Virus record (IMG/VR): IMGVR_UViG_3300035695_000003
Span: 4,406 to 68,405 of that record
From: a virus
Length of the DNA stretch: 64,000 nt
Direction: 5' to 3' (one strand)
Numbering within the stretch: the stretch's first letter is position 1; the number at the start of each line of letters is the position of its first letter. The translations under genes and the position numbers were made by a program. This document shows, piece by piece, positions 1-64,000 of the stretch. The notes beneath the pieces were generated by a model. It saw only the letters and a program-made list of their open reading frames with translations. It did not search any database and was not told the origin of the DNA.

Positions 1-502
1 CCGCGCCGTTCAAGAGCACGATGGAGCACGAGTAGCCGAGTGCCGCGGCGCGGGCCGCGAGGCTGTCGATCAGCGGACGTCCCGCCACGGCGGCGCGCGC
101 GACCGATTCCCACGCCCACACCTTCGGCCTGAGCTCCTCCAGCACGTGGAACATCTGGTACACGCAGCCGACCCGCGGATCGTTCTCCCACCAGTTGTCG
201 GCGATGCCGCGCTTCTGGGTGGGGCTCATGCCGGCCTGCGACCACGGGGCGCACGGCGGGTTGCCGTACACGAAGTCGATCTGTTCGTCTTTCAGCGCGG
301 CCAGCGGCCATCGCTCCGGGTCCGTCCAGATCTTGCCATCGAGCTCCGGATGGTTGAGCTTGCTGGTCGCGACGCCGAACGGGCCGTCTTCCAGATGCCC
401 GACGACCTGAAAGCCGGCGCGCTTCACGCCGACTGAAAATCCTCCGGCAAAAATGTACACGCCCAATGCCGTCAGTTTGGTCACCTTGCCGTCCTTTTGC
501 AA
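1..502 (-). CDS. C5-cytosine DNA methyltransferase; the 3' part runs off the window start (partial)
   Basis: Minus-strand translation reads ...LGVYIFAGGFSVGVKRAGF... (motif I F-x-G-x-G) and ...DFVYGNPPCAPWSQAG... (motif IV PC motif). There is no stop before position 1. Start estimated at TTG 502; the true start may lie upstream. Confidence 0.65.
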   Translation of the reverse strand, partial: MQKDGKVTKLTALGVYIFAGGFSVGVKRAGFQVVGHLEDGPFGVATSKLNHPELDGKIWTDPERWPLAALKDEQIDFVYGNPPCAPWSQAGMSPTQKRGIADNWWENDPRVGCVYQMFHVLEELRPKVWAWESVARAAVAGRPLIDSLAARAAALGYSCSIVLLNGA

Positions 503-915
503 GCTCGCATGTGGGCCATCTTTTCGTGCAGCTTTTGTGTGCCTAGCGCTTTCAGAGAGGCTCTTGCTCCTATCCGACCCTGCTCTGTTCGTTGCTCGGG
601 TGTCTGTCGATGCGTCGGGCTGTTGAGCGATCGCGTGGCCGTCGTGTTGCGAGACACAAGGGCAAACCCACGGCCCGCAAGATCGTCGGCCACGGCCTGC
701 TCTGCTCGGGCCAATGCCTGTCGCGACGCGCGCGGTAATTCTCTGACGATCACGCAATCGAGCCCAAGACGTGCCGCCAGCACCAACGTCGCGCGCGACT
801 CGCAGCACGAAGCGCTGCCCACATAGACGCCGAGCGGTCCCATGATGGCATAGACGCCTGATGTCACTTCGCGCCCTGTTCGCGTCGGTAGTATTCCACA
901 TCGCTCGCCTTGCAT
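481..915 (-). CDS. hypothetical protein (uncertain ORF)
   Basis: 144-aa ORF whose central part is not low-complexity (..VYAIMGPLGVYVGSASCCESRATLVLAARLGLD..). It overlaps the neighbours at both ends, so the true start is probably internal. Confidence 0.25.
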   Translation of the reverse strand: MQGERCGILPTRTGREVTSGVYAIMGPLGVYVGSASCCESRATLVLAARLGLDCVIVRELPRASRQALARAEQAVADDLAGRGFALVSRNTTATRSLNSPTHRQTPEQRTEQGRIGARASLKALGTQKLHEKMAHMRACKRTAR

Positions 916-1280
916 CGGTGTCCGAACGCCTTCACGGTCGCCATGATCTCGGCGCCGGTCTGTCCCTCGGCGATGCCCTTGCGGATGAGCTTCGCCTTCG
1001 TGATCGTGGGACCCTGGGAAGCCGGTCGAGGTTGCTCCGACTTGTTGTCCCGACCCGACGCTTGCGCCTTCGGGTTTCCCAGGGCCTCACGACGCGCACG
1101 GACACGCTCAGGCTCTTTGAGCCCCTTCGCGTCGTACCACGCCTTCTGCACCGCGTATCCCGTCGCGCCGTCGAGCGTTCCGACCGTGGCCATCAGGCCG
1201 TCGCGCAGCGGGTACGTCGTGCCGGCGACGACGATCTCGCCGATCTGCGTGTTCGGACCAGCTGTCGTTTCGTCAGTCAT
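864..1280 (-). CDS. hypothetical protein
   Basis: Balanced composition from MTDETTAGPNTQIGEIVVAG..; the upstream ORF extension is R/G-rich junk. Confidence 0.5.
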   Translation of the reverse strand: MTDETTAGPNTQIGEIVVAGTTYPLRDGLMATVGTLDGATGYAVQKAWYDAKGLKEPERVRARREALGNPKAQASGRDNKSEQPRPASQGPTITKAKLIRKGIAEGQTGAEIMATVKAFGHRCKASDVEYYRREQGAK

Positions 1281-1335
1281 GAGGCGCCAAAAATAACGTC
1301 GGGGGACGGCTCGCGCCATCCCCCGAACGTCGTGG

Positions 1336-2214
1336 TCAGAACTGCGGTCTCTTGGGCTGCTCGGCTTCCGGCGCCGCGCCCGTCTCGGCGTCCTGGTCGT
1401 CGGCCTTGGTCGGGTCGACCACCACCGTGCCGGCCATGATGGCCTTGCGGAACTCGGCGGCCATCTTGATCAGCGCCGGGGTCGCGAAGCCGCCCTCGGG
1501 AAACTGGGCGTCTCCGTCGATCGCCTGGAAGACGTAGTTCGCGAACGGCTGGCCGGCGCTGTTCTTCTCGCCGACGCTGGTGGCACGGTACACCCGCAGG
1601 AACACGGGGGCCGGACCCTTGGCCGTCGCGTACTTGTTCTGCGCCATGAGGATGAGCGTGTTCCACTTCCGGCTGCTCTTGAGCTGCGTCACCTTCATGC
1701 TCAAGACCGCCGGCGCCCACGCGGCGTCATGGTCCTGCACCAGCACGTAGTGCATCGCCGTCTCGACGACCTGGACGCGCTTGTCCGTGCCTTCGGCGCC
1801 CTTGCCCGGCACGAACAGCGGCTCCGTGCAGGCCTCGTCCTTGTAGCTGCCCAGGAACCCGCCGCCGTCCTGGCGGTCGATCCACTGGTTCCAGATCTTC
1901 TGGAAGGCCACGGGGATCACGATCACGCCGCCGTCTTCGGGCTTGAAGATCTCACCCGTGACGGTGTTGAACAGGTCGCCGATCTCGGCGCCCTTGATGT
2001 ACTTCGCGTGGGTCTTGTCAATCTGGGGACTCAGTCCCTGAATCAGGCCCAGGAACGGGGTGACCCTGTCCTTCTGACCCGCGTCTTGCGCGCCTTCGCC
2101 CGCGAACTCGCTGGCGAGCGCCGCCAGCTCCGCGTCGTACAGCGCCACGCCGGGCGAGGGCGCCGTCTTTTCCAGGGCCACGCCCGGCCCGCCCTTGCTC
2201 TGCTGCGTCGTCAT
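1336..2214 (-). CDS. conserved phage protein, possibly recombination-associated
   Basis: 292 aa from MTTQQSKGG..; globular composition (..QKIWNQWIDRQDGGGFLGSYKDEACTEPLF..). ATGA overlap with the upstream gene at 2211-2214. Confidence 0.5.
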   Translation of the reverse strand: MTTQQSKGGPGVALEKTAPSPGVALYDAELAALASEFAGEGAQDAGQKDRVTPFLGLIQGLSPQIDKTHAKYIKGAEIGDLFNTVTGEIFKPEDGGVIVIPVAFQKIWNQWIDRQDGGGFLGSYKDEACTEPLFVPGKGAEGTDKRVQVVETAMHYVLVQDHDAAWAPAVLSMKVTQLKSSRKWNTLILMAQNKYATAKGPAPVFLRVYRATSVGEKNSAGQPFANYVFQAIDGDAQFPEGGFATPALIKMAAEFRKAIMAGTVVVDPTKADDQDAETGAAPEAEQPKRPQF

Positions 2215-2726
2215 CCTTCGCCTCCCTTGGGTTTGACCAGCACCGCCACGGTCTCCATCGTGTGCGAGACGCCCGGCGGAATCGGCGTCCCGTCGTCCAA
2301 CCAGTCCTTGACCTGCGCGCGCAAGGTCTGCGCGTTCACCGTCTCCTTGACCAGGCCCGCGTACCCATTGGCCTTGAGCCACGCGAACGTCTCGGGCTGC
2401 ACGTCCTTCTTGATGTGCGCCCAGATCTCCACTCGCAGGTGGACGCGGGCACCCGACGCGTGCGTGAAGCCGCCTCGCCCGTCCGGCCTGATCATGCCGA
2501 GCTCTTGCATCAGCACCGGCAGTTCCTTCTTTCGGATCTCGTCGCGCCGCGCGGTCGCGGCCTTCAGCGATTCGTCCAACGCCTCGACCTGCTCGCTCAC
2601 CTCGATGAACCTGTTCACCAGGGCCTCGAGCCGGTTCTCCGTCTCCGCGGACGCCTGCTCGGGCGCGACCTCGTTCGCGTCCAGCGCCGCGGCCACGTCG
2701 GCCGGGATCCGATCTCCTCCGTCCAT
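2211..2726 (-). CDS. phage protein with an N-terminal coiled coil (Gam/Gp157-like?)
   Basis: Start ATG 2726 preceded by AGAGGAGAGACG. Coiled-coil N-terminus (ENRLEALVNRFIEVSEQVEALDESLKAATARRDEIRKKE). Family assignment is a guess. Confidence 0.5.
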   Translation of the reverse strand: MDGGDRIPADVAAALDANEVAPEQASAETENRLEALVNRFIEVSEQVEALDESLKAATARRDEIRKKELPVLMQELGMIRPDGRGGFTHASGARVHLRVEIWAHIKKDVQPETFAWLKANGYAGLVKETVNAQTLRAQVKDWLDDGTPIPPGVSHTMETVAVLVKPKGGEG

Positions 2727-2870
2727 CGTCTCTCTCCTCTCTAAGAAGCCGAATATACTATCATGGACGCTTTCTGGCCAGCTTTCGTCGCTGAACGGCG
2801 ATCGCTCGAAAAGCGGCGCGCGTCTCCCGATCAAACCGGTCGACCTTCTTGCCCCGCGTTCGACCCTTCT
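2727..2870 (-). promoter_or_regulatory. AT-rich intergenic island with a sigma70-like -10 element for leftward transcription
   Basis: 144-nt gap. Minus strand reads ..CCATGATAGTATATTCGGCTTCTTAGAGAGGAGAGACGATG (TAGTATATT then SD then ATG). Confidence 0.3.
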
Positions 2871-3233
2871 TCACAGGACGTTCAGGTCGACCACGACCGG
2901 ATAGTATCGATGCTCGTGCCGATCCCACTTCAGGACCGTGAATCGACCGCGGTTGGCCTTCGCCGCCGCCGCGCAGGCGATGCCGATAGCCACGGGGTCG
3001 CCGGCGGCCAGGATGAAGTCCTGGTCGGCGTAATCGGCGAGCTTGCGCCGGAGCTCTCGGACCACCGCCGCCGCGTTCAGGACGTTCGTCTGCCGACCCG
3101 TCTCGAGCAGCTGCTCGAGCGTCCCGTAGGCCAGCGCCGAGCTCAGGTCGATGCTCTTGAGCGTGTTGTCGGGCGCCTTGTACCGTGGCTCCTGCACCAC
3201 GTACACGATCGGGCCCCGCTCTGTCGTCGTCAT
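2871..3233 (-). CDS. hypothetical protein
   Basis: 120 aa from MTTTERGPIVYVVQEP..; SD GGCGGAGACG upstream. Confidence 0.5.
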   Translation of the reverse strand: MTTTERGPIVYVVQEPRYKAPDNTLKSIDLSSALAYGTLEQLLETGRQTNVLNAAAVVRELRRKLADYADQDFILAAGDPVAIGIACAAAAKANRGRFTVLKWDRHEHRYYPVVVDLNVL

Positions 3234-3396
3234 CTCTTCGTCTCCGCCTTTCGGGCGATCGTCGGGCACCCGCGCCGATGCTCCAGCTGCCGGGCCCAGT
3301 CGTTTCCGCTTCGCATCTCGTACACCTTGGCCCCGCAGTCGCGGCACCAGTCCACGGGGCGCCAGTCGGCGTCGCCTTTCCGCGGCGCGTGGCTCG

Positions 3397-3579
3397 TCAC
3401 TGTGCCAGCGTCCAGACGAACATGCCGAGCTGGACCAGCGCGCCGACCGCGTAGATCGCGCCGGCCTTGTACCCGTGCCACCGGAAGACGGCCCACGTCT
3501 TCAGCGCCGTCAAGAGGAAGCCCAGGCCGAACAGCACCGCCACCACGATCTTGTACGTCGTGCTCATCAGGGTCTCCAT
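3397..3579 (-). CDS. small membrane protein
   Basis: METLMSTTYKIVVAVLFGLGFLLTALKTWAVFRWHGYKAGAIYAVGALVQLGMFVWTLAQ; two hydrophobic helices. Confidence 0.5.
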   Translation of the reverse strand: METLMSTTYKIVVAVLFGLGFLLTALKTWAVFRWHGYKAGAIYAVGALVQLGMFVWTLAQ

Positions 3580-4031
3580 TGCAAGGCGTTGCCCGCCTTC
3601 GTCCAGAGCTGCTGCGCCAGGGTGAAGAGGATCGGCACCTGCAGCTCGTCCGCGACGTCGTGCCAGCTGATCTCGCGCCGGTACGGCTTGACCATCCACC
3701 CGAGCGCGTGGCCGCCCGCCTCCATCGGCAACGCGAACGCGCCGCCCACGAGCAGCACGGGCCACTTGACATTCGCCGCCTTCTCGATGCGGTCGAAGTG
3801 CGGGATCAGGTCGACCAGCCCGAGCTCCGGCTTCACCTCGACCAGCATCGCCGGCTGCCCGACGCGCATCAGCCCGAAGTCCGGGATCCATCCCTCGACG
3901 CCGACCTCGGGCTCATACTCCCAGCTGATCTTGCACAGGTCGAAGAACGCCGCCCAGCGGGCCTCGAGCCTGCTGCGGAAACGCACGCCGTGTGGGCCCA
4001 TCGTTTCAACGCCGTGTGGCATCAGATCCAT
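3567..4031 (-). CDS. PD-(D/E)XK-family nuclease
   Basis: ..RSRLEARWAAFFDLCKISWEYEPE..IPDFGLMRVGQPAMLVEVKPE.. (D..EVK motif). Only the last 154 aa of the 768-aa track ORF are protein-like. Confidence 0.6.
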   Translation of the reverse strand: MDLMPHGVETMGPHGVRFRSRLEARWAAFFDLCKISWEYEPEVGVEGWIPDFGLMRVGQPAMLVEVKPELGLVDLIPHFDRIEKAANVKWPVLLVGGAFALPMEAGGHALGWMVKPYRREISWHDVADELQVPILFTLAQQLWTKAGNALQWRP

Positions 4032-5986
4032 TCCTTCCAGGCATCGCCCGTCACCATGCGCGAGACGTCGCGCTTGCCGCGCAGGGCGCCGACGACGCGC
4101 TCGTCCACCGTGCCGCGGGCGATCACGTCCACGATGGCCACCGAATGCCGCTGCCGGACGCTCGACGCCCGGTCTTCCGACTGCAGCCTGCTCTCGAGAC
4201 TGAACCCGTTCGACACGTAGCAGATCGTGCGCGCCTGGTCCAGGTTGATGCCGAAGCCGCCCGTCTCGGTCTGTCCTACCAGAAACCGGACGCTCGAGTT
4301 CGGGTCTTGGAACGCCGTCCGCGCCGCGATCCGCCCGTGGTCGTCCACGCCGCCGTGAAACTCGACCACGGCGTCGGCGCCGTACTCGGCCCGCAGCGCG
4401 GTCGCGCAGGCCTCGATCTCTGGTCTGAACCGGCACCACACGATCATCTTGCCCTGCACGTCGCCCGCGAGCTCCATGACGGCGTCCACCTTCGGATTGC
4501 CGCCCGGGATCGGGCGCGCGATCGTCGGCGTGCCGTCGATCAGCTGCTCGGCCTCGGTCGTCTGCGCGGCCACGAAGCCGCCCGCGATCTGCGCGAGCCG
4601 GAGCATCTGGACGATCACGAGCTGAGCCGTGACCTTGCGCCCGTCCATCTCGGCCCGCATCTTCTGGACCATGTCGCGATAGATGCGCGTCTGCTCCGGC
4701 GTCATCTCGACGACGCGCTTCTGATACCCCTTCGGCGGCAGATCGAAGCACTCGTCGCGCGTGATCCTGAAGCTGTACGGGTCGATCAAGGCCTGGAGCT
4801 CGTCCAGGTGCTGATAGCCGAGCACCGCCTTGCCCTGGAACCCGCCCATCAGCGCGTACCGGTTGCGGAACGCGTAGAACGAGCCGAACCCGAGGATCTT
4901 CGGATCCAAGAACTCGAACTGCGAATACAGGTCCAGCGGGCCCTGCGTCGCCGGCGTGCCGGTCAAGATGCGCCGGATCTTGGCGTGGCGCCGGAGCGCC
5001 TGGGCCGCCTTCGTCCGCGCCGAACGCGGCGTCTTGATCCGCGTCGACTCGTCGATCGCCACGAACGTCGGCGCCCGCCGCACGAAGTCCATCGCGATCT
5101 TCGCACCGCGCGGCGTCGACAGCGCCTCGACGTTCATCACCAGCCAGCACATCTCGGTCTCGGAGCCTTCCAGCACGGCCGCGATCGCCTGCTCGTCTGC
5201 CTTGTTCGGCGACGACTGCCACGCCGCGGCCTTGTACGAGACGTAGTCCGGCATGTGCTCGGGCAACGCGTCCGTGACCCACTCGGTCTTGGTCGAGTTC
5301 GGCGCGATCACGAGCGCCTGCCGTACCTGACCGCGGATGTAGTTCCAGCACGCCGTGTCGATCGTCAGCTTCGTCTTCCCGGTCCGCTGCTCCGCGAACA
5401 CCGCGAACGCCGGCATGTCGCGACTGATCAGGAAGCAGCGCCGCTGCCAGTCGAACGGGGCCGGCCCGCCGTGCTTGTAGTCGTCCGGTCCGATCTTCGC
5501 GCGGAGCTCTTCCAGCGTCGCCTGCTTGTCGAGCGTCGCCTCCGTCCGCTCCGACTCGTGGGCGACGACCTCGTCGCGCCACGCCGCGGCCTGCGGGTCC
5601 CAGTCGGCCTGCGGGAACGCGGCGAGCAGGTACTGGACGTTGCGGCGCGTCGGCTTCGCGCGCCAGGCCTGGTCCGTCGTCGACCACGTCCGATAATCCG
5701 GGATGCGTCGGAGCCGCTCGAGATTCGACTGCGACCACGGGGTCTTGATCCGCAGCATGCCGCGGTGTGCGGTGATCGCGTAGCCCGTGGTCTTGGGCTC
5801 CGGGACGCCGGTCAGGTCGAAGCCGACCGCCCGCATGGCGTCCCACGTCTCTCGCGTCCAGGGCGCCTGCCACGTGCCCGTGCCGGCATCGAAGCGCCGG
5901 TTCGGCAACGAGCGCACCATGCGGAGCGATGCAGGCGTCGGCGCGAAGGTCATCACCAGCGTCTGATCTTTCAGTTCGATCTGCAT
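4022..5986 (-). CDS. SNF2/DEAD-like superfamily II helicase
   Basis: Start MQIELKDQ (TAATG overlap at 5986). Motif I FAEQRTGKT, motif II IDESTRIK (DExx), motif III ILTGTP, and C-terminal helicase motifs (QTETGGFGINL). Confidence 0.85.
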   Translation of the reverse strand: MQIELKDQTLVMTFAPTPASLRMVRSLPNRRFDAGTGTWQAPWTRETWDAMRAVGFDLTGVPEPKTTGYAITAHRGMLRIKTPWSQSNLERLRRIPDYRTWSTTDQAWRAKPTRRNVQYLLAAFPQADWDPQAAAWRDEVVAHESERTEATLDKQATLEELRAKIGPDDYKHGGPAPFDWQRRCFLISRDMPAFAVFAEQRTGKTKLTIDTACWNYIRGQVRQALVIAPNSTKTEWVTDALPEHMPDYVSYKAAAWQSSPNKADEQAIAAVLEGSETEMCWLVMNVEALSTPRGAKIAMDFVRRAPTFVAIDESTRIKTPRSARTKAAQALRRHAKIRRILTGTPATQGPLDLYSQFEFLDPKILGFGSFYAFRNRYALMGGFQGKAVLGYQHLDELQALIDPYSFRITRDECFDLPPKGYQKRVVEMTPEQTRIYRDMVQKMRAEMDGRKVTAQLVIVQMLRLAQIAGGFVAAQTTEAEQLIDGTPTIARPIPGGNPKVDAVMELAGDVQGKMIVWCRFRPEIEACATALRAEYGADAVVEFHGGVDDHGRIAARTAFQDPNSSVRFLVGQTETGGFGINLDQARTICYVSNGFSLESRLQSEDRASSVRQRHSVAIVDVIARGTVDERVVGALRGKRDVSRMVTGDAWKEWI

Positions 5987-6513
5987 TACAGGCCGATGCT
6001 CACCAGCGACACGAACGCCCGCGGCTTGGTCGGCGCGTCGAGCGCCGCCCCGAGCGCCAGCCGCGGCTCGATCTTGACCGGCAGCCCGAACACGCGGAAC
6101 AGCGTCAGTCCGCCCGACGACGCGTGCTTCGCCGCCGCGAGTGCCGAATCGTCGGCGGCCTTGAGATCGACGATCTCCTTGCGGAGCGTCGCGTTCTCCT
6201 TCTTCAGGTCCGAGATCTCGCCCGAGTCCGACGCCGCGGCCAGCTCGACCTTCGTGACGAGCGGCGCGCAGACCGGCGGGACGAGCTTCTCTGCCGCGCG
6301 AACGCCGGCCCACCGCGTCATGCGCACCGTGTCGGTCTTGGCAACGCGTCCGCCGAGGCTGTCCACCACGTGCTCGGCCGAGTCTGCCTCGGCCCTCAGT
6401 TCCTTGTTGGCGGCGAGCTCTGCGCGGACCGTCGGCCCCTTGACGAGACCGTCGACCGTCATGCCGGCGAAGAACGCCAGCACGACGACGATCAACCAAT
6501 AGCCGGCTTTCAT
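5986..6513 (-). CDS. membrane-anchored coiled-coil protein
   Basis: MKAGYWLIVVVLAFFAGMTV (TM) followed by a coiled coil (ISDLKKENATLRKEIVDLKAADD). ATGA coupling to the upstream gene. Confidence 0.55.
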   Translation of the reverse strand: MKAGYWLIVVVLAFFAGMTVDGLVKGPTVRAELAANKELRAEADSAEHVVDSLGGRVAKTDTVRMTRWAGVRAAEKLVPPVCAPLVTKVELAAASDSGEISDLKKENATLRKEIVDLKAADDSALAAAKHASSGGLTLFRVFGLPVKIEPRLALGAALDAPTKPRAFVSLVSIGL

Positions 6514-7853
6514 CGGGCCTCGATGAGCGGGAACGACCCGCCCCGCGCGATCTCGTCCACCGCGCCCAGGGTCGTCAGCGACGAGTCGCGGCCGAGCTCG
6601 GGCTTGTAGCTGCCCGCCCAGTAGGCCGCCTCGCGCTTCACGTCGCGGAGGTAGATCGGCACCTCGATGATCCGGCCGAGCTCCTCGTCGAACACTTCCA
6701 TGACCTGCGACGGCTCGTTGAAGGCCTTCATCTTGTTGAGCGCGAAGTCGTCGGTGCGCGTGAACGCGCCCGAGTGGATGGCCCGCGCGCCGTTGTCCGA
6801 GACGCCGACGTCCGTGTGAAAATGCCCGTACCAGAAGTAGTCGATCCGCTGGCCGGCCGTCGCCACCGCGGCCTGGACGCGCGCCTCGTGCTTCGCGAAG
6901 CCATACCAGGGAATGCTCCACGTGCCGACCACGTCGTCGCCGTGGTTGAGCGCGTTCACCCAGCCGCGGATGGACTGGTACGCCGAGTACGAGCGCGGCG
7001 CCAGCACCTGCACGCGGCCCTCTTCCTGATACTTCTTCAGCCGCATGCTGATCACCGTGGCGACCAGGAAGTCCAGGTTGTCGTGCGGGTCGCCGTAGTC
7101 CTTCTTCGTCGTCTGTCGCGGATGGTTGCCCGACAGGCACGTCACGATCACCTGCGGCACCACCTCCGCGAGCTGCGCGATCGCCTCGGCCTCGGCCTCG
7201 CCGATGGCGATGGCCGCGCGGATGTCGTTCCCGAAATGGTTCCGGTACTTCTGCCCGGGCAGATGCAGGTTGCCGTGCTGCGAGTCGCCCAGCTTCTGGA
7301 CCCAGAGCCGCTCGAAGCGGTAGCGCGGCAGATGCTGCCGGAGATACGCCGCCGTGACCTTGGCCCATCGTGCCAGCCGGATGCGGAACACGTCGAAGTT
7401 GTACCGCTCCAGCCCCCACGTGGCCTCGGCCGCGACGACCTCGTCCGCGTGCTCGTCCGTCAGGCTCACCGCGCCGTCGACCTCGAACTGGGCATTGGTC
7501 TGTTTCGGCAGATCGAGCGGGCGCGGATCCCACGGACGAATCTCGTCGCGGATCACCTCGGCAGCCTGCTCGACGATCGTCTTCTTGGCGTCCGCCTCGT
7601 CCAAGGCGGCGCGCAGGTCGCGCACCTGCTGGCGCGATTCCTTCAGCTGCCGCTCCGTGGACCTGAGGATCGGGTCGTCGGCCCGCACGGCCGGCTCGTG
7701 CTGCCCGTCGCCCAGCCTGCGGAGATGCTTGATGCCCTGGTCGTACGTGTTCTTCGAGATGCCGAGGTGATCGCGGATCACGTCGGCGGACTCGCCGCCT
7801 TCGCGCAGATCGCGCAGGCGGGCCAGGCGGTCGGGCGTCCAGACGAAGGGCAT
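6510..7853 (-). CDS. calcineurin-like metallophosphoesterase (SbcD/Mre11-like exonuclease)
   Basis: GDPHDN, TCLSGNHP, GHFHTD phosphoesterase motifs. N-terminal HTH-like region (GISKNTYDQGIKHLRRLG). Confidence 0.8.
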   Translation of the reverse strand: MPFVWTPDRLARLRDLREGGESADVIRDHLGISKNTYDQGIKHLRRLGDGQHEPAVRADDPILRSTERQLKESRQQVRDLRAALDEADAKKTIVEQAAEVIRDEIRPWDPRPLDLPKQTNAQFEVDGAVSLTDEHADEVVAAEATWGLERYNFDVFRIRLARWAKVTAAYLRQHLPRYRFERLWVQKLGDSQHGNLHLPGQKYRNHFGNDIRAAIAIGEAEAEAIAQLAEVVPQVIVTCLSGNHPRQTTKKDYGDPHDNLDFLVATVISMRLKKYQEEGRVQVLAPRSYSAYQSIRGWVNALNHGDDVVGTWSIPWYGFAKHEARVQAAVATAGQRIDYFWYGHFHTDVGVSDNGARAIHSGAFTRTDDFALNKMKAFNEPSQVMEVFDEELGRIIEVPIYLRDVKREAAYWAGSYKPELGRDSSLTTLGAVDEIARGGSFPLIEAR

Positions 7854-7857
7854 TTGA

Positions 7858-8340
7858 TCAGTCCTTGTAGAAGCGGAAGTATTCGCGGTCGATGTTGCCC
7901 GGGGGCACGACCTCGGTGCGCGTCGCGGCCCAGGCCGGCGCGGAGTCTTTCGGGACCATGGACGCGGGCGAATAGTACCACAGCGCGCCGAATCCCGGCG
8001 CGACAGCCAGGTATTCGCCCGACGACCAGACGTCGATGCAGCGCTGCACGTGCATCGGCTCCCAGAGCCCAGCCATCGCCTTGACCCAATAATCTTGCCG
8101 GCACACGGCGCTGAACTGGTTCTTCTGGAGCACGACCTCGACGGCCGTGCCCGGGAAGCGCGCGTCTGCCACCCGGTTCCTGATCACCTGACACACGGCC
8201 TTGATGGCCGGCACGATCATGTCCGCCGTGAACGTCCCCACGGGGGCGGGCGGGACCTCCGTCGCCGCCGTGCAGGCCACGACGTAGTCCGGCCCGTTGC
8301 AGTCGATCATGTCAAGTCTCCTCTCTTGGACGATCTTCAT
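7858..8340 (-). CDS. cell-wall hydrolase, SleB/CwlJ (Hydrolase_2) family; endolysin candidate
   Basis: MKIVQERR.. with ..VIRNRVADARFPGTAVEVVLQKNQFSAV.. (conserved QxNQFS core). The upstream 30 codons of the track ORF are the antisense of a tRNA. Confidence 0.65.
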   Translation of the reverse strand: MKIVQERRLDMIDCNGPDYVVACTAATEVPPAPVGTFTADMIVPAIKAVCQVIRNRVADARFPGTAVEVVLQKNQFSAVCRQDYWVKAMAGLWEPMHVQRCIDVWSSGEYLAVAPGFGALWYYSPASMVPKDSAPAWAATRTEVVPPGNIDREYFRFYKD

Positions 8341-8428
8341 GGCGCCGCCAGGATTCGAACCTGGGATGTTCACCACGTGGGTGGCGGTTTTACAGACCGC
8401 TGCCTTCAGCCTCTCAGACCACGTCGCC
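8340..8428 (-). tRNA. tRNA-Tyr (anticodon GUA), class II with a long variable arm
   Basis: Minus-strand sequence GGCGACG-UG-GUCU-GAGAGGCUGA-AGGC-A-GCGGU-CUGUAAA-ACCGC-CACCCACGUGGUGAACAUC-CCAGG-UUCGAAU-CCUGG-CGGCGCC-A. All four stems pair, with one A:G mismatch in the acceptor stem. Confidence 0.75.
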
Positions 8429-8445
8429 ATAGTCGTTGGTGACGG

Positions 8446-8691
8446 TCAAACAGACGGCATGTTCAGCTTGTCGTTCCCCACCGCCGTCACCCACATGCCG
8501 CCGACGAACGTCGCGAAGCCGGCGTCGAAGTTGTGCCGGATCGCCCAGTCGACGAAGATCTCGAGCGTCCCGAGCGCGGCCAGCGCGTAATGCGTGTCCA
8601 CCCAGAAGCTGGTCGCGAACCAGCCTTCGATCTTCGTCGCGACCTTCAGCGCGAGCGACGGGCGGGCGGGCACGGGCTGGATACCGCTCAT
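8446..8691 (-). CDS. hypothetical protein (lysis-cassette member?)
   Basis: 81 aa with an amphipathic/hydrophobic stretch (FATFVGGMWVTAVG). ATGA coupling to the upstream gene. Confidence 0.45.
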   Translation of the reverse strand: MSGIQPVPARPSLALKVATKIEGWFATSFWVDTHYALAALGTLEIFVDWAIRHNFDAGFATFVGGMWVTAVGNDKLNMPSV

Positions 8692-9017
8692 TGGCCGTCC
8701 ACGAAGTTGCGCCGTTCGCAGTCGTGCTTCTCCGCGGGCGTGTCCGCCACCAGGACGCAGGTCTGCTTCTTCATCTCGTGCCGGATGCCTTCCAGCTCTT
8801 TCAGCTGCAACGAGTCGCGGATCATCGTCGCGCGCTCGCGACCAGAGTCCGCGGACTCGTGGGCCTTCACGGCCTCGCGCGTCTCGGCCGCGTTGCTCGA
8901 CGCGTTGCCCGTGTTGTGCGCGATGGCCGCGACGCCGCCCGCGAGGGCGACGGCGAAGATCCCGACCGCGTATCCGACCGCCGTGGCGCCCTTGAGCGCC
9001 GCCCAGGCCCCCGGCAC
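8688..9017 (-). CDS. N-terminal TM plus coiled-coil protein (i-spanin/Rz-like architecture)
   Basis: AVGYAVGIFAVALAGGVAAIA (TM) followed by a charged coiled coil (RDSLQLKELEGIRHEMKKQ). Confidence 0.5.
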   Translation of the reverse strand: MPGAWAALKGATAVGYAVGIFAVALAGGVAAIAHNTGNASSNAAETREAVKAHESADSGRERATMIRDSLQLKELEGIRHEMKKQTCVLVADTPAEKHDCERRNFVDGQ

Positions 9018-9021
9018 GGGC

Positions 9022-9189
9022 TCACGCCTTCGGGGCGATGGACGTGATCTCCGCCTTCGCCTTGGCGCTGATCTTCAGCCAGAGCGACCGCAGGGTCACG
9101 TGGAGGAACGCGCCCGCCACGAGCGCCACGATCGTGTGGCCGGGGTTCGTGACGAAGCCGAGCAGAAAGCCGAAGAAGTCACCGATCAT
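9022..9189 (-). CDS. small two-helix membrane protein (holin-like); not in the ORF track (<60 aa)
   Basis: MIGDFFGFLLGFVTNPGHTIVALVAGAFLHVTLRSLWLKISAKAKAEITSIAPKA; basic C-terminal tail. Confidence 0.4.
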   Translation of the reverse strand: MIGDFFGFLLGFVTNPGHTIVALVAGAFLHVTLRSLWLKISAKAKAEITSIAPKA

Positions 9190-9230
9190 CGTCCAACTCC
9201 TTGAGAGGGGCCTTCATGGAGCTCGACAAT

Positions 9231-9824
9231 CTAGGCCTCGGCGCTGATCTGCGCCACCAGCCGGGGCAGCGTCCGCAGGCTCGCCCGCGTAGTCGTGCCC
9301 CGGAACAAGGACTTACGAAGCGCGTCCTGAGACGCCTTGAACGGCAGTTCCAGGAGCCCGTACTGGTTGAACGCCGCCAGCTCGAAGAGCCTGAGCAAGA
9401 ACCAGTCGTGCTCGACGCCGAGCAGGACGAACCCGCGTCCGCCGCTCGCCCGCCAGTCGATCAGCCAGCCGAGCTGGTCCGGCGTCAGCTCGATCGGGAT
9501 CTTCGTCTGGGGCCGCTTCGGCCAGGCCGGCACGTACTTGTGCTCGACCATGGCGACCTTGCCCTCGAAGCACGTGATGTCGTCCGGCGTGCCGCGGCCG
9601 GCGAAGCCTTCGGCCGGCAGCTTCCGGATGAAGGCGCGGTAGGTTTCTTTCCAGGCCCTGAGCACCGCGGCGCGGAAGGCCGCCTCGTCTTTCACCAGGG
9701 CCTCCAGCCTTTGATCCTGATCAGGGTCGGCCTCGTGTCCGAGAAGCACATCGCCTGGACCTCGTCCCAGCGAGCGATGTACCACGGATACCGACGTCCG
9801 CAGTGCGGGCAGGCGACGGTGCAC
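9231..9824 (-). CDS. hypothetical protein, possibly VRR-NUC/PD-(D/E)XK-like
   Basis: ..GTPDDITCFEGKVAMVEHKYVP.. (PD ... E-x-K spacing). The 5' third overlaps the deformylase 3' end (9692-9824), so the real start is probably internal. Confidence 0.35.
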   Translation of the reverse strand: MHRRLPALRTSVSVVHRSLGRGPGDVLLGHEADPDQDQRLEALVKDEAAFRAAVLRAWKETYRAFIRKLPAEGFAGRGTPDDITCFEGKVAMVEHKYVPAWPKRPQTKIPIELTPDQLGWLIDWRASGGRGFVLLGVEHDWFLLRLFELAAFNQYGLLELPFKASQDALRKSLFRGTTTRASLRTLPRLVAQISAEA

Positions 9825-10324
9825 TCGCCCGTCGTCGGATCTTTCTCAGCGCGGACGGGCTTGAACGGCGAGCCCCATTCGGTCGGGCCTATCCGCAGTC
9901 CGTGATCCGTGATCAGGACGCCGTCGAGATGATCGATCTCGTGCTGCGCGACCCGCGCCCGCATGCCGTTGAAGATGAATGGTTCGTCCGACTGCGAGTC
10001 CTTGACGACGATGCGCGTCGCGCGCCGAACGACGACGCTGACGCCCGGCAACGACAAGCAGCCTTCGAGTTGCGACCACGTCGACGTGCTGCGCTCGACA
10101 ATCACGGGGTTGACGAGCTTGATCCCCTGGACGTTGCAGACGCGCGCGTCGACGCCGATCTGCGGCGCGCTCAATCCCAGACCTAGGGCCGCGAAGCGCG
10201 TCCGTTCGAGTTCGTTGCTGATGTACCGCTCGGCGATCTCTTCGTCGAGCAGCACCCGCGCCTTCTTGCGAAGGTCCGGCGCGCCCTCGATCAGGACGAG
10301 CCTGAGCCCGTCGTCGTGCTTCAT
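9692..10324 (-). CDS. def: peptide deformylase with a C-terminal Cys-rich extension
   Basis: MKHDDGLRLV.., motif 1 GLSAPQIG, motif 2 EGCLSLPG, motif 3 HEIDHLDG; then ..GECTVACPHCGRR.. tail. Confidence 0.8.
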   Translation of the reverse strand: MKHDDGLRLVLIEGAPDLRKKARVLLDEEIAERYISNELERTRFAALGLGLSAPQIGVDARVCNVQGIKLVNPVIVERSTSTWSQLEGCLSLPGVSVVVRRATRIVVKDSQSDEPFIFNGMRARVAQHEIDHLDGVLITDHGLRIGPTEWGSPFKPVRAEKDPTTGECTVACPHCGRRYPWYIARWDEVQAMCFSDTRPTLIRIKGWRPW

Positions 10325-10611
10325 CGGCCCAGAGGCGGCGCCAGTCGGGTGCCGGGCGGCACGGCGAGGATCTTCGACTCGGGCGCGTCGTCGAGCGCGG
10401 TCTGGAAGAGCGCCACGATCCGGACGAGCTCGGCGCGACTGATCGGGTTCTGCGGCGTCTGAAGCACGAACAGCGTCACCGGAGGCGCGTTCGGATCTTG
10501 CACGACCGGCTTCGTCTCTGCCACGACGGCCAGCATGCCGCCCTGCGGGTTCTGCGGCGTCGGCTCGGAGAGCTCGACCCACCGCTTCTCGGAAAAGCTC
10601 TTCGTGGTCAT
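10321..10611 (-). CDS. hypothetical protein
   Basis: MTTKSFSEKRWVELSEPTPQN..; ATGA overlap with def. Confidence 0.5.
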   Translation of the reverse strand: MTTKSFSEKRWVELSEPTPQNPQGGMLAVVAETKPVVQDPNAPPVTLFVLQTPQNPISRAELVRIVALFQTALDDAPESKILAVPPGTRLAPPLGR

Positions 10612-11135
10612 GACTTCTCCTTCTTCGCGTAGAAGAGCGCGGCCGTCCCGGGCGACTTGGCCCGGTCGTCCACGAGGTTCCCGTGAGCGGTGGCGTCGGC
10701 GAGGATCGCCGCGCACGCGAGGATCGCGCCCAGGTTCGTGTTGCCTCTCTTGGAGTCGCGGTCGACGTCGTCGCCCGCCTCGTACGCCGCCACGTGGCGC
10801 TTGATCGCGGCGACGTAGACGCTGATCTTCACCGGCACGTCGCGGAAGTTGTACGCGCCGTACTTGTCCGCGCCTTCTTCCATCGTGTCGGCCGTCAACG
10901 CCGTAGCTGCCGGCGGCACGAGATGCAGCGCCAACTTCTTCGCGGCGGCCGCGGTCTTCGGATTGACTGCCGGCCGCTCAGGCGCGTTCTTGCCGTAACT
11001 GGCCCCGCATTTCGGACAGACCCAGAAGCCCTTGATCTTGTCGAGGATCGCCTCCTCGCATCCGAACTTGGTGCAGACGCTGGTCGGCGATAGGCCCTGG
11101 TCCTGATCCGTCGCGTAATTGGCGCGGGTCGTCAC
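10608..11135 (-). CDS. Zn-ribbon protein with a possible all-alpha NTP-pyrophosphohydrolase (MazG-like) domain
   Basis: GTG start in GTGA overlap. CTKFGCEE..CPKCG zinc ribbon; ..MEEGADKYGAYNFRD..NTNLGAILACAAILAD.. loosely resembles MazG/HisE-type EExxE helices. Confidence 0.4.
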   Translation of the reverse strand: MTTRANYATDQDQGLSPTSVCTKFGCEEAILDKIKGFWVCPKCGASYGKNAPERPAVNPKTAAAAKKLALHLVPPAATALTADTMEEGADKYGAYNFRDVPVKISVYVAAIKRHVAAYEAGDDVDRDSKRGNTNLGAILACAAILADATAHGNLVDDRAKSPGTAALFYAKKEKS

Positions 11136-11659
11136 GGCAACACCAGGGCCTTCACGACGTCGAGCCCCGACTGCAGGTCGCCCACGATGTAGCCCGCGAG
11201 CTGGTTCACCATCGCGTGGTGGTGCGGGTTCGTCTTGCCGAGCGCCACGACGTCCGTGGCGGCGTTCTTGACCGGCAGCGCCTGATACTCGACGCCGCCC
11301 TCCATGATCACGACGAGCGGCACGCGGAACGCGTCCGCCCATCCGATCTCGATCATGGACCCCACGGAGATGCGCTCGGCGCCGAGCAGGTTCATCAGCA
11401 CGACGTCGGCGCGACGCACGTCTTCCCGATCTCTGGTGCAGATGCCTTTCGGCGCGCTCAGGGGATGCACGCGCTGGTAGGCCTCGGGCGATCCGTCGAT
11501 CTTCTCCTCGCCTTTCAGGTACTGCTTCGCCCGCAGCGGGCTGAACCCGTCGATGTGCATCAGGTGCAGCGCGTACTTCGCCGCCTCGCGCCAGTCCGTC
11601 GCGCCGCCGTAGCTCAGGCCCGTGATCGGACCGGCAAGATAGACCCGGGGTCTGCTCAT
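11132..11659 (-). CDS. nucleoside 2-deoxyribosyltransferase-like protein
   Basis: N-terminal VYLAGPITG, ..ADVVLMNLLGAE..IEIGWADAFRVPLVVI.. typical of the Nuc_deoxyrib_tr/DNPH1-like fold. Confidence 0.55.
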   Translation of the reverse strand: MSRPRVYLAGPITGLSYGGATDWREAAKYALHLMHIDGFSPLRAKQYLKGEEKIDGSPEAYQRVHPLSAPKGICTRDREDVRRADVVLMNLLGAERISVGSMIEIGWADAFRVPLVVIMEGGVEYQALPVKNAATDVVALGKTNPHHHAMVNQLAGYIVGDLQSGLDVVKALVLP

Positions 11660-12168
11660 GCCGTCGTCTCTTTCGCCATGGCGTCCAGCACCGCCTGCGG
11701 CACCTTGCCGGGCTGCGCGGGCAGTGCCTTCGTCTTGCCCGTGGGCCTCGGCCTGAACAGCCGCGGGTCCTCGTGCCGTTGCATCAGCTGCTGTTGCGCG
11801 GCCGTCGCCTGGGCACGGGCGCGCTCGCGCCGGCTCATCGTGGCCTGGCGCACCTGCGCGTACAGCATCACCAGCTCTTGCGCCTGGAGCTGGGGATCGC
11901 CCGCCTCCGCGGCGACGGCCATGAGCTGCGCGATCCCGCCCACGCGGCGCTGGAGCGCGTCGCCCAGGCGCCCGCGCCGGCCCAGCACGTCGCCCAGCGT
12001 GCTCTGCAGCTTGGCGATCTCCATCGCCGCCGCCTGCGTCGCGACCTTGCTGACCACCAGCCCGTCCATGCCGCGCACGAGCCGGACGGCGAGGCCGAAG
12101 CGCAGCCGGCGCAGCGCCATCTTGACGCGCACGCCGAACGGCGGCCGCGGCATCGCGGGCATCGTCAC
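11656..12168 (-). CDS. hypothetical protein
   Basis: GTGA-coupled GTG start at 12168; moderate composition bias (A/R/Q-rich). Confidence 0.35.
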   Translation of the reverse strand: MTMPAMPRPPFGVRVKMALRRLRFGLAVRLVRGMDGLVVSKVATQAAAMEIAKLQSTLGDVLGRRGRLGDALQRRVGGIAQLMAVAAEAGDPQLQAQELVMLYAQVRQATMSRRERARAQATAAQQQLMQRHEDPRLFRPRPTGKTKALPAQPGKVPQAVLDAMAKETTA

Positions 12169-12380
12169 GGCGCCCGCGGGGCCCACGCCTCCGGCAGCCC
12201 CTCGGGTCTGAACTGGAGCCTGGAGATCTCCTCCGTCAGGAGCGTCGCCCGCTCCCCGTTCTTCCGCTCGACCAGCCAGCGCTTCGTCCATTCGCCCGTC
12301 TCCTTGGATTTCGTCTCGAACAAGAAGCAGCGCGGGACCTCTTCCCGCGCGCCGTTCGCGTACTCGACCAGGAAGGTCAC
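12165..12380 (-). CDS. hypothetical protein
   Basis: VTFLVEYANGAREEVPRCFLFETKSKETGEWTKRWLVERKNG..; GTGA overlap with the upstream gene. Confidence 0.45.
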   Translation of the reverse strand: MTFLVEYANGAREEVPRCFLFETKSKETGEWTKRWLVERKNGERATLLTEEISRLQFRPEGLPEAWAPRAP

Positions 12381-12589
12381 GCGGACCGCTTGCTGCCCGC
12401 GCTCGCCGCCCAGCCGCCGATCAGCAGCTCGAACCACAGCACCGCGCCCCAATGCGCGAGGTCCTGCGTCCAGCCCGCGTGGAACAGACAGTCAGCCGCC
12501 CAGATCGTCGCGAGCGGGCTCGCGAGCACCATCACCAGGGCCACGACGACGATCACCGCCGTGGTCGTGCAGCCGCCCAGCTTGCTCAT
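12377..12589 (-). CDS. small membrane protein
   Basis: MSKLGGCTTTAVIVVVALVMVLASPLATIW.. TM helix. Confidence 0.5.
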   Translation of the reverse strand: MSKLGGCTTTAVIVVVALVMVLASPLATIWAADCLFHAGWTQDLAHWGAVLWFELLIGGWAASAGSKRSA

Positions 12590-12837
12590 GACGTCCTCTT
12601 TGCTCGTTTGGGTTTGACCACGAGCTCGACGTCCCATGTCGCCCCGCAGCCGTTGGCGCATCGCCCGTCTTCCGTCGGCCGGTGGCCGAAGGTCCTGCAC
12701 CAGTTCTTCGCGAACTCCTCGCGCGCGACGGCGGTCGGACGACGATCGTCGCCCTTGCCCGCGCCGCGGACCTGTGCGTCGAGCGGCCGGTTCGACCGCC
12801 CCATGCTCTTGAAGTCGGCCTTCTCGTCGACCTGCAT
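12586..12837 (-). CDS. Cys-rich small protein
   Basis: ..NWCRTFGHRPTEDGRCANGCGATW.. Confidence 0.45.
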   Translation of the reverse strand: MQVDEKADFKSMGRSNRPLDAQVRGAGKGDDRRPTAVAREEFAKNWCRTFGHRPTEDGRCANGCGATWDVELVVKPKRAKRTS

Positions 12838-13262
12838 CAGCGACTGACCTTCCGCACGAGCGTCGACGTGAGCGTCGCCGTCGCGCCGGCTTTCAGCCCC
12901 CACTCAGCGAACGCCTCGAACACCGTGTTCAGCTGGATCGCGGCGCTCGACACCTCCACGGCGCGCGTTCGCGTTCCGAAGCTGAGCGTCTCTGTCTTCT
13001 CGGCCTTCACGACGGCCACGGGATCGAAGGGGCCGGGGACGAGCACGTCGACGATCTTGAGCAGGTGCCCGTCGATCTTGAGTCGGTCGCCGATCTTCGG
13101 CTCGCGCGGCGCCGGCGGCGTCTTCTTGGTCTGCTCCCATTCCCGACGACGCTGGATGTTGTCGATCTCTGACAACAGAGAATACGCGATCAGGGCGAGC
13201 TTCGCCTGCGTCTCGGCCTCGGTGATCGCCTGCCGCATCTCTTCCACGTTGATCTTCGACAT
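12837..13262 (-). CDS. hypothetical protein
   Basis: MSKINVEEMRQAITEAETQAKLALIAYS.. Confidence 0.5.
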   Translation of the reverse strand: MSKINVEEMRQAITEAETQAKLALIAYSLLSEIDNIQRRREWEQTKKTPPAPREPKIGDRLKIDGHLLKIVDVLVPGPFDPVAVVKAEKTETLSFGTRTRAVEVSSAAIQLNTVFEAFAEWGLKAGATATLTSTLVRKVSR

Positions 13263-13342
13263 GCTCGTTCCTTTCAGGTCAGAGTATTTGGCCACGTTCG
13301 AGACGAGACCCGAGAGCTGGCCGTATTCGCACCGCCAGCACA

Positions 13343-13660
13343 TCAGACGCCGCTGCCTTGCAGCCGCTCCGCGCGGTGCTGCTCCGCCGCCTCGTCGCCC
13401 AGGTTGATCCGGATGCGCTCCGTCTCCTCGTCGATCTCGGCCATCTCTTCGGGCGTCGGGTCCGGGCGCTTGTACGGCGGACGCTGCGCCACGGTGACCT
13501 CGGCGGTCGCTGCCGTCGCGCGGGTGATGTACGCCGCCGTCTCCCAGACCGCCAGCAGGCGGGCAAGGCCCGCGTCGTCCATGCGAACGACCACGTCGTC
13601 GAGCGCGTATTCCGCCGTCGCGACGTCGGGCTCGTCGATCAACACCTTCAGCTTGATCAT
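13343..13660 (-). CDS. hypothetical protein
   Basis: MIKLKVLIDEPDVATAEYALDDVVVRMDDAG.. Confidence 0.5.
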   Translation of the reverse strand: MIKLKVLIDEPDVATAEYALDDVVVRMDDAGLARLLAVWETAAYITRATAATAEVTVAQRPPYKRPDPTPEEMAEIDEETERIRINLGDEAAEQHRAERLQGSGV

Positions 13661-13971
13661 GCCAGGAGCTCCTTCATGAGGGCCGCGTGCATCTCGGCGA
13701 CGATGCCCGGGAGCGCGGTCGTGGTCTCGATATTCTTGCCGGTGGTCCACCACTTGCCTGCACGCGCGTTCTGCACGGACGGCACCGCCCCGACCTTGTC
13801 GCCCGTCACGAGCAGGTCCGCGATCAGCACCAGCGAGCCCTGCTCCATGTCGTAGTAGTACGTCCATCGGGGCACGCGGTTCAGGAGCGGCACCTGGTTC
13901 GCGTGCTGGACCATGTCCAGCGGCGTCGCGAACCGGTCCAGCACCGCCGCGAGCGTCTTGATGTCGGTCAC
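13657..13971 (-). CDS. hypothetical protein
   Basis: GTGA-coupled start; VTDIKTLAAVLDRFATPLDMVQHANQ.. Confidence 0.5.
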   Translation of the reverse strand: MTDIKTLAAVLDRFATPLDMVQHANQVPLLNRVPRWTYYYDMEQGSLVLIADLLVTGDKVGAVPSVQNARAGKWWTTGKNIETTTALPGIVAEMHAALMKELLA

Positions 13972-14153
13972 AGCTCGACCACCAGTTCGTCGTGAACCCG
14001 CACGAGGTTCGCGGCGGGATACGTCCTGCGCACCCAGTCCGCGATCCAGTCGGTCAGATCGCCACCGTATTCGGGATTGTCCATGACCGTCTTGTACTCT
14101 TCGATCTGCTGGGCAAGCGCGGCGCGAAACGCGACGAATTCTTCGTCGGTCAT
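13968..14153 (-). CDS. hypothetical protein
   Basis: MTDEEFVAFRAALAQQIEEYKTVMDNPEYGGDLTDW.. Confidence 0.5.
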   Translation of the reverse strand: MTDEEFVAFRAALAQQIEEYKTVMDNPEYGGDLTDWIADWVRRTYPAANLVRVHDELVVEL

Positions 14154-14344
14154 TGCGCACTCCAGTCGCAGGCCACCTTGTCGCCCGGACGCGTCGCGGG
14201 ACTCACGTACCTGCAGCGCTCGCCGTCGGTCGAGATGGCCGTGTAGGTCGTGTCCACGTGGACTTCGACCGTCACGTACTTCACGGTTGCCGGCGTCGAG
14301 CAGGCCGTGAGACCGGCAAGCGTCACGATCAGCAATCGCTTCAT
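14150..14344 (-). CDS. small lipoprotein
   Basis: MKRLLIVTLAGLTACSTPATV.. (signal peptide plus lipobox LAGLTAC). Confidence 0.5.
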   Translation of the reverse strand: MKRLLIVTLAGLTACSTPATVKYVTVEVHVDTTYTAISTDGERCRYVSPATRPGDKVACDWSAQ

Positions 14345-14346
14345 GG

Positions 14347-14835
14347 TCAATTCTCCTCTTTCACGAGTTGTTCGAACACCGCGTCGCCGTAGCCCGCCTC
14401 GCACCCCGCCTTCGCGGGGCCCCGACCGTACTCGCGCACGGCGGGGCCCCACACGGGGCAGACGGCGTGGAACTCCGCGAGGATCCTGACGCCGACGCAC
14501 GCCCCGCGGCGGAGGCCCGTCAGCGGTCCGTCGCCGCACTCGGCGACGAACGTCCCGTCCCAGTATTCAGGCCGCGCCTGCATGACGCCCAGCGCCCCGA
14601 CCGAGGACCGGGCCATCGTGTCCCCGGACCAGTCCTCCGCGTGGCTCACCGCCAGCGCGAGGTGGACCGGGACGCCGGCCTTGATCGCCTCTGCGCTGAC
14701 GGCCGAATCGCGGAGCTCGCTCATGCCGAGCGGCGCGACGCGCGCCGGGCCGGTCTTGATCGGCGCCAGCGACAACGCCGCCAGCACGGCCAGCGTGCTC
14801 ATCACCGCGTATGCCCATCGCCAGCCGCGCGTCAT
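14347..14835 (-). CDS. lytic transglycosylase (SLT domain) with signal peptide
   Basis: MTRGWRWAYAVMSTLAVLAALSLA.. signal; ..LALAVSHAEDWSGD..SSVGALGVMQ.. (SLT E-S ... GLMQ-type motifs). Confidence 0.7.
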   Translation of the reverse strand: MTRGWRWAYAVMSTLAVLAALSLAPIKTGPARVAPLGMSELRDSAVSAEAIKAGVPVHLALAVSHAEDWSGDTMARSSVGALGVMQARPEYWDGTFVAECGDGPLTGLRRGACVGVRILAEFHAVCPVWGPAVREYGRGPAKAGCEAGYGDAVFEQLVKEEN

Positions 14836-14926
14836 CCGATCTTCTTCTTGCCGTCGGTCGTAGATCACGAGTGGTCTCCGTCGGTCTGTCTGGGTTTCTG
14901 AGGCGCGCAATCTAACGCCTCGGGCG

Positions 14927-16771
14927 TCAGCGCGCCAGCTCGTTCGCGTCCATGGGATCGACGTTCTCTTGCAGCAGGTCGCGCATGTCGCGCCGGACGA
15001 CGCCGGCGTCGAGCGCCGCCTGCACGTAGGCCTGCAGCGCCTGGGCGCCGGTCTTGAGCCCTGCCCGGAGCGCCGCGTCCTTGATGCCGTCCTTCGCCTG
15101 CGCCGCCGTGGAGCCCGGATGCCGGCGCACCCAGTCCAGCACCACGGGGATCATGACGAGCGCCGGGTCGGGCGCCGCGTCCGTGACGCGGAACTCGGGC
15201 GGCGCGCCCGGATGCTCGACGAGCTCCGTCTCGAACGGGCGCCAGCCCACGATCCGACCGATCCCGATCGCCTCGCGGCGCGAGCCGCCGCCGCCCCGGT
15301 CGGGATTCCTGTAGATGATCACCTGGTCCACGGCACCGCCGATCGCCGTCGAGTCGCGGTACTCGTCCGAGGCGCCCTTCGGCGCGTGGTGGACGAGCGT
15401 GACCGCGGCGCCGCCCTTCTGGCAGACGCGTCGCAACGGGATCAGCGTGTTCACCCAGCCCGCGGATTGGCTCGCCTCTTCGACCGCCGCGAAGTGCGCC
15501 ATCGTGTCGATGACGACCCACGACGGATGAAGCCGTGTCAGCTCGGCCTCGAGCTCCGCGAGGCGACCGTCGAACTCGGCCGCGCGCGGGTACAAGACGT
15601 GCATCATCGCGGGGTCGCCGCCGAAGCGGACGAGGCGCTGCGCCACGTCGGCCTCGGGTTCTAAGTCGGCGCTTACCCAGAGCACGGAGCCCAGCGGACA
15701 CGTCTCGCCGAAGAACTTGCGACCGCGCGTCACCGCGGCCGCGGCGGCCGTCAGGAGCGTGGACTTGCCCGCCCACTTCTCGCGGCCCGCGAGCAGCGTC
15801 GTTCGGCCTTGCCAGGCGAGGCGCGGCACCACGGCGAGCGGCGGCCGCATCGTGTTCGGGTCTTTCAGGAGCTCTTCCACGCTGCGGGCGACGTTCGCCT
15901 CGGCCTCGACGCCGGCCCCGCCGCCCGGACGGGCCCGGCGCACCGTGTGCCGGAGCAGCGTGATCTGGTTGCGCGTCTCTTTCCACTTGTCGCGGAACAG
16001 CGCGCTCGCGGCCATCGCCTCGACGACGGCATTTTCCGTCGCGCCTGGCTGACGCCAGAGGATCTTCGCGAGGTCGAAGTCGGCCTCGGAGCGCCGACCT
16101 TCGTAGAACTCGCCCGCGTCGAACAAGGCAAAAAAGCGCCGCGCCTCGCGGCTGCCGCGCGCCTGCTCCACGAGCGACTTGGCCACGGCGTCGATCTCTG
16201 CCTGCGCCGCGGCCGGCGCGGGCGCCGTCGCCTCGGCGCCGCCCACGAACTTCTTGTGCAGGCCCGCGAGCGGCAGCGAGAGGTCCGGCAGCGCCGTCCG
16301 TCCCGGCTGCACCACGTCGCCCGTGATCGCGAAGTAGCGCGGGGACGACGCGTCGTACATCTCGACGTCGTCCTTGCGCTTGCCGCCCGCGGGGAGCGCG
16401 CCCCGCGCGATGAAGTGCAGTCCGGCGCCCGACTGGCTGCGCTCGACGTAGGCGCCCGCCAGCGCGCCCAGGAACTCGGCGGCGACGGCGTTCGGCCCGT
16501 CGGGCCCGAGCGCGTCGTCCAGGTCCACGCCGACGTACGACGTCGCCGTGAAGACGAACCCGACGCCCGAGTAGCCGCCGCCCGCGGCCAGCGCGAGCTG
16601 CGCGTCGCCGAACGACGCCCAGTCCCGCTCGTCCGTGGTCTTGGCCTTGCGACCGTCGATCGTGTACGGGACCTTCGTCTTCTTCGGACGCCCGACGTCT
16701 TCGAGACGCCAGAGCACCCACCGCTTGAGGCCGCGCAGCTCGGCCGGGATCTTCTCCGGATCGAGCGTCAC
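14927..16771 (-). CDS. bifunctional primase-polymerase (N-terminal) / P4-type replicative ATPase (C-terminal)
   Basis: Prim-Pol motifs ..VGVDLDD.. and ..SGAGLHF..; Walker A LAGREKWAGKSTL; Walker B ..WVVIDTM... Confidence 0.85.
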   Translation of the reverse strand: MTLDPEKIPAELRGLKRWVLWRLEDVGRPKKTKVPYTIDGRKAKTTDERDWASFGDAQLALAAGGGYSGVGFVFTATSYVGVDLDDALGPDGPNAVAAEFLGALAGAYVERSQSGAGLHFIARGALPAGGKRKDDVEMYDASSPRYFAITGDVVQPGRTALPDLSLPLAGLHKKFVGGAEATAPAPAAAQAEIDAVAKSLVEQARGSREARRFFALFDAGEFYEGRRSEADFDLAKILWRQPGATENAVVEAMAASALFRDKWKETRNQITLLRHTVRRARPGGGAGVEAEANVARSVEELLKDPNTMRPPLAVVPRLAWQGRTTLLAGREKWAGKSTLLTAAAAAVTRGRKFFGETCPLGSVLWVSADLEPEADVAQRLVRFGGDPAMMHVLYPRAAEFDGRLAELEAELTRLHPSWVVIDTMAHFAAVEEASQSAGWVNTLIPLRRVCQKGGAAVTLVHHAPKGASDEYRDSTAIGGAVDQVIIYRNPDRGGGGSRREAIGIGRIVGWRPFETELVEHPGAPPEFRVTDAAPDPALVMIPVVLDWVRRHPGSTAAQAKDGIKDAALRAGLKTGAQALQAYVQAALDAGVVRRDMRDLLQENVDPMDANELAR

Positions 16772-16980
16772 GCGGCGCTCGTGGGCCGCCGTCTCTGATA
16801 CACCGCGCCCTCGGGGGGCGGCAGCCGGAAGTGCCGCGCCACCAGCCGGCGCAGCACGAACGAGATCGTCTTGCCCTCGGCCTCGGCCTTCAGGCGCTCG
16901 TATTCCGCGGGCGCCAGCAGGGCATGCACGTGGACGAGCCCGCTCTTGGTGGTGGTCGGTCCTGCGCCTGGACGCCTCAT
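16768..16980 (-). CDS. ribbon-helix-helix (Arc/CopG-like) DNA-binding protein
   Basis: ..HVHALLAPAEYERLKAEAEGKTISFVLRRLVARHF.. beta-strand then two helices. Confidence 0.5.
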   Translation of the reverse strand: MRRPGAGPTTTKSGLVHVHALLAPAEYERLKAEAEGKTISFVLRRLVARHFRLPPPEGAVYQRRRPTSAA

Positions 16981-17162
16981 CGATCTGTCTCCGGTCTGGG
17001 TTCTGTCACGGCGGGCGACGATGATAGCATGGGTGCCCCGCCGGCGCCAGTGCCCCGGAGGAGCTCGGCGAGCGACAGCGTCGAAAACGAGGTCCGGCCA
17101 TCTTTCCAGTAGATCGCCACGCCTCTGGGGCCGACGAGCAGCAGGTGGACGACGTCGGTCAT
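16977..17162 (-). CDS. hypothetical protein
   Basis: MTDVVHLLLVGPRGVAIYWKDGRTSFSTLSLAELLRG.. Confidence 0.4.
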   Translation of the reverse strand: MTDVVHLLLVGPRGVAIYWKDGRTSFSTLSLAELLRGTGAGGAPMLSSSPAVTEPRPETDR

Positions 17163-17590
17163 GGTGTAGCCGACGGTCTGAAGAGAACGACCGGCTTGGC
17201 CTTTCCGTGCCATGCGCCTGCCAATGCCAGCAATTCGCGCTCGGGATCTGATCCCAAGATCGCCTGAAGCGCGATCCGATCGCCGATCGGAAGCGGTCTC
17301 CGGAGCTTCAACCAGACGTGACGATGCATCGCGCCGCTCTTCGACGGCAAGATGACTGGCTCGTCGAACGTGAGCACGTCGACGATGCCGCCGTGTTCCG
17401 CGGCGAGCGACTTCAAGAGCCTGAGTCCGTCAGAGAACCGGGACATGGCCGTGTCCGAGTCGACGTCCAGCTGGAGCGTCGTGTCGTCGGCGACGTCCGG
17501 GACCAGTCCCAGCTCGGCAGCGCGCCGCTCCATCCAGCCGTCGGTCAACGCGCCGAGTTCAGACTTCTTGAGGTACTTGAGATACGTCAT
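17159..17590 (-). CDS. hypothetical protein
   Basis: MTYLKYLKKSELGALTDGWMERRAAELG.. Confidence 0.5.
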   Translation of the reverse strand: MTYLKYLKKSELGALTDGWMERRAAELGLVPDVADDTTLQLDVDSDTAMSRFSDGLRLLKSLAAEHGGIVDVLTFDEPVILPSKSGAMHRHVWLKLRRPLPIGDRIALQAILGSDPERELLALAGAWHGKAKPVVLFRPSATP

Positions 17591-18033
17591 CGTTCCCCCG
17601 GATCCAGAAGGCCGAGCTGCCAGAAGAGCGACGGGTGGTGCGACGTGCCGAGCACCGCGTGGAGCAGCTCGTGGCGCACGGTCTTCGGGTCGTCGACGTG
17701 AAGGTCGGCCAAGAACACGGCATCGATCCCGTCGCCCACGTAGGCGCCGTAGCAGCGCGCCGCCCGGGCGCACGCGAAGGTGTTGCCCCTGAGCGCGTAG
17801 AACTGCAGGTCGTCGAAGCGCGCGGCCGGCCTGCACCCGCACTCCTGCACGAGCTCCGCCCACCAGATCCGGTATTGCGCGGGCGGGACGAAGGCGCGCG
17901 ACGCGTCGTGCGTCTCTACGACCCATCGTGCCAGCGCCTCGGGCGCCAGCGGGGCCTCGCGCGCGGGTCCCACGCAGGCGCCGATCAACAGCACGAACGC
18001 AAACGCAAGCTCAACCGTAGATGCGCACTTCAT
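17587..18033 (-). CDS. secreted lipoprotein with an HExxH zinc-metallopeptidase motif
   Basis: MKCASTVELAFAFVLLIGACVGP (lipobox); ..DPKTVRHELLHAVLG.. HExxH. Confidence 0.5.
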   Translation of the reverse strand: MKCASTVELAFAFVLLIGACVGPAREAPLAPEALARWVVETHDASRAFVPPAQYRIWWAELVQECGCRPAARFDDLQFYALRGNTFACARAARCYGAYVGDGIDAVFLADLHVDDPKTVRHELLHAVLGTSHHPSLFWQLGLLDPGER

Positions 18034-18490
18034 CGCATGCCTCCTTGTTGTGGCATTCGCCGCCATCGCAGTGGCACGTGTCTTCGTACGCTCCCCACAG
18101 ATGCCCGCACGTCTCGCACCGTCGTGACAGGCCAAACGGCCAGACGCGCCACGTCGGACCGCCGCGCCACTTGCCGACGAACGCGTGGCACTCGCGGCCC
18201 GCCCGCGTGACGAGCGTCTGCTCGTCGTAGCCCGACTCCAGCAGCCGGACGAACATGATCACCCGCTCGTTCTCGATCTCGAAGACCTCGCCCGCCATCT
18301 CGGTGCCTGGCCTCGGCACCGCGCAGGCGACGGTCCTCGGCAGCTCGGGCACCAGTGGACCGAACGCCGGTGCCAGGCTCCAGCCGTCCACGACGTCTTC
18401 CGCGACGAAGCTGACGCCGGCCTTCCCGGCCAGCATCCGGCCGTGCCAGGCCTGCCCGCGCTTCAGCGTGCCGTAGAAAAAGAACCTCAT
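18011..18490 (-). CDS. gamma-glutamyl cyclotransferase-like (AIG2/GGCT fold) with a C-terminal Cys/His cluster
   Basis: MRFFFYGTLKRG.. (YGTL motif); catalytic-Glu region EVFEIENE; C-terminal CETCGH..CHCDGGECHNKEAC. Confidence 0.75.
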   Translation of the reverse strand: MRFFFYGTLKRGQAWHGRMLAGKAGVSFVAEDVVDGWSLAPAFGPLVPELPRTVACAVPRPGTEMAGEVFEIENERVIMFVRLLESGYDEQTLVTRAGRECHAFVGKWRGGPTWRVWPFGLSRRCETCGHLWGAYEDTCHCDGGECHNKEACDEVRIYG

Positions 18491-19437
18491 CTGGTTCTCC
18501 GTCTCTGTCTGGTGGTCTGCCGTCGGCTCGGGTTCGGCCGACGGTCCTGGTCCACGTCTCTGAAGGCGGCGACGACGTCTTCGGCCGGGAAGTCGCGCCC
18601 GAGGCCCGTCGCCAGGTCTTTCGTCTGCACCGTCCACCTTCCGTCCGCGTACAGCGCGCCCGTCACGCGGTACTCTCGCGCCTCGAACTCGAACACCTGC
18701 TCCAAGGCGGCGGCCAACCCCGGATGACGCCCCGCGCAGGCCTCGAAGCTCCGCTCTTGGCCCGCGGGCGGCGCCTGCGCCTCTGCCCGTCCGCTCGACG
18801 AAACGAACACGCCCGCGATCACCGTCGCGTCTGCCGCGACGAGCCCCCGCCGCGCGAGCCGCGCGACGATGGCCCTGCGCCCCGTCGTCGCGACGGCGCG
18901 CTCCTCGATCAAGACCACGGCCCTGCTGCCGCCCGCGGCCGTGACCGCGTATCTGTTCTGCGGCGTGTCCAGCACCTCGACGCGCTGGCCGTCGTCCGCG
19001 AAGACCACGAGCGTCTGGTCCATCGCGCGGTACTCCATGGTCGCCGGCACGACGGCCACCACGTCGCGCCGCACCGACTCGCGCCGGGCACCGCAGCATT
19101 GGGCGCAGTCGCACCGGTCTCCGTCTGGACCCGGCTGACCATCGTACGCCGCGACCGCGCGCTCGATCGCCTGCATCAGCGACCTCGTGCTCGGCAATCG
19201 TTCTGGACTTCTCGTCTGGCCGGTCTCGGCGTCCACGTACCGCGCCGATGCCCACGACACCGGCGTTGCCGGCGTCGTCTGCGGCAAGACGTGGGCATGA
19301 CCCAGGATCTGCCCGTCGATGCTCTCTACGATCGCGCCTGCCGCGGCGCGCTCGATGGCACGAAGGTCTTCAAGACTGAAGCTGACGGACGTCCCGTCGC
19401 TGGTTCCGCCCGGGAAGAGGGGGCGACGATCAGGCAT
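18487..19437 (-). CDS. hypothetical protein
   Basis: 316 aa; globular composition through most of its length; CDCAQCCG motif. Confidence 0.5.
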   Translation of the reverse strand: MPDRRPLFPGGTSDGTSVSFSLEDLRAIERAAAGAIVESIDGQILGHAHVLPQTTPATPVSWASARYVDAETGQTRSPERLPSTRSLMQAIERAVAAYDGQPGPDGDRCDCAQCCGARRESVRRDVVAVVPATMEYRAMDQTLVVFADDGQRVEVLDTPQNRYAVTAAGGSRAVVLIEERAVATTGRRAIVARLARRGLVAADATVIAGVFVSSSGRAEAQAPPAGQERSFEACAGRHPGLAAALEQVFEFEAREYRVTGALYADGRWTVQTKDLATGLGRDFPAEDVVAAFRDVDQDRRPNPSRRQTTRQRRRTR

Positions 19438-20044
19438 CTGCCGGCGCTCCGACGACCGGCGTCGTCCGGCGCCAGCGACCGACGTCGCGCCCGTGATATT
19501 CCCGCGCCGTCACGTCGTGGAAGCCGCGCCCCGCGTCGTGCAGCACGCGGTGCACCACCGCCTCGGGATCGCGCAGCGTCTCCAGGTTGGGCCATTGCGG
19601 CACGAGCCAGTCGACGAAGGCGCGCACGTTCATCCGCCGCTCCACCCCGTCCACGGGGGCCTTCATGATCTGGTGGTCGCGGCCGCCTTCTTCGAGCGGC
19701 CCGCGGCCCAGGTGGCGCTCCAGGACGAGCGCCACGAACGTCGGGTCGCGCCTGAGGCCGCCCGCGGCCTTCCGCCGGGCCGAGAGCGCCCGCCGTTCAT
19801 GCGCGCGCGCCACGGCCTCGCTCGCCTTGTCCCAGCTGACCTGCGCCAGCGCGGCCGTGGCCATCTCGCGCCCGCGGTGGCCGCAGCGCCGGCACGCCAC
19901 GCCGTGGACGTTGCTGCCGCCCGCCTTCGCGTAGGCGACGGGCGCGGGCTCGCCGCACTTCGGGCATGGCCAGAGCCCCGGCCTGTCGTGCGTCAGGACC
20001 GGCGGCGCGACAGCTTCCGGTTCGCGTAGCGTCGTGCCGACCAC
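19430..20044 (-). CDS. Zn-ribbon protein
   Basis: GTG 20044 estimated; ..LWPCPKCGEP..VACRRCGH.. Confidence 0.4.
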   Translation of the reverse strand: MVGTTLREPEAVAPPVLTHDRPGLWPCPKCGEPAPVAYAKAGGSNVHGVACRRCGHRGREMATAALAQVSWDKASEAVARAHERRALSARRKAAGGLRRDPTFVALVLERHLGRGPLEEGGRDHQIMKAPVDGVERRMNVRAFVDWLVPQWPNLETLRDPEAVVHRVLHDAGRGFHDVTAREYHGRDVGRWRRTTPVVGAPADA

Positions 20045-20214
20045 TTCCGGTTCCAGCCCCGCGGGAATCGCCCTTCGCCCCAATGCGTTCCCGTCCGGCT
20101 GTCCACGTGCTGGCCATGGCTCCCCGACATCCGGCAATCGAAGTCCGGGGCCTTCGTGTTGTACTGATGCGCCGTGCATCGCGTCTCCTTGGGCTTTCGC
20201 TGTTCGTCGGTCAT
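19993..20214 (-). CDS. small basic protein
   Basis: GGGAGA SD 8 nt before ATG 20214; MTDEQRKPKETRCTAHQYNTKAPDFDCRMSGSHGQHVD..; its 3' end overlaps the next gene by 52 nt in another frame. Confidence 0.35.
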   Translation of the reverse strand: MTDEQRKPKETRCTAHQYNTKAPDFDCRMSGSHGQHVDSRTGTHWGEGRFPRGWNRKWSARRYANRKLSRRRS

Positions 20215-20229
20215 CGCAGGATCTCCCGT

Positions 20230-20574
20230 TCATGCCGTCCGGCGCGGGCCGCGCGGCCTGTTGAGCCGCGCGCCCGCCATGTGCTCCTCGTCGTACCAGC
20301 GCTCTGCCGCTTCCAGGTCCGCGTCCGTGATCCGTCCGTCGGCACCCGTCGCGCACAGCAGGCCGCGCGACACGCGCGGCGGTGCAGGCGGCGGACGTCG
20401 CCGGACCGCGCCGCGCAAGAGCGCGAGCGGCAGCCGGACGCAGAGCGTCGTGACGATCTCCGCCGCCGCGAGCAGGAGCGCGACCAGCCACGACGTGGCG
20501 AGCGCGGCGAGCCAGAGCCCGCCGAGCCCGCCCGCGCCGCCGCGCCTGCGCGACCCGCGCATCATCCCTCTCAT
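20230..20574 (-). CDS. possible membrane protein
   Basis: ..LGGLWLAALATSWLVALLLAAAEIV.. TM; the rest is R/P-rich, so uncertain. Confidence 0.3.
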   Translation of the reverse strand: MRGMMRGSRRRGGAGGLGGLWLAALATSWLVALLLAAAEIVTTLCVRLPLALLRGAVRRRPPPAPPRVSRGLLCATGADGRITDADLEAAERWYDEEHMAGARLNRPRGPRRTA

Positions 20575-20942
20575 CTCGCGTGCCGTCCTAGCGCGTTCCG
20601 CACGGACTCGGGCGTCAGCCGGAAGCGTCTGCCCGAGCTCGTTTCGGTCGCCTCGATGGGCATGCGGCGCGCCCGCGCGTTCCAGCCGGTGATGACGAAC
20701 GTGCGCCGTTGGATCGTCACCGTGCGGCCGAGGTCTTCAGCGGTCAGGCCAAAATGCCGGCCGAACACGCCGAAGCTGTGCTTGGCCATCGCGTCCGCCG
20801 TCCATTGCGCGCTGTTCGCCTCTTCCAGCGCCGCGATCAGCTCGCGCAGCAGCAGCGCCGGCAGCAGGTCCGCGTCCGCGGTCCCGACGGGCCAGGTGCG
20901 CGCCACCTCGTCCTTGATCTCTTGCAGTCGTCGCCTGTCCAT
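20571..20942 (-). CDS. hypothetical protein
   Basis: MDRRRLQEIKDEVARTWPVGTADADLLPALLLRELIAALEEANSAQW.. Confidence 0.5.
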   Translation of the reverse strand: MDRRRLQEIKDEVARTWPVGTADADLLPALLLRELIAALEEANSAQWTADAMAKHSFGVFGRHFGLTAEDLGRTVTIQRRTFVITGWNARARRMPIEATETSSGRRFRLTPESVRNALGRHAR

Positions 20943-21000
20943 GTGCCTCGCTTTCTCGTGTGCCGTAAGATAACATCTTTCACGCCGCAACGCCAGTGCG

Positions 21001-21174
21001 TCAGATCGGCTCCCAGCCGTCGCCGATCTGGCGCGCGTCGAGCACGTCCTCGTTGCCGTGCTTGTCGACGACCACGAACAGCGGGCCCTCGGGCTCGTCG
21101 TCGTGGCGCTCGAGGATGAAGCGCCAGCCGTCTTCGTCGGAGCGCTGCATGCCGGCCGTCGGCAGGTTAGCCAT
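21001..21174 (-). CDS. small acidic protein (not in ORF track)
   Basis: MANLPTAGMQRSDEDGWRFILERHDDEPEGPLFVVVDKHGNEDVLDARQIGDGWEPI. Confidence 0.35.
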   Translation of the reverse strand: MANLPTAGMQRSDEDGWRFILERHDDEPEGPLFVVVDKHGNEDVLDARQIGDGWEPI

Positions 21175-21553
21175 AGACCACCTCGCCGAACAGGCCCGCC
21201 TGCACCACCGCGTCCGCGTCGTCTGCGTCGTAGGTCTCGTCCATCACGTTCGCCCACGTGATCCGCGACAAGGGAAACTTGTCGTGGCTCGGCGCCTTCT
21301 TCGCGTCGTCCCAGCCGCCGACCGTCACCAGGTCGTCGTGCAGCCGTTGCAGTCCCAGCTTGATCGTGCCGAGGTCGATCCGGTGCTCCGGCTCGCCGTC
21401 GCGCTCGACTTCCACGACCACGGCGTAGGCGTCCAGTGCCGGCGCGCCGTCCCGCGTCGCCCAATGGTACGCCTTGCAGCGCGACCAGTAGCCGATCCCG
21501 CCTTCCAGCGCGGTCGTGAACAGGTCGTGCAGCAGCAGTTCGTCCTCGGTCAT
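21167..21553 (-). CDS. hypothetical protein
   Basis: MTEDELLLHDLFTTALEGGIGYWSRCKAYHW.. Confidence 0.5.
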   Translation of the reverse strand: MTEDELLLHDLFTTALEGGIGYWSRCKAYHWATRDGAPALDAYAVVVEVERDGEPEHRIDLGTIKLGLQRLHDDLVTVGGWDDAKKAPSHDKFPLSRITWANVMDETYDADDADAVVQAGLFGEVVYG

Positions 21554-21762
21554 GGGTCTCTCCCGCGCGAGTACACGGTCGTCGTGGTGCTGCCGTCTTG
21601 GTAGTCGAATGCCAGGTCGCGGTCCGCGCCACAACGGCAGCTCTGCTGCACTAGCTCGCCGTTGTCGAACGTCGTCTTCCACCGGTGCGCATGGACGCGA
21701 GGCCTCGCGCGCCGCGTCAGGCCCGCGCCGCGGCGCACCGTGGTTCTCCGGCCGTCAGCCAT
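21550..21762 (-). CDS. small Cys-containing protein
   Basis: ..ELVQQSCRCGADRDLAFDYQDGSTTTTVYSRGR.. Confidence 0.45.
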   Translation of the reverse strand: MADGRRTTVRRGAGLTRRARPRVHAHRWKTTFDNGELVQQSCRCGADRDLAFDYQDGSTTTTVYSRGRDP

Positions 21763-22045
21763 CGGCGTCTCGCGCCATGTCGCCGAGCTCTTCCTTCAGG
21801 CTCTTCATGAACTCGGTCTTGGTCATCGGCCGCGACACCCCGCGCGCCACCATGTGGCCGGGCATCTGCACGTCCCAGCTCTCGTAGGGCGTGTCGGCCA
21901 TCGCCTCGGCGATGTCGTTCGCCTCGGCGTCCGTGCACCGCACCACCGTCACGCCGATCTCGTCCAGCTTGCTCCAGCCCGAGAGCGTCGACAGCACGAC
22001 GTAGATCCGCTTCGTGCTTGCCTTCTTCGTCTTCTTTCTGGTCAT
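21755..22045 (-). CDS. hypothetical protein
   Basis: MTRKKTKKASTKRIYVVLSTLSGWSKLDEIGVTVV.. Confidence 0.5.
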   Translation of the reverse strand: MTRKKTKKASTKRIYVVLSTLSGWSKLDEIGVTVVRCTDAEANDIAEAMADTPYESWDVQMPGHMVARGVSRPMTKTEFMKSLKEELGDMARDADG

Positions 22046-22317
22046 ACCCGCCTCCCCTCGTCGAAGACGGACACCGGAAACCTGCGGCCGAGCGCGCCGT
22101 CTGCCGCGCCGCCCGCGTGGCGGGCCAAGAATCGCAGCCACGCCGCCGGGTCCAGCCACCACGTCGCCTGCTCCATCCGACCCGCGCCGCAGGCCCGCGC
22201 CGTGATCTTCCGCAGCCGGCGCTCCGTCTCCGCCACGACCCGCGTCCCCCGCGCGCCGCCCTGCTCCAGCGCGACGACCTGCACGGTCTCTTCGACCACG
22301 TCGCCTGTCCTGATCAT
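22042..22317 (-). CDS. hypothetical protein
   Basis: MIRTGDVVEETVQVVALEQGGARGTRVVAETERRLRKI.. Confidence 0.45.
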   Translation of the reverse strand: MIRTGDVVEETVQVVALEQGGARGTRVVAETERRLRKITARACGAGRMEQATWWLDPAAWLRFLARHAGGAADGALGRRFPVSVFDEGRRV

Positions 22318-22421
22318 CTGTGCCTCAGCAGCACGACGGCCAGGATCGTCAGCCACAACGCCACCGTGACGACGATCAGCAGCAGGTCTTTCCAGCTCTC
22401 GCCCTTCTTCCAGCCGCTCAT
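22314..22421 (-). CDS. tiny single-TM peptide
   Basis: MSGWKKGESWKDLLLIVVTVALWLTILAVVLLRHR. Confidence 0.3.
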   Translation of the reverse strand: MSGWKKGESWKDLLLIVVTVALWLTILAVVLLRHR

Positions 22422-22744
22422 CGCGTGCCCCGGTCGCCCGTCGCGCGCGCGACGTCGCAGTCTGCCGCGCAGCCCTGGTGGCGCATCCGCCCGCACCCCG
22501 AACAGCTGGCGCCGGAGTTCGACATCGGCTGCACCCATTGCGTCTGCCGGAGCAGCTCCGTCAGGTACTCGATCCGCCGCTCGTCGTGGTGATCCAGCGT
22601 CCAGCGCACGTGCGCCGTCGCCCCGATCACGTCGCGCGACTCGACGGAGCCGGCCACCTGCTCGGGCTGGCCGTGCTCGCCCGCGTGGTAGCGCTCGAGC
22701 AGCAACACCAGCAACTTCAGCTCGTCCTTGTCCAGCTTCTTCAT
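22418..22744 (-). CDS. hypothetical protein
   Basis: MKKLDKDELKLLVLLLERYHAGEHGQPEQVAG..; C-terminal CSGCGRMRHQGCAADC. Confidence 0.55.
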   Translation of the reverse strand: MKKLDKDELKLLVLLLERYHAGEHGQPEQVAGSVESRDVIGATAHVRWTLDHHDERRIEYLTELLRQTQWVQPMSNSGASCSGCGRMRHQGCAADCDVARATGDRGTR

Positions 22745-22771
22745 GCGTCGGTCCTTTCGTCGGGCTTCTCT

Positions 22772-22829
22772 GGCCTCGTCAGCGCGGGCCTGACCCGCGG
22801 ACCGGCCCGTGCGGGCGCCGGTTTCGGCC
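22772..22829 (-). ncRNA. type II hammerhead ribozyme (copy A)
   Basis: Minus-strand RNA: GGCC-GAAA-[helix III CCGGCGCCCGCACGGGCCGG]-U-C / cleavage / [helix I CGCGGG-UCAGG-CCCGCG]-CUGACGA-GGCC. Every invariant hammerhead core nucleotide is present (C3U4G5A6N7G8A9, G12A13A14, A15.1:U16.1, GUC cleavage triplet, G10.1:C11.1). The 5' G overlaps the UAG stop of the upstream gene. Confidence 0.8.
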
Positions 22830-23380
22830 TACCAGCGCGAGTCCCAGTCCTCCTCTTCGTAGGCCCGCACGTTCTCGACCAGCGTCGCCCGCTTCACGAG
22901 CCCGTGCCGAACCGCCGTCGCGACGCCCAGCTCGAAGTACGTCCGCGGCGCCTTCAGGACCCGCCGCAGCCGCTGCACCGTCGTGATCTCGTCCGTCACG
23001 TCTTCGCCGCCCGCGGCGTCGAAGCCCTCGATGAAGTGCTCCACGTCGTCGACGTCGACGCGGAGGATCCGCGCTGCCGCGCTCGTCTCGTTCGCCACGT
23101 CGTCGACCGAGTTCTTCATGAGGATCACCGCGGCCATCGCGCAGGCCTCGTCGTCGCGGTCGCACACCCACGCGCGCTCCGTCCCCGGCTCCACCGGCAC
23201 GTCGCGCGTCGCGAGCTGGTTCTGCTCGAGCGTCTCGAGCGCCTGCCGCTCGATGCCCCACGTGCCGGTCACCAGCGTCACGCGCCCGATCTTCTTCATG
23301 CGCCGGATCGACTGGTCCACGACCTCGCGCGTGGACGCCAGCGTGCCGTGCCGCCATCCCGATCTCTTCGGCTTCGCCAT
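22829..23380 (-). CDS. hypothetical protein; gene flanked by the two hammerheads
   Basis: 183 aa, MAKPKRSGWRHGTLASTREVVDQSIRRMKKIGRVTLVTGTWGIERQALE..; SD GAAAGGGGAG before ATG 23380. Confidence 0.6.
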   Translation of the reverse strand: MAKPKRSGWRHGTLASTREVVDQSIRRMKKIGRVTLVTGTWGIERQALETLEQNQLATRDVPVEPGTERAWVCDRDDEACAMAAVILMKNSVDDVANETSAAARILRVDVDDVEHFIEGFDAAGGEDVTDEITTVQRLRRVLKAPRTYFELGVATAVRHGLVKRATLVENVRAYEEEDWDSRW

Positions 23381-23402
23381 CGTGCTCCCCTTTCTTGGTT
23401 CT

Positions 23403-23468
23403 GGCCTCGTCAGCGCCGGCGTCTACCGGCGGACCTGCACGGGCCCGAAGGCCCGGCAGGTTTCGGCC
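23403..23468 (-). ncRNA. type II hammerhead ribozyme (copy B)
   Basis: Minus-strand RNA: GGCC-GAAA-[helix III CCUGCCGGGCC-UUCG-GGCCCGuGCAGG]-U-C / cleavage / [helix I CGCCGG-UAGACG-CCGGCG]-CUGACGA-GGCC. Same invariant core as copy A, with a UUCG-capped helix III. Confidence 0.8.
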
Positions 23469-23470
23469 TG

Positions 23471-23989
23471 CTACTCGACCAGCGCGATCCCGCCTTCGGG
23501 CGCGGGCTCCTCCTCGCCGAGCGTCTCCTCGGCCTCGGGCGTCGCCGCCGGCACGGGCTGCGCGGGCTGCGGCGCGGTCACCTGCCCGCCCTCCGCGCCC
23601 GTCAGGTACACGTGGCCCGTCAGCTGCACGATCTCCACGTCCCGGTCGGCGACCGTCTGGTTCTCCTGGAGCTCGCCCTGACACAGGTGGCTCACCTGCG
23701 GGTCCGCCAGGACGGCGTCGATCACGAGCGCCCGCGCCGCCTGCGCGCTGGCCGCCGCGACCACGAAGTTCCGCTGCTGCCGGCCCGTGGACTCGCCCGT
23801 GGCCGTGTCCATCACGTCGGCGTAGACGGTCGCCTTGAACAGCCGCCGCGCCACCGGGATCAGCCCGCCGGCACCCTTGATCGCGTGGATGGCGTCGGCC
23901 ACGGCGTACGAGCCGCCTTCGTCCGAGGCCTGGAACTGCTCCAGCAGGAGCCGGAGCGCCATCTTGCCCTTCTTGTGCATCGTCGACAT
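23471..23989 (-). CDS. hypothetical protein
   Basis: MSTMHKKGKMALRLLLEQFQASDEGGSYAVADAIHAIKGAGGLIPVARRLF.. Confidence 0.6.
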   Translation of the reverse strand: MSTMHKKGKMALRLLLEQFQASDEGGSYAVADAIHAIKGAGGLIPVARRLFKATVYADVMDTATGESTGRQQRNFVVAAASAQAARALVIDAVLADPQVSHLCQGELQENQTVADRDVEIVQLTGHVYLTGAEGGQVTAPQPAQPVPAATPEAEETLGEEEPAPEGGIALVE

Positions 23990-23993
23990 TCGT

Positions 23994-24227
23994 CTACTCC
24001 TCTTTCCGCAGGAAACCGGCCGCCACGAGCGAGGCCAAGAACCTCGCCGCCGTTGCCGGGTCGATCAGCGGGGCGCCCGGCCGCTGCTCGTGGCAGCGCC
24101 GGCTCACCTCGCGCATGTAGGGCCCCTTCTGGTCCATCTCCATCCACGCGGCGCGCGTCATCTTGCGCACCACGACCCGCGCCGTCGGGCCGGCGAACGT
24201 CTTGCCGCCGCCGTCCGCGTACCGCAT
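23994..24227 (-). CDS. hypothetical small protein translationally coupled to the GATase gene
   Basis: TGATG stop/start junction at 24225-24229; MRYADGGGKTFAGPTARVVVRKMTRAAWMEMDQKGPYMREVSRRCHEQ.. Confidence 0.4.
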   Translation of the reverse strand: MRYADGGGKTFAGPTARVVVRKMTRAAWMEMDQKGPYMREVSRRCHEQRPGAPLIDPATAARFLASLVAAGFLRKEE

Positions 24228-25246
24228 CAGTCCCCCTTTCCCGTCAGTGCCCGCCGCGCCTCGTCGCGCGCGGCCTCGTGGACCCACTTCCCGTCGCGCC
24301 ACTCGTCGCCGCGGCGCCAGCTGGTGGCCGCCACCGCGCACGAGGAACAGAGCCGGACCCCGTTGATCGTGGCCATCTCGAACGGCTTCCACAGGTCGAG
24401 GCACGACCCGCACTTCTCGTACTCCTGGCCGTTCTGGCCCCAGATCTTCGTCGTGCCGAGCTGGGCGCGCCGTTTCTTGCCGCCCTTCTTCTGCGTCTTC
24501 CCGGCCCACCACCAGCTGGCCCGCGGGCTCTCGCCCGGCCGGTAGCGCACGAGCACGCCTTCGTCCAGCTCGCTGGTGCCGTTGCACGTGAGCCGGCTCA
24601 GCTCGACGGCGGCCGTCAAGATGTCCTTCGTGCTCGCGAAGGCCACCGCGTTCAGCTCGGCGACCCGCGTCCGCCACAGGGGATTCCCGCGCCGCGTCAG
24701 CCACAGCTCGGGCTCTCCGTCCGTGCCCTGTCGGCCCAGCGCCAGCGCCAGCGAGCCCTCGGCGCGCCGGAGCATCTTGCCCCAGCCGGCCGCGGGCTCG
24801 ACCGCGAGCGCCGCGATGAGGTTCGCCGAGTCGACGGCGTAGGTCGTGCCGCCCCGCGCGACGAACCGCGCGTGGTTGTTGATCACGCCGTTGTGCACGC
24901 CGACCGTCTCCGTGCCGTCCTCGTCCGCGAAGGCGAACGGGTGCGCGTTGGCGTCGGTCACCGCGCCGTGCGTGGCGAACCGCGTGTGCCCCACCAGCGC
25001 GAGCGTCGCGCCGTTCGGGACCACGAGGGCCTTCCATGCCGGATCGGCGATCAGCTCCCACGCGGGCACCGCCCGCTTGAGCACGTGCGCTGGCTCGCCC
25101 GCGTCCAGCCTGTACAGGCCGGCCGAGTCCGTCCCCCGCGCCGTCGAGAGCGCCGCCAGGCTCGCCGCGAGGCGCGCCCAGCCTGCCTTCTCGGCCTCGG
25201 TCAGCGCCGGGCCCTTCGTTCTGATGATGCCGTAGATGCCGCACAT
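24227..25246 (-). CDS. class-II (Ntn-type) glutamine amidotransferase-like protein with a C-terminal Zn-finger
   Basis: Starts MCGIYGIIRT (Cys-2 nucleophile, hallmark of GATase-II/Ntn hydrolases); ..HTRFATHG..NAHPF.. core; C-terminal CGSCLDLWKPFEMATINGVRLCSSC. Confidence 0.8.
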   Translation of the reverse strand: MCGIYGIIRTKGPALTEAEKAGWARLAASLAALSTARGTDSAGLYRLDAGEPAHVLKRAVPAWELIADPAWKALVVPNGATLALVGHTRFATHGAVTDANAHPFAFADEDGTETVGVHNGVINNHARFVARGGTTYAVDSANLIAALAVEPAAGWGKMLRRAEGSLALALGRQGTDGEPELWLTRRGNPLWRTRVAELNAVAFASTKDILTAAVELSRLTCNGTSELDEGVLVRYRPGESPRASWWWAGKTQKKGGKKRRAQLGTTKIWGQNGQEYEKCGSCLDLWKPFEMATINGVRLCSSCAVAATSWRRGDEWRDGKWVHEAARDEARRALTGKGD

Positions 25247-25721
25247 CGTCTGCCGTTCTCCTTTCAGCGGAACGCGTAATGATAACACAAACTGCTGCCG
25301 ACGACCATCCCGAGTCGGCGTCGATGCTACTATCTCTGCTGTCAGATAATCTGACAGTCGATCCGATGTTACCAATCGTCGTGTTCGGAAACGGCCTGAA
25401 CACGTGTCGCACAAGTGTTTAGCGTGTTCGCGAGTGTTCGGAACACCGTCGCTGGCCGCGTAACTTCTTATGCCGCTTTTGTTCAGGTGCTCTCGGGCAA
25501 AATCGTCATTGCTAACATCACCTCCGTTCTGGGTCCACGGAACGCCGTAACTTCTTATGCCGCTTTTGTTCCGCGTGTTCCGCGAACAGCCGGAACATTG
25601 GCATTGGCGTCGTGTTCCGCCTGTTCAGACCCTTAGGTCTGAACGGCGAACACCCATGCCCGTGTCAGAACACCTTCGATCATGGCGCCGCGAGGAGTCG
25701 AACCCCGTCGGCGCGGTCTGC
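25247..25721. promoter_or_regulatory. palindrome- and repeat-dense regulatory island (operator cluster and/or origin)
   Basis: 19-bp perfect palindrome CTGTCAGATAATCTGACAG (25339-25357). At least 5 GTGTTC...GAACAC inverted repeats (25381-25403, 25426-25446, 25576-25592, 25609-25655 nested). 26-bp direct repeat CGTAACTTCTTATGCCGCTTTTGTTC at 25459-25484 and 25546-25571. Confidence 0.5.
25681..25706 (-). other. tRNA 3'-end-like fragment (24/26 identical to the 3' end of the tRNA-Tyr gene at 8338-8363); candidate att core or tRNA remnant
   Basis: catggcgccgcGaggaGtcgaacc versus catggcgccgcCaggaTtcgaacc. The remainder does not fold into a tRNA. Confidence 0.4.
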
Positions 25722-25916
25722 CTACTTCAGGTACAGCACCCAGCCCCGCCGGGTGACCGCCATGCCGTGGTCGATGCCCTGGTCCGTCATGAAGGCAGCG
25801 ACCTCGCCCGCCGTGCTGCCGTTGGTGAACAGCGCCTTGCCCTGCTCGATCACGAAGCCTGCCAGCCTGGCGATCGTCGCCTGGCCGAGCACGCCTCCTC
25901 TCGCGATGCGCGTCAT
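25722..25916 (-). CDS. small protein encoded directly downstream of the amidoligase gene
   Basis: SD GAAAGGACG 8 nt before ATG 25916; MTRIARGGVLGQATIARLAGFVIEQGKALFTNGSTAGEVAAFMTDQGIDHGMAVTRRGWVLYLK. Confidence 0.5.
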   Translation of the reverse strand: MTRIARGGVLGQATIARLAGFVIEQGKALFTNGSTAGEVAAFMTDQGIDHGMAVTRRGWVLYLK

Positions 25917-25935
25917 CTGATCAGCTCGTCCTTTC

Positions 25936-27090
25936 TCAGGCGGCCCGCCGGAAGGCGGTCCGGTAATAGTCGGGGTTCCGGTCGAACGTCCACCGCGCCA
26001 GCGTCCGCTGGACGGCGTCGCCCATCACGATCCGCGCGAGCGACCAGCGCCGCGCTTCCGTCCACGGGGGCAGCACGCGGCGCGCCGCCTGCCGCTCCGT
26101 GCCGTCCCACGTCCGCGTCCGCTGCACGTGCAGCTCCAGCGCCCTGTCGAGCTGGTCGTCCGTGCAGCGCTGCGCGAAGTCGACCACCCGCTGCGTCGCG
26201 AGCAGCCACCAGCCTGCCTTGTTCGCGTCGAGCGTGCCCTGATGCGCCCGCATCTCGACGCGGCCGTGCCGCCACCAGTTGGTGAGGTTCAGCGCCTGGT
26301 AGCGCCCGAGCCTGCGCACGTGCGCCGGCAGATCCGTCAGCGCCGCCGAGTCTTCTGCGAACTCGCGACCCCAACGCTCGGCAAACGTGTTGCGCCGCCT
26401 GTCCGTGGGCAGCGCCTCGTGCAACGGCGTGTCGAGCGCGCCCCAGAGCCTGATCAGTCGCTGGACGAAGCCCGTCGTCCGCGCGACCCGCGCCTCGTGA
26501 TGCACGTGGAAGCCGCAGCGCCTGTCGACCCGCGCGCCCGCCGCGACCAGCGCGTTCAGCACGGCCACGACCATCGGCCAGCTCGCCGCCGTGATGGCCG
26601 GCGTCACCATCTCCCACTCGCAGCTGCCGTCGGCCTTGACGTCCCACGTTCGCCCGGTCGAATGGCGATACTCGTGATCGTCGCTGACCTGCTGTTCCGG
26701 CCACGGCGCGAGCGCTTCCCGCACCACGTCGGCCCACTCCGAGCCCGAGCGATATCGCGCGCCCGGCCCGCTCGGGTTGACGAACTCGAACTCCAGCCCG
26801 AAGCGCCGCCGCTGGTCCAGCATCGCTGGATCGAACAGCTCGCCCGGCCCGTCGGGATCGCCCGACCAGCCGATCGGATCCGGCACCGCGTCTGGCAGCG
26901 TCAGCGGGCTCGCCGGCAATTGCCGGCTTCCCCGTTGCCGCGGCCCGCGCGCCGCCTCGCTCCGGTAATACGACAGCGTGTGTCGGGGATCGGCGCAGGT
27001 CGGATGCCTGTCTCTCAGCATCCGCAGCACCGCGTCGTCCGACGCGCCGTTCGCGATGTACTCGCGAACGTCATGCGCTATCGAAGGCAC
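25936..27090 (-). CDS. amidoligase-family (GCS2/glutamine-synthetase-like COOH-NH2 ligase) protein with an N-terminal ~45-aa repeat domain
   Basis: GTG start after AAAGGGGG. N-terminal VREYIANGASDDAVLRMLRDRHPTCADPRHTLSYYRSEAARG (the repeat domain), a linker, then ..RFGLEFEFVNPSG.. (amidoligase G-x-E-x-E-F start) and ..CGFHVHHE... Confidence 0.65.
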   Translation of the reverse strand: MPSIAHDVREYIANGASDDAVLRMLRDRHPTCADPRHTLSYYRSEAARGPRQRGSRQLPASPLTLPDAVPDPIGWSGDPDGPGELFDPAMLDQRRRFGLEFEFVNPSGPGARYRSGSEWADVVREALAPWPEQQVSDDHEYRHSTGRTWDVKADGSCEWEMVTPAITAASWPMVVAVLNALVAAGARVDRRCGFHVHHEARVARTTGFVQRLIRLWGALDTPLHEALPTDRRRNTFAERWGREFAEDSAALTDLPAHVRRLGRYQALNLTNWWRHGRVEMRAHQGTLDANKAGWWLLATQRVVDFAQRCTDDQLDRALELHVQRTRTWDGTERQAARRVLPPWTEARRWSLARIVMGDAVQRTLARWTFDRNPDYYRTAFRRAA

Positions 27091-27180
27091 CGTGCCCCCT
27101 TTCTGGTGAAGTCGCCTGCTCTTCGCGGCCGCTTGCGGCGAGGCCGCTTCGCCCTACACGCGAATGATAAACACGCGCGC

Positions 27181-27224
27181 GTAACAACCACGTAACGGAA
27201 TTGTAACAATCGTGTAACAAAACG
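27181..27224. repeat. four tandem 11-bp GTAAC iterons upstream of the amidoligase gene
   Basis: GTAACAACCAC|GTAACGGAATT|GTAACAATCGT|GTAACAAAACG; GTAAC at 27181, 27192, 27203, 27214 (one helical turn apart). Confidence 0.6.
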
Positions 27225-27294
27225 ATCGGTCCAACCCGTCGCCGTGCATGCCTAGCCGGCTCGCCGAGGAGCCGGCCCCCGCGCCCGTCGCGGA

Positions 27295-27489
27295 CTAGGC
27301 CAGTATCACCCTTATCGTCGGCACGCCGGCGGTTTCTTCGGCGCCGTACGTCTCGACTTCGACCGTGAACACCACCTTCTCGCCGACCCAGGCGTGCGAC
27401 ATCGTCGCGCCCCGCACCGATCTGTATTGCGGCAGCGCCGCGCAGATCGTCATCGCCTGGTCTTCGGTCAAGCCAGTGATGCGCTTCAT
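27295..27489 (-). CDS. hypothetical protein
   Basis: MKRITGLTEDQAMTICAALPQYRSVRGATMSHAWVGEKVVFTVEVETYG.. Confidence 0.45.
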   Translation of the reverse strand: MKRITGLTEDQAMTICAALPQYRSVRGATMSHAWVGEKVVFTVEVETYGAEETAGVPTIRVILA

Positions 27490-27632
27490 TTCAGGATCGC
27501 GGTCGCCGCCGCGAACCCCAGCAGCGCCCGCGCCCCGTACTTCGCGACGCCCTCCCACATCAGGCCGTCGGCGACCAGCAATCGCCGCATTTCGGCCTCC
27601 GACACCATCGCGGCCGCGCCGCGCTTCACCAT
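27486..27632 (-). CDS. hypothetical small protein
   Basis: MVKRGAAAMVSEAEMRRLLVADGLMWEGVAKYGARALLGFAAATAILK. Confidence 0.3.
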   Translation of the reverse strand: MVKRGAAAMVSEAEMRRLLVADGLMWEGVAKYGARALLGFAAATAILK

Positions 27633-27640
27633 CGCCAGTT

Positions 27641-27922
27641 TCACAGGTCTTCGCCACCTTTCTCGCCCTGCGTGGTGTTCGCTTCGTCTTCTGCGATCTT
27701 CTTCAGGTGCTCGTAGTCCGCCAACACGTCGGCGGCGCTCTGACACGCGATCGGCATCTCCTGCACGTAAACCTTGCAGCCGTCGACGATGCCGCTGATC
27801 GCCGCCCAGAGCGCGTCTGCCTCCAACTTGTCGCCGTAAAACTCCGTCACGTCGAGGTCGTTGTCGTCGTCGACGTCGATCAGTACCAGCAGCCACCGTT
27901 TCAATTCGCCGTCTTTCGCCAT
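27641..27922 (-). CDS. acidic hypothetical protein
   Basis: MAKDGELKRWLLVLIDVDDDNDLDVTEFYGDKLEADALWAAISGIVDGCKVYVQEM.. Confidence 0.5.
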   Translation of the reverse strand: MAKDGELKRWLLVLIDVDDDNDLDVTEFYGDKLEADALWAAISGIVDGCKVYVQEMPIACQSAADVLADYEHLKKIAEDEANTTQGEKGGEDL

Positions 27923-28080
27923 TTACAATCGCCACCTTTCTCGCCCTGCTCGGCGGGAAAACGCCCGCCTCGGCCAACGCCATCTTCTGCAAGTCGCCGG
28001 TCGGGAGTCGCACCCGTGGCCCGCATTCGGCCCGGCGAAACAGCAAGGCGGGGCGCCGACCGCTCGCCCCGCCAGTCGCC

Positions 28081-28404
28081 TCACGCCGCCGCGGCGCGCC
28101 GCGCTTCGCGCTGGTAGAACCGCAGCGTCCGGCGCGGGTTGACGCAGGTCGGATACTTCTCCATCACCATCTGCAGAATCGCCCGCTCGTCCGTCCCCGC
28201 CGCCAGCGCCGCCCTGACGTCTGCCGCGATTCCGCCGCGGGGCTTGACGTCAAGCGAAAACGCCGTCCGCGCTTCGCTCTTGTAGTACGCCAGGGTCCGC
28301 GCCGCATTCGCCGTCGCGGGAAAATCGCTGTGAATCATCGCCAGGATCTGCTCGTCGGACTGGCCAGCGGCCAGGGCACTGCGCACGGCCTGCGCGGTAG
28401 TCAT
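28081..28404 (-). CDS. protein made of two tandem copies of the ~45-aa repeat domain that also heads the amidoligase
   Basis: Repeat 1 VRSALAAGQSDEQILAMIHSDFPATANAARTLAYYKSEAR; repeat 2 VRAALAAGTDERAILQMVMEKYPTCVNPRRTLRFYQREAR; SD AAAGGGA before ATG 28404. Confidence 0.6.
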   Translation of the reverse strand: MTTAQAVRSALAAGQSDEQILAMIHSDFPATANAARTLAYYKSEARTAFSLDVKPRGGIAADVRAALAAGTDERAILQMVMEKYPTCVNPRRTLRFYQREARRAAAA

Positions 28405-28956
28405 TTTGACTCGTCCCTTTCTTGCGACACTCGCGTCAGCGCTACAGTGCAGCGTCCGCGCGATGTCAATCTTTCATACGGGGTAGCGCCCCGCGCGCCG
28501 CGAACCATCCTTCCGCCCGCGTGACCTAAAGCTACTAGCTTTATGGCGTAAAGCTAGTAACAATCGTGTAACGGAAAACCGTATATTTATAAGTCCCTCC
28601 GCCCCATGCCCGAGCACGAAAAATGTATAACTATACAGCCCGGTGAATAATTATTCATTTCATCGCGTCCGCGCGACATGCGCAGCGTGCGCGCTGCAAG
28701 ATAATGGCTCAAAGGCTGAAGGACGAAGGTCCGTCGCGCCGGCGCTGCAATTTCGGGGCGGGGGGTGCTGGAAAATCGGGCGGGGGCACTAGTCCGGCGA
28801 ATCGCATCCGGAATCGAGACTGATCCAGACCATGCGCGGACAACGGCTTGCAGCCCGTGGTCCCAGAACCTGGAAGCATGATTCGCGACGGTTCGCACGT
28901 GCGCCCACGATGCGCGCACTGGCGCGCACGACCCTCTCGACCTAGGTTCGCGACAC
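28405..28956. promoter_or_regulatory. AT-richer divergent control region between the leftward early and rightward late modules
   Basis: TTGACA at ~28448 (minus strand). GTAAC iterons AGTAACAATCGTGTAACGG (28555-28573). 15-bp palindrome AAAGCTACTAGCTTT (28526-28540). 12-bp perfect palindrome GAATAATTATTC (28644-28655). Bipartite motif at 28916-28951 (see findings). Confidence 0.5.
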
Positions 28957-29100
28957 ATGAAGACCATCCAGAAGGTTCAGCTGCAGTTGCCCGCGCCCGT
29001 CGCCCGTGCCTTGGCGAGGCGCGCCCTGAAGACGAACGAGCGTCCCGCCCAGCTCGCCGCGCGCCTGGTCCTGGAAGCGCTCTTCAGGAGGGTCCGGTGA
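28957..29100 (+). CDS. ribbon-helix-helix DNA-binding protein (47 aa; not in ORF track)
   Basis: MKTIQKVQLQLPAPVARALARRALKTNERPAQLAARLVLEALFRRVR; the first gene of the rightward module. Confidence 0.45.
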   Translation: MKTIQKVQLQLPAPVARALARRALKTNERPAQLAARLVLEALFRRVR

Positions 29101-29267
29101 GCGCCCCGAAGACCGTCGTGCAGGGGCCGCCGCTCAGATACTGTTGTCTGTGCGGGCAATGGCACGTCTGGTCGAGTGCCGGGTGCCCGAACCAGGGCGG
29201 CGAGAGCCCGGCGCGCCTGACGCCCGAGCAGGCCGAACGGCTCGGCGAGCTGATCCGCCGGGCATGA
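29097..29267 (+). CDS. small Cys-rich protein
   Basis: GTGA-coupled; ..RYCCLCGQWHVWSSAGCPNQ.. Confidence 0.4.
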   Translation: MSAPKTVVQGPPLRYCCLCGQWHVWSSAGCPNQGGESPARLTPEQAERLGELIRRA

Positions 29268-29683
29268 GCGTCACCTGCAGCTACGTCGCCGCGTCGGGGA
29301 AGTCCTGCACGCAGACCACGGGCCTCTTGCCCGGGGTCGACAATCTGCCGCTCTGCGCCTGGCACGACCCCGCCCGTGCCTCTGCCAGAAGGGCCGCTCA
29401 TCGCCGCGGGGAAAAGGCCCGCGAGTCCGGCGCGACGGAGACTCCGCCCCTGACCATGGCGGATCTGCCGATCCAAGAAGTGAACTCGCTCGACGACGCG
29501 GAGCGCCTCGCAAGATGGGCGGTGCTCCAGACGGCGATCGGCAGGCTCCATCCCCGCGCGGCGATGGCCGTGGCGGGGCTCTGCCGCGAGTACCGCATGG
29601 TCCACGCCGAGGCGAGCGCCCAGCAGCGGATCCGGGAGCTGGAAGCGCAGATCAAGGCGTCCAACGAGCGCAAGAAGAGCTGA
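29264..29683 (+). CDS. hypothetical protein (terminase small-subunit candidate by position)
   Basis: ATGA-coupled; MSVTCSYVAASGKSCTQTTGLLPGVDNLPLCAWHDP.. then a helical C-terminus. Confidence 0.45.
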   Translation: MSVTCSYVAASGKSCTQTTGLLPGVDNLPLCAWHDPARASARRAAHRRGEKARESGATETPPLTMADLPIQEVNSLDDAERLARWAVLQTAIGRLHPRAAMAVAGLCREYRMVHAEASAQQRIRELEAQIKASNERKKS

Positions 29684-29703
29684 TCAACCACCACGGAGGC
29701 ATC

Positions 29704-29967
29704 ATGAGCTGGGGCATCTCGTACGCGGCGCTGCACGATCAGGCGCTCGCAGAGTTCGACAAGCAGGCCGGGGCCGTGCTGAAGGGGCAGCCGAACCACG
29801 AGCAGCTCTTCGCGGGGCTGCGGACGACGCTCGAGGCGTATCTCGGCGAGATGAAGGGCTCTGCCTGGAACAACGGGGTGCTGGTCACGACCAGCGGCCA
29901 CGTGGGCGGGGACTACGGGACCGTCCAGCTCGACGTGAAGCCCGTCCGGATCGTCCTCGGTGCCTAA
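29704..29967 (+). CDS. hypothetical protein
   Basis: SD GGAGGC; MSWGISYAALHDQALAEFDKQAGAVLKGQPNHEQLF.. Confidence 0.45.
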   Translation: MSWGISYAALHDQALAEFDKQAGAVLKGQPNHEQLFAGLRTTLEAYLGEMKGSAWNNGVLVTTSGHVGGDYGTVQLDVKPVRIVLGA

Positions 29968-30316
29968 GGCGACCTTCGTTCTCGGACCTCCGGCCTCTGG
30001 GAAGACCACCTTCGTGAAGAAAGAGCTCCCCGACGCCGTCCACGTGGTGAGCCCGTGGCAGGAGAGCTCCCAGATGGTGGGCCTGGCGGCCCGCGAGGCC
30101 GAGCGGACGTTCAAGAAGGCCCTCGCGGAGCAGAAAGACGTCGCCGTCGAGAGCGTTTCCGCCAGAGAGGCGCGCCGGCGGGCCGATCTGGCCGCCCGGG
30201 CGGGCTACGAGGTCAACTGGCACGTCATCGCGTGTCGTCATCCGCGGAAAGTGACGCCCGAGGCCGCCTACGGGACGTTCCGGTGCCTCGACTGCGGCGT
30301 CGAAGGGACGGTCTGA
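29960..30316 (+). CDS. small P-loop NTPase
   Basis: Walker A FVLGPPASGKTTFV; C-terminal CLDCG. Confidence 0.55.
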   Translation: MPKATFVLGPPASGKTTFVKKELPDAVHVVSPWQESSQMVGLAAREAERTFKKALAEQKDVAVESVSAREARRRADLAARAGYEVNWHVIACRHPRKVTPEAAYGTFRCLDCGVEGTV

Positions 30317-30317
30317 C

Positions 30318-31904
30318 GTGCCGACGGGGATCGACAGGCGCCGGCTCGCGACGCTCGAGCGCGAATGGGGCGAAGAGCTCGCGCGGCGAGAGCGCGAAGG
30401 CCAAGAGACGGACTACACGCGCTACGCGGACGATCCCGAGGGCTTCGTCCGCGAGGTGCTGCACGACGACAAGGTCTGGAGCGCGCACGACGAGGCGGAT
30501 CCCGAGATCGGCGGCACGCTCGAGATCATCCGGAGCGTGAAGGACAACGCCCAGACGGTCGTGCGCGGCGCCAACGCCATGGGGAAGGACCACACGGCGG
30601 CCGAGATCATCTGCTGGTGGGTGTACGCGTGCCACGGGCTGGCCATCGTCACGGGCCCGACGCAGCGGCAGGTCGACGAGATCGTGTTCGGCCGCGAGAT
30701 CAAGGGCCAATGGGCGCGCGCCGGACTCCCGGGCCGCGCCTTCGCCCGTGCCTTGCGCCCCGACTACGGCACCGACGACGTGAACGAGGACGGCACGTTC
30801 GCGTGGGGCGCCCTCGGGTTCGTCTCGACGGACCACTCGCACCTCACGGGCCATCACGGGCCCCGCGTCTTGTGCGTCGTGACGGAAGGCCAGGGCGTGG
30901 AAGACATGGTGTTCGACGCCATGTTCAACAACGCCACGGGCGCGAACGACCGGCTCTTGGTCGTCGGGAATCCGACGGACCCGGGCGGCCGGTTCTACAA
31001 GTCGACGAAGCCGGGCTCTGGCTGGCATTCCATCCGGCTCCGGGCCCAGGACCATCCGAACATCAGCCGCGAGGGTGCCAGGCCCGGCGACGACGGCTGG
31101 ATCTGGGGCGGACCCTCGCGCGAGTGGCTGGAGCGCGTCCGCCGCGAGACCCGCGACGAAGGCGGCGAGCGCAGCCGGTTCTGGCAGGTGTTCGTCGAGG
31201 CCCAGTTCCCCGAAGGCGCGACGGACGGCCTCGTGCCGAAGTCGTGGGTGCTCGCGGCCTTCAAGCGCTGGGAGACGGGCGACCGCGCCGCGGGCAACGG
31301 CCGGCCGCTCGTGATCGCGATCGACCCGATGCGGACGGGCGGCGACCACTGCGCGCTCTCGCCCGTGACGGGTCCCGTCGTCCACCCGCTGTATCACTTC
31401 CGGCCCGACGAGCGGAACCCGACGCTCGACATGGTGGCGAAGTGCGAGGCGCTCGCGGCCGCGTACGGCGCGATCGGGGCCGGGGCCGGCAGATCCGTGA
31501 CCTTCGTCGTGGACTCCGCGCTCATGGGCGGCGGCGTGATCGACGTGATGCGCTCGCGCGGCTGGGACGTGGTGGACTGGAACGGGAAGCGACGGGCCTC
31601 GGACGCCGAAGAGCCCGCGCGCTTCCTGGACATGCGCGCGTGGGGCTACTGGCTCCTGCGCGAGGCGTTCCGGCAGAACGTCCCCGTGATCAGGCCGGAC
31701 GACGGGCTCCTGGAAGACCTGATGGCGACGCGCTACGAGACGGGCGCCGCGGACCAGATCAAGATCATCGACAAGAAAGAGATCCGGCGGACGCTCGGGC
31801 ATTCGCCCGACAAGGCGGACGCCGTCATGATGGCCTGGACCATCGCCAACGGCGGCGGCTACGGCCGCGGTGCCGGAGACCCCGACGTGGACTACGGGAT
31901 ATGA
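30318..31904 (+). CDS. terminase large subunit
   Basis: 528 aa. ATPase region (..VVRGANAMGKDHTAAE.., ..LCVVTEGQG..) followed by a nuclease-like region (..LVIAIDPMRTGGDHCAL.., ..SPDKADAVMMAW..). Sits at the head of the structural module. Confidence 0.75.
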   Translation: MPTGIDRRRLATLEREWGEELARREREGQETDYTRYADDPEGFVREVLHDDKVWSAHDEADPEIGGTLEIIRSVKDNAQTVVRGANAMGKDHTAAEIICWWVYACHGLAIVTGPTQRQVDEIVFGREIKGQWARAGLPGRAFARALRPDYGTDDVNEDGTFAWGALGFVSTDHSHLTGHHGPRVLCVVTEGQGVEDMVFDAMFNNATGANDRLLVVGNPTDPGGRFYKSTKPGSGWHSIRLRAQDHPNISREGARPGDDGWIWGGPSREWLERVRRETRDEGGERSRFWQVFVEAQFPEGATDGLVPKSWVLAAFKRWETGDRAAGNGRPLVIAIDPMRTGGDHCALSPVTGPVVHPLYHFRPDERNPTLDMVAKCEALAAAYGAIGAGAGRSVTFVVDSALMGGGVIDVMRSRGWDVVDWNGKRRASDAEEPARFLDMRAWGYWLLREAFRQNVPVIRPDDGLLEDLMATRYETGAADQIKIIDKKEIRRTLGHSPDKADAVMMAWTIANGGGYGRGAGDPDVDYGI

Positions 31905-32116
31905 TCATCTTGCGCGAGCGCGGGGACGGGACGCCCCTCTGGGGCGGACGGCGCTCCGCGCCGGCGTCGAGGCCGCCGGCGCCTGAGAGACGTCCGCGCC
32001 AGGCACGGTGCCTCAGGCCAGGCTGCGGGGCGCCGCTCAGGCTAACCGTCAGCGCCAGAAAGCCTTGGCCCGTGCTCGTCTGCGCCGTGGACCCGCGCCA
32101 CAGGGAAGAGGCGTAG
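31901..32116 (+). CDS. possible small Cys-containing protein overlapping the terminase stop
   Basis: MIILRERGDGTPLWGG..CLRPGCGAPLRLTVSARKPWPVLVCAVDPRH; G/R/P-rich, weak. Confidence 0.2.
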   Translation: MIILRERGDGTPLWGGRRSAPASRPPAPERRPRQARCLRPGCGAPLRLTVSARKPWPVLVCAVDPRHREEA

Positions 32117-32246
32117 CACGAGAGACGCCTGACGTCTAGATTCGCGACTCGGAATGGTCCCGCCGAAGGGCGCTGCCTGCGGCGGCCAAGCGGCCGGAGC
32201 CCTCGCGCGGGGTAACCGGCCGGCCATTTTTTCTAGGAGGTCGTCC

Positions 32247-32516
32247 GTGGCCATCACCGACATGGGTCCCGTCGTCATGCACGAGGGCGCAGGCATGAAC
32301 AGGCAAGGCAGCACGAGCACGCCGCGCAGGCCGCAGGCGCGCAGGCCCGGCATCCGCCGGCTCAAGGCCCGGCGCCCCGCGAAGAAGGCCCCGCGCGCGA
32401 AGACGCGCGGCGGCCGGACGGTCCAAGACAGCGAGAACAACCCCAACGTCGCCGGGTATCACACCGCCGCCGTGGACGCCCCCCTGGGCTACCAGGGCAT
32501 GTTCGGCGCCAAGTGA
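32247..32516 (+). CDS. highly basic small protein
   Basis: AGGAGG 6 nt before GTG 32247; ..RRPQARRPGIRRLKARRPAKKAPRAKTRGGR.. Confidence 0.45.
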   Translation: MAITDMGPVVMHEGAGMNRQGSTSTPRRPQARRPGIRRLKARRPAKKAPRAKTRGGRTVQDSENNPNVAGYHTAAVDAPLGYQGMFGAK

Positions 32517-32524
32517 GGAATCAC

Positions 32525-32764
32525 ATGATCGCTCCCGACAGCACCACCCACCACGACGGCGGCCCGGCGGCCGACAAGCAGATCGACGGCGCCGAGCTCT
32601 ACGCGCTCGGTCCCGACGGCGCGCCGCTTCACGACAAGCATTCGATCAAGCGGCTCCACGACGGTGCCGTGAAGGACGGCCGCACGACGGACGCGGCCTA
32701 CCTGCACGGGCATCTCGAGCGGCGCTTCGGGGGTGGCGGCGGCCACCACGCCGACAGCTACTGA
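32525..32764 (+). CDS. hypothetical protein
   Basis: SD GAGGAA; MIAPDSTTHHDGGPAADKQIDGAELYALGPDG.. Confidence 0.45.
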   Translation: MIAPDSTTHHDGGPAADKQIDGAELYALGPDGAPLHDKHSIKRLHDGAVKDGRTTDAAYLHGHLERRFGGGGGHHADSY

Positions 32765-32949
32765 TGCCCAAGGCGTTCGCGAGCCAGGCACAGGCACGGG
32801 CGTTCCACGCCGTGGCGGCCGGTCGTTCCACGATCGGCATCCCGCGGCGCGTCGCGCAAAAGGCGGTCGCAGAGAACGCGGGCCGCAAGATCGGCGGGCT
32901 GCCGTACAAGGTCCGCCGCCTGAAGTCCACCAAGATCCGGAGCGCGTGA
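32764..32949 (+). CDS. hypothetical small protein
   Basis: ATGA-coupled; MPKAFASQAQARAFHAVAAGRSTIGIPRRVAQKAVAENAGRKIGGLPYKVRRLK. Confidence 0.45.
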   Translation: MPKAFASQAQARAFHAVAAGRSTIGIPRRVAQKAVAENAGRKIGGLPYKVRRLKSTKIRSA

Positions 32950-32950
32950 G

Positions 32951-34831
32951 ATGGGCAACGCCAGCGGCGGCAACACCGGCAGCGCGAGTCCTTTCGGCTA
33001 CGGGATGAGCGGCAGCTTCGGCTCGTATCTCTCGGGGTACGGGCTGCGCGTGCCGTCCATCGCGGGAATCACGCAGCCGCTGCTGACGCCGACCTCGTGG
33101 CTCGACTTCATCGCCGAAGACTACGGGTTCAACGTCGGCCGATGGGTCTACGCGCGTGAACATTATACCGGTGAAGTTGCGGCGCCCTGGCGCATCTCGG
33201 CCTACCTGATCCGGAAGAAGATCGGCGAGACGATCGAGGCCTTCGAGGAGCGCGTGCTGCTCGCGGACTACACGCCGTATTTCGGCGCCGTGGTCGACAC
33301 GCTGGCGGGCATGCTCGTCGCGCGCGAAGACGAGACGGACCGCACGTGGGGCAAGAACGCGAAGGGCCGCTCGACCAAGAAGATGGGTCCGCTCGGACAG
33401 ATCCACGACCAGAGCACGATCCTCGGCCGTCTGTGGGTCGATGCCGACGGCCAGCACAACTCGTGGACGAGCCTGTGGCAGATGCTCGCCACGGAGCTCG
33501 TCGCCGTGCACACGTCGTGGATCTTCGTCGACGGCGGCGCGAACGGGCTCGACCCGAAGATCAAGCTGGTGCAGGCCGAGGCCGTGAGCAACTGGCTCTA
33601 CGACCCCGACGGCAAGACGCTGATCCAGGCACTGATGAAGATCCACATCGACGTCCGCACGAGCGTCAAGGAAAATCCGCGGACGGGCTGGGAGACGCAG
33701 TGGGTCCTCTTCACCGTCGACGGCTGGCAGCGCTGGCACAAGGTCCGCAAGGAGGTCGCGGGCCAGGGCGCGTCGAACGACCAGACGGTCGTCGAGGTGC
33801 CCGAGATGATCGACGAGGGCACGTGGCACTACGAGACGCGCGCGGGCGACCGGACCATCCCGCTGCTCCGCGTGTCGCTGCCGCTCAAGCGCAACGTCGG
33901 GTACCTGCTCGCGCGGAAGTGCAACGCGATCTTCAACAAGGAATCGGAGCGCGACCACCTGCTCCGGTTCGCGACGTTCCCGCTCCTGAACATCGTCGCC
34001 GAAGACACGATGTTCAAGCGCATCGAAGACCGGCTCCGGCTCGGCAGCCGCGTGCTGCAAGCCAAGCCCACGGGCGGGGCGTCGGGCGCGCACCACTTCA
34101 TCGCGCCGCCCGCAGAGCCCGCGAAGACGATGGCGGACGCGATCAAGGAAAAGGTCGAGGCGTTCTACGCCGTGGCCTTCCGCGAGTTCGCGAGCGCCGT
34201 GTCGAACTTCAACCGCGACCGCGTCACGGCCACCGAGGTCTTGACGCAGCGCGAGGTCGGCCTCGAGGCGTTCCTCGCCGTCGTGTCGACCGCCGTGGAC
34301 AACGCCGAGAACCAGACGCTCTGGTTCCTGGAGCAGACGGTCTTCCCGAAGGACAAGAGCAAGTGGGGCCAGGCCCGCGTGGAACGGCCGAAGAACTTCG
34401 GGCCGATCAACCCCGCGCAGGCGATCGAGGCGCTGAAGGCGCGCTACGTCGGCGGCGGTCCGCTGCCCGCGGGACGCGCGGCGCAGATCAGCGCGATCAA
34501 GCGCATCGCCGAGTTCGACGGCATCGAGTTCGACGAGAACGAGATCAGCGAGGCCCTGGACTCGGCGCAGCTCGCGCAGTTCGCGGCGACGGTGCAGCTG
34601 ATCTGGCCCGACGCGCCCGACGAGCTCAAGGCCGAGATCATCGCGCAATGGGGCGAGTCGGCAGGGTACGGCACCAAGGACGACCTCAAGACGAAGGCCC
34701 TGGCGCAGCTCGAAAAGAACGCCAAGGCCAACGCCCAGAAACCGTCTAAGCCGGCCGGCGGCAACGCGAACGGCCCTCCCAAGAACGACGCGGATCCCAC
34801 CCGCGTGGACACGGCCGGCATGAACGCCTGA
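32951..34831 (+). CDS. portal protein (by size, position and composition)
   Basis: 626 aa immediately after the terminase block; acidic C-terminus. Confidence 0.55.
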   Translation: MGNASGGNTGSASPFGYGMSGSFGSYLSGYGLRVPSIAGITQPLLTPTSWLDFIAEDYGFNVGRWVYAREHYTGEVAAPWRISAYLIRKKIGETIEAFEERVLLADYTPYFGAVVDTLAGMLVAREDETDRTWGKNAKGRSTKKMGPLGQIHDQSTILGRLWVDADGQHNSWTSLWQMLATELVAVHTSWIFVDGGANGLDPKIKLVQAEAVSNWLYDPDGKTLIQALMKIHIDVRTSVKENPRTGWETQWVLFTVDGWQRWHKVRKEVAGQGASNDQTVVEVPEMIDEGTWHYETRAGDRTIPLLRVSLPLKRNVGYLLARKCNAIFNKESERDHLLRFATFPLLNIVAEDTMFKRIEDRLRLGSRVLQAKPTGGASGAHHFIAPPAEPAKTMADAIKEKVEAFYAVAFREFASAVSNFNRDRVTATEVLTQREVGLEAFLAVVSTAVDNAENQTLWFLEQTVFPKDKSKWGQARVERPKNFGPINPAQAIEALKARYVGGGPLPAGRAAQISAIKRIAEFDGIEFDENEISEALDSAQLAQFAATVQLIWPDAPDELKAEIIAQWGESAGYGTKDDLKTKALAQLEKNAKANAQKPSKPAGGNANGPPKNDADPTRVDTAGMNA

Positions 34832-35021
34832 GGGGGCACTGGCGCGCGAGGCGCGCCATGCACTAGATTCGCCGCCTTACGAGACCAGCGACGCCCGCGG
34901 CGTCCGCTCTCCTCCGCAGCATGCCGTTCCCGCGAGACCAGACTCCACCACGACGACGAACACCACGACCCGCTCCGCGATTCGGAGCGGGTCATCTCGC
35001 ACACTTTCGGAGGACGCACCG

Positions 35022-35234
35022 ATGGCCACGCTTCCCGAGCTTCCCGCGCTGAAGGAACCCGCCGCGGGTCCCAACCAGGAATCCTTTTACACGAAGAGCA
35101 TCGGTCGCGGCGACGCGTGCATCACGGAGCACCCGGACACCGGGAACTACGTGGACGGCAACGTGAGCGCGCCCGACGGTCCGCTCTTCAAGGGCCCGCA
35201 GGTGGCGCCGAGCTCCGAGCTCAGCCTGAAGTAA
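35022..35234 (+). CDS. hypothetical small protein
   Basis: MATLPELPALKEPAAGPNQESFYTKSIGRGDACITEHPDTGNYVDG.. Confidence 0.45.
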   Translation: MATLPELPALKEPAAGPNQESFYTKSIGRGDACITEHPDTGNYVDGNVSAPDGPLFKGPQVAPSSELSLK

Positions 35235-35344
35235 GCAGGTCATAACGGGACGCGGACGGCGCGCAGGCGCCTCCGTGGACTCGGCCGACCGCAGGCGGCA
35301 CCTGCGAGAACGACCGCGCGAGGGACGAGGCGCGAGGAGGCAGC

Positions 35345-36184
35345 ATGGCCGGCGAGACGATGACGTTCACGATCACGGGAGCGGACGGGCAGGAGCAGCA
35401 GGTCACGGTTCCCGCGGACTCGGTGTACAGTGCCGTCGAAGGCGCGGGGTACATCAAGCCCGACAAGGTCGGCAAGGACATCGAGCGCCGGGTGGCCTCG
35501 ATCATCAAGAACAAGGGACTCCGGGACCCCAAGGAGCTCCTGACCGACGACGAGTTCCTGGCGCAGGCGCGCGAGGGCTTCGTCAAGGCCGAAGAGGCGA
35601 GCGGCGCCAAGGACCAGCTCCGCGAGGCGCTGGACAAGCAGGCCCGCGAGATCGAAAACGGCAAGCTCAAGCCGTTGCAGGATCAGCTGGCGGCACGGCA
35701 GGCCAAGGAAGACGTGCTGCTGGCCCGCGACATGGAGCGGCAGATCTTGAACGCGGCCCGCGAGGCCGGCGTCCAGGAACGGTTCCTGAAGTCGCGCAAC
35801 GGCCGTCCGCCGTTGATCGTGCAGCAGCTGCAGGACATGTTCGCCTACGACGACGACACGAGCGAGTTCTACGCCTCGAAGGGCGAAGACTTCGTCTTGT
35901 CGAAGAAGGACGGCGACAACACGTATCAGACGATCGCCGAGGCGATCGAAGAGTGGGCGCAGGACCCCGCCAACGCGGACCTGCTGGACAAGTCGGGACA
36001 GCCGGGCCCCTCGCGCGAGCGGACGGGCAACGGCGGCGGTGGCCGGCATGAGCCGGGCATCGTGATCCTCTCCGAAGAGGAAGCCTCCGACACGCCCACG
36101 TGGACCAAGGCGCTCGCCTCCGTCAACGGCGACGCCAGCAAGATCCGCGTCAAGCGGAACGCAGAACGCAACCTGTTCATGTGA
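35345..36184 (+). CDS. scaffolding protein candidate
   Basis: SD GAGGAGG. Long charged coiled coil (..DQLREALDKQAREIENGKLKPLQDQLAARQAKEDVLLARDMERQIL..) directly upstream of the capsid gene. Confidence 0.5.
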   Translation: MAGETMTFTITGADGQEQQVTVPADSVYSAVEGAGYIKPDKVGKDIERRVASIIKNKGLRDPKELLTDDEFLAQAREGFVKAEEASGAKDQLREALDKQAREIENGKLKPLQDQLAARQAKEDVLLARDMERQILNAAREAGVQERFLKSRNGRPPLIVQQLQDMFAYDDDTSEFYASKGEDFVLSKKDGDNTYQTIAEAIEEWAQDPANADLLDKSGQPGPSRERTGNGGGGRHEPGIVILSEEEASDTPTWTKALASVNGDASKIRVKRNAERNLFM

Positions 36185-36261
36185 CCGTAGGCGGCCGGCC
36201 GGCCGCCGTCGGCAACACCATCGCGCCGGCTCAACGGCCGACCTAAACCGGAGGATTCACC

Positions 36262-37407
36262 GTGGCCAACCTGCTCACCAGCGGGCTCGCGTACAACCCG
36301 TACTTCTACGCGCAGACCGCGCTGCAGGTGCTCTACAAGCGCCTGGGCATGGCGTTCTACGTCAACCGCTCCATCGAGCGCGACAAGGGCTCGGCCAAGG
36401 GCGACACCATCCAGCTCCGCCGGCCCAAGAGCCGCACGCCGCAGAACATGCCGATCGCACTGGCATCGTTCGCGGACGTCACCCCGGACTACACCAACCT
36501 GGTGATCAACCAGTGGATGGGCGACGGCTTCCGGCTGACGGACAAGGAAAAGACCCTGACGCCCGAGATGTTCGTCACGGAGCACATCGCTCCCGTGGCC
36601 GCGGGCATCGCGGACCAGATCGACCAGAACCTGGCCGGCCTGGCGCTGGAGTGCCCCTGGATCGTGGCGGCCGACGGCACCACGCCGACGAACGACTTCG
36701 GCAACGCGCGGCTCACCCTGCTCCAGAACAAGGCGCCGCTCGTCAACGAGCGGGACTACGCGTACCAGACGGATCCCATCATCCAGTCCCGGTACGAGAA
36801 ATCGCTCACCTTCCTGCAGGCCAACACCGCGACGGACGCGGCCCTGCAGCGCGAAGGCCAGCTCGGCGTGAAGTTCGGGTTCCGCATCTTCCCGAACCAG
36901 AACGCGCCGACCTACGCGACCGGCACGGGCGCGCTGACCAGCCCGATCACGTCTGCCAGCCCCGCGGTCGGGGCGACGCAGATCACGATCACCGGGACGT
37001 CCGGTTCCGGCACGCTGAAGCGCGGCACGGTGATCACGATCACCGGCGACCCGCAGCTGTACGCGGTCACCGCGGACGCGGCCGTCGGCGCGACCAGTGT
37101 CACGGTCTCGATCTCGCCCGCCCTCGCGGCGGCGCCGAGCAACGGCACCGTGGTCAGCTTCACGCAGACCTCGTCCAACTCGATCGGCCTCGCGTTCCAC
37201 AAGAACGCGTTCGCCCTCGTGCTGCAGCCGCTCGAGGACGCGGGCCCGGGCATCATCAGCGCCACGGTGACCGACCCGATCACCAACCTGTCCATGCGCT
37301 CGCGCGTGTGGGGAGACGGCGGGTCCGGCGCGACCTTCTGGGCGCTCGACGCCCTCTGGGGTTACAAGACGCTCAACCCGAACCTCGCGACGCGCGTCCA
37401 GATCTAA
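36262..37407 (+). CDS. major capsid protein
   Basis: 381 aa; GTG after GGAGG; follows the scaffold gene; composition typical of HK97-fold coat proteins. Confidence 0.6.
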   Translation: MANLLTSGLAYNPYFYAQTALQVLYKRLGMAFYVNRSIERDKGSAKGDTIQLRRPKSRTPQNMPIALASFADVTPDYTNLVINQWMGDGFRLTDKEKTLTPEMFVTEHIAPVAAGIADQIDQNLAGLALECPWIVAADGTTPTNDFGNARLTLLQNKAPLVNERDYAYQTDPIIQSRYEKSLTFLQANTATDAALQREGQLGVKFGFRIFPNQNAPTYATGTGALTSPITSASPAVGATQITITGTSGSGTLKRGTVITITGDPQLYAVTADAAVGATSVTVSISPALAAAPSNGTVVSFTQTSSNSIGLAFHKNAFALVLQPLEDAGPGIISATVTDPITNLSMRSRVWGDGGSGATFWALDALWGYKTLNPNLATRVQI

Positions 37408-37479
37408 GCGGACGCGGGTCAGACACCTCTGGCGGCGGCCTTCGGGCCGCCGCCTGACCCCGTGATCACGGAGACCAGC

Positions 37480-37809
37480 ATGACGCAGAGCATCCACGCC
37501 TCGGCCGCGGCCGAGATGAGCTTCACCAACGCGAAGGCACGTCTCGGCGACGGACCCATCGAGACCCACGAGGTCTTCGACAAGACGACCGGCGCGGTGA
37601 TCGTCGTGGACCATCGGACGTTCGACGAGAACACGATGACGCACGACGAGCTCGAGGCCAAGACCGCGGCGGCGGCACACGCCAAGCAGGCGGCGGCCGA
37701 CGCCCTGATCAACGCCAAGGCCCTCGCGGCCGAGGCGGCGGCGAAGGCGAAGGCGCTGGCAGAGGCGGCCGAAGAGGCCGAGAAGGCTGCCAAGGCTTCC
37801 GAGCAGTAA
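37480..37809 (+). CDS. Ala/Lys/Glu-rich helical protein (head decoration?)
   Basis: MTQSIHASAAAEMSFTNAKARLGDGPIETHEVF.. then an AEAAAKAKALAEAAEEAEKAAKA tail. Confidence 0.45.
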   Translation: MTQSIHASAAAEMSFTNAKARLGDGPIETHEVFDKTTGAVIVVDHRTFDENTMTHDELEAKTAAAAHAKQAAADALINAKALAAEAAAKAKALAEAAEEAEKAAKASEQ

Positions 37810-37890
37810 GCGTTCGCCCAGCACGACCTGTACCAGATCCCGCGCCGGCCGGCACGTCCGGTCGGCGCGGTCTTCTTTTCGGGAGCAACC

Positions 37891-38055
37891 ATGCGCAAGC
37901 CCAAGCTCGGAAGCGGCGCCCGCTTCAAGCACCTGAAGTCGTCCCTGCAGGGACGCGGCGGGGTCAAGAACCCCGGTGCCCTGGCAGCGTTCATCGGACG
38001 CAAGAAGTACGGCGCGACCAAGTTCGCGCGCCTGTCGGCCGGCGGCAAGAAGTGA
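37891..38055 (+). CDS. small basic protein (54 aa; not in ORF track)
   Basis: SD GGGAG; MRKPKLGSGARFKHLKSSLQGRGGVKNPGALAAFIGRKKYGATKFARLSAGGKK. Confidence 0.35.
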   Translation: MRKPKLGSGARFKHLKSSLQGRGGVKNPGALAAFIGRKKYGATKFARLSAGGKK

Positions 38056-38075
38056 CCCGGGTCTAGGAGATCACG

Positions 38076-38618
38076 ATGGCGACGCCGTATTTCGACACGA
38101 CCAATCCGGCGACGCTGCTGCTCCTGCCGCCCGCCTATCGCAACGACCCGGAGCTGAAGAACGTCGCGGCGCTGGCCGAGGCGATGGTGATCGGCTGGTA
38201 CACGATGAACCCGCCGTACTTCTTCTACACGGCGGCCAGCGTGGCCAACGTCAGCCAGTGGATCTGGCCGTCCACGGAGCGCGGCGGCGGCGAAGACATC
38301 ACGACCCAGAACGCGCCGCTCAACGCCGTGGTCCCGAGCCTGCGGGTGTACCTCACGGGCTACAAGCAGGACGCGTCGGACACCCTGGTCGACCCGAACC
38401 TGAAGATCGCGCTCCAGATGGCGATCGCGTCCGTGGTCGCCTGGACGCTCGCGCAGTGGAAGGAATTCGAACCGGGCGTCGCCAGCGTCACGCAGCAGGG
38501 CGTCGCCGGTCCCAGCAGGTCGCGGACGTTCCGGCCCTACGCGGAGAGCTCGTTCCCGCCCGACTGGAACATGCTCCTGGAGCCGTTCAACTCGAAGCCC
38601 GTCACCTGGGCGTTGTGA
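38076..38618 (+). CDS. head-tail joining region protein
   Basis: SD TAGGAGA; MATPYFDTTNPATLLLLPPAYRNDPELKNVAALAEAMVIGWY.. Confidence 0.5.
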   Translation: MATPYFDTTNPATLLLLPPAYRNDPELKNVAALAEAMVIGWYTMNPPYFFYTAASVANVSQWIWPSTERGGGEDITTQNAPLNAVVPSLRVYLTGYKQDASDTLVDPNLKIALQMAIASVVAWTLAQWKEFEPGVASVTQQGVAGPSRSRTFRPYAESSFPPDWNMLLEPFNSKPVTWAL

Positions 38619-38627
38619 GGAGATGAG

Positions 38628-39032
38628 ATGTCGCAGATCGCTCTGCTGTCCGGTTCCGGACTCGCCGGCAACGCCGCGGCAACGCTGATCAGCACCGTGA
38701 TCGGCGACTCGAACACGCAGCCCTACGCGCTGATGATCGTATTCGACGTCACGTTCGTGGGCGGCACGACCCCGACGCTCCAGCTGATCCTGGAGGCGGT
38801 CGATCCCGTCTCGGGCAAGTTCGTCCAGTGGGGCACGGCCTTCACCGCGGTCAACGCGAATGGGACCTTCACCTACGTGGTCGCGCTCGGCGTCGGCGCC
38901 GCCAGTGGCGGCGTGACCGCCACGGTGAACCTGCCCGTGCCGACGTTCTTCCGGGTGCGGACGGTCGCGGGCGGCACGATCGGGACGGTGAGCTTCACCG
39001 CCACGGGATTCATCATCCCGCTGAACAACTGA
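38628..39032 (+). CDS. structural protein
   Basis: SD GAGGAG; beta-rich (..TFTYVVALGVGAASGGVTATVNLPVPTFFRVRTV..). Confidence 0.5.
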   Translation: MSQIALLSGSGLAGNAAATLISTVIGDSNTQPYALMIVFDVTFVGGTTPTLQLILEAVDPVSGKFVQWGTAFTAVNANGTFTYVVALGVGAASGGVTATVNLPVPTFFRVRTVAGGTIGTVSFTATGFIIPLNN

Positions 39033-39036
39033 TCCG

Positions 39037-39558
39037 ATGGACGACCAGGTCTTCGGCGATCTCGAAGGCCGGCTGCGCGAAGGTCTCAGCGACGACCAGG
39101 TCAGCAGGATCGCCATGGCGACGCGGGCCAGCTTTCAGGCGCAGTTCCAGTCGGCCGGCGCATACGGTGGGACCCCGTGGGCGATGCTCGCGGAGAGCAC
39201 GCTCCGGAAGAAGCGCGGTCGGAGCGCGCAGATCCTGGTAGACACCGAGGCCTTGATCGACAGCCTCACCGTTCCGGGCGCGCCGCACAGCATCGTCCAG
39301 CGGATCGGACCGTGGGACGTCGAGGTCGGCACGGACCTGCCGTACGCCGCGCTGCACCAGGCCGGCACGCGCAAGATGCCGCAGCGCGAGCTGATCACCG
39401 ATCAGATGGTCGAGCAGGAGGCCGACGAGATCAGCGAGCACGTCGCCGACTACGTGCTGGGCGGCGACGAAGGCGCCGAGCACGGGTTGCTCGGATCGGC
39501 CGAGAACGTCGGCGAAGACCTGGCAGAAGGCCTCGAAGGCCTGGAGGGATTGCTCTGA
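39037..39558 (+). CDS. virion morphogenesis / head-tail adaptor-like protein
   Basis: MDDQVFGDLEGRLREGLSDDQVSRIAMATRASFQAQFQSAG.. with an acidic C-terminus. Confidence 0.45.
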   Translation: MDDQVFGDLEGRLREGLSDDQVSRIAMATRASFQAQFQSAGAYGGTPWAMLAESTLRKKRGRSAQILVDTEALIDSLTVPGAPHSIVQRIGPWDVEVGTDLPYAALHQAGTRKMPQRELITDQMVEQEADEISEHVADYVLGGDEGAEHGLLGSAENVGEDLAEGLEGLEGLL

Positions 39559-40145
39559 TGCCGCAGGCCGAGGTCGTCCGGGCAGTCGCCGACTGGCTCG
39601 GGCAAGACGTGAACACGAGGATCTCTGGAGTGCCCGTCGATCCCGGCGAGCTGCCGCCACCGCCGATCGCGGCATACGTGGTGGCGGATCGGACGCTGCA
39701 GACGCCGACGCCGAACGATCTCGCGATCTTCGACGAGAGCCGACACCTGTTCGCGGCCATGGGGCAAGAGCCGCCGGCCGGATCGACGCCGGCGCTGTAT
39801 CTCTGGTGCCGGACGGCGCTGGTGATGGAAGGGGAACCGACGCCCGACGGGCAGATTCGCAAGTCGCGCTCGCCCGTGCAGGTCTCGGTGATGTACATCG
39901 CCCGCAACTCGGTGCGGCAAGACGCCATCCGAGACGGAACGCGGACACTCAGGGCGGTCGCGCGCAGCCTGCGCGAGCTGTCCAAGAACCAGAACGACAT
40001 GGCCCGCCAGCGCAACGGCATCTACCTGGTGCTCGGCGAGGGGCCGATGGTGATCGATCCGATCGTCAGCTCGATCGGCAAGGCCACGTGTGCAGGCGTC
40101 CTGACGGTCGGCTATTACGTCAGGGACATGACCCCGTCGTACTGA
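39558..40145 (+). CDS. structural protein (neck/tail completion?)
   Basis: ATGA-coupled; MPQAEVVRAVADWLGQDVNTRISGVPV.. Confidence 0.5.
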   Translation: MPQAEVVRAVADWLGQDVNTRISGVPVDPGELPPPPIAAYVVADRTLQTPTPNDLAIFDESRHLFAAMGQEPPAGSTPALYLWCRTALVMEGEPTPDGQIRKSRSPVQVSVMYIARNSVRQDAIRDGTRTLRAVARSLRELSKNQNDMARQRNGIYLVLGEGPMVIDPIVSSIGKATCAGVLTVGYYVRDMTPSY

Positions 40146-40158
40146 GGAGAGCATCTCG

Positions 40159-40320
40159 ATGGTGACCTACATCATGCCGAACGGCGAGCGCGTCCCCGTG
40201 CCCCAGGACGTGGTCAGTCAGGGACCCGCGGCCGAGCAGGCGTTCTACGACGGGCAGCTGGCGCGCCTCGCGGCAGAGGCCGCGGACGCGGCGCCGGTTC
40301 TCACGGACGGAGGGAAGTAA
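40159..40320 (+). CDS. small protein (53 aa; not in ORF track)
   Basis: SD GAGGAGA; MVTYIMPNGERVPVPQDVVSQGPAAEQAFYDGQLARLAAEAADAAPVLTDGGK. Confidence 0.35.
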   Translation: MVTYIMPNGERVPVPQDVVSQGPAAEQAFYDGQLARLAAEAADAAPVLTDGGK

Positions 40321-40323
40321 CCC

Positions 40324-41385
40324 ATGACGGCCCCGAAGACACTCGTCTCGTGGGGATACTCGGCGAAGCTCGAGTCCACCTACGGCACCATCAACGCCAA
40401 CGGCGTCGCCGACGGGATCCTGCTCACCAAGATCCCGACGCTCGACTTTCCCAAGTGGCTGAACGAAGGCGACCGCGGCGTCACGCCCGCGGGCGGGCGG
40501 CGCCAGGCCGTCGCGGCGTCCGGCCGGTGGGGCACCATCAAGGCCGAGGCCGAAGGCATCGGCTCGAAGGGCGGCGTCGCCTACTCGGCCAGCATCAAGC
40601 CGCACCTGGACGTCCTGAACCAGATCTCGGGGTTCAACGTCACGAGCGCGTTCACGGCCGGCCACGAGTTCTACCAGTACGTGCCCGAGAGCCAGCCGTC
40701 GGCGCTCGCGAGCGCGACCACGGAGGCCGTGGTGGCCGGGCAGCTGTACCGGCTCTTCGGTGCCTACGGCGATCTGTCCATCGCGGCCAACGGTCCGATG
40801 GTGCCGCTGTTCACGTACGACCTGAACGGCGTGGCCGACATCATCGTCGACCAGGCGATCCCGGCGTACACCAGCTATCCGCTCATGAACGACCTGCCGT
40901 CCAAGGCCGACTCGATCGGCCTCAAGATCGGACTGTTCACGGCGGGCGTCGTGAAGAGCTTCTCGTTCAAGGCAAACCGGAACATCAAGGGCGCGCGGGT
41001 GGCCATGTCGGGCGGCCTGATCGCCGGTCACGCGGGCTTCACCCCGGCCTATCGCGACCCGACGTTCGAGGTCGTGATCGAGCGGTGCGCGACGCTCGCC
41101 ACGGTCACCCCGTGGAACACGGCGACCACGCTCAACCCGTACCGGCTGAAGGAAGACAAGATCCCCGTCGTCTTGCAGATCGACATCGGGTCGCAGCAGT
41201 ATCACCGGTGGCACCTGTACAGCGGGTCCGGGCTCACGGTCGAGGTGCCGAACCCGACCGCCCAGGCCGTGCTCAAGGAAGTCAAGGACACCGGCGAAGG
41301 GGCCACCGCGACGTGGACGCTGACGTTCGAGCTCTTCGAGTCGACGTACGGCGCCAACGACGCCTTCAGCCTGCTCTGGAATTGA
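40324..41385 (+). CDS. major tail protein candidate
   Basis: 353 aa, beta-rich, immediately before the tail chaperone/TMP block. Confidence 0.45.
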   Translation: MTAPKTLVSWGYSAKLESTYGTINANGVADGILLTKIPTLDFPKWLNEGDRGVTPAGGRRQAVAASGRWGTIKAEAEGIGSKGGVAYSASIKPHLDVLNQISGFNVTSAFTAGHEFYQYVPESQPSALASATTEAVVAGQLYRLFGAYGDLSIAANGPMVPLFTYDLNGVADIIVDQAIPAYTSYPLMNDLPSKADSIGLKIGLFTAGVVKSFSFKANRNIKGARVAMSGGLIAGHAGFTPAYRDPTFEVVIERCATLATVTPWNTATTLNPYRLKEDKIPVVLQIDIGSQQYHRWHLYSGSGLTVEVPNPTAQAVLKEVKDTGEGATATWTLTFELFESTYGANDAFSLLWN

Positions 41386-41413
41386 TCACTACTCAACTGG
41401 ACGGGAGCTCATC

Positions 41414-41893
41414 ATGGCTGAACGGTACAACTGGGGTTTCGGGCGCGTCGCGCTCGCGGCCTCGACGGCGAAGTCGATCGCCTCGCTCACGACGCCGTCG
41501 ACGCGTCGTCTCTGGATTCGACGCTGGACGCTGACGTTCGACGGCACCCCGAACGCCCAGGCCGGGGTCGTGCCGGTCAAGGTCGAGTTCTTCCGCGGCG
41601 TCTCGCTCGCTGGCGCCGTATGGACCGCGACACCTCCGACGGCAGTGCCGACCGACCCGTCGGGCGTGGCCGCGCTGCACACGCCCACGTGGAACGCGAC
41701 CACGGAGCCGACCAGCTTCGCCGCGGGGGTATACCTGATCCCGCCGTTCGACATTCCCCCGACCAACGGGCTGATCGTGCCGAACGCGGTCGACGCGAAC
41801 TGGCTGATCCCCGTGAGCTCGACCTTCGTCTGTCGCGTCACGCCCGGAGCGGCCGCGGTAGACGTCTCGCTGAGCCTCGAGCTCGAGGAGTAA
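41414..41893 (+). CDS. structural protein
   Basis: SD GGGAG; MAERYNWGFGRVALAASTAKSIASLTTP.. Confidence 0.5.
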   Translation: MAERYNWGFGRVALAASTAKSIASLTTPSTRRLWIRRWTLTFDGTPNAQAGVVPVKVEFFRGVSLAGAVWTATPPTAVPTDPSGVAALHTPTWNATTEPTSFAAGVYLIPPFDIPPTNGLIVPNAVDANWLIPVSSTFVCRVTPGAAAVDVSLSLELEE

Positions 41894-41896
41894 TCG

Positions 41897-42910
41897 GTGT
41901 TCCCCACGTCCGTGGGGGCACGATATGCTCCTCGGTTCGTGCCGATCGTCGTTCCGCCTGCAAACGCGCCGCTCCTTCTCGGCCTCACGCGAGACATCGG
42001 CAGCGCCGCGGGCGGAGCGACGCTCGACGTTCGGGGATGGAACTTCACGTCCGACGCCGCCGTCACGATCGGCGGCGTTTCTGCATCGTCTGTCATCTTC
42101 ATGGGGTCGACGCGCGTCCGCGTCACCACGCCGGCCGTCTCGGCCGGCGTCCACGACGTCGTGCTCATGCAGGCGAGCGGTTCGGCAACCATCGTCGCCG
42201 GCTACGAGACGGTCGCCGTTCCTGGCACGACGTTCGGCGCGTCGTCGTTCTCGAGCGGCGTTCTCACGCCGTTCACGGTTGTCGGCACCGGCGTCGCCAT
42301 CTCTAACGATTACGCCGAGCCGGGCGGCACGCGATGTTGCAAGTGCGTCGCCGACGGCGCCAACACCAACGAAGAAAGCCTTCAGCTCACGCTTCCTGCC
42401 AATTCGTCGTCGTTGAACGCCGCCGCGGGCGTGTGGGTCCGGTGGCACAGCATCATTCCCGACGCGACCTTCTCACAGATCACGGGCCAGATCAAGGGCA
42501 CCGTCTTCCGGTTCAACAACCTCGGCGCAGGCGAATGGCCCCACGAAGGCGTGGGCCCTCAGGTCGACTCGGATCCGGCCGCGGCGAGCGGTTTCGGTCT
42601 CGGATCGTTCTTCACGGGGAACGTGCACACCGGGACATATTACAGATATGGTCGGTGGGTCGAGCACCTCATGTGGTGCAAGCGCACCACCGGCGTCAGC
42701 GGGCGCGTGCGCCTCTTCATGGGCGTCGGCGGAATGCTGAAGGCGTGCTACGACTCGACGCAGGCCGTCTTCGGCACCGATCCGACGACGGACACGTTCG
42801 CGTTCCGCGTCGGATGCGTGTTCAATCAAGGCAACGTGTCGGCGATCGGCAATCTTCTCTATTACATCGGCAACTTGTCGTTGGCCGACGGACTGGCGCC
42901 GGGCATATGA
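41897..42910 (+). CDS. structural protein with an Ig/TIG-like N-terminal region
   Basis: ..TLDVRGWNFTSDAAVTIGGVSASSVIFMGSTRVRVTTPAVSAGVHDVVL.. Confidence 0.5.
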   Translation: MFPTSVGARYAPRFVPIVVPPANAPLLLGLTRDIGSAAGGATLDVRGWNFTSDAAVTIGGVSASSVIFMGSTRVRVTTPAVSAGVHDVVLMQASGSATIVAGYETVAVPGTTFGASSFSSGVLTPFTVVGTGVAISNDYAEPGGTRCCKCVADGANTNEESLQLTLPANSSSLNAAAGVWVRWHSIIPDATFSQITGQIKGTVFRFNNLGAGEWPHEGVGPQVDSDPAAASGFGLGSFFTGNVHTGTYYRYGRWVEHLMWCKRTTGVSGRVRLFMGVGGMLKACYDSTQAVFGTDPTTDTFAFRVGCVFNQGNVSAIGNLLYYIGNLSLADGLAPGI

Positions 42911-44583
42911 GCACCCCACTGTTGTCTGACGGCGCTCCCGTCTTGACCTCAGGATCTGGCAACTCGGTATCTTGGACGCAGACGCTCACGAGCAACGCGA
43001 CGGCATTCGTCGTGCTCGTCGGACGGCGCGGCGGCACGGGCACCTCTGGGATCACGATCGCCGGACAGGCGCTCGCGCTGCTCGTGTCGAGCTCCAACTC
43101 GGGATACAGCTTCGACATCTGGGGGCTGATCAGCCCGCCCACAGGCAGCAACCTCTCCGTGGTCGTGACGAACACCGGCGCGCCGACGTTCGCGAACTGC
43201 TGCGGGCAGGCATACGACGGTCCGACGGCGTTTGGCGGCACCGCGACGTCGCCGGCGCATTGCGGCGAGCTGTCGACATCCGAGGCGTCGCTCTGCGTGT
43301 TCGGGACGTTCTGGAACATGGCCAGCGGCACGGCGGTCAACCTGGACCTGTGGCCGAACTATCTCACGACGCTGGGCACTGCGACCGTCGGCGCGGGCGG
43401 CAGCCTGAGCCAATTCTTCGTGGGCAGCGTGCCGGGAAGCGGCGCGATCGGGGCGGCGGGCTTCGGGGTGGACCTGGTCGCGCTGACCGGGCTCACGACG
43501 CCGGCCCTGGCTGCCGTGGAACTGATCGGCACGGAAGACAACCCGCCTCCAGCGCCCGACGGCACGATCTTTCACGACACGCGTGCCGGGGGCGCGCAGG
43601 ACATCACCGTCGCCACGTCGCTGGCAGATGCCTTGACGCGTTCTGGCTACAACAACAGCACGAGTCCCGCGGCACAATTCACGACCTCGTTCGCGAAGAA
43701 TCCGTCGGGACGCGCGTTCGTGTTGCCGTGGACGGCCGGTCAGGCCAACTCGCTCTATCTTGAAAAAGCGGGCGTGACGATCTCACCCATCCTCTGTTGG
43801 CAATACAAGGTGTGGTGGGGGACGGTGGCAGGTGACGGGATCGCCTTCGGCGCGGTGGGCGACTACGATCACTTTCAGCCCGTCGGATCGGGACAATCAC
43901 ACAAGTGGTTCGTGCTGTTTCGCAAAGATCCCGGGCACACGCCGCCGGTGCCGAACGATGAACGGTTCACCATCGTCTACGGCAAAGACACCGGCGGCGT
44001 GCTGCGCGGTCTATTTCTCGACGTGGACGGTCGATGCCTGACCCAAGGGACGTCGACGGGCGGCAACACCGCGACGACGCTCAACGACACGGGCGCGGGT
44101 TTCGTGATCGCGGGCGTTTCTGTCGGCGACAACATTCACATCTACGCCGGGACGGGCGCGTCTGCCACGTGGGCCCCGGTGACGTCGGTAGGCGCGACGC
44201 AGCTGGGCGTCGCGTCGTGGCCCGCCGGAACGCCGGACGCGACCTCGCAATATCGGGTGCTGAAGGCCGTGACGGACGAGTATTTCCAGAACGATCCGGC
44301 CGTCAATTTCGGCGTGGTCGCCGCGATCAATCTGAACGACTTCATCGGACAGGTCGTGACGGTGACGGTGAAGATCAAGGTCGCGAGCTCTCCGCTTGCC
44401 CTGGACGGATACTGCAAGATCTGGATCAACAACCAGCTGTGGCTGTACATCAAGAACCAGCCGTTCGGAGACTTGCCCATCGGCGACATCCAGATGGGCG
44501 GTCCGACCTGGAACAATCCAGGGTCGGTGCGAAACTTCAGCGACTACCGTTGGGACATGGTGGGCTGGTCGCCGGCGAGCTAA
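42907..44583 (+). CDS. tail fiber/receptor-binding-like protein
   Basis: ATGA-coupled; 558 aa, Gly/Thr/Ser-rich beta protein; C-terminal ..LALDGYCKIWINNQLWLYIKNQPFGDL.. lectin-like. Confidence 0.5.
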   Translation: MSTPLLSDGAPVLTSGSGNSVSWTQTLTSNATAFVVLVGRRGGTGTSGITIAGQALALLVSSSNSGYSFDIWGLISPPTGSNLSVVVTNTGAPTFANCCGQAYDGPTAFGGTATSPAHCGELSTSEASLCVFGTFWNMASGTAVNLDLWPNYLTTLGTATVGAGGSLSQFFVGSVPGSGAIGAAGFGVDLVALTGLTTPALAAVELIGTEDNPPPAPDGTIFHDTRAGGAQDITVATSLADALTRSGYNNSTSPAAQFTTSFAKNPSGRAFVLPWTAGQANSLYLEKAGVTISPILCWQYKVWWGTVAGDGIAFGAVGDYDHFQPVGSGQSHKWFVLFRKDPGHTPPVPNDERFTIVYGKDTGGVLRGLFLDVDGRCLTQGTSTGGNTATTLNDTGAGFVIAGVSVGDNIHIYAGTGASATWAPVTSVGATQLGVASWPAGTPDATSQYRVLKAVTDEYFQNDPAVNFGVVAAINLNDFIGQVVTVTVKIKVASSPLALDGYCKIWINNQLWLYIKNQPFGDLPIGDIQMGGPTWNNPGSVRNFSDYRWDMVGWSPAS

Positions 44584-44598
44584 CCACGCGAGGACGTC

Positions 44599-45738
44599 AT
44601 GAGCCAGTTGTTCTTCAACAACTTCACGTCGTCGATCACCGACAACCCGCTGACCATCGGCGCGACGACGATCAACCTGCACGCCGGCGACGGCGCGCGT
44701 CTCCCGGCGATCGTGAACGCGGGCGATTACTATTATCTGACCCTGTCGAGCGGGTCGCCAGAGTCCGCGTGGGAGATCGTCAAGGTGACGGCCCGCGCGA
44801 CCGACGCGCTTACGGTCGTTCGTGGGCAAGACGGCACGGCCGCGGCGTCGTGGACGACGGGCACCGCGATCAGCGGACGTCTGTCTGCCGTGACGATGAA
44901 GGCCGCCGTGCTCGCGGCGACGCCGTTGCTGGCGGCGCATCCGTCGGGCCCGTCGGCGACGGACCTGGCCGCATATCCCCTGCGGTGGTCTCGGCAAGAG
45001 CTGTTCGTCCAAGACGACGACGCGATCCCGCGCGCGATCGCGACGAGCTTCGCGTATCGGAACGTCGTCATGATCCTCGCGGCACAGGCCACGGGAACCA
45101 GTCTGATCACCGACGGCAGCAGCGCGGGCGTGGGGCCGGCCAGCACCGATTACGTGGCGTCGCAGCCCGGCAACCAGTACACCAGCGCGGTCGCGGCCAA
45201 CTCGCCGGCAGGTCTGCGGTCGTCGTCGTCTGACATGCGGTGGTGGCGCGGCAACGCCGCGGGCCTCGGCGGGTTCTTCGCACATTGTCGCGTGACCATC
45301 GGTGCCCTCGCGTCTGACCAGCGGGCGTTCATCGGCCTGACGACGAACACCGGAGCGCTCGCCACCGATCCGAGCGCCGCCGGCGGCAACTTCATCGGCA
45401 TCGCGGCAGACGCCGCAGACGTGAATCTCCAAATCATGTCGCGCGACGGCACCACGGTCAACAAAATCGACCTGGGGGTCAAGAAGGACACCGTCAACAA
45501 GCCGAACCAGATGCTGGACATCTACATGTATTGCGCGTCGAACAGCTCGACGATCTACGTCACCGTCGATTCGTGGAGCGCCAGCACGAAAACCAACCTG
45601 GTGACGAACCAGGCAGTGACGACCAACATCCCGTCGGCGACGTCGTTCATGAAGTTGTGCGCAGATCTCTGCAGCACCGCCACCGACACGGTGGCGGTGG
45701 TCTTGCGCCACGTTCGGTCGGTGCTCGAGAGCAACTGA
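44599..45738 (+). CDS. tail fiber/structural protein
   Basis: SD GAGGA; 379 aa. Confidence 0.5.
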   Translation: MSQLFFNNFTSSITDNPLTIGATTINLHAGDGARLPAIVNAGDYYYLTLSSGSPESAWEIVKVTARATDALTVVRGQDGTAAASWTTGTAISGRLSAVTMKAAVLAATPLLAAHPSGPSATDLAAYPLRWSRQELFVQDDDAIPRAIATSFAYRNVVMILAAQATGTSLITDGSSAGVGPASTDYVASQPGNQYTSAVAANSPAGLRSSSSDMRWWRGNAAGLGGFFAHCRVTIGALASDQRAFIGLTTNTGALATDPSAAGGNFIGIAADAADVNLQIMSRDGTTVNKIDLGVKKDTVNKPNQMLDIYMYCASNSSTIYVTVDSWSASTKTNLVTNQAVTTNIPSATSFMKLCADLCSTATDTVAVVLRHVRSVLESN

Positions 45739-46352
45739 TGCCGAACCTGATGCCCCTGAACGGCGCGACGCTCGACGGCGTCGTTCCCCCGCCCACCGGG
45801 GCGACGGTCAGGGTCTTCGCGGCCACGGCGTTCGTCGGCAGCCTCGCGATCGATCTTCCGGCATCCGGCGCGATCGCGCGCGTGGTCGTGCCGTCGCCGC
45901 CGACCTACGCGGCGCTCGGCGGCGTCTCGTTCGTCGATCTCGCAGACGCCATCGCCGCGGCCGTGTTCCCGTTCACGGTGCGTCCGGTCATCGCGCCGCC
46001 CGCGCCGCTGGTCTTGGTCGGCAAGACCGTGTTCGTCGCCCCGTCGTCCGTCGCGACGCCCGCGCCCGAGACGCGGGGCACGCAGCCCATGGCGCCCCCG
46101 AGCGCCCCGCCGCGCATCTTGTCGGGCAGCATCACGGTGATCGCGCCCGCCGTCCTCACGACGAACATCGTCGGGATCATCGTCTCGACCGTGCGCACTC
46201 TCGTCGCGTTCCGGCGCAGCCAGGACGTCGTCGCGATCATCGCGCCCGTCCCGTCTATGATCGTCGTCGCGGCGAGACCGACGGTCGATCTCGTCGCTCC
46301 GAGACCGTTCGCCACGGTCTATGCCCCGCTCGGTCCTCCAGGAGGTCAATGA
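45738..46352 (+). CDS. structural protein
   Basis: ATGA-coupled; Ala/Val/Pro-rich 204 aa. Confidence 0.45.
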   Translation: MPNLMPLNGATLDGVVPPPTGATVRVFAATAFVGSLAIDLPASGAIARVVVPSPPTYAALGGVSFVDLADAIAAAVFPFTVRPVIAPPAPLVLVGKTVFVAPSSVATPAPETRGTQPMAPPSAPPRILSGSITVIAPAVLTTNIVGIIVSTVRTLVAFRRSQDVVAIIAPVPSMIVVAARPTVDLVAPRPFATVYAPLGPPGGQ

Positions 46353-46750
46353 TGTCGTCTCCCGTGGTCGTCAATCTCGTGGGATTCGCCGCCGGCAACG
46401 ACGTCGACGTGAACCTCACCATCCCGAACGTCAACACGGCAGACGCGCTCGTCACCGGCAAGTTGATGGTCAAGGCCAAGTACACCGATCTCGACGTCGC
46501 GGCGATCTGCTCGCTTGCCATCTCGACGTCGCCCGCGGCTGCCGGTCAGATCACCGACGACGGACACGTCACCGGCACCGCGCTCGCGGTGTTCACGTTG
46601 CCGGCGTCGGTCACGATCAGCTTCGTCGATCCCACGACGTTCAAGTCATTGCCGCTCGTGTGGGACTGCAAGTTCTACACGGTCGCCGGCAAGAAGTACA
46701 CGCCGGCCCACGGCACGATCGGCTTCGCGCCACCCGTGGTTCAGGCCTAA
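46349..46750 (+). CDS. structural protein
   Basis: MMSSPVVVNLVGFAAGNDVDVNLTIPNVNTADALVTGKLMVKAKY.. Confidence 0.5.
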   Translation: MMSSPVVVNLVGFAAGNDVDVNLTIPNVNTADALVTGKLMVKAKYTDLDVAAICSLAISTSPAAAGQITDDGHVTGTALAVFTLPASVTISFVDPTTFKSLPLVWDCKFYTVAGKKYTPAHGTIGFAPPVVQA

Positions 46751-46764
46751 AACAGGAGAAGATC

Positions 46765-47184
46765 ATGTTCGACGCGCTCGCCTACGTCAAGGCGCTCGAG
46801 ACCCCGACGTACAAGGACGTCGACGGCACGGTGCATCTCGGCCGGCTGATCGGCGCCGACACCTTCATCAAGCTCGCGCCGCGCATGCGCACCAAGAAGG
46901 CCGACGGCAGTCCCGACGTCGCGGCCATCAACCGGACCATGCTGGCGATCTGCAACGCGATGTTCCCGCCCGACCGGTGGCGCCCGTGGCGCAAGAGCGT
47001 CGCGCACCGCATCTGGCAGCTGCCGCCCTCCGGCCGCATGCGCGCGGTGTACGATTTTTTGGCTTCCCAGGCGACGGCGATGGGGATGACCCCGCCGGAG
47101 CTCCCTGGGACGTCCCCAGCATCGACACAGAGCTCCGGCGCCGCGGTCAGCCCGTCCCCCGACTCCCCGACCTCTGGTTCCTGA
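46765..47184 (+). CDS. tail assembly chaperone (G-like, short product)
   Basis: SD AGGAGAAG; MFDALAYVKALETPTYKDVDGTVHLGRLIGADTFIKL.. Confidence 0.55.
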   Translation: MFDALAYVKALETPTYKDVDGTVHLGRLIGADTFIKLAPRMRTKKADGSPDVAAINRTMLAICNAMFPPDRWRPWRKSVAHRIWQLPPSGRMRAVYDFLASQATAMGMTPPELPGTSPASTQSSGAAVSPSPDSPTSGS

Positions 47185-47441
47185 CCCGGTTCCATCTGGA
47201 GTACCCGGGGCTCTATTACAAGTGGGGTCGTGGCTGGGACGAGACCGACGACCGCACGATCCCGCACCGGCTGTTCCAGCTGTTCTTGTCGTGCCTCGTG
47301 GCGCCGCAGGCCGAGCGCGAGCTCGAAGGCATGCGCGCGGTCGCGGGGGGCATGGGGCTCGCGATGGGCGGCGACAAGCCCGAGGTGCAGGCCGCGGTGC
47401 GCGGCCTCGTCAAGACCGCCTTCCCGGAGCGTTTCGAATGA
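46765..47441 (+). CDS. tail assembly chaperone frameshift product (GT-like; -1 shift at 47055-47061)
   Basis: Slippery heptamer T_TTT_TTG in the zero frame. The -1 frame continues to 47441 with a protein-like C-terminus ..FLTRFHLEYPGLYYKWGRGWDETDDRTIPHRLFQLFLSCLVAPQAERELEG.. and ends ATGA-coupled to the next gene. Confidence 0.5.
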
Positions 47442-47749
47442 CCTTGCCGTCCTGGCTGAACCCGCCGTTCTGGTACAAGTGGCCCTCGCTGCCCACGGAG
47501 CTCTTGAGCGGCGCGCTCTGCTTCGGGCTCGGCGCGGGCCTCGCCGCGCTCTGGATCGTCACGGCGGGCGTCCACGTCAAGGACGTCCGCGCGTTCGTCC
47601 CCCTCGCCACCCGCCCCGCCGTGGTCGTCGGTCTCGTCTACGAGCTGTTCTTCGACCGGCACGGCTTCTCCTGGACCGACGTGCTCCAGCGCGTCGCCGG
47701 CATCGTGCTCGCCGCCCTCCTCGTCCTCGCAGTCGCGCAGATCGTCTGA
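47438..47749 (+). CDS. membrane protein
   Basis: Three hydrophobic helices (..LSGALCFGLGAGLAALWIVTAGV.., ..VVVGLVYELFF.., ..VAGIVLAALLVLAVAQIV). Confidence 0.5.
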   Translation: MTLPSWLNPPFWYKWPSLPTELLSGALCFGLGAGLAALWIVTAGVHVKDVRAFVPLATRPAVVVGLVYELFFDRHGFSWTDVLQRVAGIVLAALLVLAVAQIV

Positions 47750-47757
47750 GGTAGCCC

Positions 47758-49878
47758 ATGGCCGGCGTCGTCAATCGTTCCATCAGCCTCCTCGTCAGCG
47801 TCCGAGACGCCGCGTCTCAGGTCTTCGGACGCCTGCAGGCGTCGCTCGACAGCCTCCTCTCGAGCTCGAACCTGCTCACCGCCGCCTTCGAGGCGATGGT
47901 GGGCGGCGCGATTGCCGAAGGCGTCGAGCACCTGGTCGGCCTGTTCGCCGACGAGGAGCTCGCGGTCGTCCGGCTCAACGCCGCGCTCCGGTTCACCGGC
48001 CGGTACTCCGACGACGCCACGGACGCCATCCAGAAGATGGCTGCCCAGATCCAGGCCACGACGACCGTCAGCCGCGTGCAGTTCATCGAGCTGAGCTCGT
48101 CGATCGCGCAGATCGCCCGCCAGATCACCCCGGAGCAGGTCGCCGAGGTGGCCAAGATGGCCATCGGGCTCTCCGAGGCCACGGGACGCAGCGTCGAGAA
48201 CACCGCGATCATGATCGCGAAGACGCTCGAAGGCCACACCAACGCGCTCCAGCGCTGGGGCATCCAGGTCGACGCCACCGCCAGCCAGCAAGAGAAGTTC
48301 CAGGAGCTCTTCCGGCAGCTCGCGCCGATGTTCGGCGTGGCGCTCGAGGCGGCCGACACGCTGTCCGGGCAGATCGAGCGCGCCAAGAACGCGTTCACGG
48401 ACATGGAGCGCGTGATCGGGCAGGTGATCGTCCAGGTGCTGGGGCTCGACGAGAAGTCGAAGACCATCACGTCGACGCTCGTCAAGTGGACCCAGGAGAT
48501 CCGCAACAACTTCGGCGAATGGGTCCATTACGGCGAGGTCGTCGTCGCCGTGCTGGAGGCCGTCTTCGCGTCGGTCAAGTACCTGGTGACCGGGTTCTTC
48601 GACATCGGGAAGATCGCGGGCGACGCGTTCGCGGTGCTGATCGAGGGCGCCTGGGACTCCGTCAAGATCCTGTTCAACATCGGCGCCGTGATCGGCGACA
48701 GCATCAACTACGCGTTCAACTGGGTCTCGTCGAAGTGGGTGGACTTCGACAACTGGCTGATCGACCAGGTCAACAAGCTGCTGCTGAAGCTCCCGGACAA
48801 GGTCCGATCGTTCTTCAACATCCAGCCGTTCGAGCACCTGACGAACGAGTTCGCCGAGAACCTCGTCGACAACGGGAAGCGGATCCAGCAGCACCTGACG
48901 GACATCAAGTCCGACTTCGTCGACCTCGGCGCGTCGGCCCAGATCCACCTCGCGGACGCCAAGAAGGCGCTTGACGACCTGAACAGCGGCGCGATCGACT
49001 TCGCCACCGCGTGGGAGCGGGTCACCGCCGCGCTCGCGAAGCCCGCGCCGGGACCGACGCGGTCCGTGAGCGGCACGCCGTCCCACGAGGGCGGCGGGTC
49101 CAACTTCGCGCCGCCCGAGCTCCCGAGCGCGACCGACGTGATCGCCGAGCTCGGCAAGGAGCAGAAGGAGAACGAGAACGCCTTCAAGGCCGGCCTCATC
49201 ACGTGGGACCAGTACAACGCGAAGATCAAGGAGCTGCGGACGAGCGCGATGGAGCTCTTCCCGGAGCTCACGAACCTGAAGGACAAGCTGGACCTCTCGG
49301 GCATCATCGCGAAGCTCAAGGGCGAGAACCTCGGCGACACGATCCGGCGCGCGTTCGGCCTGGACCAGGCCAGCGCGCTCGACGACCTCAAGAAGACCAA
49401 CGAGGAGCTCGGCAAGCAGTCGAAGGCCATCGGGACCGACATGACGCAGGCGATCATGGACTCGATCGCCGCCCACGGGAAGTTCGGCGAGACGGTGCAG
49501 AAGGAGGTCGGCAAGGCCGCCGCGGCCTATGCCAAGCTGGACTTCGCCCACGCGCTGGAAGAGCTCGCGGCGGGCATCGCGGCGCTGTTCATCAACCCGG
49601 GCGCGTCGGCCGCGCACTTCCAGGCGGCCGAGACCTATGCCGTCGCGGGCGCGGCCATGGGCGCGATCGCGGGCGCCACGGGGGGCTTCGCGGGCGGCGG
49701 GGGCGGCGCCGCGTCGAACGCCGCGTCGCAGACCCAGGCCGTCACGGACCTCGCGGGCGGCAACGTCGTCATCAACGTGCCCAACACGTTCACGTCGGAT
49801 CCCGCGTTCTGGGACGCCCTGCTGGGCGGCCTGGAGCAGGCGGGGCTCCGCCGCATCACCGTCACCAGCCAGGGCTGA
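47758..49878 (+). CDS. tape measure protein
   Basis: 706 aa, largely alpha-helical, follows the frameshifted chaperone; Gly-rich C-terminal segment. Confidence 0.65.
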   Translation: MAGVVNRSISLLVSVRDAASQVFGRLQASLDSLLSSSNLLTAAFEAMVGGAIAEGVEHLVGLFADEELAVVRLNAALRFTGRYSDDATDAIQKMAAQIQATTTVSRVQFIELSSSIAQIARQITPEQVAEVAKMAIGLSEATGRSVENTAIMIAKTLEGHTNALQRWGIQVDATASQQEKFQELFRQLAPMFGVALEAADTLSGQIERAKNAFTDMERVIGQVIVQVLGLDEKSKTITSTLVKWTQEIRNNFGEWVHYGEVVVAVLEAVFASVKYLVTGFFDIGKIAGDAFAVLIEGAWDSVKILFNIGAVIGDSINYAFNWVSSKWVDFDNWLIDQVNKLLLKLPDKVRSFFNIQPFEHLTNEFAENLVDNGKRIQQHLTDIKSDFVDLGASAQIHLADAKKALDDLNSGAIDFATAWERVTAALAKPAPGPTRSVSGTPSHEGGGSNFAPPELPSATDVIAELGKEQKENENAFKAGLITWDQYNAKIKELRTSAMELFPELTNLKDKLDLSGIIAKLKGENLGDTIRRAFGLDQASALDDLKKTNEELGKQSKAIGTDMTQAIMDSIAAHGKFGETVQKEVGKAAAAYAKLDFAHALEELAAGIAALFINPGASAAHFQAAETYAVAGAAMGAIAGATGGFAGGGGGAASNAASQTQAVTDLAGGNVVINVPNTFTSDPAFWDALLGGLEQAGLRRITVTSQG

Positions 49879-49881
49879 GGC

Positions 49882-51579
49882 ATGGCCGTCGAACGCGTCT
49901 TCCGCATCTACTGGGGTCCCACGCTCGAGAACGCGCTGGACTTCGCCTGGCCCGTCGCGGGCACGTCGCCCGTGGCCTGGCGCGCCCCGCGCGACGGCTC
50001 GGAGCAGGTGCTCAACGGCGCGTCCACGATCGGGTGGATCACGGGACGCCACTACCGGTACAAGGTCACGGCACAGTATTTCGCGCTGCCGCAGTTCGCG
50101 GGCGGGGTCGGGCTCCAGGCCTTCATGGACTGGGCGTCGGACTCGAACGCGTTCACGGTCGTGCCGAACCTGAACGCGCCCGGGCTCACGGTGCCCGGTT
50201 GCTATCTCGAGGGACCCTTCACGCAGACGAAGGTGGCGCTCGAGGGCGACGCCTCGCAGACGCTCGACCTGACCTTCCTCCATCCCACCGTGGACCTGGG
50301 TCTCGCGTTCCGGGGACTCTTCTTCGAATACGCGGCGGGCGGCAGCCTGACCGATCCGGTCGACTACGCGTTCGCGCGCGCCAGCGGGTCGTACGAGCTC
50401 AACTGGCAAGGCTACCTGCACCAGAACGCGAGCGGGGTGATCGGCGACGGTCACTATCCGACGCCGTTCGTCTCCGGGCTCCAGACCACCCTGTTTCACA
50501 ACGCGGTCACGAACGACCTCTTCGCGCCCGTCGACTTGACCAACGCGATCTGGACGAAGACCGACGTCACCATCGCGGCCGACGCGTCGACGGCGCCCGA
50601 TCAGACGCTCACGGGCGACCTCATCGTCGAGGCCCTGGACGGCGCGCCGACGTTCCATTCGGTCGTGAACAACACCAACTGGTCCGTGACCGCGGGCGAC
50701 GTCGTGACCGCCGTGGCCTTCGTCAAGTCCGGCGGCCGGTTCAAGGGACGCGTGTACATCTCCGACACCACGGCCACCGACCGGTGCGGGATCGAGTACG
50801 ACCTGCATGCCGGCACCGTGGCCTCCGCGACCGGCGGCGCCGGCGTCTTGCTGGGGAGCTTCATCACGCCGATGGCGAACGGCTGGTCCATGCTCTGGTG
50901 GCGCGGCACCGTGAACGGCACCAGCACGTCGCTCAAGGCGGTCCTGACCATGGAGGACGCGACGGGCGCCACGTCGTACACGGGAGACGGCGCGAGCGGG
51001 ACGTATTTCTGGGGCATGACCGCGGTCCACGGGTCGCAGCACACCGTGGCGACCTACGTGCCGAGCGGATCGCCGACCGCGAGCGACGCGCTGAGCGCGC
51101 CCTTCGCCGTGCCCCCGCAGGGCATGTGGTTCTACGTCAAGGGCGTGAACGTCATGCCGCAGGTCAACTTCACGACGCTCGTGGCGATCGGCAGCTTCAC
51201 GGCACCCAACTGGCGCTTCACGCTCAACCAGAGCGCGACGATCTTGGCCATGGGATCCGGCAACACCAGCGGCGCGCGCAACGCGAGCGTCGCCGGTCTC
51301 GGCCTGGCGCAGTTCGGCGCGGTGTTCGAGGTCTTCGGCTCGGTCGACGCCAACGGCGTCTGCAACATCCGGCTGTCGATCAACGGCGGTCCAGAGACCG
51401 CGGGCGGCGCGACGACCGCCCTGGCGCTGCCGGCGAGCTTCGGGGTGCCGACGATCTGGATCGCCAACGACAGCGGCAACAGTCCCATGGCGCAGGCCCT
51501 CTCGGTGGTCCGCGTCGGCCCCTACGTCCCGACGGGGATCGGCGCCGTCACGACGATCGCCCAGGCGAGGATGACATGA
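49882..51579 (+). CDS. distal tail protein (paralogous to the next two genes)
   Basis: 565 aa. Residues ~1-150 align with the 51576-52031 product; residues ~210-330 align with the 52028-53311 product. Confidence 0.55.
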   Translation: MAVERVFRIYWGPTLENALDFAWPVAGTSPVAWRAPRDGSEQVLNGASTIGWITGRHYRYKVTAQYFALPQFAGGVGLQAFMDWASDSNAFTVVPNLNAPGLTVPGCYLEGPFTQTKVALEGDASQTLDLTFLHPTVDLGLAFRGLFFEYAAGGSLTDPVDYAFARASGSYELNWQGYLHQNASGVIGDGHYPTPFVSGLQTTLFHNAVTNDLFAPVDLTNAIWTKTDVTIAADASTAPDQTLTGDLIVEALDGAPTFHSVVNNTNWSVTAGDVVTAVAFVKSGGRFKGRVYISDTTATDRCGIEYDLHAGTVASATGGAGVLLGSFITPMANGWSMLWWRGTVNGTSTSLKAVLTMEDATGATSYTGDGASGTYFWGMTAVHGSQHTVATYVPSGSPTASDALSAPFAVPPQGMWFYVKGVNVMPQVNFTTLVAIGSFTAPNWRFTLNQSATILAMGSGNTSGARNASVAGLGLAQFGAVFEVFGSVDANGVCNIRLSINGGPETAGGATTALALPASFGVPTIWIANDSGNSPMAQALSVVRVGPYVPTGIGAVTTIAQARMT

Positions 51580-52031
51580 CCTTCACCGCCGTCGCCGGAC
51601 CCGGCCGGGTGGTCCAGTTCCTCTGGGGCGCCCGTGCCCAGAACACGCTGACCTTCGCGTATCCGGCCTCGATCGACCAGGCACGGTTCTGGCGCGAGCC
51701 CCGCAAAGGCTCGGAGCAGGTCGTGATGAACAGCCTGGCCGAGTCCTGGACCAGCGCGCGCGACTACATGGCCGAGGTCCAGATGCGGTGGCTCCAGCCG
51801 TCGTTCTGGTCGGGACACGCCGGCGTCCAGGCCTTCCTCGACTGGGCGACGGGCGGCGGCGCGTTCACCTTCGTGCCGGACGCCGGCGGCGCGCCGCTCT
51901 TCGGCCTGGCGGGCTGCCTCCTGGTCTCGCCCTTCGAGTCGCAGGTGCCGGGCATCGAGCAGGACGGCTCGCAGAGCTACGACCTGACCTTCCGCAATCC
52001 CATCTTCGACCTCGGACTCTCCTGGCGATGA
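51576..52031 (+). CDS. tail protein, paralog of the N-terminal domain of the 49882 gene
   Basis: ATGA-coupled. Shared W.R.P..GSEQV ... QAF.DWA ... F.VP ... PF ... DLTF..P..DLGL..R pattern. Confidence 0.55.
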   Translation: MTFTAVAGPGRVVQFLWGARAQNTLTFAYPASIDQARFWREPRKGSEQVVMNSLAESWTSARDYMAEVQMRWLQPSFWSGHAGVQAFLDWATGGGAFTFVPDAGGAPLFGLAGCLLVSPFESQVPGIEQDGSQSYDLTFRNPIFDLGLSWR

Positions 52032-53311
52032 CGATGATCCTCGACTACGCGCCCGGCGCGAGCCTGAGCGACCCGACCCCGTGGTCGGTCGTTCGCGCGC
52101 ACCCGACGGTCGGGGCGACCTCGTTCTCGAAGGCCGGGCTCGTCGCGCTCTCGGCGGTCAACGTCATTCGCGACAATCATTATATCAACGGCGTTCGCAC
52201 GACCCTGCTCGAACCGTCGACCGTCAACCTGTTATTGCAATCGCAGGCCTGGGGCACCACGTGGGTGCCGAACACGCTTTCCGGCACGATCAACAACCAG
52301 GGCGCGGCGCCTGACGGGACGACGACCGCCAGTGCCGTCGTGCCCGACGGGACGAGTTCGTCGCAGCACGGGGTGGGACAGGCCGTCACGGTGGCGGCTG
52401 GAGACTTCTTCGCCGCGGCGTGCTTCCTCAAGGCCAACGGATACACGGGCGCCCAGATCGTCGTGCAAGGCACGAGCGGCTTTGCCACGTGGTTCATGGA
52501 CACGGCGCTCGGCACGATCGCCGTGGCCGGAAACAGCGTGTACGCGGCGACCGGGGCGTTCGCGGTTCCGCTCGGCAACGGCTGGTTCTGGTTCGGCGTC
52601 TGGGGTCGCACGGCGACGGACACCAGCGTGACGGTTCGCGTCCGCTGCTTCGACACGGCCGCCCACGCGCAGACGACGACCGCGTTCGTCGGGAACGGGT
52701 CTGGCATGCTCGGGTGGGGTGCCCAGTTCGAGCACTCGAACACGGTCCCGCTGTTGCCGACGAGCTACGTCGCGACGACCACCGTTGCGTTGGGGCGCGA
52801 CAACGACGTCGTGTCGACTCCGTGGCCGATCCAGACGGTGCCCGTCTGGGGCTACGTGAAGTTCTTTGATCTCGGCTGGTCGCAACGCGCTGCCTTCGAA
52901 GACCTGCTCTCGCTCTGCGACGCGTCGCTCGGCAATCCACGATTCCGTCTCACGGCCGGCAGCGGCTCGGTCGGCGCGGCGCCGAGCCATCGGGCGAACT
53001 ACGCGTCGGGCGTCGGCACCAAACAGTCGGCCGCCATCCTGACCCCCGGCGTTGACTATCAGGACAGCGTCGAGCTGTTCTGGCAATTGTTCGGCGACGG
53101 GTCCGTCGGGCTGCAGCGCTCGATCAACGGCGGGGCGGTCGCGTCGGTCGTGGACGCCGGCGCGTCCCCGGACTTCATGGACTTCGCTGCCAAGGTCTCG
53201 ACCGGCATCGTCTTGTTCTTGAACACGACGGCATCCATGGGTCTCGTCCGGCTGAAGCTCGGCCTTGATCCCACCCGCATCACCACCCTGGCGCAGGGAG
53301 CCGCGGCGTGA
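52028..53311 (+). CDS. tail protein, paralog of the central domain of the 49882 gene
   Basis: ATGA-coupled; ..AACFLKANGYTGAQIVVQGTSGFATWFMDTALGTIAVAGNSVYAATGAFAVPLGNGWFWFGVWG.. Confidence 0.55.
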   Translation: MTMILDYAPGASLSDPTPWSVVRAHPTVGATSFSKAGLVALSAVNVIRDNHYINGVRTTLLEPSTVNLLLQSQAWGTTWVPNTLSGTINNQGAAPDGTTTASAVVPDGTSSSQHGVGQAVTVAAGDFFAAACFLKANGYTGAQIVVQGTSGFATWFMDTALGTIAVAGNSVYAATGAFAVPLGNGWFWFGVWGRTATDTSVTVRVRCFDTAAHAQTTTAFVGNGSGMLGWGAQFEHSNTVPLLPTSYVATTTVALGRDNDVVSTPWPIQTVPVWGYVKFFDLGWSQRAAFEDLLSLCDASLGNPRFRLTAGSGSVGAAPSHRANYASGVGTKQSAAILTPGVDYQDSVELFWQLFGDGSVGLQRSINGGAVASVVDAGASPDFMDFAAKVSTGIVLFLNTTASMGLVRLKLGLDPTRITTLAQGAAA

Positions 53312-56300
53312 GCCAAATCCTTCCCGTCTACCGACTGACGGCCTTCCAGCCGATCACGGTCGATCCCACCGAGGCGTCGTACCTGACGCCGATCGCGGGC
53401 GCGCCGCATGCCGACAACTTCATGGTCGCGACGAGCGAGGGCATCCTGGGTCCCGACGGCACGACGACCTGCAAGCCGTACCTGGGCATGCCGACGGGCC
53501 GGCGCGGCCGGATCGACCTGATGTCCAAGAAGACGGACACGGGCGAGATCAGCTTCGACCTGCTCGACGCGCGCGTCGTGCCGGGCGGCCTCAACACCAC
53601 CCGGTGGGTGACCGCCTTCGTCGGCACGGCCATGCAGCTGCCCCAGTTCACCCGCGTCAAGGTGCTCGTCGAAGAGTCGCTGGACGGCGGGATCACCTGG
53701 ACGCCGTTCTTCACGGGACGCGTCAGTCGGCTCGGCCTGAAGAGCGGCTCGCGCGCCGTCATGACGCTCACTGTGCGCGACATGTCCGCGGACATGACCT
53801 TCGACGCCTTCGTCGGCATGCCCCACGAGCTCGTGCGCCAGACCGCGCCCCGCGCGGTGACGAGCGCGACGAGCACCACCCTGACGGACACGACGCTGGC
53901 ACTCGGCACGAATGTCAAGGCAGGTGCCGTGCTCACGATCGTCGCTGGCACCGGCGTCGGTCAGGCCCGCCAGGTGATCAGCAACACGGCGACGACCTTC
54001 ACCATCGCCGCCTGGGGCATCGTGCCGGACACCACGTCGCGCTACGCGCTCGGCTACGCGCAGCTGGTCAGCGTCATGCCGGTCGGCTTCGTGCGCCCGT
54101 ACGGGGTCGCCCCGACCACGCCCGAGCTCACGGGCACCATCTCGAGCGTCGACGCGACCAACGGCTGGGCGCTGATCGCGGTCGGGTCCTCGCAGCTGAA
54201 CCTGCCCGGGAACCTGCTGACCGGGACGCTCCAGCTGACCACGACGCCCGCCTCGATGAGCCCGTGGAACGTCCCGCAGGCGTCCGGCACGGACGCGACC
54301 AAGATCGTCCCGACGTTCACGGGCCTCGCGATCGCGCACGTGACGAACCTGAACACCGGGCAAGAAGGAGACTTCTACGCCGGCTACGGGTACTCGACCA
54401 AGTCGCTGCTGGGTCTCGGCTCGGGCCTGTTGTCGGGCTTCATGACGTCGCTCTGGGCGCTCTCGATTCGTCCCGTGACCTATCCCATCGGCGTGGCCAC
54501 GGGCACGCCGCAGGCCAACGGCGCGCAGGCCGCGAACCCGACGGCGCCGTCCGCCACGGTCACGACCAAGGGCTGGACGATCTCCACGACCAACATTCTC
54601 GGGGCCGGCGACGTGATCAGCTTTGCCGGCCACGCGCAGCGCTACTTCGTGCAGGTCGCGGCCAACTCGGACGGCTCCGGCAACGCGACGCTCACGCTCT
54701 CGCCCGGGCTCCAGTCGGCCGTGGCGAACGGCGAGGCGATCACGGTCCAGCAGTCGTCGAACCGGATGGCCGTTCCCAGCGTCAACACGCCGATCAAGTT
54801 CCACGTCGTCTGCGACATCCCGCTCGCGGACGGCGGCGGCACGTCGCCCGTCTTCGACACCAACGGCCGTCAGACCGGCACGACGCCCAAGCCCGGCAAC
54901 CTGATGCTGATCAACGACGTGCATCCGGCCCAGGTGCTCAAGGACGCGCTGCTCGGCTATTACGGCAGGTTCTTCAAGCCGACGTTCGACGCGCATTCGC
55001 AGCCGAGCCTGTTCTTGCCCGCGGGCAAGAACATCGGCGATCCCTATTATGCCTTCAACGTCCAGAACACCGATCCCGTGGGCGACGGGCGCCACGGGTT
55101 CAACGCGCTCATCGCGGACACGAGCTTCCCGAGCTTCCGCTGCATCGTCGATCAGCAGATGCCGCTGCGCGACTTCGTCGAGAAGTACATCTGCCAGCCG
55201 TACGGCATCGGGTATTATTTCGACGGCGCGGGCAACTTCGTGCCCGTCGACATGCGGCAGCCAACGTCGATCCCCGGCGGCACGATCACGATCACGGACG
55301 TGGACCTCGTCGACGACAAGCCCGCCGTCTGGACCTACGATCCGACGCAGGCCACCACGTCGGGACACTACACCGTCTATGCCGAGGCGATCTTCCAGCC
55401 GATCCAGGCGACGATCATCCCCGGCCTGCCGTTCCCCGTCATCAGCACCAAGATGTTCGCGGTCGCGGCGGGACAGGTGCAGGACTACGGTCTCGGCAAC
55501 GCGGCGCTCGGCCAGAAGCCCTACAACGTCGATTACAAGGGTTTCCGGGCGATGCCCAACGAGAGCGCGCTCTGGATCGGTTACGCGGGCTTCCCGTTCA
55601 TCATCCCGCGCTACCAGCTGATCACGCAGCAGGCGATCAGCCAGGCCATCGCGACCGTGGCGCGCCCCTTCGGGCAGGGCGCCCAGATCGTCGTGCTCAA
55701 CGCGGTGCGCAACGCCAACACCGCCAACGTCTTCCCCGGCTCGTTCATCGTCGTGAACGTCGCGGCGAACGTCGACACGGCGTCCAACACGCGCGGGCCC
55801 GCCCGCCTCGTGCTGGTGACCGAGCGCGCGGAGAACGGCGCCGAGGTCAAGATCACCGGCTTCGACTGGGGCGTCACGATCACCTCCGTCGCGCCCACGC
55901 TCGGCACGCCCGCGACGCTCGCGGGCGACGCGGCGCATTCTTGCACGTGCCTCGTCACGGCCAACGCCTCGGGCGACCCCGTCGAGGCGTGGATCAACGT
56001 CACGAGCACCGCGGTCGGCAGCCGGCCCGCGGACTCCGATCCCGGTTGGTTCTTCGTGGGCCGCGCCCCCGGGACCTGGACCTTCACGGCCCGCGGGCTG
56101 CCCGCCGGCACGCGCGTCTGGTGGCGCGGCCGCACGGCGCCGTATCGGATCGGCAACCTGTTCGGCAACAAGGTGCTCGTCAACGCGCTGAAGCTCCCGA
56201 GCGCGTGGGCCTACGGCGCCGCGTCCGTGGACCTCACGAGCCTCTCGGCGCCGACCGGCCTGACGTCGCCCTTCGTCGGCCAGACGCTGATCGACGTGAC

Positions 56301-56571
56301 CTGGGCAAACCCCGACTCGACGAAGATCGTCGAGATCTGGCTGTCGTTCCCGGCCACGACGGGCGCCGCGCAGTTCTTGGCCAAGCTGCCGCCTGGCTCG
56401 ACCCAGTACGTGATCACGGGCCTCAGCCCGAGCTCCACCTACCGGGTCCGCGTTCGCACGGTCGACTCTGTCGGCGGCTTCGCCGAGGCCACGGTCGACG
56501 TCACGACCGCGGCCGGCATCCCCGTCATCCAGCCGCCGATCGCGACCCGCGGCGGCCACCTGATGTTCTGA
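53308..56571 (+). CDS. large tail protein (host-specificity/central fiber) with a C-terminal FN3-like module
   Basis: GTGA-coupled; 1087 aa; C-terminal ..LTSPFVGQTLIDVTWANPDSTKIVEIWLSF..YVITGLSPSSTYRVRVRTV.. (FN3 signature). Confidence 0.6.
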   Translation: MSQILPVYRLTAFQPITVDPTEASYLTPIAGAPHADNFMVATSEGILGPDGTTTCKPYLGMPTGRRGRIDLMSKKTDTGEISFDLLDARVVPGGLNTTRWVTAFVGTAMQLPQFTRVKVLVEESLDGGITWTPFFTGRVSRLGLKSGSRAVMTLTVRDMSADMTFDAFVGMPHELVRQTAPRAVTSATSTTLTDTTLALGTNVKAGAVLTIVAGTGVGQARQVISNTATTFTIAAWGIVPDTTSRYALGYAQLVSVMPVGFVRPYGVAPTTPELTGTISSVDATNGWALIAVGSSQLNLPGNLLTGTLQLTTTPASMSPWNVPQASGTDATKIVPTFTGLAIAHVTNLNTGQEGDFYAGYGYSTKSLLGLGSGLLSGFMTSLWALSIRPVTYPIGVATGTPQANGAQAANPTAPSATVTTKGWTISTTNILGAGDVISFAGHAQRYFVQVAANSDGSGNATLTLSPGLQSAVANGEAITVQQSSNRMAVPSVNTPIKFHVVCDIPLADGGGTSPVFDTNGRQTGTTPKPGNLMLINDVHPAQVLKDALLGYYGRFFKPTFDAHSQPSLFLPAGKNIGDPYYAFNVQNTDPVGDGRHGFNALIADTSFPSFRCIVDQQMPLRDFVEKYICQPYGIGYYFDGAGNFVPVDMRQPTSIPGGTITITDVDLVDDKPAVWTYDPTQATTSGHYTVYAEAIFQPIQATIIPGLPFPVISTKMFAVAAGQVQDYGLGNAALGQKPYNVDYKGFRAMPNESALWIGYAGFPFIIPRYQLITQQAISQAIATVARPFGQGAQIVVLNAVRNANTANVFPGSFIVVNVAANVDTASNTRGPARLVLVTERAENGAEVKITGFDWGVTITSVAPTLGTPATLAGDAAHSCTCLVTANASGDPVEAWINVTSTAVGSRPADSDPGWFFVGRAPGTWTFTARGLPAGTRVWWRGRTAPYRIGNLFGNKVLVNALKLPSAWAYGAASVDLTSLSAPTGLTSPFVGQTLIDVTWANPDSTKIVEIWLSFPATTGAAQFLAKLPPGSTQYVITGLSPSSTYRVRVRTVDSVGGFAEATVDVTTAAGIPVIQPPIATRGGHLMF

Positions 56572-56577
56572 GGTCCC

Positions 56578-58398
56578 ATGTCCATCGACGCCACGGTTCC
56601 CGTCTATCCGCCGCTCGTCCTCGCCTTCGGCAACGTCGTCACGGTCCAGCCGTCCGACGCCACGAAGCGCATCGAGGTCTGGCGCGCGCCCGACAACGGC
56701 TCCGGTGCTCCCAACGACGCCGCGGCGGTGACGTGCGCCACGCTGCCGCCGTCGCCGCTCGGCGGCGTCTCGTTCGTGGACCCGCTGCCGAACGACGGCG
56801 CGCTGCGCTTCTACAAGAGCCGGCATCTGGACGACGCGGGCAACGCGTCGGCGTTCACGGCCTACTCCGACGGCCTCGCGCCCGTGCTCATCACGGGCAC
56901 GACCTTGCTGGAGCCCATGGCCGCGTTCGGGGCCATCGTCGACGCGCTGACGAACACCCGGTACGAGATCCGGTTCGCCTCGACCTATCTGGATCCCGAC
57001 GGCATCGACGGGATGCAGAGCTACATCGACTTCACGGCCACCACGAACTTCATGCGCATCGGTCACGCGCCCGTGGCCATCAGCTCGTCGACGAACGCCA
57101 GCCCGATCGCGGTCACCACCGGCACGGCCCACGGGTACACGACGGGCGACGCGGTCACGATCCGCGGGCACCTGGTCAACACGAACGCCAACGGCACCTG
57201 GACGGTGACCGTCTCGAGCTCGACGGTCTTCACCCTGAACGGCTCGACGGGCAACGGCGTCGGCGCCGCGACGGGGCACGCCGTGGGCCTGGAGCTCACG
57301 GTCGCGCCCGACGGCACGCTCACGAGCTACGGCAACATCGTCACGCGCTCGATCAAGGTGCTCGACACCAACAACGCCGTCATCATGGACGTCGAGAGCG
57401 GCAAGCGCATCTTCGGCATCCCGATCGCGACGTCCGTGGACAGCGGGGCGACGCTCACGGTCGACCTGTCGACGGGCCTGACCAACCAGATCCGCCTGAC
57501 GAACAGCGCCGCGGTCATCACACTCACGAACCCCACCGACGGCGGCCGCTACCGGTTCTGGCTCCAGCAGGACACGACGGGCAGCAGGGCCTTCCCGACG
57601 TTCCTGGACCAGTTCGGGCAGAACATGCTGATGTTCACGAACGACACGCCGCCGACCTTGACGACGACGCCGGGCGCGATCGACATCTTCGAGCTGGAAT
57701 ACCGGAAGAACCCTCGCGGGTTCTACACGTGCATGCCGTTGCAGGCCAACGTGTTGACGCCCGCGCCGATCCTCGAGAGCGTCACGGGGACGGGGCTCGC
57801 CACGGCGGGCACCACAATCAACGTGAACATGCCCGCGGGCGGAAGCTCGGTCGCCGTCGGCGACCTGCTCTTGGTCCTGCTCGACATCAACACGTCGACC
57901 GCCAACACGCCGGCCGGCTGGACGCTGATCACGAGCGTCGGCCACGGCGGGTCGAGCGGCGGCCTGTACCTGTTCGGGAAGGTCTCGTTGACCGGCACGG
58001 AGGGCGGCACGACGGTCGCCTTCACGACGGCAGGCGCCACGACGATGGCCGCGCAATGCATCCAGGTGCGTCGGTGGTCCGGCGTGCTGGCGCAGGTCTA
58101 CGCCGTGGCGGCGACCGGCGGCAGCGTCAGCGCGAATCCGCCTCCGCCGGCCTTGACGCCCGGTCCGACGGACCGGTTCTTGTGGCTCGCGGTCTGCGGC
58201 TCGCAGGGCGCGCCGACGATCAGCGCGTACCCGTCCAGCTTCACCAACGGGACGCAGCAGACGTCCGGCGGCGCCAACTCGCAGGTGGCGAGCGCGCGCC
58301 GGTTCCTCTACGCGTCGACGCTGACGCCCGGGACCTTCACGCTGTCGTCGTCTCAGTTCTGGGCGACCATGACGATCGCGATCAGCAATCCGTTCTGA
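56578..58398 (+). CDS. tail fiber protein
   Basis: SD GAGG; 606 aa, Thr/Gly/Ala-rich; the last gene before the terminator. Confidence 0.55.
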   Translation: MSIDATVPVYPPLVLAFGNVVTVQPSDATKRIEVWRAPDNGSGAPNDAAAVTCATLPPSPLGGVSFVDPLPNDGALRFYKSRHLDDAGNASAFTAYSDGLAPVLITGTTLLEPMAAFGAIVDALTNTRYEIRFASTYLDPDGIDGMQSYIDFTATTNFMRIGHAPVAISSSTNASPIAVTTGTAHGYTTGDAVTIRGHLVNTNANGTWTVTVSSSTVFTLNGSTGNGVGAATGHAVGLELTVAPDGTLTSYGNIVTRSIKVLDTNNAVIMDVESGKRIFGIPIATSVDSGATLTVDLSTGLTNQIRLTNSAAVITLTNPTDGGRYRFWLQQDTTGSRAFPTFLDQFGQNMLMFTNDTPPTLTTTPGAIDIFELEYRKNPRGFYTCMPLQANVLTPAPILESVTGTGLATAGTTINVNMPAGGSSVAVGDLLLVLLDINTSTANTPAGWTLITSVGHGGSSGGLYLFGKVSLTGTEGGTTVAFTTAGATTMAAQCIQVRRWSGVLAQVYAVAATGGSVSANPPPPALTPGPTDRFLWLAVCGSQGAPTISAYPSSFTNGTQQTSGGANSQVASARRFLYASTLTPGTFTLSSSQFWATMTIAISNPF

Positions 58399-58411
58399 TC
58401 TGATCCGGCTA

Positions 58412-58448
58412 ACAAAAAGGCCCCTCGATCGAGGGGCCTTTTGCTTTA
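58412..58448. terminator. bidirectional rho-independent terminator between the convergent late (+) and early (-) units
   Basis: AAGGCCCCTCGA/TCGAGGGGCCTT 12-bp perfect inverted repeat, followed by TTTTGCTTT on the plus strand and TTTTTGTT on the minus strand. Confidence 0.6.
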
Positions 58449-60470
58449 TCCGTTGTTTGCCGCGTCGACCGCGGCCTTCAGCGATGCCGTCGGCGCCTCT
58501 TCGTCAGGATCTTCCTTGATCAGCGCGCCCCAGGAATCGCCCGCCTTGATGTCGGCCCGGATCGGCACGCGGAGCTCGGGACCGTCGGACGGCCCCCAGT
58601 CCTCCATCGCCTCGCGCAGCCTCTTCATGAAGACGTCTTGCTGCTCGCGCGGGACCGACAGGTCCATCTCGTCGTGGACCGTGAGGTGCAAGAACGTGTC
58701 GCGCCAGTCGACGAGCGAGGCCACCCGCACCATCGCCTTCTTCATCAGGTCGGCCGCGGAGCCCTGGAGCAGGTAGTTGAGCGCGCGGTACGTGCCCGCG
58801 TGGACCTCGCCCGGCCGCGAGCGGAACTGCTTGCCGCTCGCCTCGACGCGGCGCCGCATCTCCTCGATCGTCGGGAACCGGCAGCGCCGCCCGCCCCACG
58901 TGGTGATGTAGCCGCGCCGGTTCGCGCGCTGGTCCGCCAGCCGGTAGATCTGCGCGACCTCGGGCACCTTCTCGTCGTAGATCCCCACGACCTCTTTCCA
59001 GAGCTCGACGCTGATGCCCGCCGTGGCCGCCGCCTTGGCCAGCCCCGCGCCGTACACCTTCGCGAAGTTGACGTTCTTGGTCCGGCGCCGGTTGCAGATG
59101 TCCATCCGGTCGATCAAGAGCGTCAGCATGCAGTGGAAATCCGCGCCGACGATCGAGTGGTCCTTGCCGCAGGCCCGACAGATCTCCGACGGCTGCGGCC
59201 TGTTGTACGCGTCCGCGATCGAGCCGCCCGCGTAGTGCCCCAGGAACCGGTACTCGATCTGCGAGTAGTCGGCCTTGACCCACGCGTGGTCTGGCGACCA
59301 CGGCACGAACAGGCTCCGGATCAGCCGGCCCGGCGCCGGATGACGGTCGCCCGGGACGTTGTGGAGCGAAGACCCGAACCGGCCCGTGACCGTGCCGTAG
59401 CGCTTGCCCGCCTCGGTCTGCACGGGCAACGGGTGAAACTCGCCGTGGACGAGGTCCTGCTCGTCGGCCTCGCCCAAGATGTACGAGTCGATGAACGTGC
59501 CCTGGAGCTTCGAGAGCTCGCGCACGTCGAGCAGCGTCCGCGCCGCGGGATGCTGCTCGGCCGCCGCCTCGAGCGCCGCCTTCACGACGGAGTCGTTGCC
59601 GGACTCCGTCTCGCCGACGGCCGGGATCTCGAGCGCCCGGAACACCGGCGCCGACTGCTTGGTGCTCGGCACGATCCACTCGGCGTTCGGCGGCATGGGA
59701 AAGCCCGCCTGCTCGGCGATCTCTGCCCAGCGCGTCTTGGCCCGTCCCAGCTCGGCGGCGAGGCCTGCCCGCGCCCGCTCGGCCCGCGCCCGGTCGATCC
59801 GCACGCCCGCCATGGTCATGTTGACCGTGACCGGGATGATCTGCGTCTCGAGCCGGTACACGCTGCCCAGTCCCTGCTGCTCGATCAGCGCCACGTTCCG
59901 GTCGTGGAGCTCCAGCGTGAGGTCCGAGTCGCCGACAGCGTACGGCGCGACGAGGTCTCCCGGGGCGCGCCAGAAGTTCTTGGCCTGGACCGAGTGCCAC
60001 GGCTTGCCGCCGAACTGCGCGGCGCACCATTCGACCAGGTAGCCGTCGTCCTTGTGCTTGTTCAGGTACTTGCCGCAGAGCCGTTCCAGCGAGTACGACG
60101 GCTCTTGCTCGTTCAGCAGCGCGGCGCTCGTGCCCGCGTCGCAGAAGTTCGGCAAGAGCGTCGGCCACGTCAAGATGCCTTCCTGCACCAGCATCTTGAG
60201 ATCGTACGGCGCGTTGAAGAAGACGGCCAAGAGCTCCGGCCGATGGAGGAACTCGCGCCGGAACCAGTCGGCCGCCTCGCCGCGGGAGCAGTTGTTCCCG
60301 CCGCCCTCGTGGCCCCAGCACATGTACCACCCGTGGTAGCCGGGGCCTTCGTCGTCGGGCACGGAGACGCTGATGCCCACGGGACGACGGAGGCGGATCT
60401 GCTCCTCCGTCGTCGTCTCCGTGTCGACGCCGGCCCGGTCGTAGCGCGCCAGGTCCGGGAAGACCGTCAC
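58446..60470 (-). CDS. polA: DNA polymerase I (family A) with a 3'-5' exonuclease domain
   Basis: GTG start in GTGA overlap. Exo motif ..AGVDTETT..; Pol motif A ..VKADYSQIEYRFL..; motif B ..RRRTKNVNFAKVYG..; motif C ..VHDEMDL... Confidence 0.85.
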   Translation of the reverse strand: MTVFPDLARYDRAGVDTETTTEEQIRLRRPVGISVSVPDDEGPGYHGWYMCWGHEGGGNNCSRGEAADWFRREFLHRPELLAVFFNAPYDLKMLVQEGILTWPTLLPNFCDAGTSAALLNEQEPSYSLERLCGKYLNKHKDDGYLVEWCAAQFGGKPWHSVQAKNFWRAPGDLVAPYAVGDSDLTLELHDRNVALIEQQGLGSVYRLETQIIPVTVNMTMAGVRIDRARAERARAGLAAELGRAKTRWAEIAEQAGFPMPPNAEWIVPSTKQSAPVFRALEIPAVGETESGNDSVVKAALEAAAEQHPAARTLLDVRELSKLQGTFIDSYILGEADEQDLVHGEFHPLPVQTEAGKRYGTVTGRFGSSLHNVPGDRHPAPGRLIRSLFVPWSPDHAWVKADYSQIEYRFLGHYAGGSIADAYNRPQPSEICRACGKDHSIVGADFHCMLTLLIDRMDICNRRRTKNVNFAKVYGAGLAKAAATAGISVELWKEVVGIYDEKVPEVAQIYRLADQRANRRGYITTWGGRRCRFPTIEEMRRRVEASGKQFRSRPGEVHAGTYRALNYLLQGSAADLMKKAMVRVASLVDWRDTFLHLTVHDEMDLSVPREQQDVFMKRLREAMEDWGPSDGPELRVPIRADIKAGDSWGALIKEDPDEEAPTASLKAAVDAANNG

Positions 60471-61219
60471 GACGCGATCTTCTCGAAGACCAGCGTGCTG
60501 GTCTGCTTGCCGGGGAGCGGCTTCACCGCCACCTGCCCGGCCGTCGTCCGGCCGGGCAAGATGCTGGTCTTGAAGTAGTACCAGGCATCCGCCGCCGAGT
60601 CGAACGGGCGAACGTCGACGCGACCTTCGTCGAACTTGATGTCGACGACCTCGCTGCCGTCGATCACCAGCGCGTACTTCGTCGGGGCCGCGCTCTCGAC
60701 CGCGAAGACCTCGCCGAGCTCGTAGCTCACGGCGCCCGCGCACCACGGGCTGCCCACGGTGCCCGCCTTTTCGCACTTGCGCGTGTGGAGCTCGACGCGC
60801 CGCAGCAGGTCGGCGACGTGGAGATGCACCGCGTCCATGGTCAGCTGGCCGTTGTTCGACCAGCCCGTCTTGTCGGTGCCGACGAAGTACAACGTCGACT
60901 CGTTCTGGAAGGCGCTGGAGCGCCAGCGCACCGCGTAGCCCTTGAACGTCTTGGTCGTGCCCATCGTGACCTCCACCTTGGGGTGTAAGAGACCGTCCAG
61001 CATCACCTGGATCGTGTGCCGCGCGCGCGGCAGCCGGCACTTGCAGCAGACGCCGGGACGTCCCAGCTCTTCCGCGTAGGCGCAGAGCGTCATGGTGCTG
61101 CCGCCCGGCCGCCAGTCGAACATCATCTTCTCAGAATCGCCCGGCGGCGCCACGAGGAACGCCAGTCCCTTCGGGACGGCCGACGAGACGACGACCTTCA
61201 GGCCAAAGAGATCCTTCAT
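60467..61219 (-). CDS. hypothetical protein
   Basis: MKDLFGLKVVVSSAVPKGLAFLVAPPGDSEKMMFDW..; globular composition over 250 aa. Confidence 0.55.
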   Translation of the reverse strand: MKDLFGLKVVVSSAVPKGLAFLVAPPGDSEKMMFDWRPGGSTMTLCAYAEELGRPGVCCKCRLPRARHTIQVMLDGLLHPKVEVTMGTTKTFKGYAVRWRSSAFQNESTLYFVGTDKTGWSNNGQLTMDAVHLHVADLLRRVELHTRKCEKAGTVGSPWCAGAVSYELGEVFAVESAAPTKYALVIDGSEVVDIKFDEGRVDVRPFDSAADAWYYFKTSILPGRTTAGQVAVKPLPGKQTSTLVFEKIAS

Positions 61220-61229
61220 CGTTCTGCTC

Positions 61230-61811
61230 CTATTCGAGGGTGACGGAGGACGTCGGCTGCGCCGCGGCCTCCGCGTTGTGGACGCCGGCGCCGGTCGAGT
61301 AGAACCCGTGCTCGTCCACGATGAGCCGGTAGGCGCGGACCTTCGCGTAGGTCGTCAGGTACAGGCGCGGGTTCTTCAGGCCGTACTGGCCCAGGTCCAG
61401 CTCGTTCACCGCCGCCTGCTCCACCATGTCGGGGTCGCATTCGGCCTCGGCGTGGCTCGACAGGTGCTGGGCCACGGCGCCGACCGCCAGGCTCGCGACC
61501 GTCAGCTCCGGGTTCTGCATCGTGGCGTACAGCGTCTTCAGGTCGTCGATCTCGTAGCCGATGACGCCGGCGAACGTGACCGTCTTGCCGTCCGTGGTCG
61601 TGACCGTCTGCGGCGCGAGGCTCGCGAAGTGGAGCCGGACCTCTTGCCGGTAGACGACGTCCAGGTACGGGACGCGGAAATGCAGCCCCGGCCCGTACTC
61701 CGCCGGCGGACCGCCCGCGCGGACGCGCAGGGCGCGCTCCCACGGAGCGACCACGAACCACCAGACGAACAGCGCCCAGAACCTGAGAAAGAGCCCGATG
61801 AGGGCGTTCAC
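61230..61811 (-). CDS. SPFH/band-7-like membrane protein (tentative)
   Basis: GTGA-coupled GTG; ..LIGLFLRFWALFVWWFVVAPW.. TM then ..YRQEVRLHFASLAPQTVTTTDGKTVTFAGVIGYEIDD... Confidence 0.4.
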   Translation of the reverse strand: MNALIGLFLRFWALFVWWFVVAPWERALRVRAGGPPAEYGPGLHFRVPYLDVVYRQEVRLHFASLAPQTVTTTDGKTVTFAGVIGYEIDDLKTLYATMQNPELTVASLAVGAVAQHLSSHAEAECDPDMVEQAAVNELDLGQYGLKNPRLYLTTYAKVRAYRLIVDEHGFYSTGAGVHNAEAAAQPTSSVTLE

Positions 61812-62044
61812 GACAGGACGGGTCCCACCGGGACGAGCACGACCTGTTCGAGACACCCGATGATCTCGTAGGGCGCCCGGAAGATCTCGTCGTTGCGCCG
61901 GCCGTAGGCCGACACCTCGTTCAGGAGCTGCGTGACGCTCGAGAAGATCGTGGCGCGCTCGACCGGCACGTACGAGAGGTACTCGGGACCGAACCACACG
62001 TAGTTGTCTGAGCCCGGCACCTTGTGCTTGATCACGAACTTCAT
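61808..62044 (-). CDS. hypothetical protein
   Basis: MKFVIKHKVPGSDNYVWFGPEYLSYVPVERATIFSSV.. Confidence 0.5.
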   Translation of the reverse strand: MKFVIKHKVPGSDNYVWFGPEYLSYVPVERATIFSSVTQLLNEVSAYGRRNDEIFRAPYEIIGCLEQVVLVPVGPVLS

Positions 62045-62074
62045 GGTCTGCCTTCCTCCGTGAGGGCGTTCATC

Positions 62075-62572
62075 TCAAGTCCAGTCTCTCACACGACGTC
62101 TCGTCGCTAATATGATGTTGAAGTGAGTGAACCACGTCTCGATCGCGTTCACCATCGTCAGCTCCCAATGATGGATCGCGAACGGCATCCCAACGCGCTG
62201 TTCCATCAGATTGCACCGCACGCACAACACGGCTACGCAGTCGTCGGTCGCGTGGTCGTGATGAATGACGAGTCGTCCCCAATGTCCGTCGACCGGTTCG
62301 TCGCCGCATCCCTGGCATGCTCCGACCAAGCGCTTCACGAGCCACGCGACATGTGGCCTGAGACTACTGTACGACGCATGCGGTTTCGCCGATGCGAGCA
62401 ACGCGTCGAGTTCTTTTCCGAGCGTCCAGTCTGGAGGCACGATGCCATAATCGTCGGCCAGACCGACGCCGCTCACGGGCTCCTCGGATCTAATATCTTG
62501 CGAGCCGCCCAGCTTGCCAGACGTTCGAGGCGCGTCTTTTCCGGCCAAGGAACGTCGTGCGGCACGCTCCAT
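62075..62572 (-). CDS. endonuclease VII-family (His-Me finger) recombination endonuclease
   Basis: ..CQGCGDEP..RLVIHHDHATDDCVAVLCVRCNLMEQR.. (endo VII signature: C-x2-C, HHDH, LC-x2-CN). Start uncertain. Confidence 0.65.
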   Translation of the reverse strand: MERAARRSLAGKDAPRTSGKLGGSQDIRSEEPVSGVGLADDYGIVPPDWTLGKELDALLASAKPHASYSSLRPHVAWLVKRLVGACQGCGDEPVDGHWGRLVIHHDHATDDCVAVLCVRCNLMEQRVGMPFAIHHWELTMVNAIETWFTHFNIILATRRRVRDWT

Positions 62573-62642
62573 TGGACGCGTGCCCAGCGGAGCGCACGAT
62601 GGTAGTTGGACCAGAGCGCCATTCTCTCTGCCAAGGCGCGAA

Positions 62643-63410
62643 TCATGCCTTCCTCAGGTGCCAGCAGTTGTTCCGGCACGCGTCCGGGTATAGCGGCGCC
62701 AGGAACGTGCAGAGCACGTCGTAGGAGTAGTAGGCCGAGAGCTCCGCCATCAGCGCGCGCTGCTCCTCGGTGGCCGCCTTCTTGAGGGCCGGGATGTTCC
62801 CGAACGTCCCGAAGCGGCGCACCACCCGCCAGCCGCCTTCGGCGAAGAGGTCCGCCAGCTCCTGGACCTCGAACTCGTGGATGTGGTTCCGCGCCCGCGC
62901 CTTGCCGTCGTAGACGGGTGTCGAGACGAGGAAGTCGATCCCCTCGTCGGCGACCCGCGCGACGTTCTTGACGAGCCTGAGCGCGCTCGCGGGCTGCATG
63001 TGCTCGACGACCTCGAAGCAGGTCGCGAGCTGGAACGGCCCGAACGGCTGCACCTTCGCGAAGCCCTCCTCCGAGGTGAAGTCCGTCTCGTCGAGGATCT
63101 TCACGCGGTCGATGTCGGGCTTGTCCTTGATCTTGTTCAGGTCGACCCCGACGTACTGGACCGGGAGCCGAGACTGGTACGGCGTGCCCACGAGCACCTT
63201 CATCAGGGGCAGCTCGGGCCCGCAGCCCACGTCCAGGACGTTCTGGCCGCCCGGCGCGAAGCGGCTGGCGAAGCCCCAGCGGAAGTAGTGCGCCGCGTAG
63301 TCGCGATGCACCCACTTCCCGTGGACCCGCTCGTGCAGGCTCGTCTTGTCGAAGTCGCGCTCGCCGCGCTCGTCTGCGCCGCGGCGGATCGGCTGAGCAC
63401 TCGTCGTCAT
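62643..63410 (-). CDS. class I SAM-dependent methyltransferase
   Basis: MTTSAQPIRR..; motif I VLDVGCGPE, post-I ..VGVDLN.., ..CFEVVEHM... Confidence 0.7.
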   Translation of the reverse strand: MTTSAQPIRRGADERGERDFDKTSLHERVHGKWVHRDYAAHYFRWGFASRFAPGGQNVLDVGCGPELPLMKVLVGTPYQSRLPVQYVGVDLNKIKDKPDIDRVKILDETDFTSEEGFAKVQPFGPFQLATCFEVVEHMQPASALRLVKNVARVADEGIDFLVSTPVYDGKARARNHIHEFEVQELADLFAEGGWRVVRRFGTFGNIPALKKAATEEQRALMAELSAYYSYDVLCTFLAPLYPDACRNNCWHLRKA

Positions 63411-63661
63411 CGTCCCCCCTCCGGTTGATCGTCGCTCTGCGCGGGCCGCGCGTCGACGAACCGCAGCAGCCGCGCGCTCTTGCACCAGGTCACGGTCGTG
63501 CCGTCCGGCACCGCGACCGCGTGGTTCCCGAACAGGATCACCTGCGTCTGCAACGGCCGGCACGTCGGCGCCGTAACCGACACGATCATCGTCCCGGCGA
63601 GGAACCCTGCCAGCGCCGTGATGAAGCCGAGGGCGAACGCCCCACGATCTTTGTCGTTCAC
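63407..63661 (-). CDS. small membrane protein
   Basis: GTGA-coupled; ..GAFALGFITALAGFLAGTMIVSV.. Confidence 0.4.
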   Translation of the reverse strand: MNDKDRGAFALGFITALAGFLAGTMIVSVTAPTCRPLQTQVILFGNHAVAVPDGTTVTWCKSARLLRFVDARPAQSDDQPEGGR

Positions 63662-64000
63662 GGCGCGTACCGTTTCCGGACGAACTCGCACGCGGCGATC
63701 GTGTCCGTGAAGACGGCGCGGGCGAGGCCCGCGAGGAACCCGTCCACGCGCTTGGCCGTGCAGACGAAGATCACGGGCACGCCGCGCGCGACGGCGTAGC
63801 CGACCTCGGCCGCCATGCCGTAGACGAAGGGGTAATCGTCCTGATACGCGATCACGACGTCGGCCGCGTCGATCGCCTGCAGGTCCGCGCCGACGTAGCA
63901 GCCCGGGATGTCCTTGGGGCCGATGAACGACGGCTTTTCCGGGTCCGCGATCTTGTACGACTTGCCGAGGCAGGCGACGACGTCTTTCTTCCACGTCCCG
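63658..64000 (-). CDS. second nucleoside 2-deoxyribosyltransferase-like protein; its 5' end runs off the window (partial)
   Basis: ..IGPKDIPGCYVGADLQAIDAADVVIAYQDDYPFVYGMAAEVGYAVARGVPVIFVC..; no start codon before position 64000. Confidence 0.5.
   Translation of the reverse strand, partial: GTWKKDVVACLGKSYKIADPEKPSFIGPKDIPGCYVGADLQAIDAADVVIAYQDDYPFVYGMAAEVGYAVARGVPVIFVCTAKRVDGFLAGLARAVFTDTIAACEFVRKRYAP

Follow-up and report, generated by a model that had tools for sequence, protein, structure and literature searches.

The window analysed here is a 64,000-nucleotide stretch of a single viral record (IMG/VR IMGVR_UViG_3300035695_000003, positions 4,406 to 68,405), with a G+C content of 68.4% rather than the 70% first put forward. 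Direct reading of the sequence places a bipartite motif, GCACTGGCGCGC-N14/15-CTAGRTTCGC, at 28916-28951 and at 34836-34872, its halves being separated by 14 nt in the former copy and by 15 nt in the latter. The upstream 12-mer occurs in exact form at 28916-28927 and 34836-34847 only, considering both strands of the window. The downstream half is present in three exact copies and no more, as CTAGGTTCGC at 28942-28951 and as CTAGATTCGC at 34863-34872 and 32136-32145, and both full copies and the third downstream half of the original prediction were thereby located. The full pattern gives two matches in the window vs none in 100 dinucleotide shuffles. The tetranucleotide CTAG is as rare as had been claimed (15 copies vs approximately 58 expected), about 10 of these falling in non-coding DNA. 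The two full copies have unrelated spacers, ACGACCCTCTCGAC and GAGGCGCGCCATGCA; thus, the conserved blocks do not reflect a recent duplication.

Three candidate promoters, designated A, B, and C, face rightward on the plus strand. Promoter A (28916-28951) comprises the -35 region GCAC-TGGCGC-GC (hexamer at 28920-28925), a 17-nt spacer, the -10 hexamer TAGGTT (28943-28948), and the discriminator CGCGACAC, followed by ATG 28957 without a Shine-Dalgarno (SD) sequence; an inverted repeat, TGCGCGC-actg-GCGCGCA, occupies 28911-28928. This ATG opens the first rightward gene (28957-29100), which encodes a 47-aa protein with a putative RHH-like label. The protein has no sequence match in Pfam, PHROG, or the PDB, and its AF2 model (pLDDT 68), consisting of an N-terminal coil and two helices, has no fold match in the PDB by Foldseek. 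Promoter B (32114-32145) comprises the variant -35 hexamer TAGCAC (32114-32119), a 17-nt spacer, TAGATT (32137-32142), and the discriminator CGC, and the inverted repeat AGGCGT-N10-ACGCCT lies across its -35. The ORF starting at GTG 32247 has an in-frame ATG at 32154, and a terminator-like hairpin followed by T6 (32192-32232) is located between promoter B and the SD and GTG at 32247. Promoter C (34836-34872) starts 5 nt past the portal stop codon and comprises GCAC-TGGCGC-GC (hexamer at 34840-34845), an 18-nt spacer, TAGATT (34864-34869), and the discriminator CGCCGCC; the 8-bp inverted repeat TGGCGCGC-gag-GCGCGCCA spans 34840-34858.

The remaining candidates, D to I, are located on the minus strand, each with a 17-nt spacer. 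Promoter D (17021-17053), with GCAC-TGGCGC (17049-17044) and TATCAT (17026-17021), can be read as GCACTGGCGC-N16-TATCAT and lies ahead of the primase/helicase operon, upstream of both a 70-aa ORF (16980-16768) and the primase/helicase gene itself (16771-14927). Promoter E (14909-14941), with GAGC-TGGCGC-GC (hexamer at 14937-14932) and TAGATT (14914-14909), that is, (GAG)CTGGCGCGC-N15-TAGATT, is found just past this operon, overlapping the stop codon of the primase gene and preceding the next leftward gene. In promoter F (9228-9256; TGGCGC at 9256-9251, TAGATT at 9233-9228), the upstream gene uses the TAG as its stop codon, and a 55-aa gene (ATG 9189) lies downstream. Promoter G (1290-1318; TGGCGC at 1318-1313, TATTTT at 1295-1290) precedes a leftward 138-aa gene in the leaderless-type arrangement TATTTT-N9-ATG 1280, without an SD; an 8-bp hairpin (TCGGGGGA..TCCCCCGA) with a T-run behind it holds the -35 in its loop, so that a terminator overlaps this promoter. 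Promoters H (20967-20999; GCAC-TGGCGT, hexamer at 20995-20990, TATCTT at 20972-20967) and I (2752-2780; TGGCCA at 2780-2775, TATATT at 2757-2752) lie upstream of ATG 20942 and ATG 2726, respectively.

These nine sites comprise all six occurrences in the window of TGGCGC-N17/18-TAnnnT, for which 0.35 are expected and the maximum in 300 shuffles is 3, together with three relaxed variants. TAnnnT by itself is depleted in the window (107 vs 197). When every TAnnnT in the window is considered, TGGC ranks at the top of all 256 tetranucleotides at the -35 position (9 vs 1.19, p = 3.5e-6). All nine sites are co-oriented with the next gene and are intergenic or at gene ends, 8-152 nt from the start codon; eight have a 17-nt spacer and the ninth an 18-nt one. 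Within the -10, T1, A2, and T6 are present throughout, as these bases define TAnnnT, whereas base 3 (only G or T) and base 5 (T in eight of nine) lie outside the selection. The extended -35 is identical over 10-12 nt in A, C, and D, and C-TAGRTT-CGC is common to the three rightward sites alone. The conservation of the extended -35 goes beyond the normal demand of sigma region 4 and counts against a sigma70 reading, as do the agreement of TGGCGC with TTGACA at just two of six positions (T1 and G3) and an E. coli-type consensus scan of 27000-38500 that returned no sites, by a consensus that may not be the host's.

Synteny provides a further line of evidence. The metagenomic phages L003, L004, and L005 encode portal proteins that are 68-70% identical to that of the window, and the -10 hexamer after the portal gene is TAGATT in the window, TAAAAT in L003, TATATT in L004, and TATACT in L005; after terL, it is TATACT in L003 and TATATT in L004. 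Only T1, A2, and T6 are constant across these syntenic hexamers, and the genes downstream of the sites are orthologous. In the relatives, 7 of 21 co-oriented intergenic TAnnnT sequences carry T[AGT]GC at the -35 position vs a background of 1.8%, for a pattern that was defined after inspection. Their -35 hexamers vary (TGGCTT, TGGCGT, TAGCGG, and TTGCGT), and a site in the phage L010, GCGTAGCAG-N18-TAGATT, resembles site B of the window, GCGTAGCAC-N17-TAGATT.

Taken together, the motif is probably a sigma70-family promoter read by the host RNA polymerase holoenzyme, a reading from sequence to which we assign a probability of roughly 0.7. CTAGRTTCGC would represent a -10 hexamer (TAGGTT or TAGATT; in general TA[G/T]nTT) plus a GC-rich discriminator, and GCACTGGCGCGC would carry the -35-like TGGCGC, 17-18 bp ahead of it. 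The two full copies would then be the best matches to the consensus (GCAC)TGGCGC-N17-(C)TAGATT among at least nine promoters. The suggestion of a -35/-10-type promoter is borne out by the TAnAnT variation at syntenic sites, the enrichment of TGGC, the spacing of 17-18 nt, and the orientation, and a separate activator site is not required by the data. No gene for a sigma factor, RNA polymerase, or activator was recognized among the approximately 55 window proteins scanned against Pfam and PHROG, many of which have no annotation; since neither a sigma factor nor an RNA polymerase gene was detected, these sites are probably read by the host RNA polymerase. We infer that the polymerase binds these sites and starts transcription downstream of them, with the host primary sigma factor as the reader. 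The many window proteins without annotation leave room for a phage factor. A sigma54 promoter (TGGCAC-N5-TTGCW) was rejected: the bases after TGGCGC are GCACGACCC at A and GCGAGGCGC at C, with no TTGC 5 nt on, and the partner element is instead TAnnnT, 17-18 nt away. A promoter for a single-subunit (T7-like) polymerase was likewise rejected, as no RNA polymerase gene was found among the proteins scanned and the motif falls into two parts around an unconserved spacer instead of forming a contiguous stretch of about 20 nt.

According to the sigma70-type model, promoter A would drive small genes, a terS-like gene, and terL; promoter B, small genes and the portal gene; and promoter C, the scaffold, coat, and tail genes as far as the terminator at 58.4 kb. 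This bidirectional intrinsic terminator (58414-58442) is located at the junction of the rightward structural arm and the leftward DNA polymerase arm and marks the end of the unit begun at promoter C. Leftward units, the primase/helicase operon among them, would be transcribed from the other six promoters. The proposal that the motif marks late, rightward units does not hold, given that six of the nine sites precede leftward genes on the minus strand, among them this operon; the presence of the bipartite signal there indicates a genome-wide promoter family rather than a late-gene signal. The timing of late genes must come from elsewhere, and candidates are the discriminator, the palindromes over the rightward promoters, and the terminator 3′ of promoter B.

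Two of the predicted transcripts would be leaderless or almost leaderless. Sites A and G lack an SD, which is present at 68 of 91 gene starts, and the first T of the -10 lies 14 nt before ATG 28957 at A and 15 nt before ATG 1280 at G, so that the start codon would follow the -10 by 8-9 nt. The distance of 15 nt originally given between the first copy and its ATG applies to the start of CTAG, but not to the end of the motif (5 nt) or the end of TAGGTT (8 nt); the near-leaderless first transcript predicted from it is supported by TAGGTT-N8-ATG 28957 without an SD. A point against the promoter reading is that the start codon's A falls on the 9th-10th base after the -10, slightly beyond a canonical +1. 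Similar arrangements are found in L003 (TATACT-N9-ATG and TAGATT-N8-ATG), L004 (TATATT-N9-ATG), and L006 (TACCTT-N7-ATG). TANNNT approximately 12 bp upstream of start codons is the signal of leaderless genes in high-GC bacteria (PMC3160421), and the arrangement at A and G matches it. The promoter model thus predicts leaderless expression of two genes.

It might be argued that the 12-mer is the site of a phage late activator or sigma-appropriation factor acting at, or replacing, the -35, so that it marks a temporal class while a host-type -10 is kept, as in T4 MotA/AsiA middle promoters, Mu Mor/C, and P2 Ogr. The identity of 12 nt between A and C, and of 10/12 at D, exceeds the normal length of a -35, TGGCGC is dissimilar to TTGACA, and C-TAGRTT-CGC is limited to three rightward sites. 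Moreover, another promoter-like class, marked by TTGTTAC repeats together with TACAAT or TATCAT, is found at 27180-27220 and 28557-28572, adjoining the divergent region, and could be the truly early one. Nevertheless, the box is also found ahead of leftward genes, including the primase/helicase operon, the -35 hexamers of the relatives vary loosely in a manner typical of sigma-read elements, and no activator or sigma-like protein was recognized among the proteins scanned, which makes this explanation unlikely. A speculative and equally unlikely elaboration is that (GCAC)TGGCGC is no -35 of the host itself but the target of an unrecognized phage factor that redirects the host RNA polymerase, like a class II activator or a MotA/AsiA-type appropriation factor, the palindromes and the terminator after promoter B adding a late switch; if this is true, an uncultivated clade would have a new system of phage transcription control. 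The palindromes may be viewed differently, with the GC-rich inverted repeats over the -35 and spacer of A (TGCGCGC-N4-GCGCGCA), B, and C as operators for a phage repressor or autoregulator, for which the product of the small first gene after promoter A is a candidate. Such operators would add to the promoter function, not supplant it, and would explain part of the conservation of the 12-mer. Perfect stems of 6-8 bp are present at A, B, C, and G, vs 16% of random 45-mers with at least 6 bp (p = 0.008 for mean stem length), and small genes with a possible strand-helix-helix pattern come first after promoters A and D. Against these points, the palindromes differ from one another in sequence and in register to the -10, DNA of 68% G+C readily yields GCGCGC palindromes, the T-run following the hairpin at G favors a terminator there, and the sequence and structure tests described above gave the RHH assignment no support; we regard operators as quite improbable.

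It is still less probable, to the point of being very doubtful, that the upstream half acts as RNA, that is, as a terminator or 3′-end-stabilizing hairpin closing the terL and portal units beside a -10-only promoter. No rightward gene lies upstream of copy A to be terminated, and the hairpins at A, B, and C have no U-tract, whereas the clear terminators at 37840-37870 and 58414-58442 have one. The hairpins at A and C also use different parts of the 12-mer, which is therefore conserved as sequence and not as a stem. These points weigh against the location of the C hairpin, which begins 9 nt past the portal stop codon, the different hairpin found in the same place in L003 (GGCTTT-TCGG-AAAGCC), and the overlap of a hairpin and T-run with the promoter at G. 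Finally, a functionless chance resemblance or relic of local duplication is barely credible, even though there are just two full copies and a motif scan of IMG/VR gave only unrelated, chance-like matches. Shuffles yielded no matches, the unrelated spacers argue against recent duplication, and the nine oriented sites form a family with a -10 conserved at syntenic positions; chance has effectively been refuted by the shuffle, enrichment, and tetranucleotide tests.

The preferred sigma70-type reading yields a promoter model that can be put to use, (GCAC)TGGCGC-N17-TA[G/T]nTT, and maps the transcription units of a phage clade represented by metagenomes only. This clade has no cultured relative or known host. 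The model could aid host assignment through matching of a host's promoter consensus and its leaderless usage.

Bacterial sigma70 promoters combine a -35 TTGACA and a -10 TATAAT with a spacer of 17 ± 1 bp. The phage sites are similarly bipartite, with a 17-18-bp spacer, invariant T1, A2, and T6, a GC-rich discriminator, and a co-oriented location upstream of genes, but they differ in the -35 (TGGCGC, or T[G/A]GC in relatives), in the preference for T at position 5 of the -10 (TAGATT), and in the extended -35 conserved over 10-12 nt in four sites. Further counterparts are the high-GC variants, namely the TAnnnT -10 known from Actinobacteria and Deinococcus-Thermus (PMC3160421) and, in alphaproteobacteria, CTTGAC-N17-CTATAT (PMC2873474). 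Shared characteristics are the degenerate TAnnnT in high-GC DNA, the C that often precedes the phage -10 (CTAGATT and CTATACT; compare CTATAT), and leaderless genes with a -10 approximately 12-15 nt before the start codon. By contrast, the phage -35 matches neither CTTGAC nor TTGACN, and most phage genes have a strong GGAGG Shine-Dalgarno sequence, few being leaderless. The lambda cI transcript from PRM is a leaderless phage transcript in which, as here, the -10 immediately precedes the start codon without an SD; the predicted starts in the window belong instead to the 47-aa first gene of the structural arm and the 138-aa leftward gene, neither a known repressor. T4 middle promoters join a MotA box at -30 to a sigma70 -10, with AsiA remodeling sigma region 4, and share with the phage family a host-type -10 and a conserved non-TTGACA upstream box repeated genome-wide. 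However, the phage box stands at the canonical -35 distance (17 bp) rather than at 11-13 bp, and MotA- or AsiA-like genes were not detected in the window. In lambdoid phages, the late promoter PR′ is followed by the terminator tR′, which is overcome by Q antitermination. The hairpin and T6 within approximately 50-90 nt of promoter B, ahead of the SD of the next gene, recall this organization, although a Q-like gene was not identified, promoter B is preceded by the terminase genes, and the arrangement is absent in L003 and L004, where 9 nt separate the -10 from the start of the orthologous gene.

The gene map, which combines GC3-based calls with the gene calls accompanying the phage record L002, divides the window (64 kb of a 68.3-kb metagenomic phage contig, Logan SRR11729748; G+C 68.4%) into a leftward arm (minus strand, ~28404 down to 864), a divergent region of 550 nt and a rightward arm (plus strand, 28957 to 58398). 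A bidirectional intrinsic terminator with U-tracts (58414-58442) then separates the rightward arm from genes that run leftward again and converge on it (58446-63855, minus strand), among them one for a family A DNA polymerase. Structural genes occupy the rightward arm, which carries a terS-like gene, terL (30318-31904), the portal gene (32951-34831), a scaffold gene and a P22-like coat protein gene (36262-37407; all plus strand), and a canonical intrinsic terminator with a U-tract (37840-37870) lies after the coat gene and a 109-aa gene. The leftward arm contains SNF2 helicase, primase/helicase, nucleotide-metabolism and amidoligase-type genes. The three places named in the original prediction are the head of the rightward arm and the widest two of its non-coding gaps, one following terL and the other following the portal gene. 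A gap at 47184-47438, considered as a promoter region, reads instead as coding; this part of the tail-gene region is similar to 17839-17939 of the related phage L003 and is probably a frameshifted extension of the tail assembly chaperone.

Direct reading of the sequence confirmed the coordinates of the bipartite motif proposed to precede three rightward units. The 12-mer GCACTGGCGCGC occurs at 28916-28927 and 34836-34847, with no other exact copy on either strand of the window, and exact copies of the 10-mer are likewise confined to 28942-28951 (CTAGGTTCGC), 32136-32145 and 34863-34872 (both CTAGATTCGC). The full bipartite pattern matches twice, whereas 100 dinucleotide shuffles gave no match. 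The spacers of these two copies are unrelated in sequence, and thus the two blocks have been kept separately, not copied as one unit. CTAG is as rare in the window as had been claimed (15 copies against ~58 expected); since ~10 of the 15 lie in non-coding DNA, this rarity mostly reflects coding constraints. A search of IMG/VR returned no exact match to the bipartite motif, and the relaxed form GCACTGGCGC-N16-18-CTAGRTT gave ten chance-like matches on unrelated contigs of 39-62% G+C. GRTTCGC and RTTCGCGAC were rejected as a repeated operator half-site because they are not enriched (16 vs 13.6 and 95 vs 88.7); the copy at 52166 is within a gene.

A scan for CTAnnnT and TAGnnT revealed two minus-strand sites of the same architecture, and the pattern TGGCGC-N17/18-TAnnnT has six matches in the window, against 0.35 expected and a maximum of three in 300 shuffles. 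On the plus strand these are sites A and C, whose TGGCGC boxes start at 28920 and 34840 and are separated by 17 and 18 nt from the hexamers TAGGTT and TAGATT. On the minus strand they are sites D, E, F and G, with boxes starting at 17049, 14937, 9256 and 1318, spacers of 17 nt, and the hexamers TATCAT, TAGATT, TAGATT and TATTTT, respectively. Three further sites with 17-nt spacers were found only by relaxing the -35 box: site B, the third place of the original prediction (plus strand, 32114, TAGCAC, TAGATT), site H (minus strand, 20995, TGGCGT, TATCTT) and site I (minus strand, 2780, TGGCCA, TATATT). In an unbiased test at the -35 offset of the window's 107 TAnnnT, TGGC ranked first among all 256 4-mers (9 vs 1.19, p = 3.5e-6). 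All nine sites agree in orientation with the next gene and lie 8-152 nt 5′ of its start codon, either in intergenic DNA or within the final codons of the gene before. Positions that played no part in selection are also biased, the third base of the -10 being only G or T and the fifth being T in eight of nine sites. In A, C, D and H, the -35-like hexamer is directly preceded by GCAC, and four of the five window copies of GCACTGGCG fall in such sites; this makes the 12-mer the consensus of an extended -35, with A and C as its best matches.

The closest relatives by portal protein are the metagenomic phages L003, L004 and L005 (68-70% identity). In alignments, cTAGATTcgccgcc after the portal gene of the window corresponds to cTAAAATctgccgcc, TATATTcgccgcc and cTATACTgtcc in these phages, respectively, and cTAGATTcgcgac after terL corresponds to cTATACTcgcgcc in L003 and cTATATTcgcgcc in L004; the genes 3′ of these syntenic sites are orthologous (E = 3e-21 each). 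T1, A2 and T6 of the hexamers are constant while the middle positions are free, which is the signature of a sigma70-family -10 and, at the level of sequence, identifies the downstream half of the motif as a predicted -10 element. The relatives have few intergenic TAnnnT, and T[G/A/T]GC often lies 17-18 nt 5′ of these (TGGCTT, TGGCGT, TGGCTC, TGGCAT, TAGCGG twice, TAGCAG, TTGCGG and TTGCGT). The pattern holds at seven of 21 sites, compared with a background of 1.8% (p = 6e-8, an optimistic value because the pattern was picked after inspection), and GCGTAGCAG-N18-TAGATT in L010 resembles GCGTAGCAC-N17-TAGATT at site B. Such loose variation across the clade is the look of a putative sigma-read -35. 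Statistics and synteny thus support the -35/-10-type promoter reading of the original prediction.

Several observations concern the predicted transcribed regions. Beyond the post-portal -10, the start of the predicted transcript is alike in three phages (34870-34890 in the window, 8040-8062 in L004, 9505-9528 in L003; TTCGCCGCCTTACGAGACCAG in the window vs TTCGCCGCCTTACGGGACCAG in L004), a conservation that exceeds the needs of a promoter alone; in the window, two copies of CGAGACCAG (34880 and 34933) are followed by an 11-bp hairpin (34967-34993). The 5′ leaders after D and E (17005-16994 and 14900-14888, minus strand) both carry CAGA(A)ACCCAGAC...CGGAGAC. The first genes after A (28957-29100, plus strand) and D (16768-16980, minus strand) encode very small basic proteins of 47 and 70 aa, with a possible strand-helix-helix pattern by eye; similarity searches linked them neither to each other nor to known families. 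A check of both for an RHH fold, the label originally given to the 47-aa protein, yielded no PDB or profile matches; the AF2 model of the 47-aa protein is of low confidence, and its fold search gave no match.

The proposal that the motif is a late-gene signal is not supported, because the primase/helicase gene lies between D and E, and F-I head other leftward units. A late-specific activator site, which would be restricted to late units, fails for this reason. Temporal control may, as a conjecture, be carried by features of the rightward sites. A C before the -10 together with a CGC discriminator occurs in all three of A-C and in none of the six leftward sites, and A-C have perfect 6-8-bp GC-rich inverted repeats across the -35 and spacer. 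In addition, a terminator-like hairpin-T6 (32192-32232) lies between promoter B and the Shine-Dalgarno (SD) sequence of the 32247 gene, and could be an attenuator or an antitermination target; L003 and L004 lack it, and the orthologous gene there starts 9 nt after the -10.

As to the enzyme that reads these promoters, spacing and sequence exclude ECF-type, T7-type and sigma54 promoters, the last having no TTGC 5 nt after the box. A scan of ~55 window proteins turned up neither a sigma factor nor an RNA polymerase, and so the host RNA polymerase is the likely reader. The main weakness of this reading is that TGGCGC matches TTGACA, an E. coli-type consensus that may not be the host's, at just two positions, and that an E. 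coli-type promoter scan of 27000-38500 returned no sites. This leaves room for a phage-encoded factor acting at these promoters, which we regard as improbable. A literature search for a TGGCGC -35 found nothing relevant. The terL protein is only ~30% identical to those of Streptomyces and Arthrobacter phages, too distant for host assignment; portal protein and portal-alignment searches found no prophage relatives in GTDB genomes, and neither megablast of 27000-37000 against INPHARED phages nor tblastn of a wrong-frame ORF (30365-32116) gave a match. Primase homologues, sought to reach the early arms of relatives, were too divergent for use.

Other elements were noted besides the nine sites. 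At 28527-28556, three TAAAGCTA half-sites make overlapping, operator-like palindromes; ACAATCGTGTAAC occurs twice (27206 and 28560), and TTGTTAC occurs in four copies in the repeat regions 28527-28572 and 27181-27220. These repeats adjoin TACAAT/TATCAT -10-like hexamers 5′ of leftward genes and may represent a second, separately regulated promoter class. A 22-nt block, GAAAATCGGGCGGGGGCACTAG (28771-28792), is nearly identical to GGAAATCCGGCCGGGGCACTAG in L003 (1272-1293), and in both phages lies 110-165 nt 5′ of the first rightward gene. The long non-coding gap at 25247-25721 (minus strand) has many GAACA(C) repeats, a tRNA 3′-end-like fragment GGTTCGACTCCTCGCGGCGCCA (25704-25683) and two copies of AACAAAAGCGGCATAAGAAGTTACG, which form a direct repeat of 25 nt (25570-25546 and 25483-25459). 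This gap may be an att-like relic or an iteron-bearing origin; in L003, repeats of the TCGTTCAGG type occur at 850-1050. A tRNA-Tyr (GTA) gene lies at 8339-8429 (minus strand), and a tRNA was the sole result of an Rfam search; L010 has a tRNA array, seen by eye, with a CTAGATT -10-like element 5′ of it. Also on the minus strand, three consecutive genes (1336-3233) match Pfam families named for Pseudomonas phage Pam3 gp34, gp33 and gp32, a peptide deformylase is encoded at 9692-10324, and genes at 10608-11659, 18011-18490, 24227-27090 and 62643-63410 (a MazZ-like dATP/dGTP diphosphohydrolase N-terminal domain, nucleoside 2-deoxyribosyltransferase, GGACT, GATase_6, Amidoligase_2 and a methyltransferase) suggest DNA base modification or nucleotide remodelling.

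The nearly leaderless transcript envisaged for the first copy is supported by its layout: site A reads TAGGTT-CGCGACAC-ATG (28957) and site G reads TATTTT-TGGCGCCTC-ATG (1280), both without an SD sequence, which is present at 68 of 91 gene starts. The same layout occurs in relatives, as TATACT-N9-ATG and TAGATT-N8-ATG in L003, TATATT-N9-ATG in L004 and TACCTT-N7-ATG in L006. At site B, an ATG (32154) follows the -10 at 11 nt and shares the reading frame of the SD-led GTG (32247). Statistics and synteny support both the promoter and the leaderless readings of the bipartite sites. Apart from their atypical -35, the sites behave like sigma70-type promoters, and A and G, together with the starts in relatives, behave like the promoters of leaderless genes of high-GC bacteria, in which a TANNNT signal lies ~12 bp upstream of the start codon (PMC3160421).
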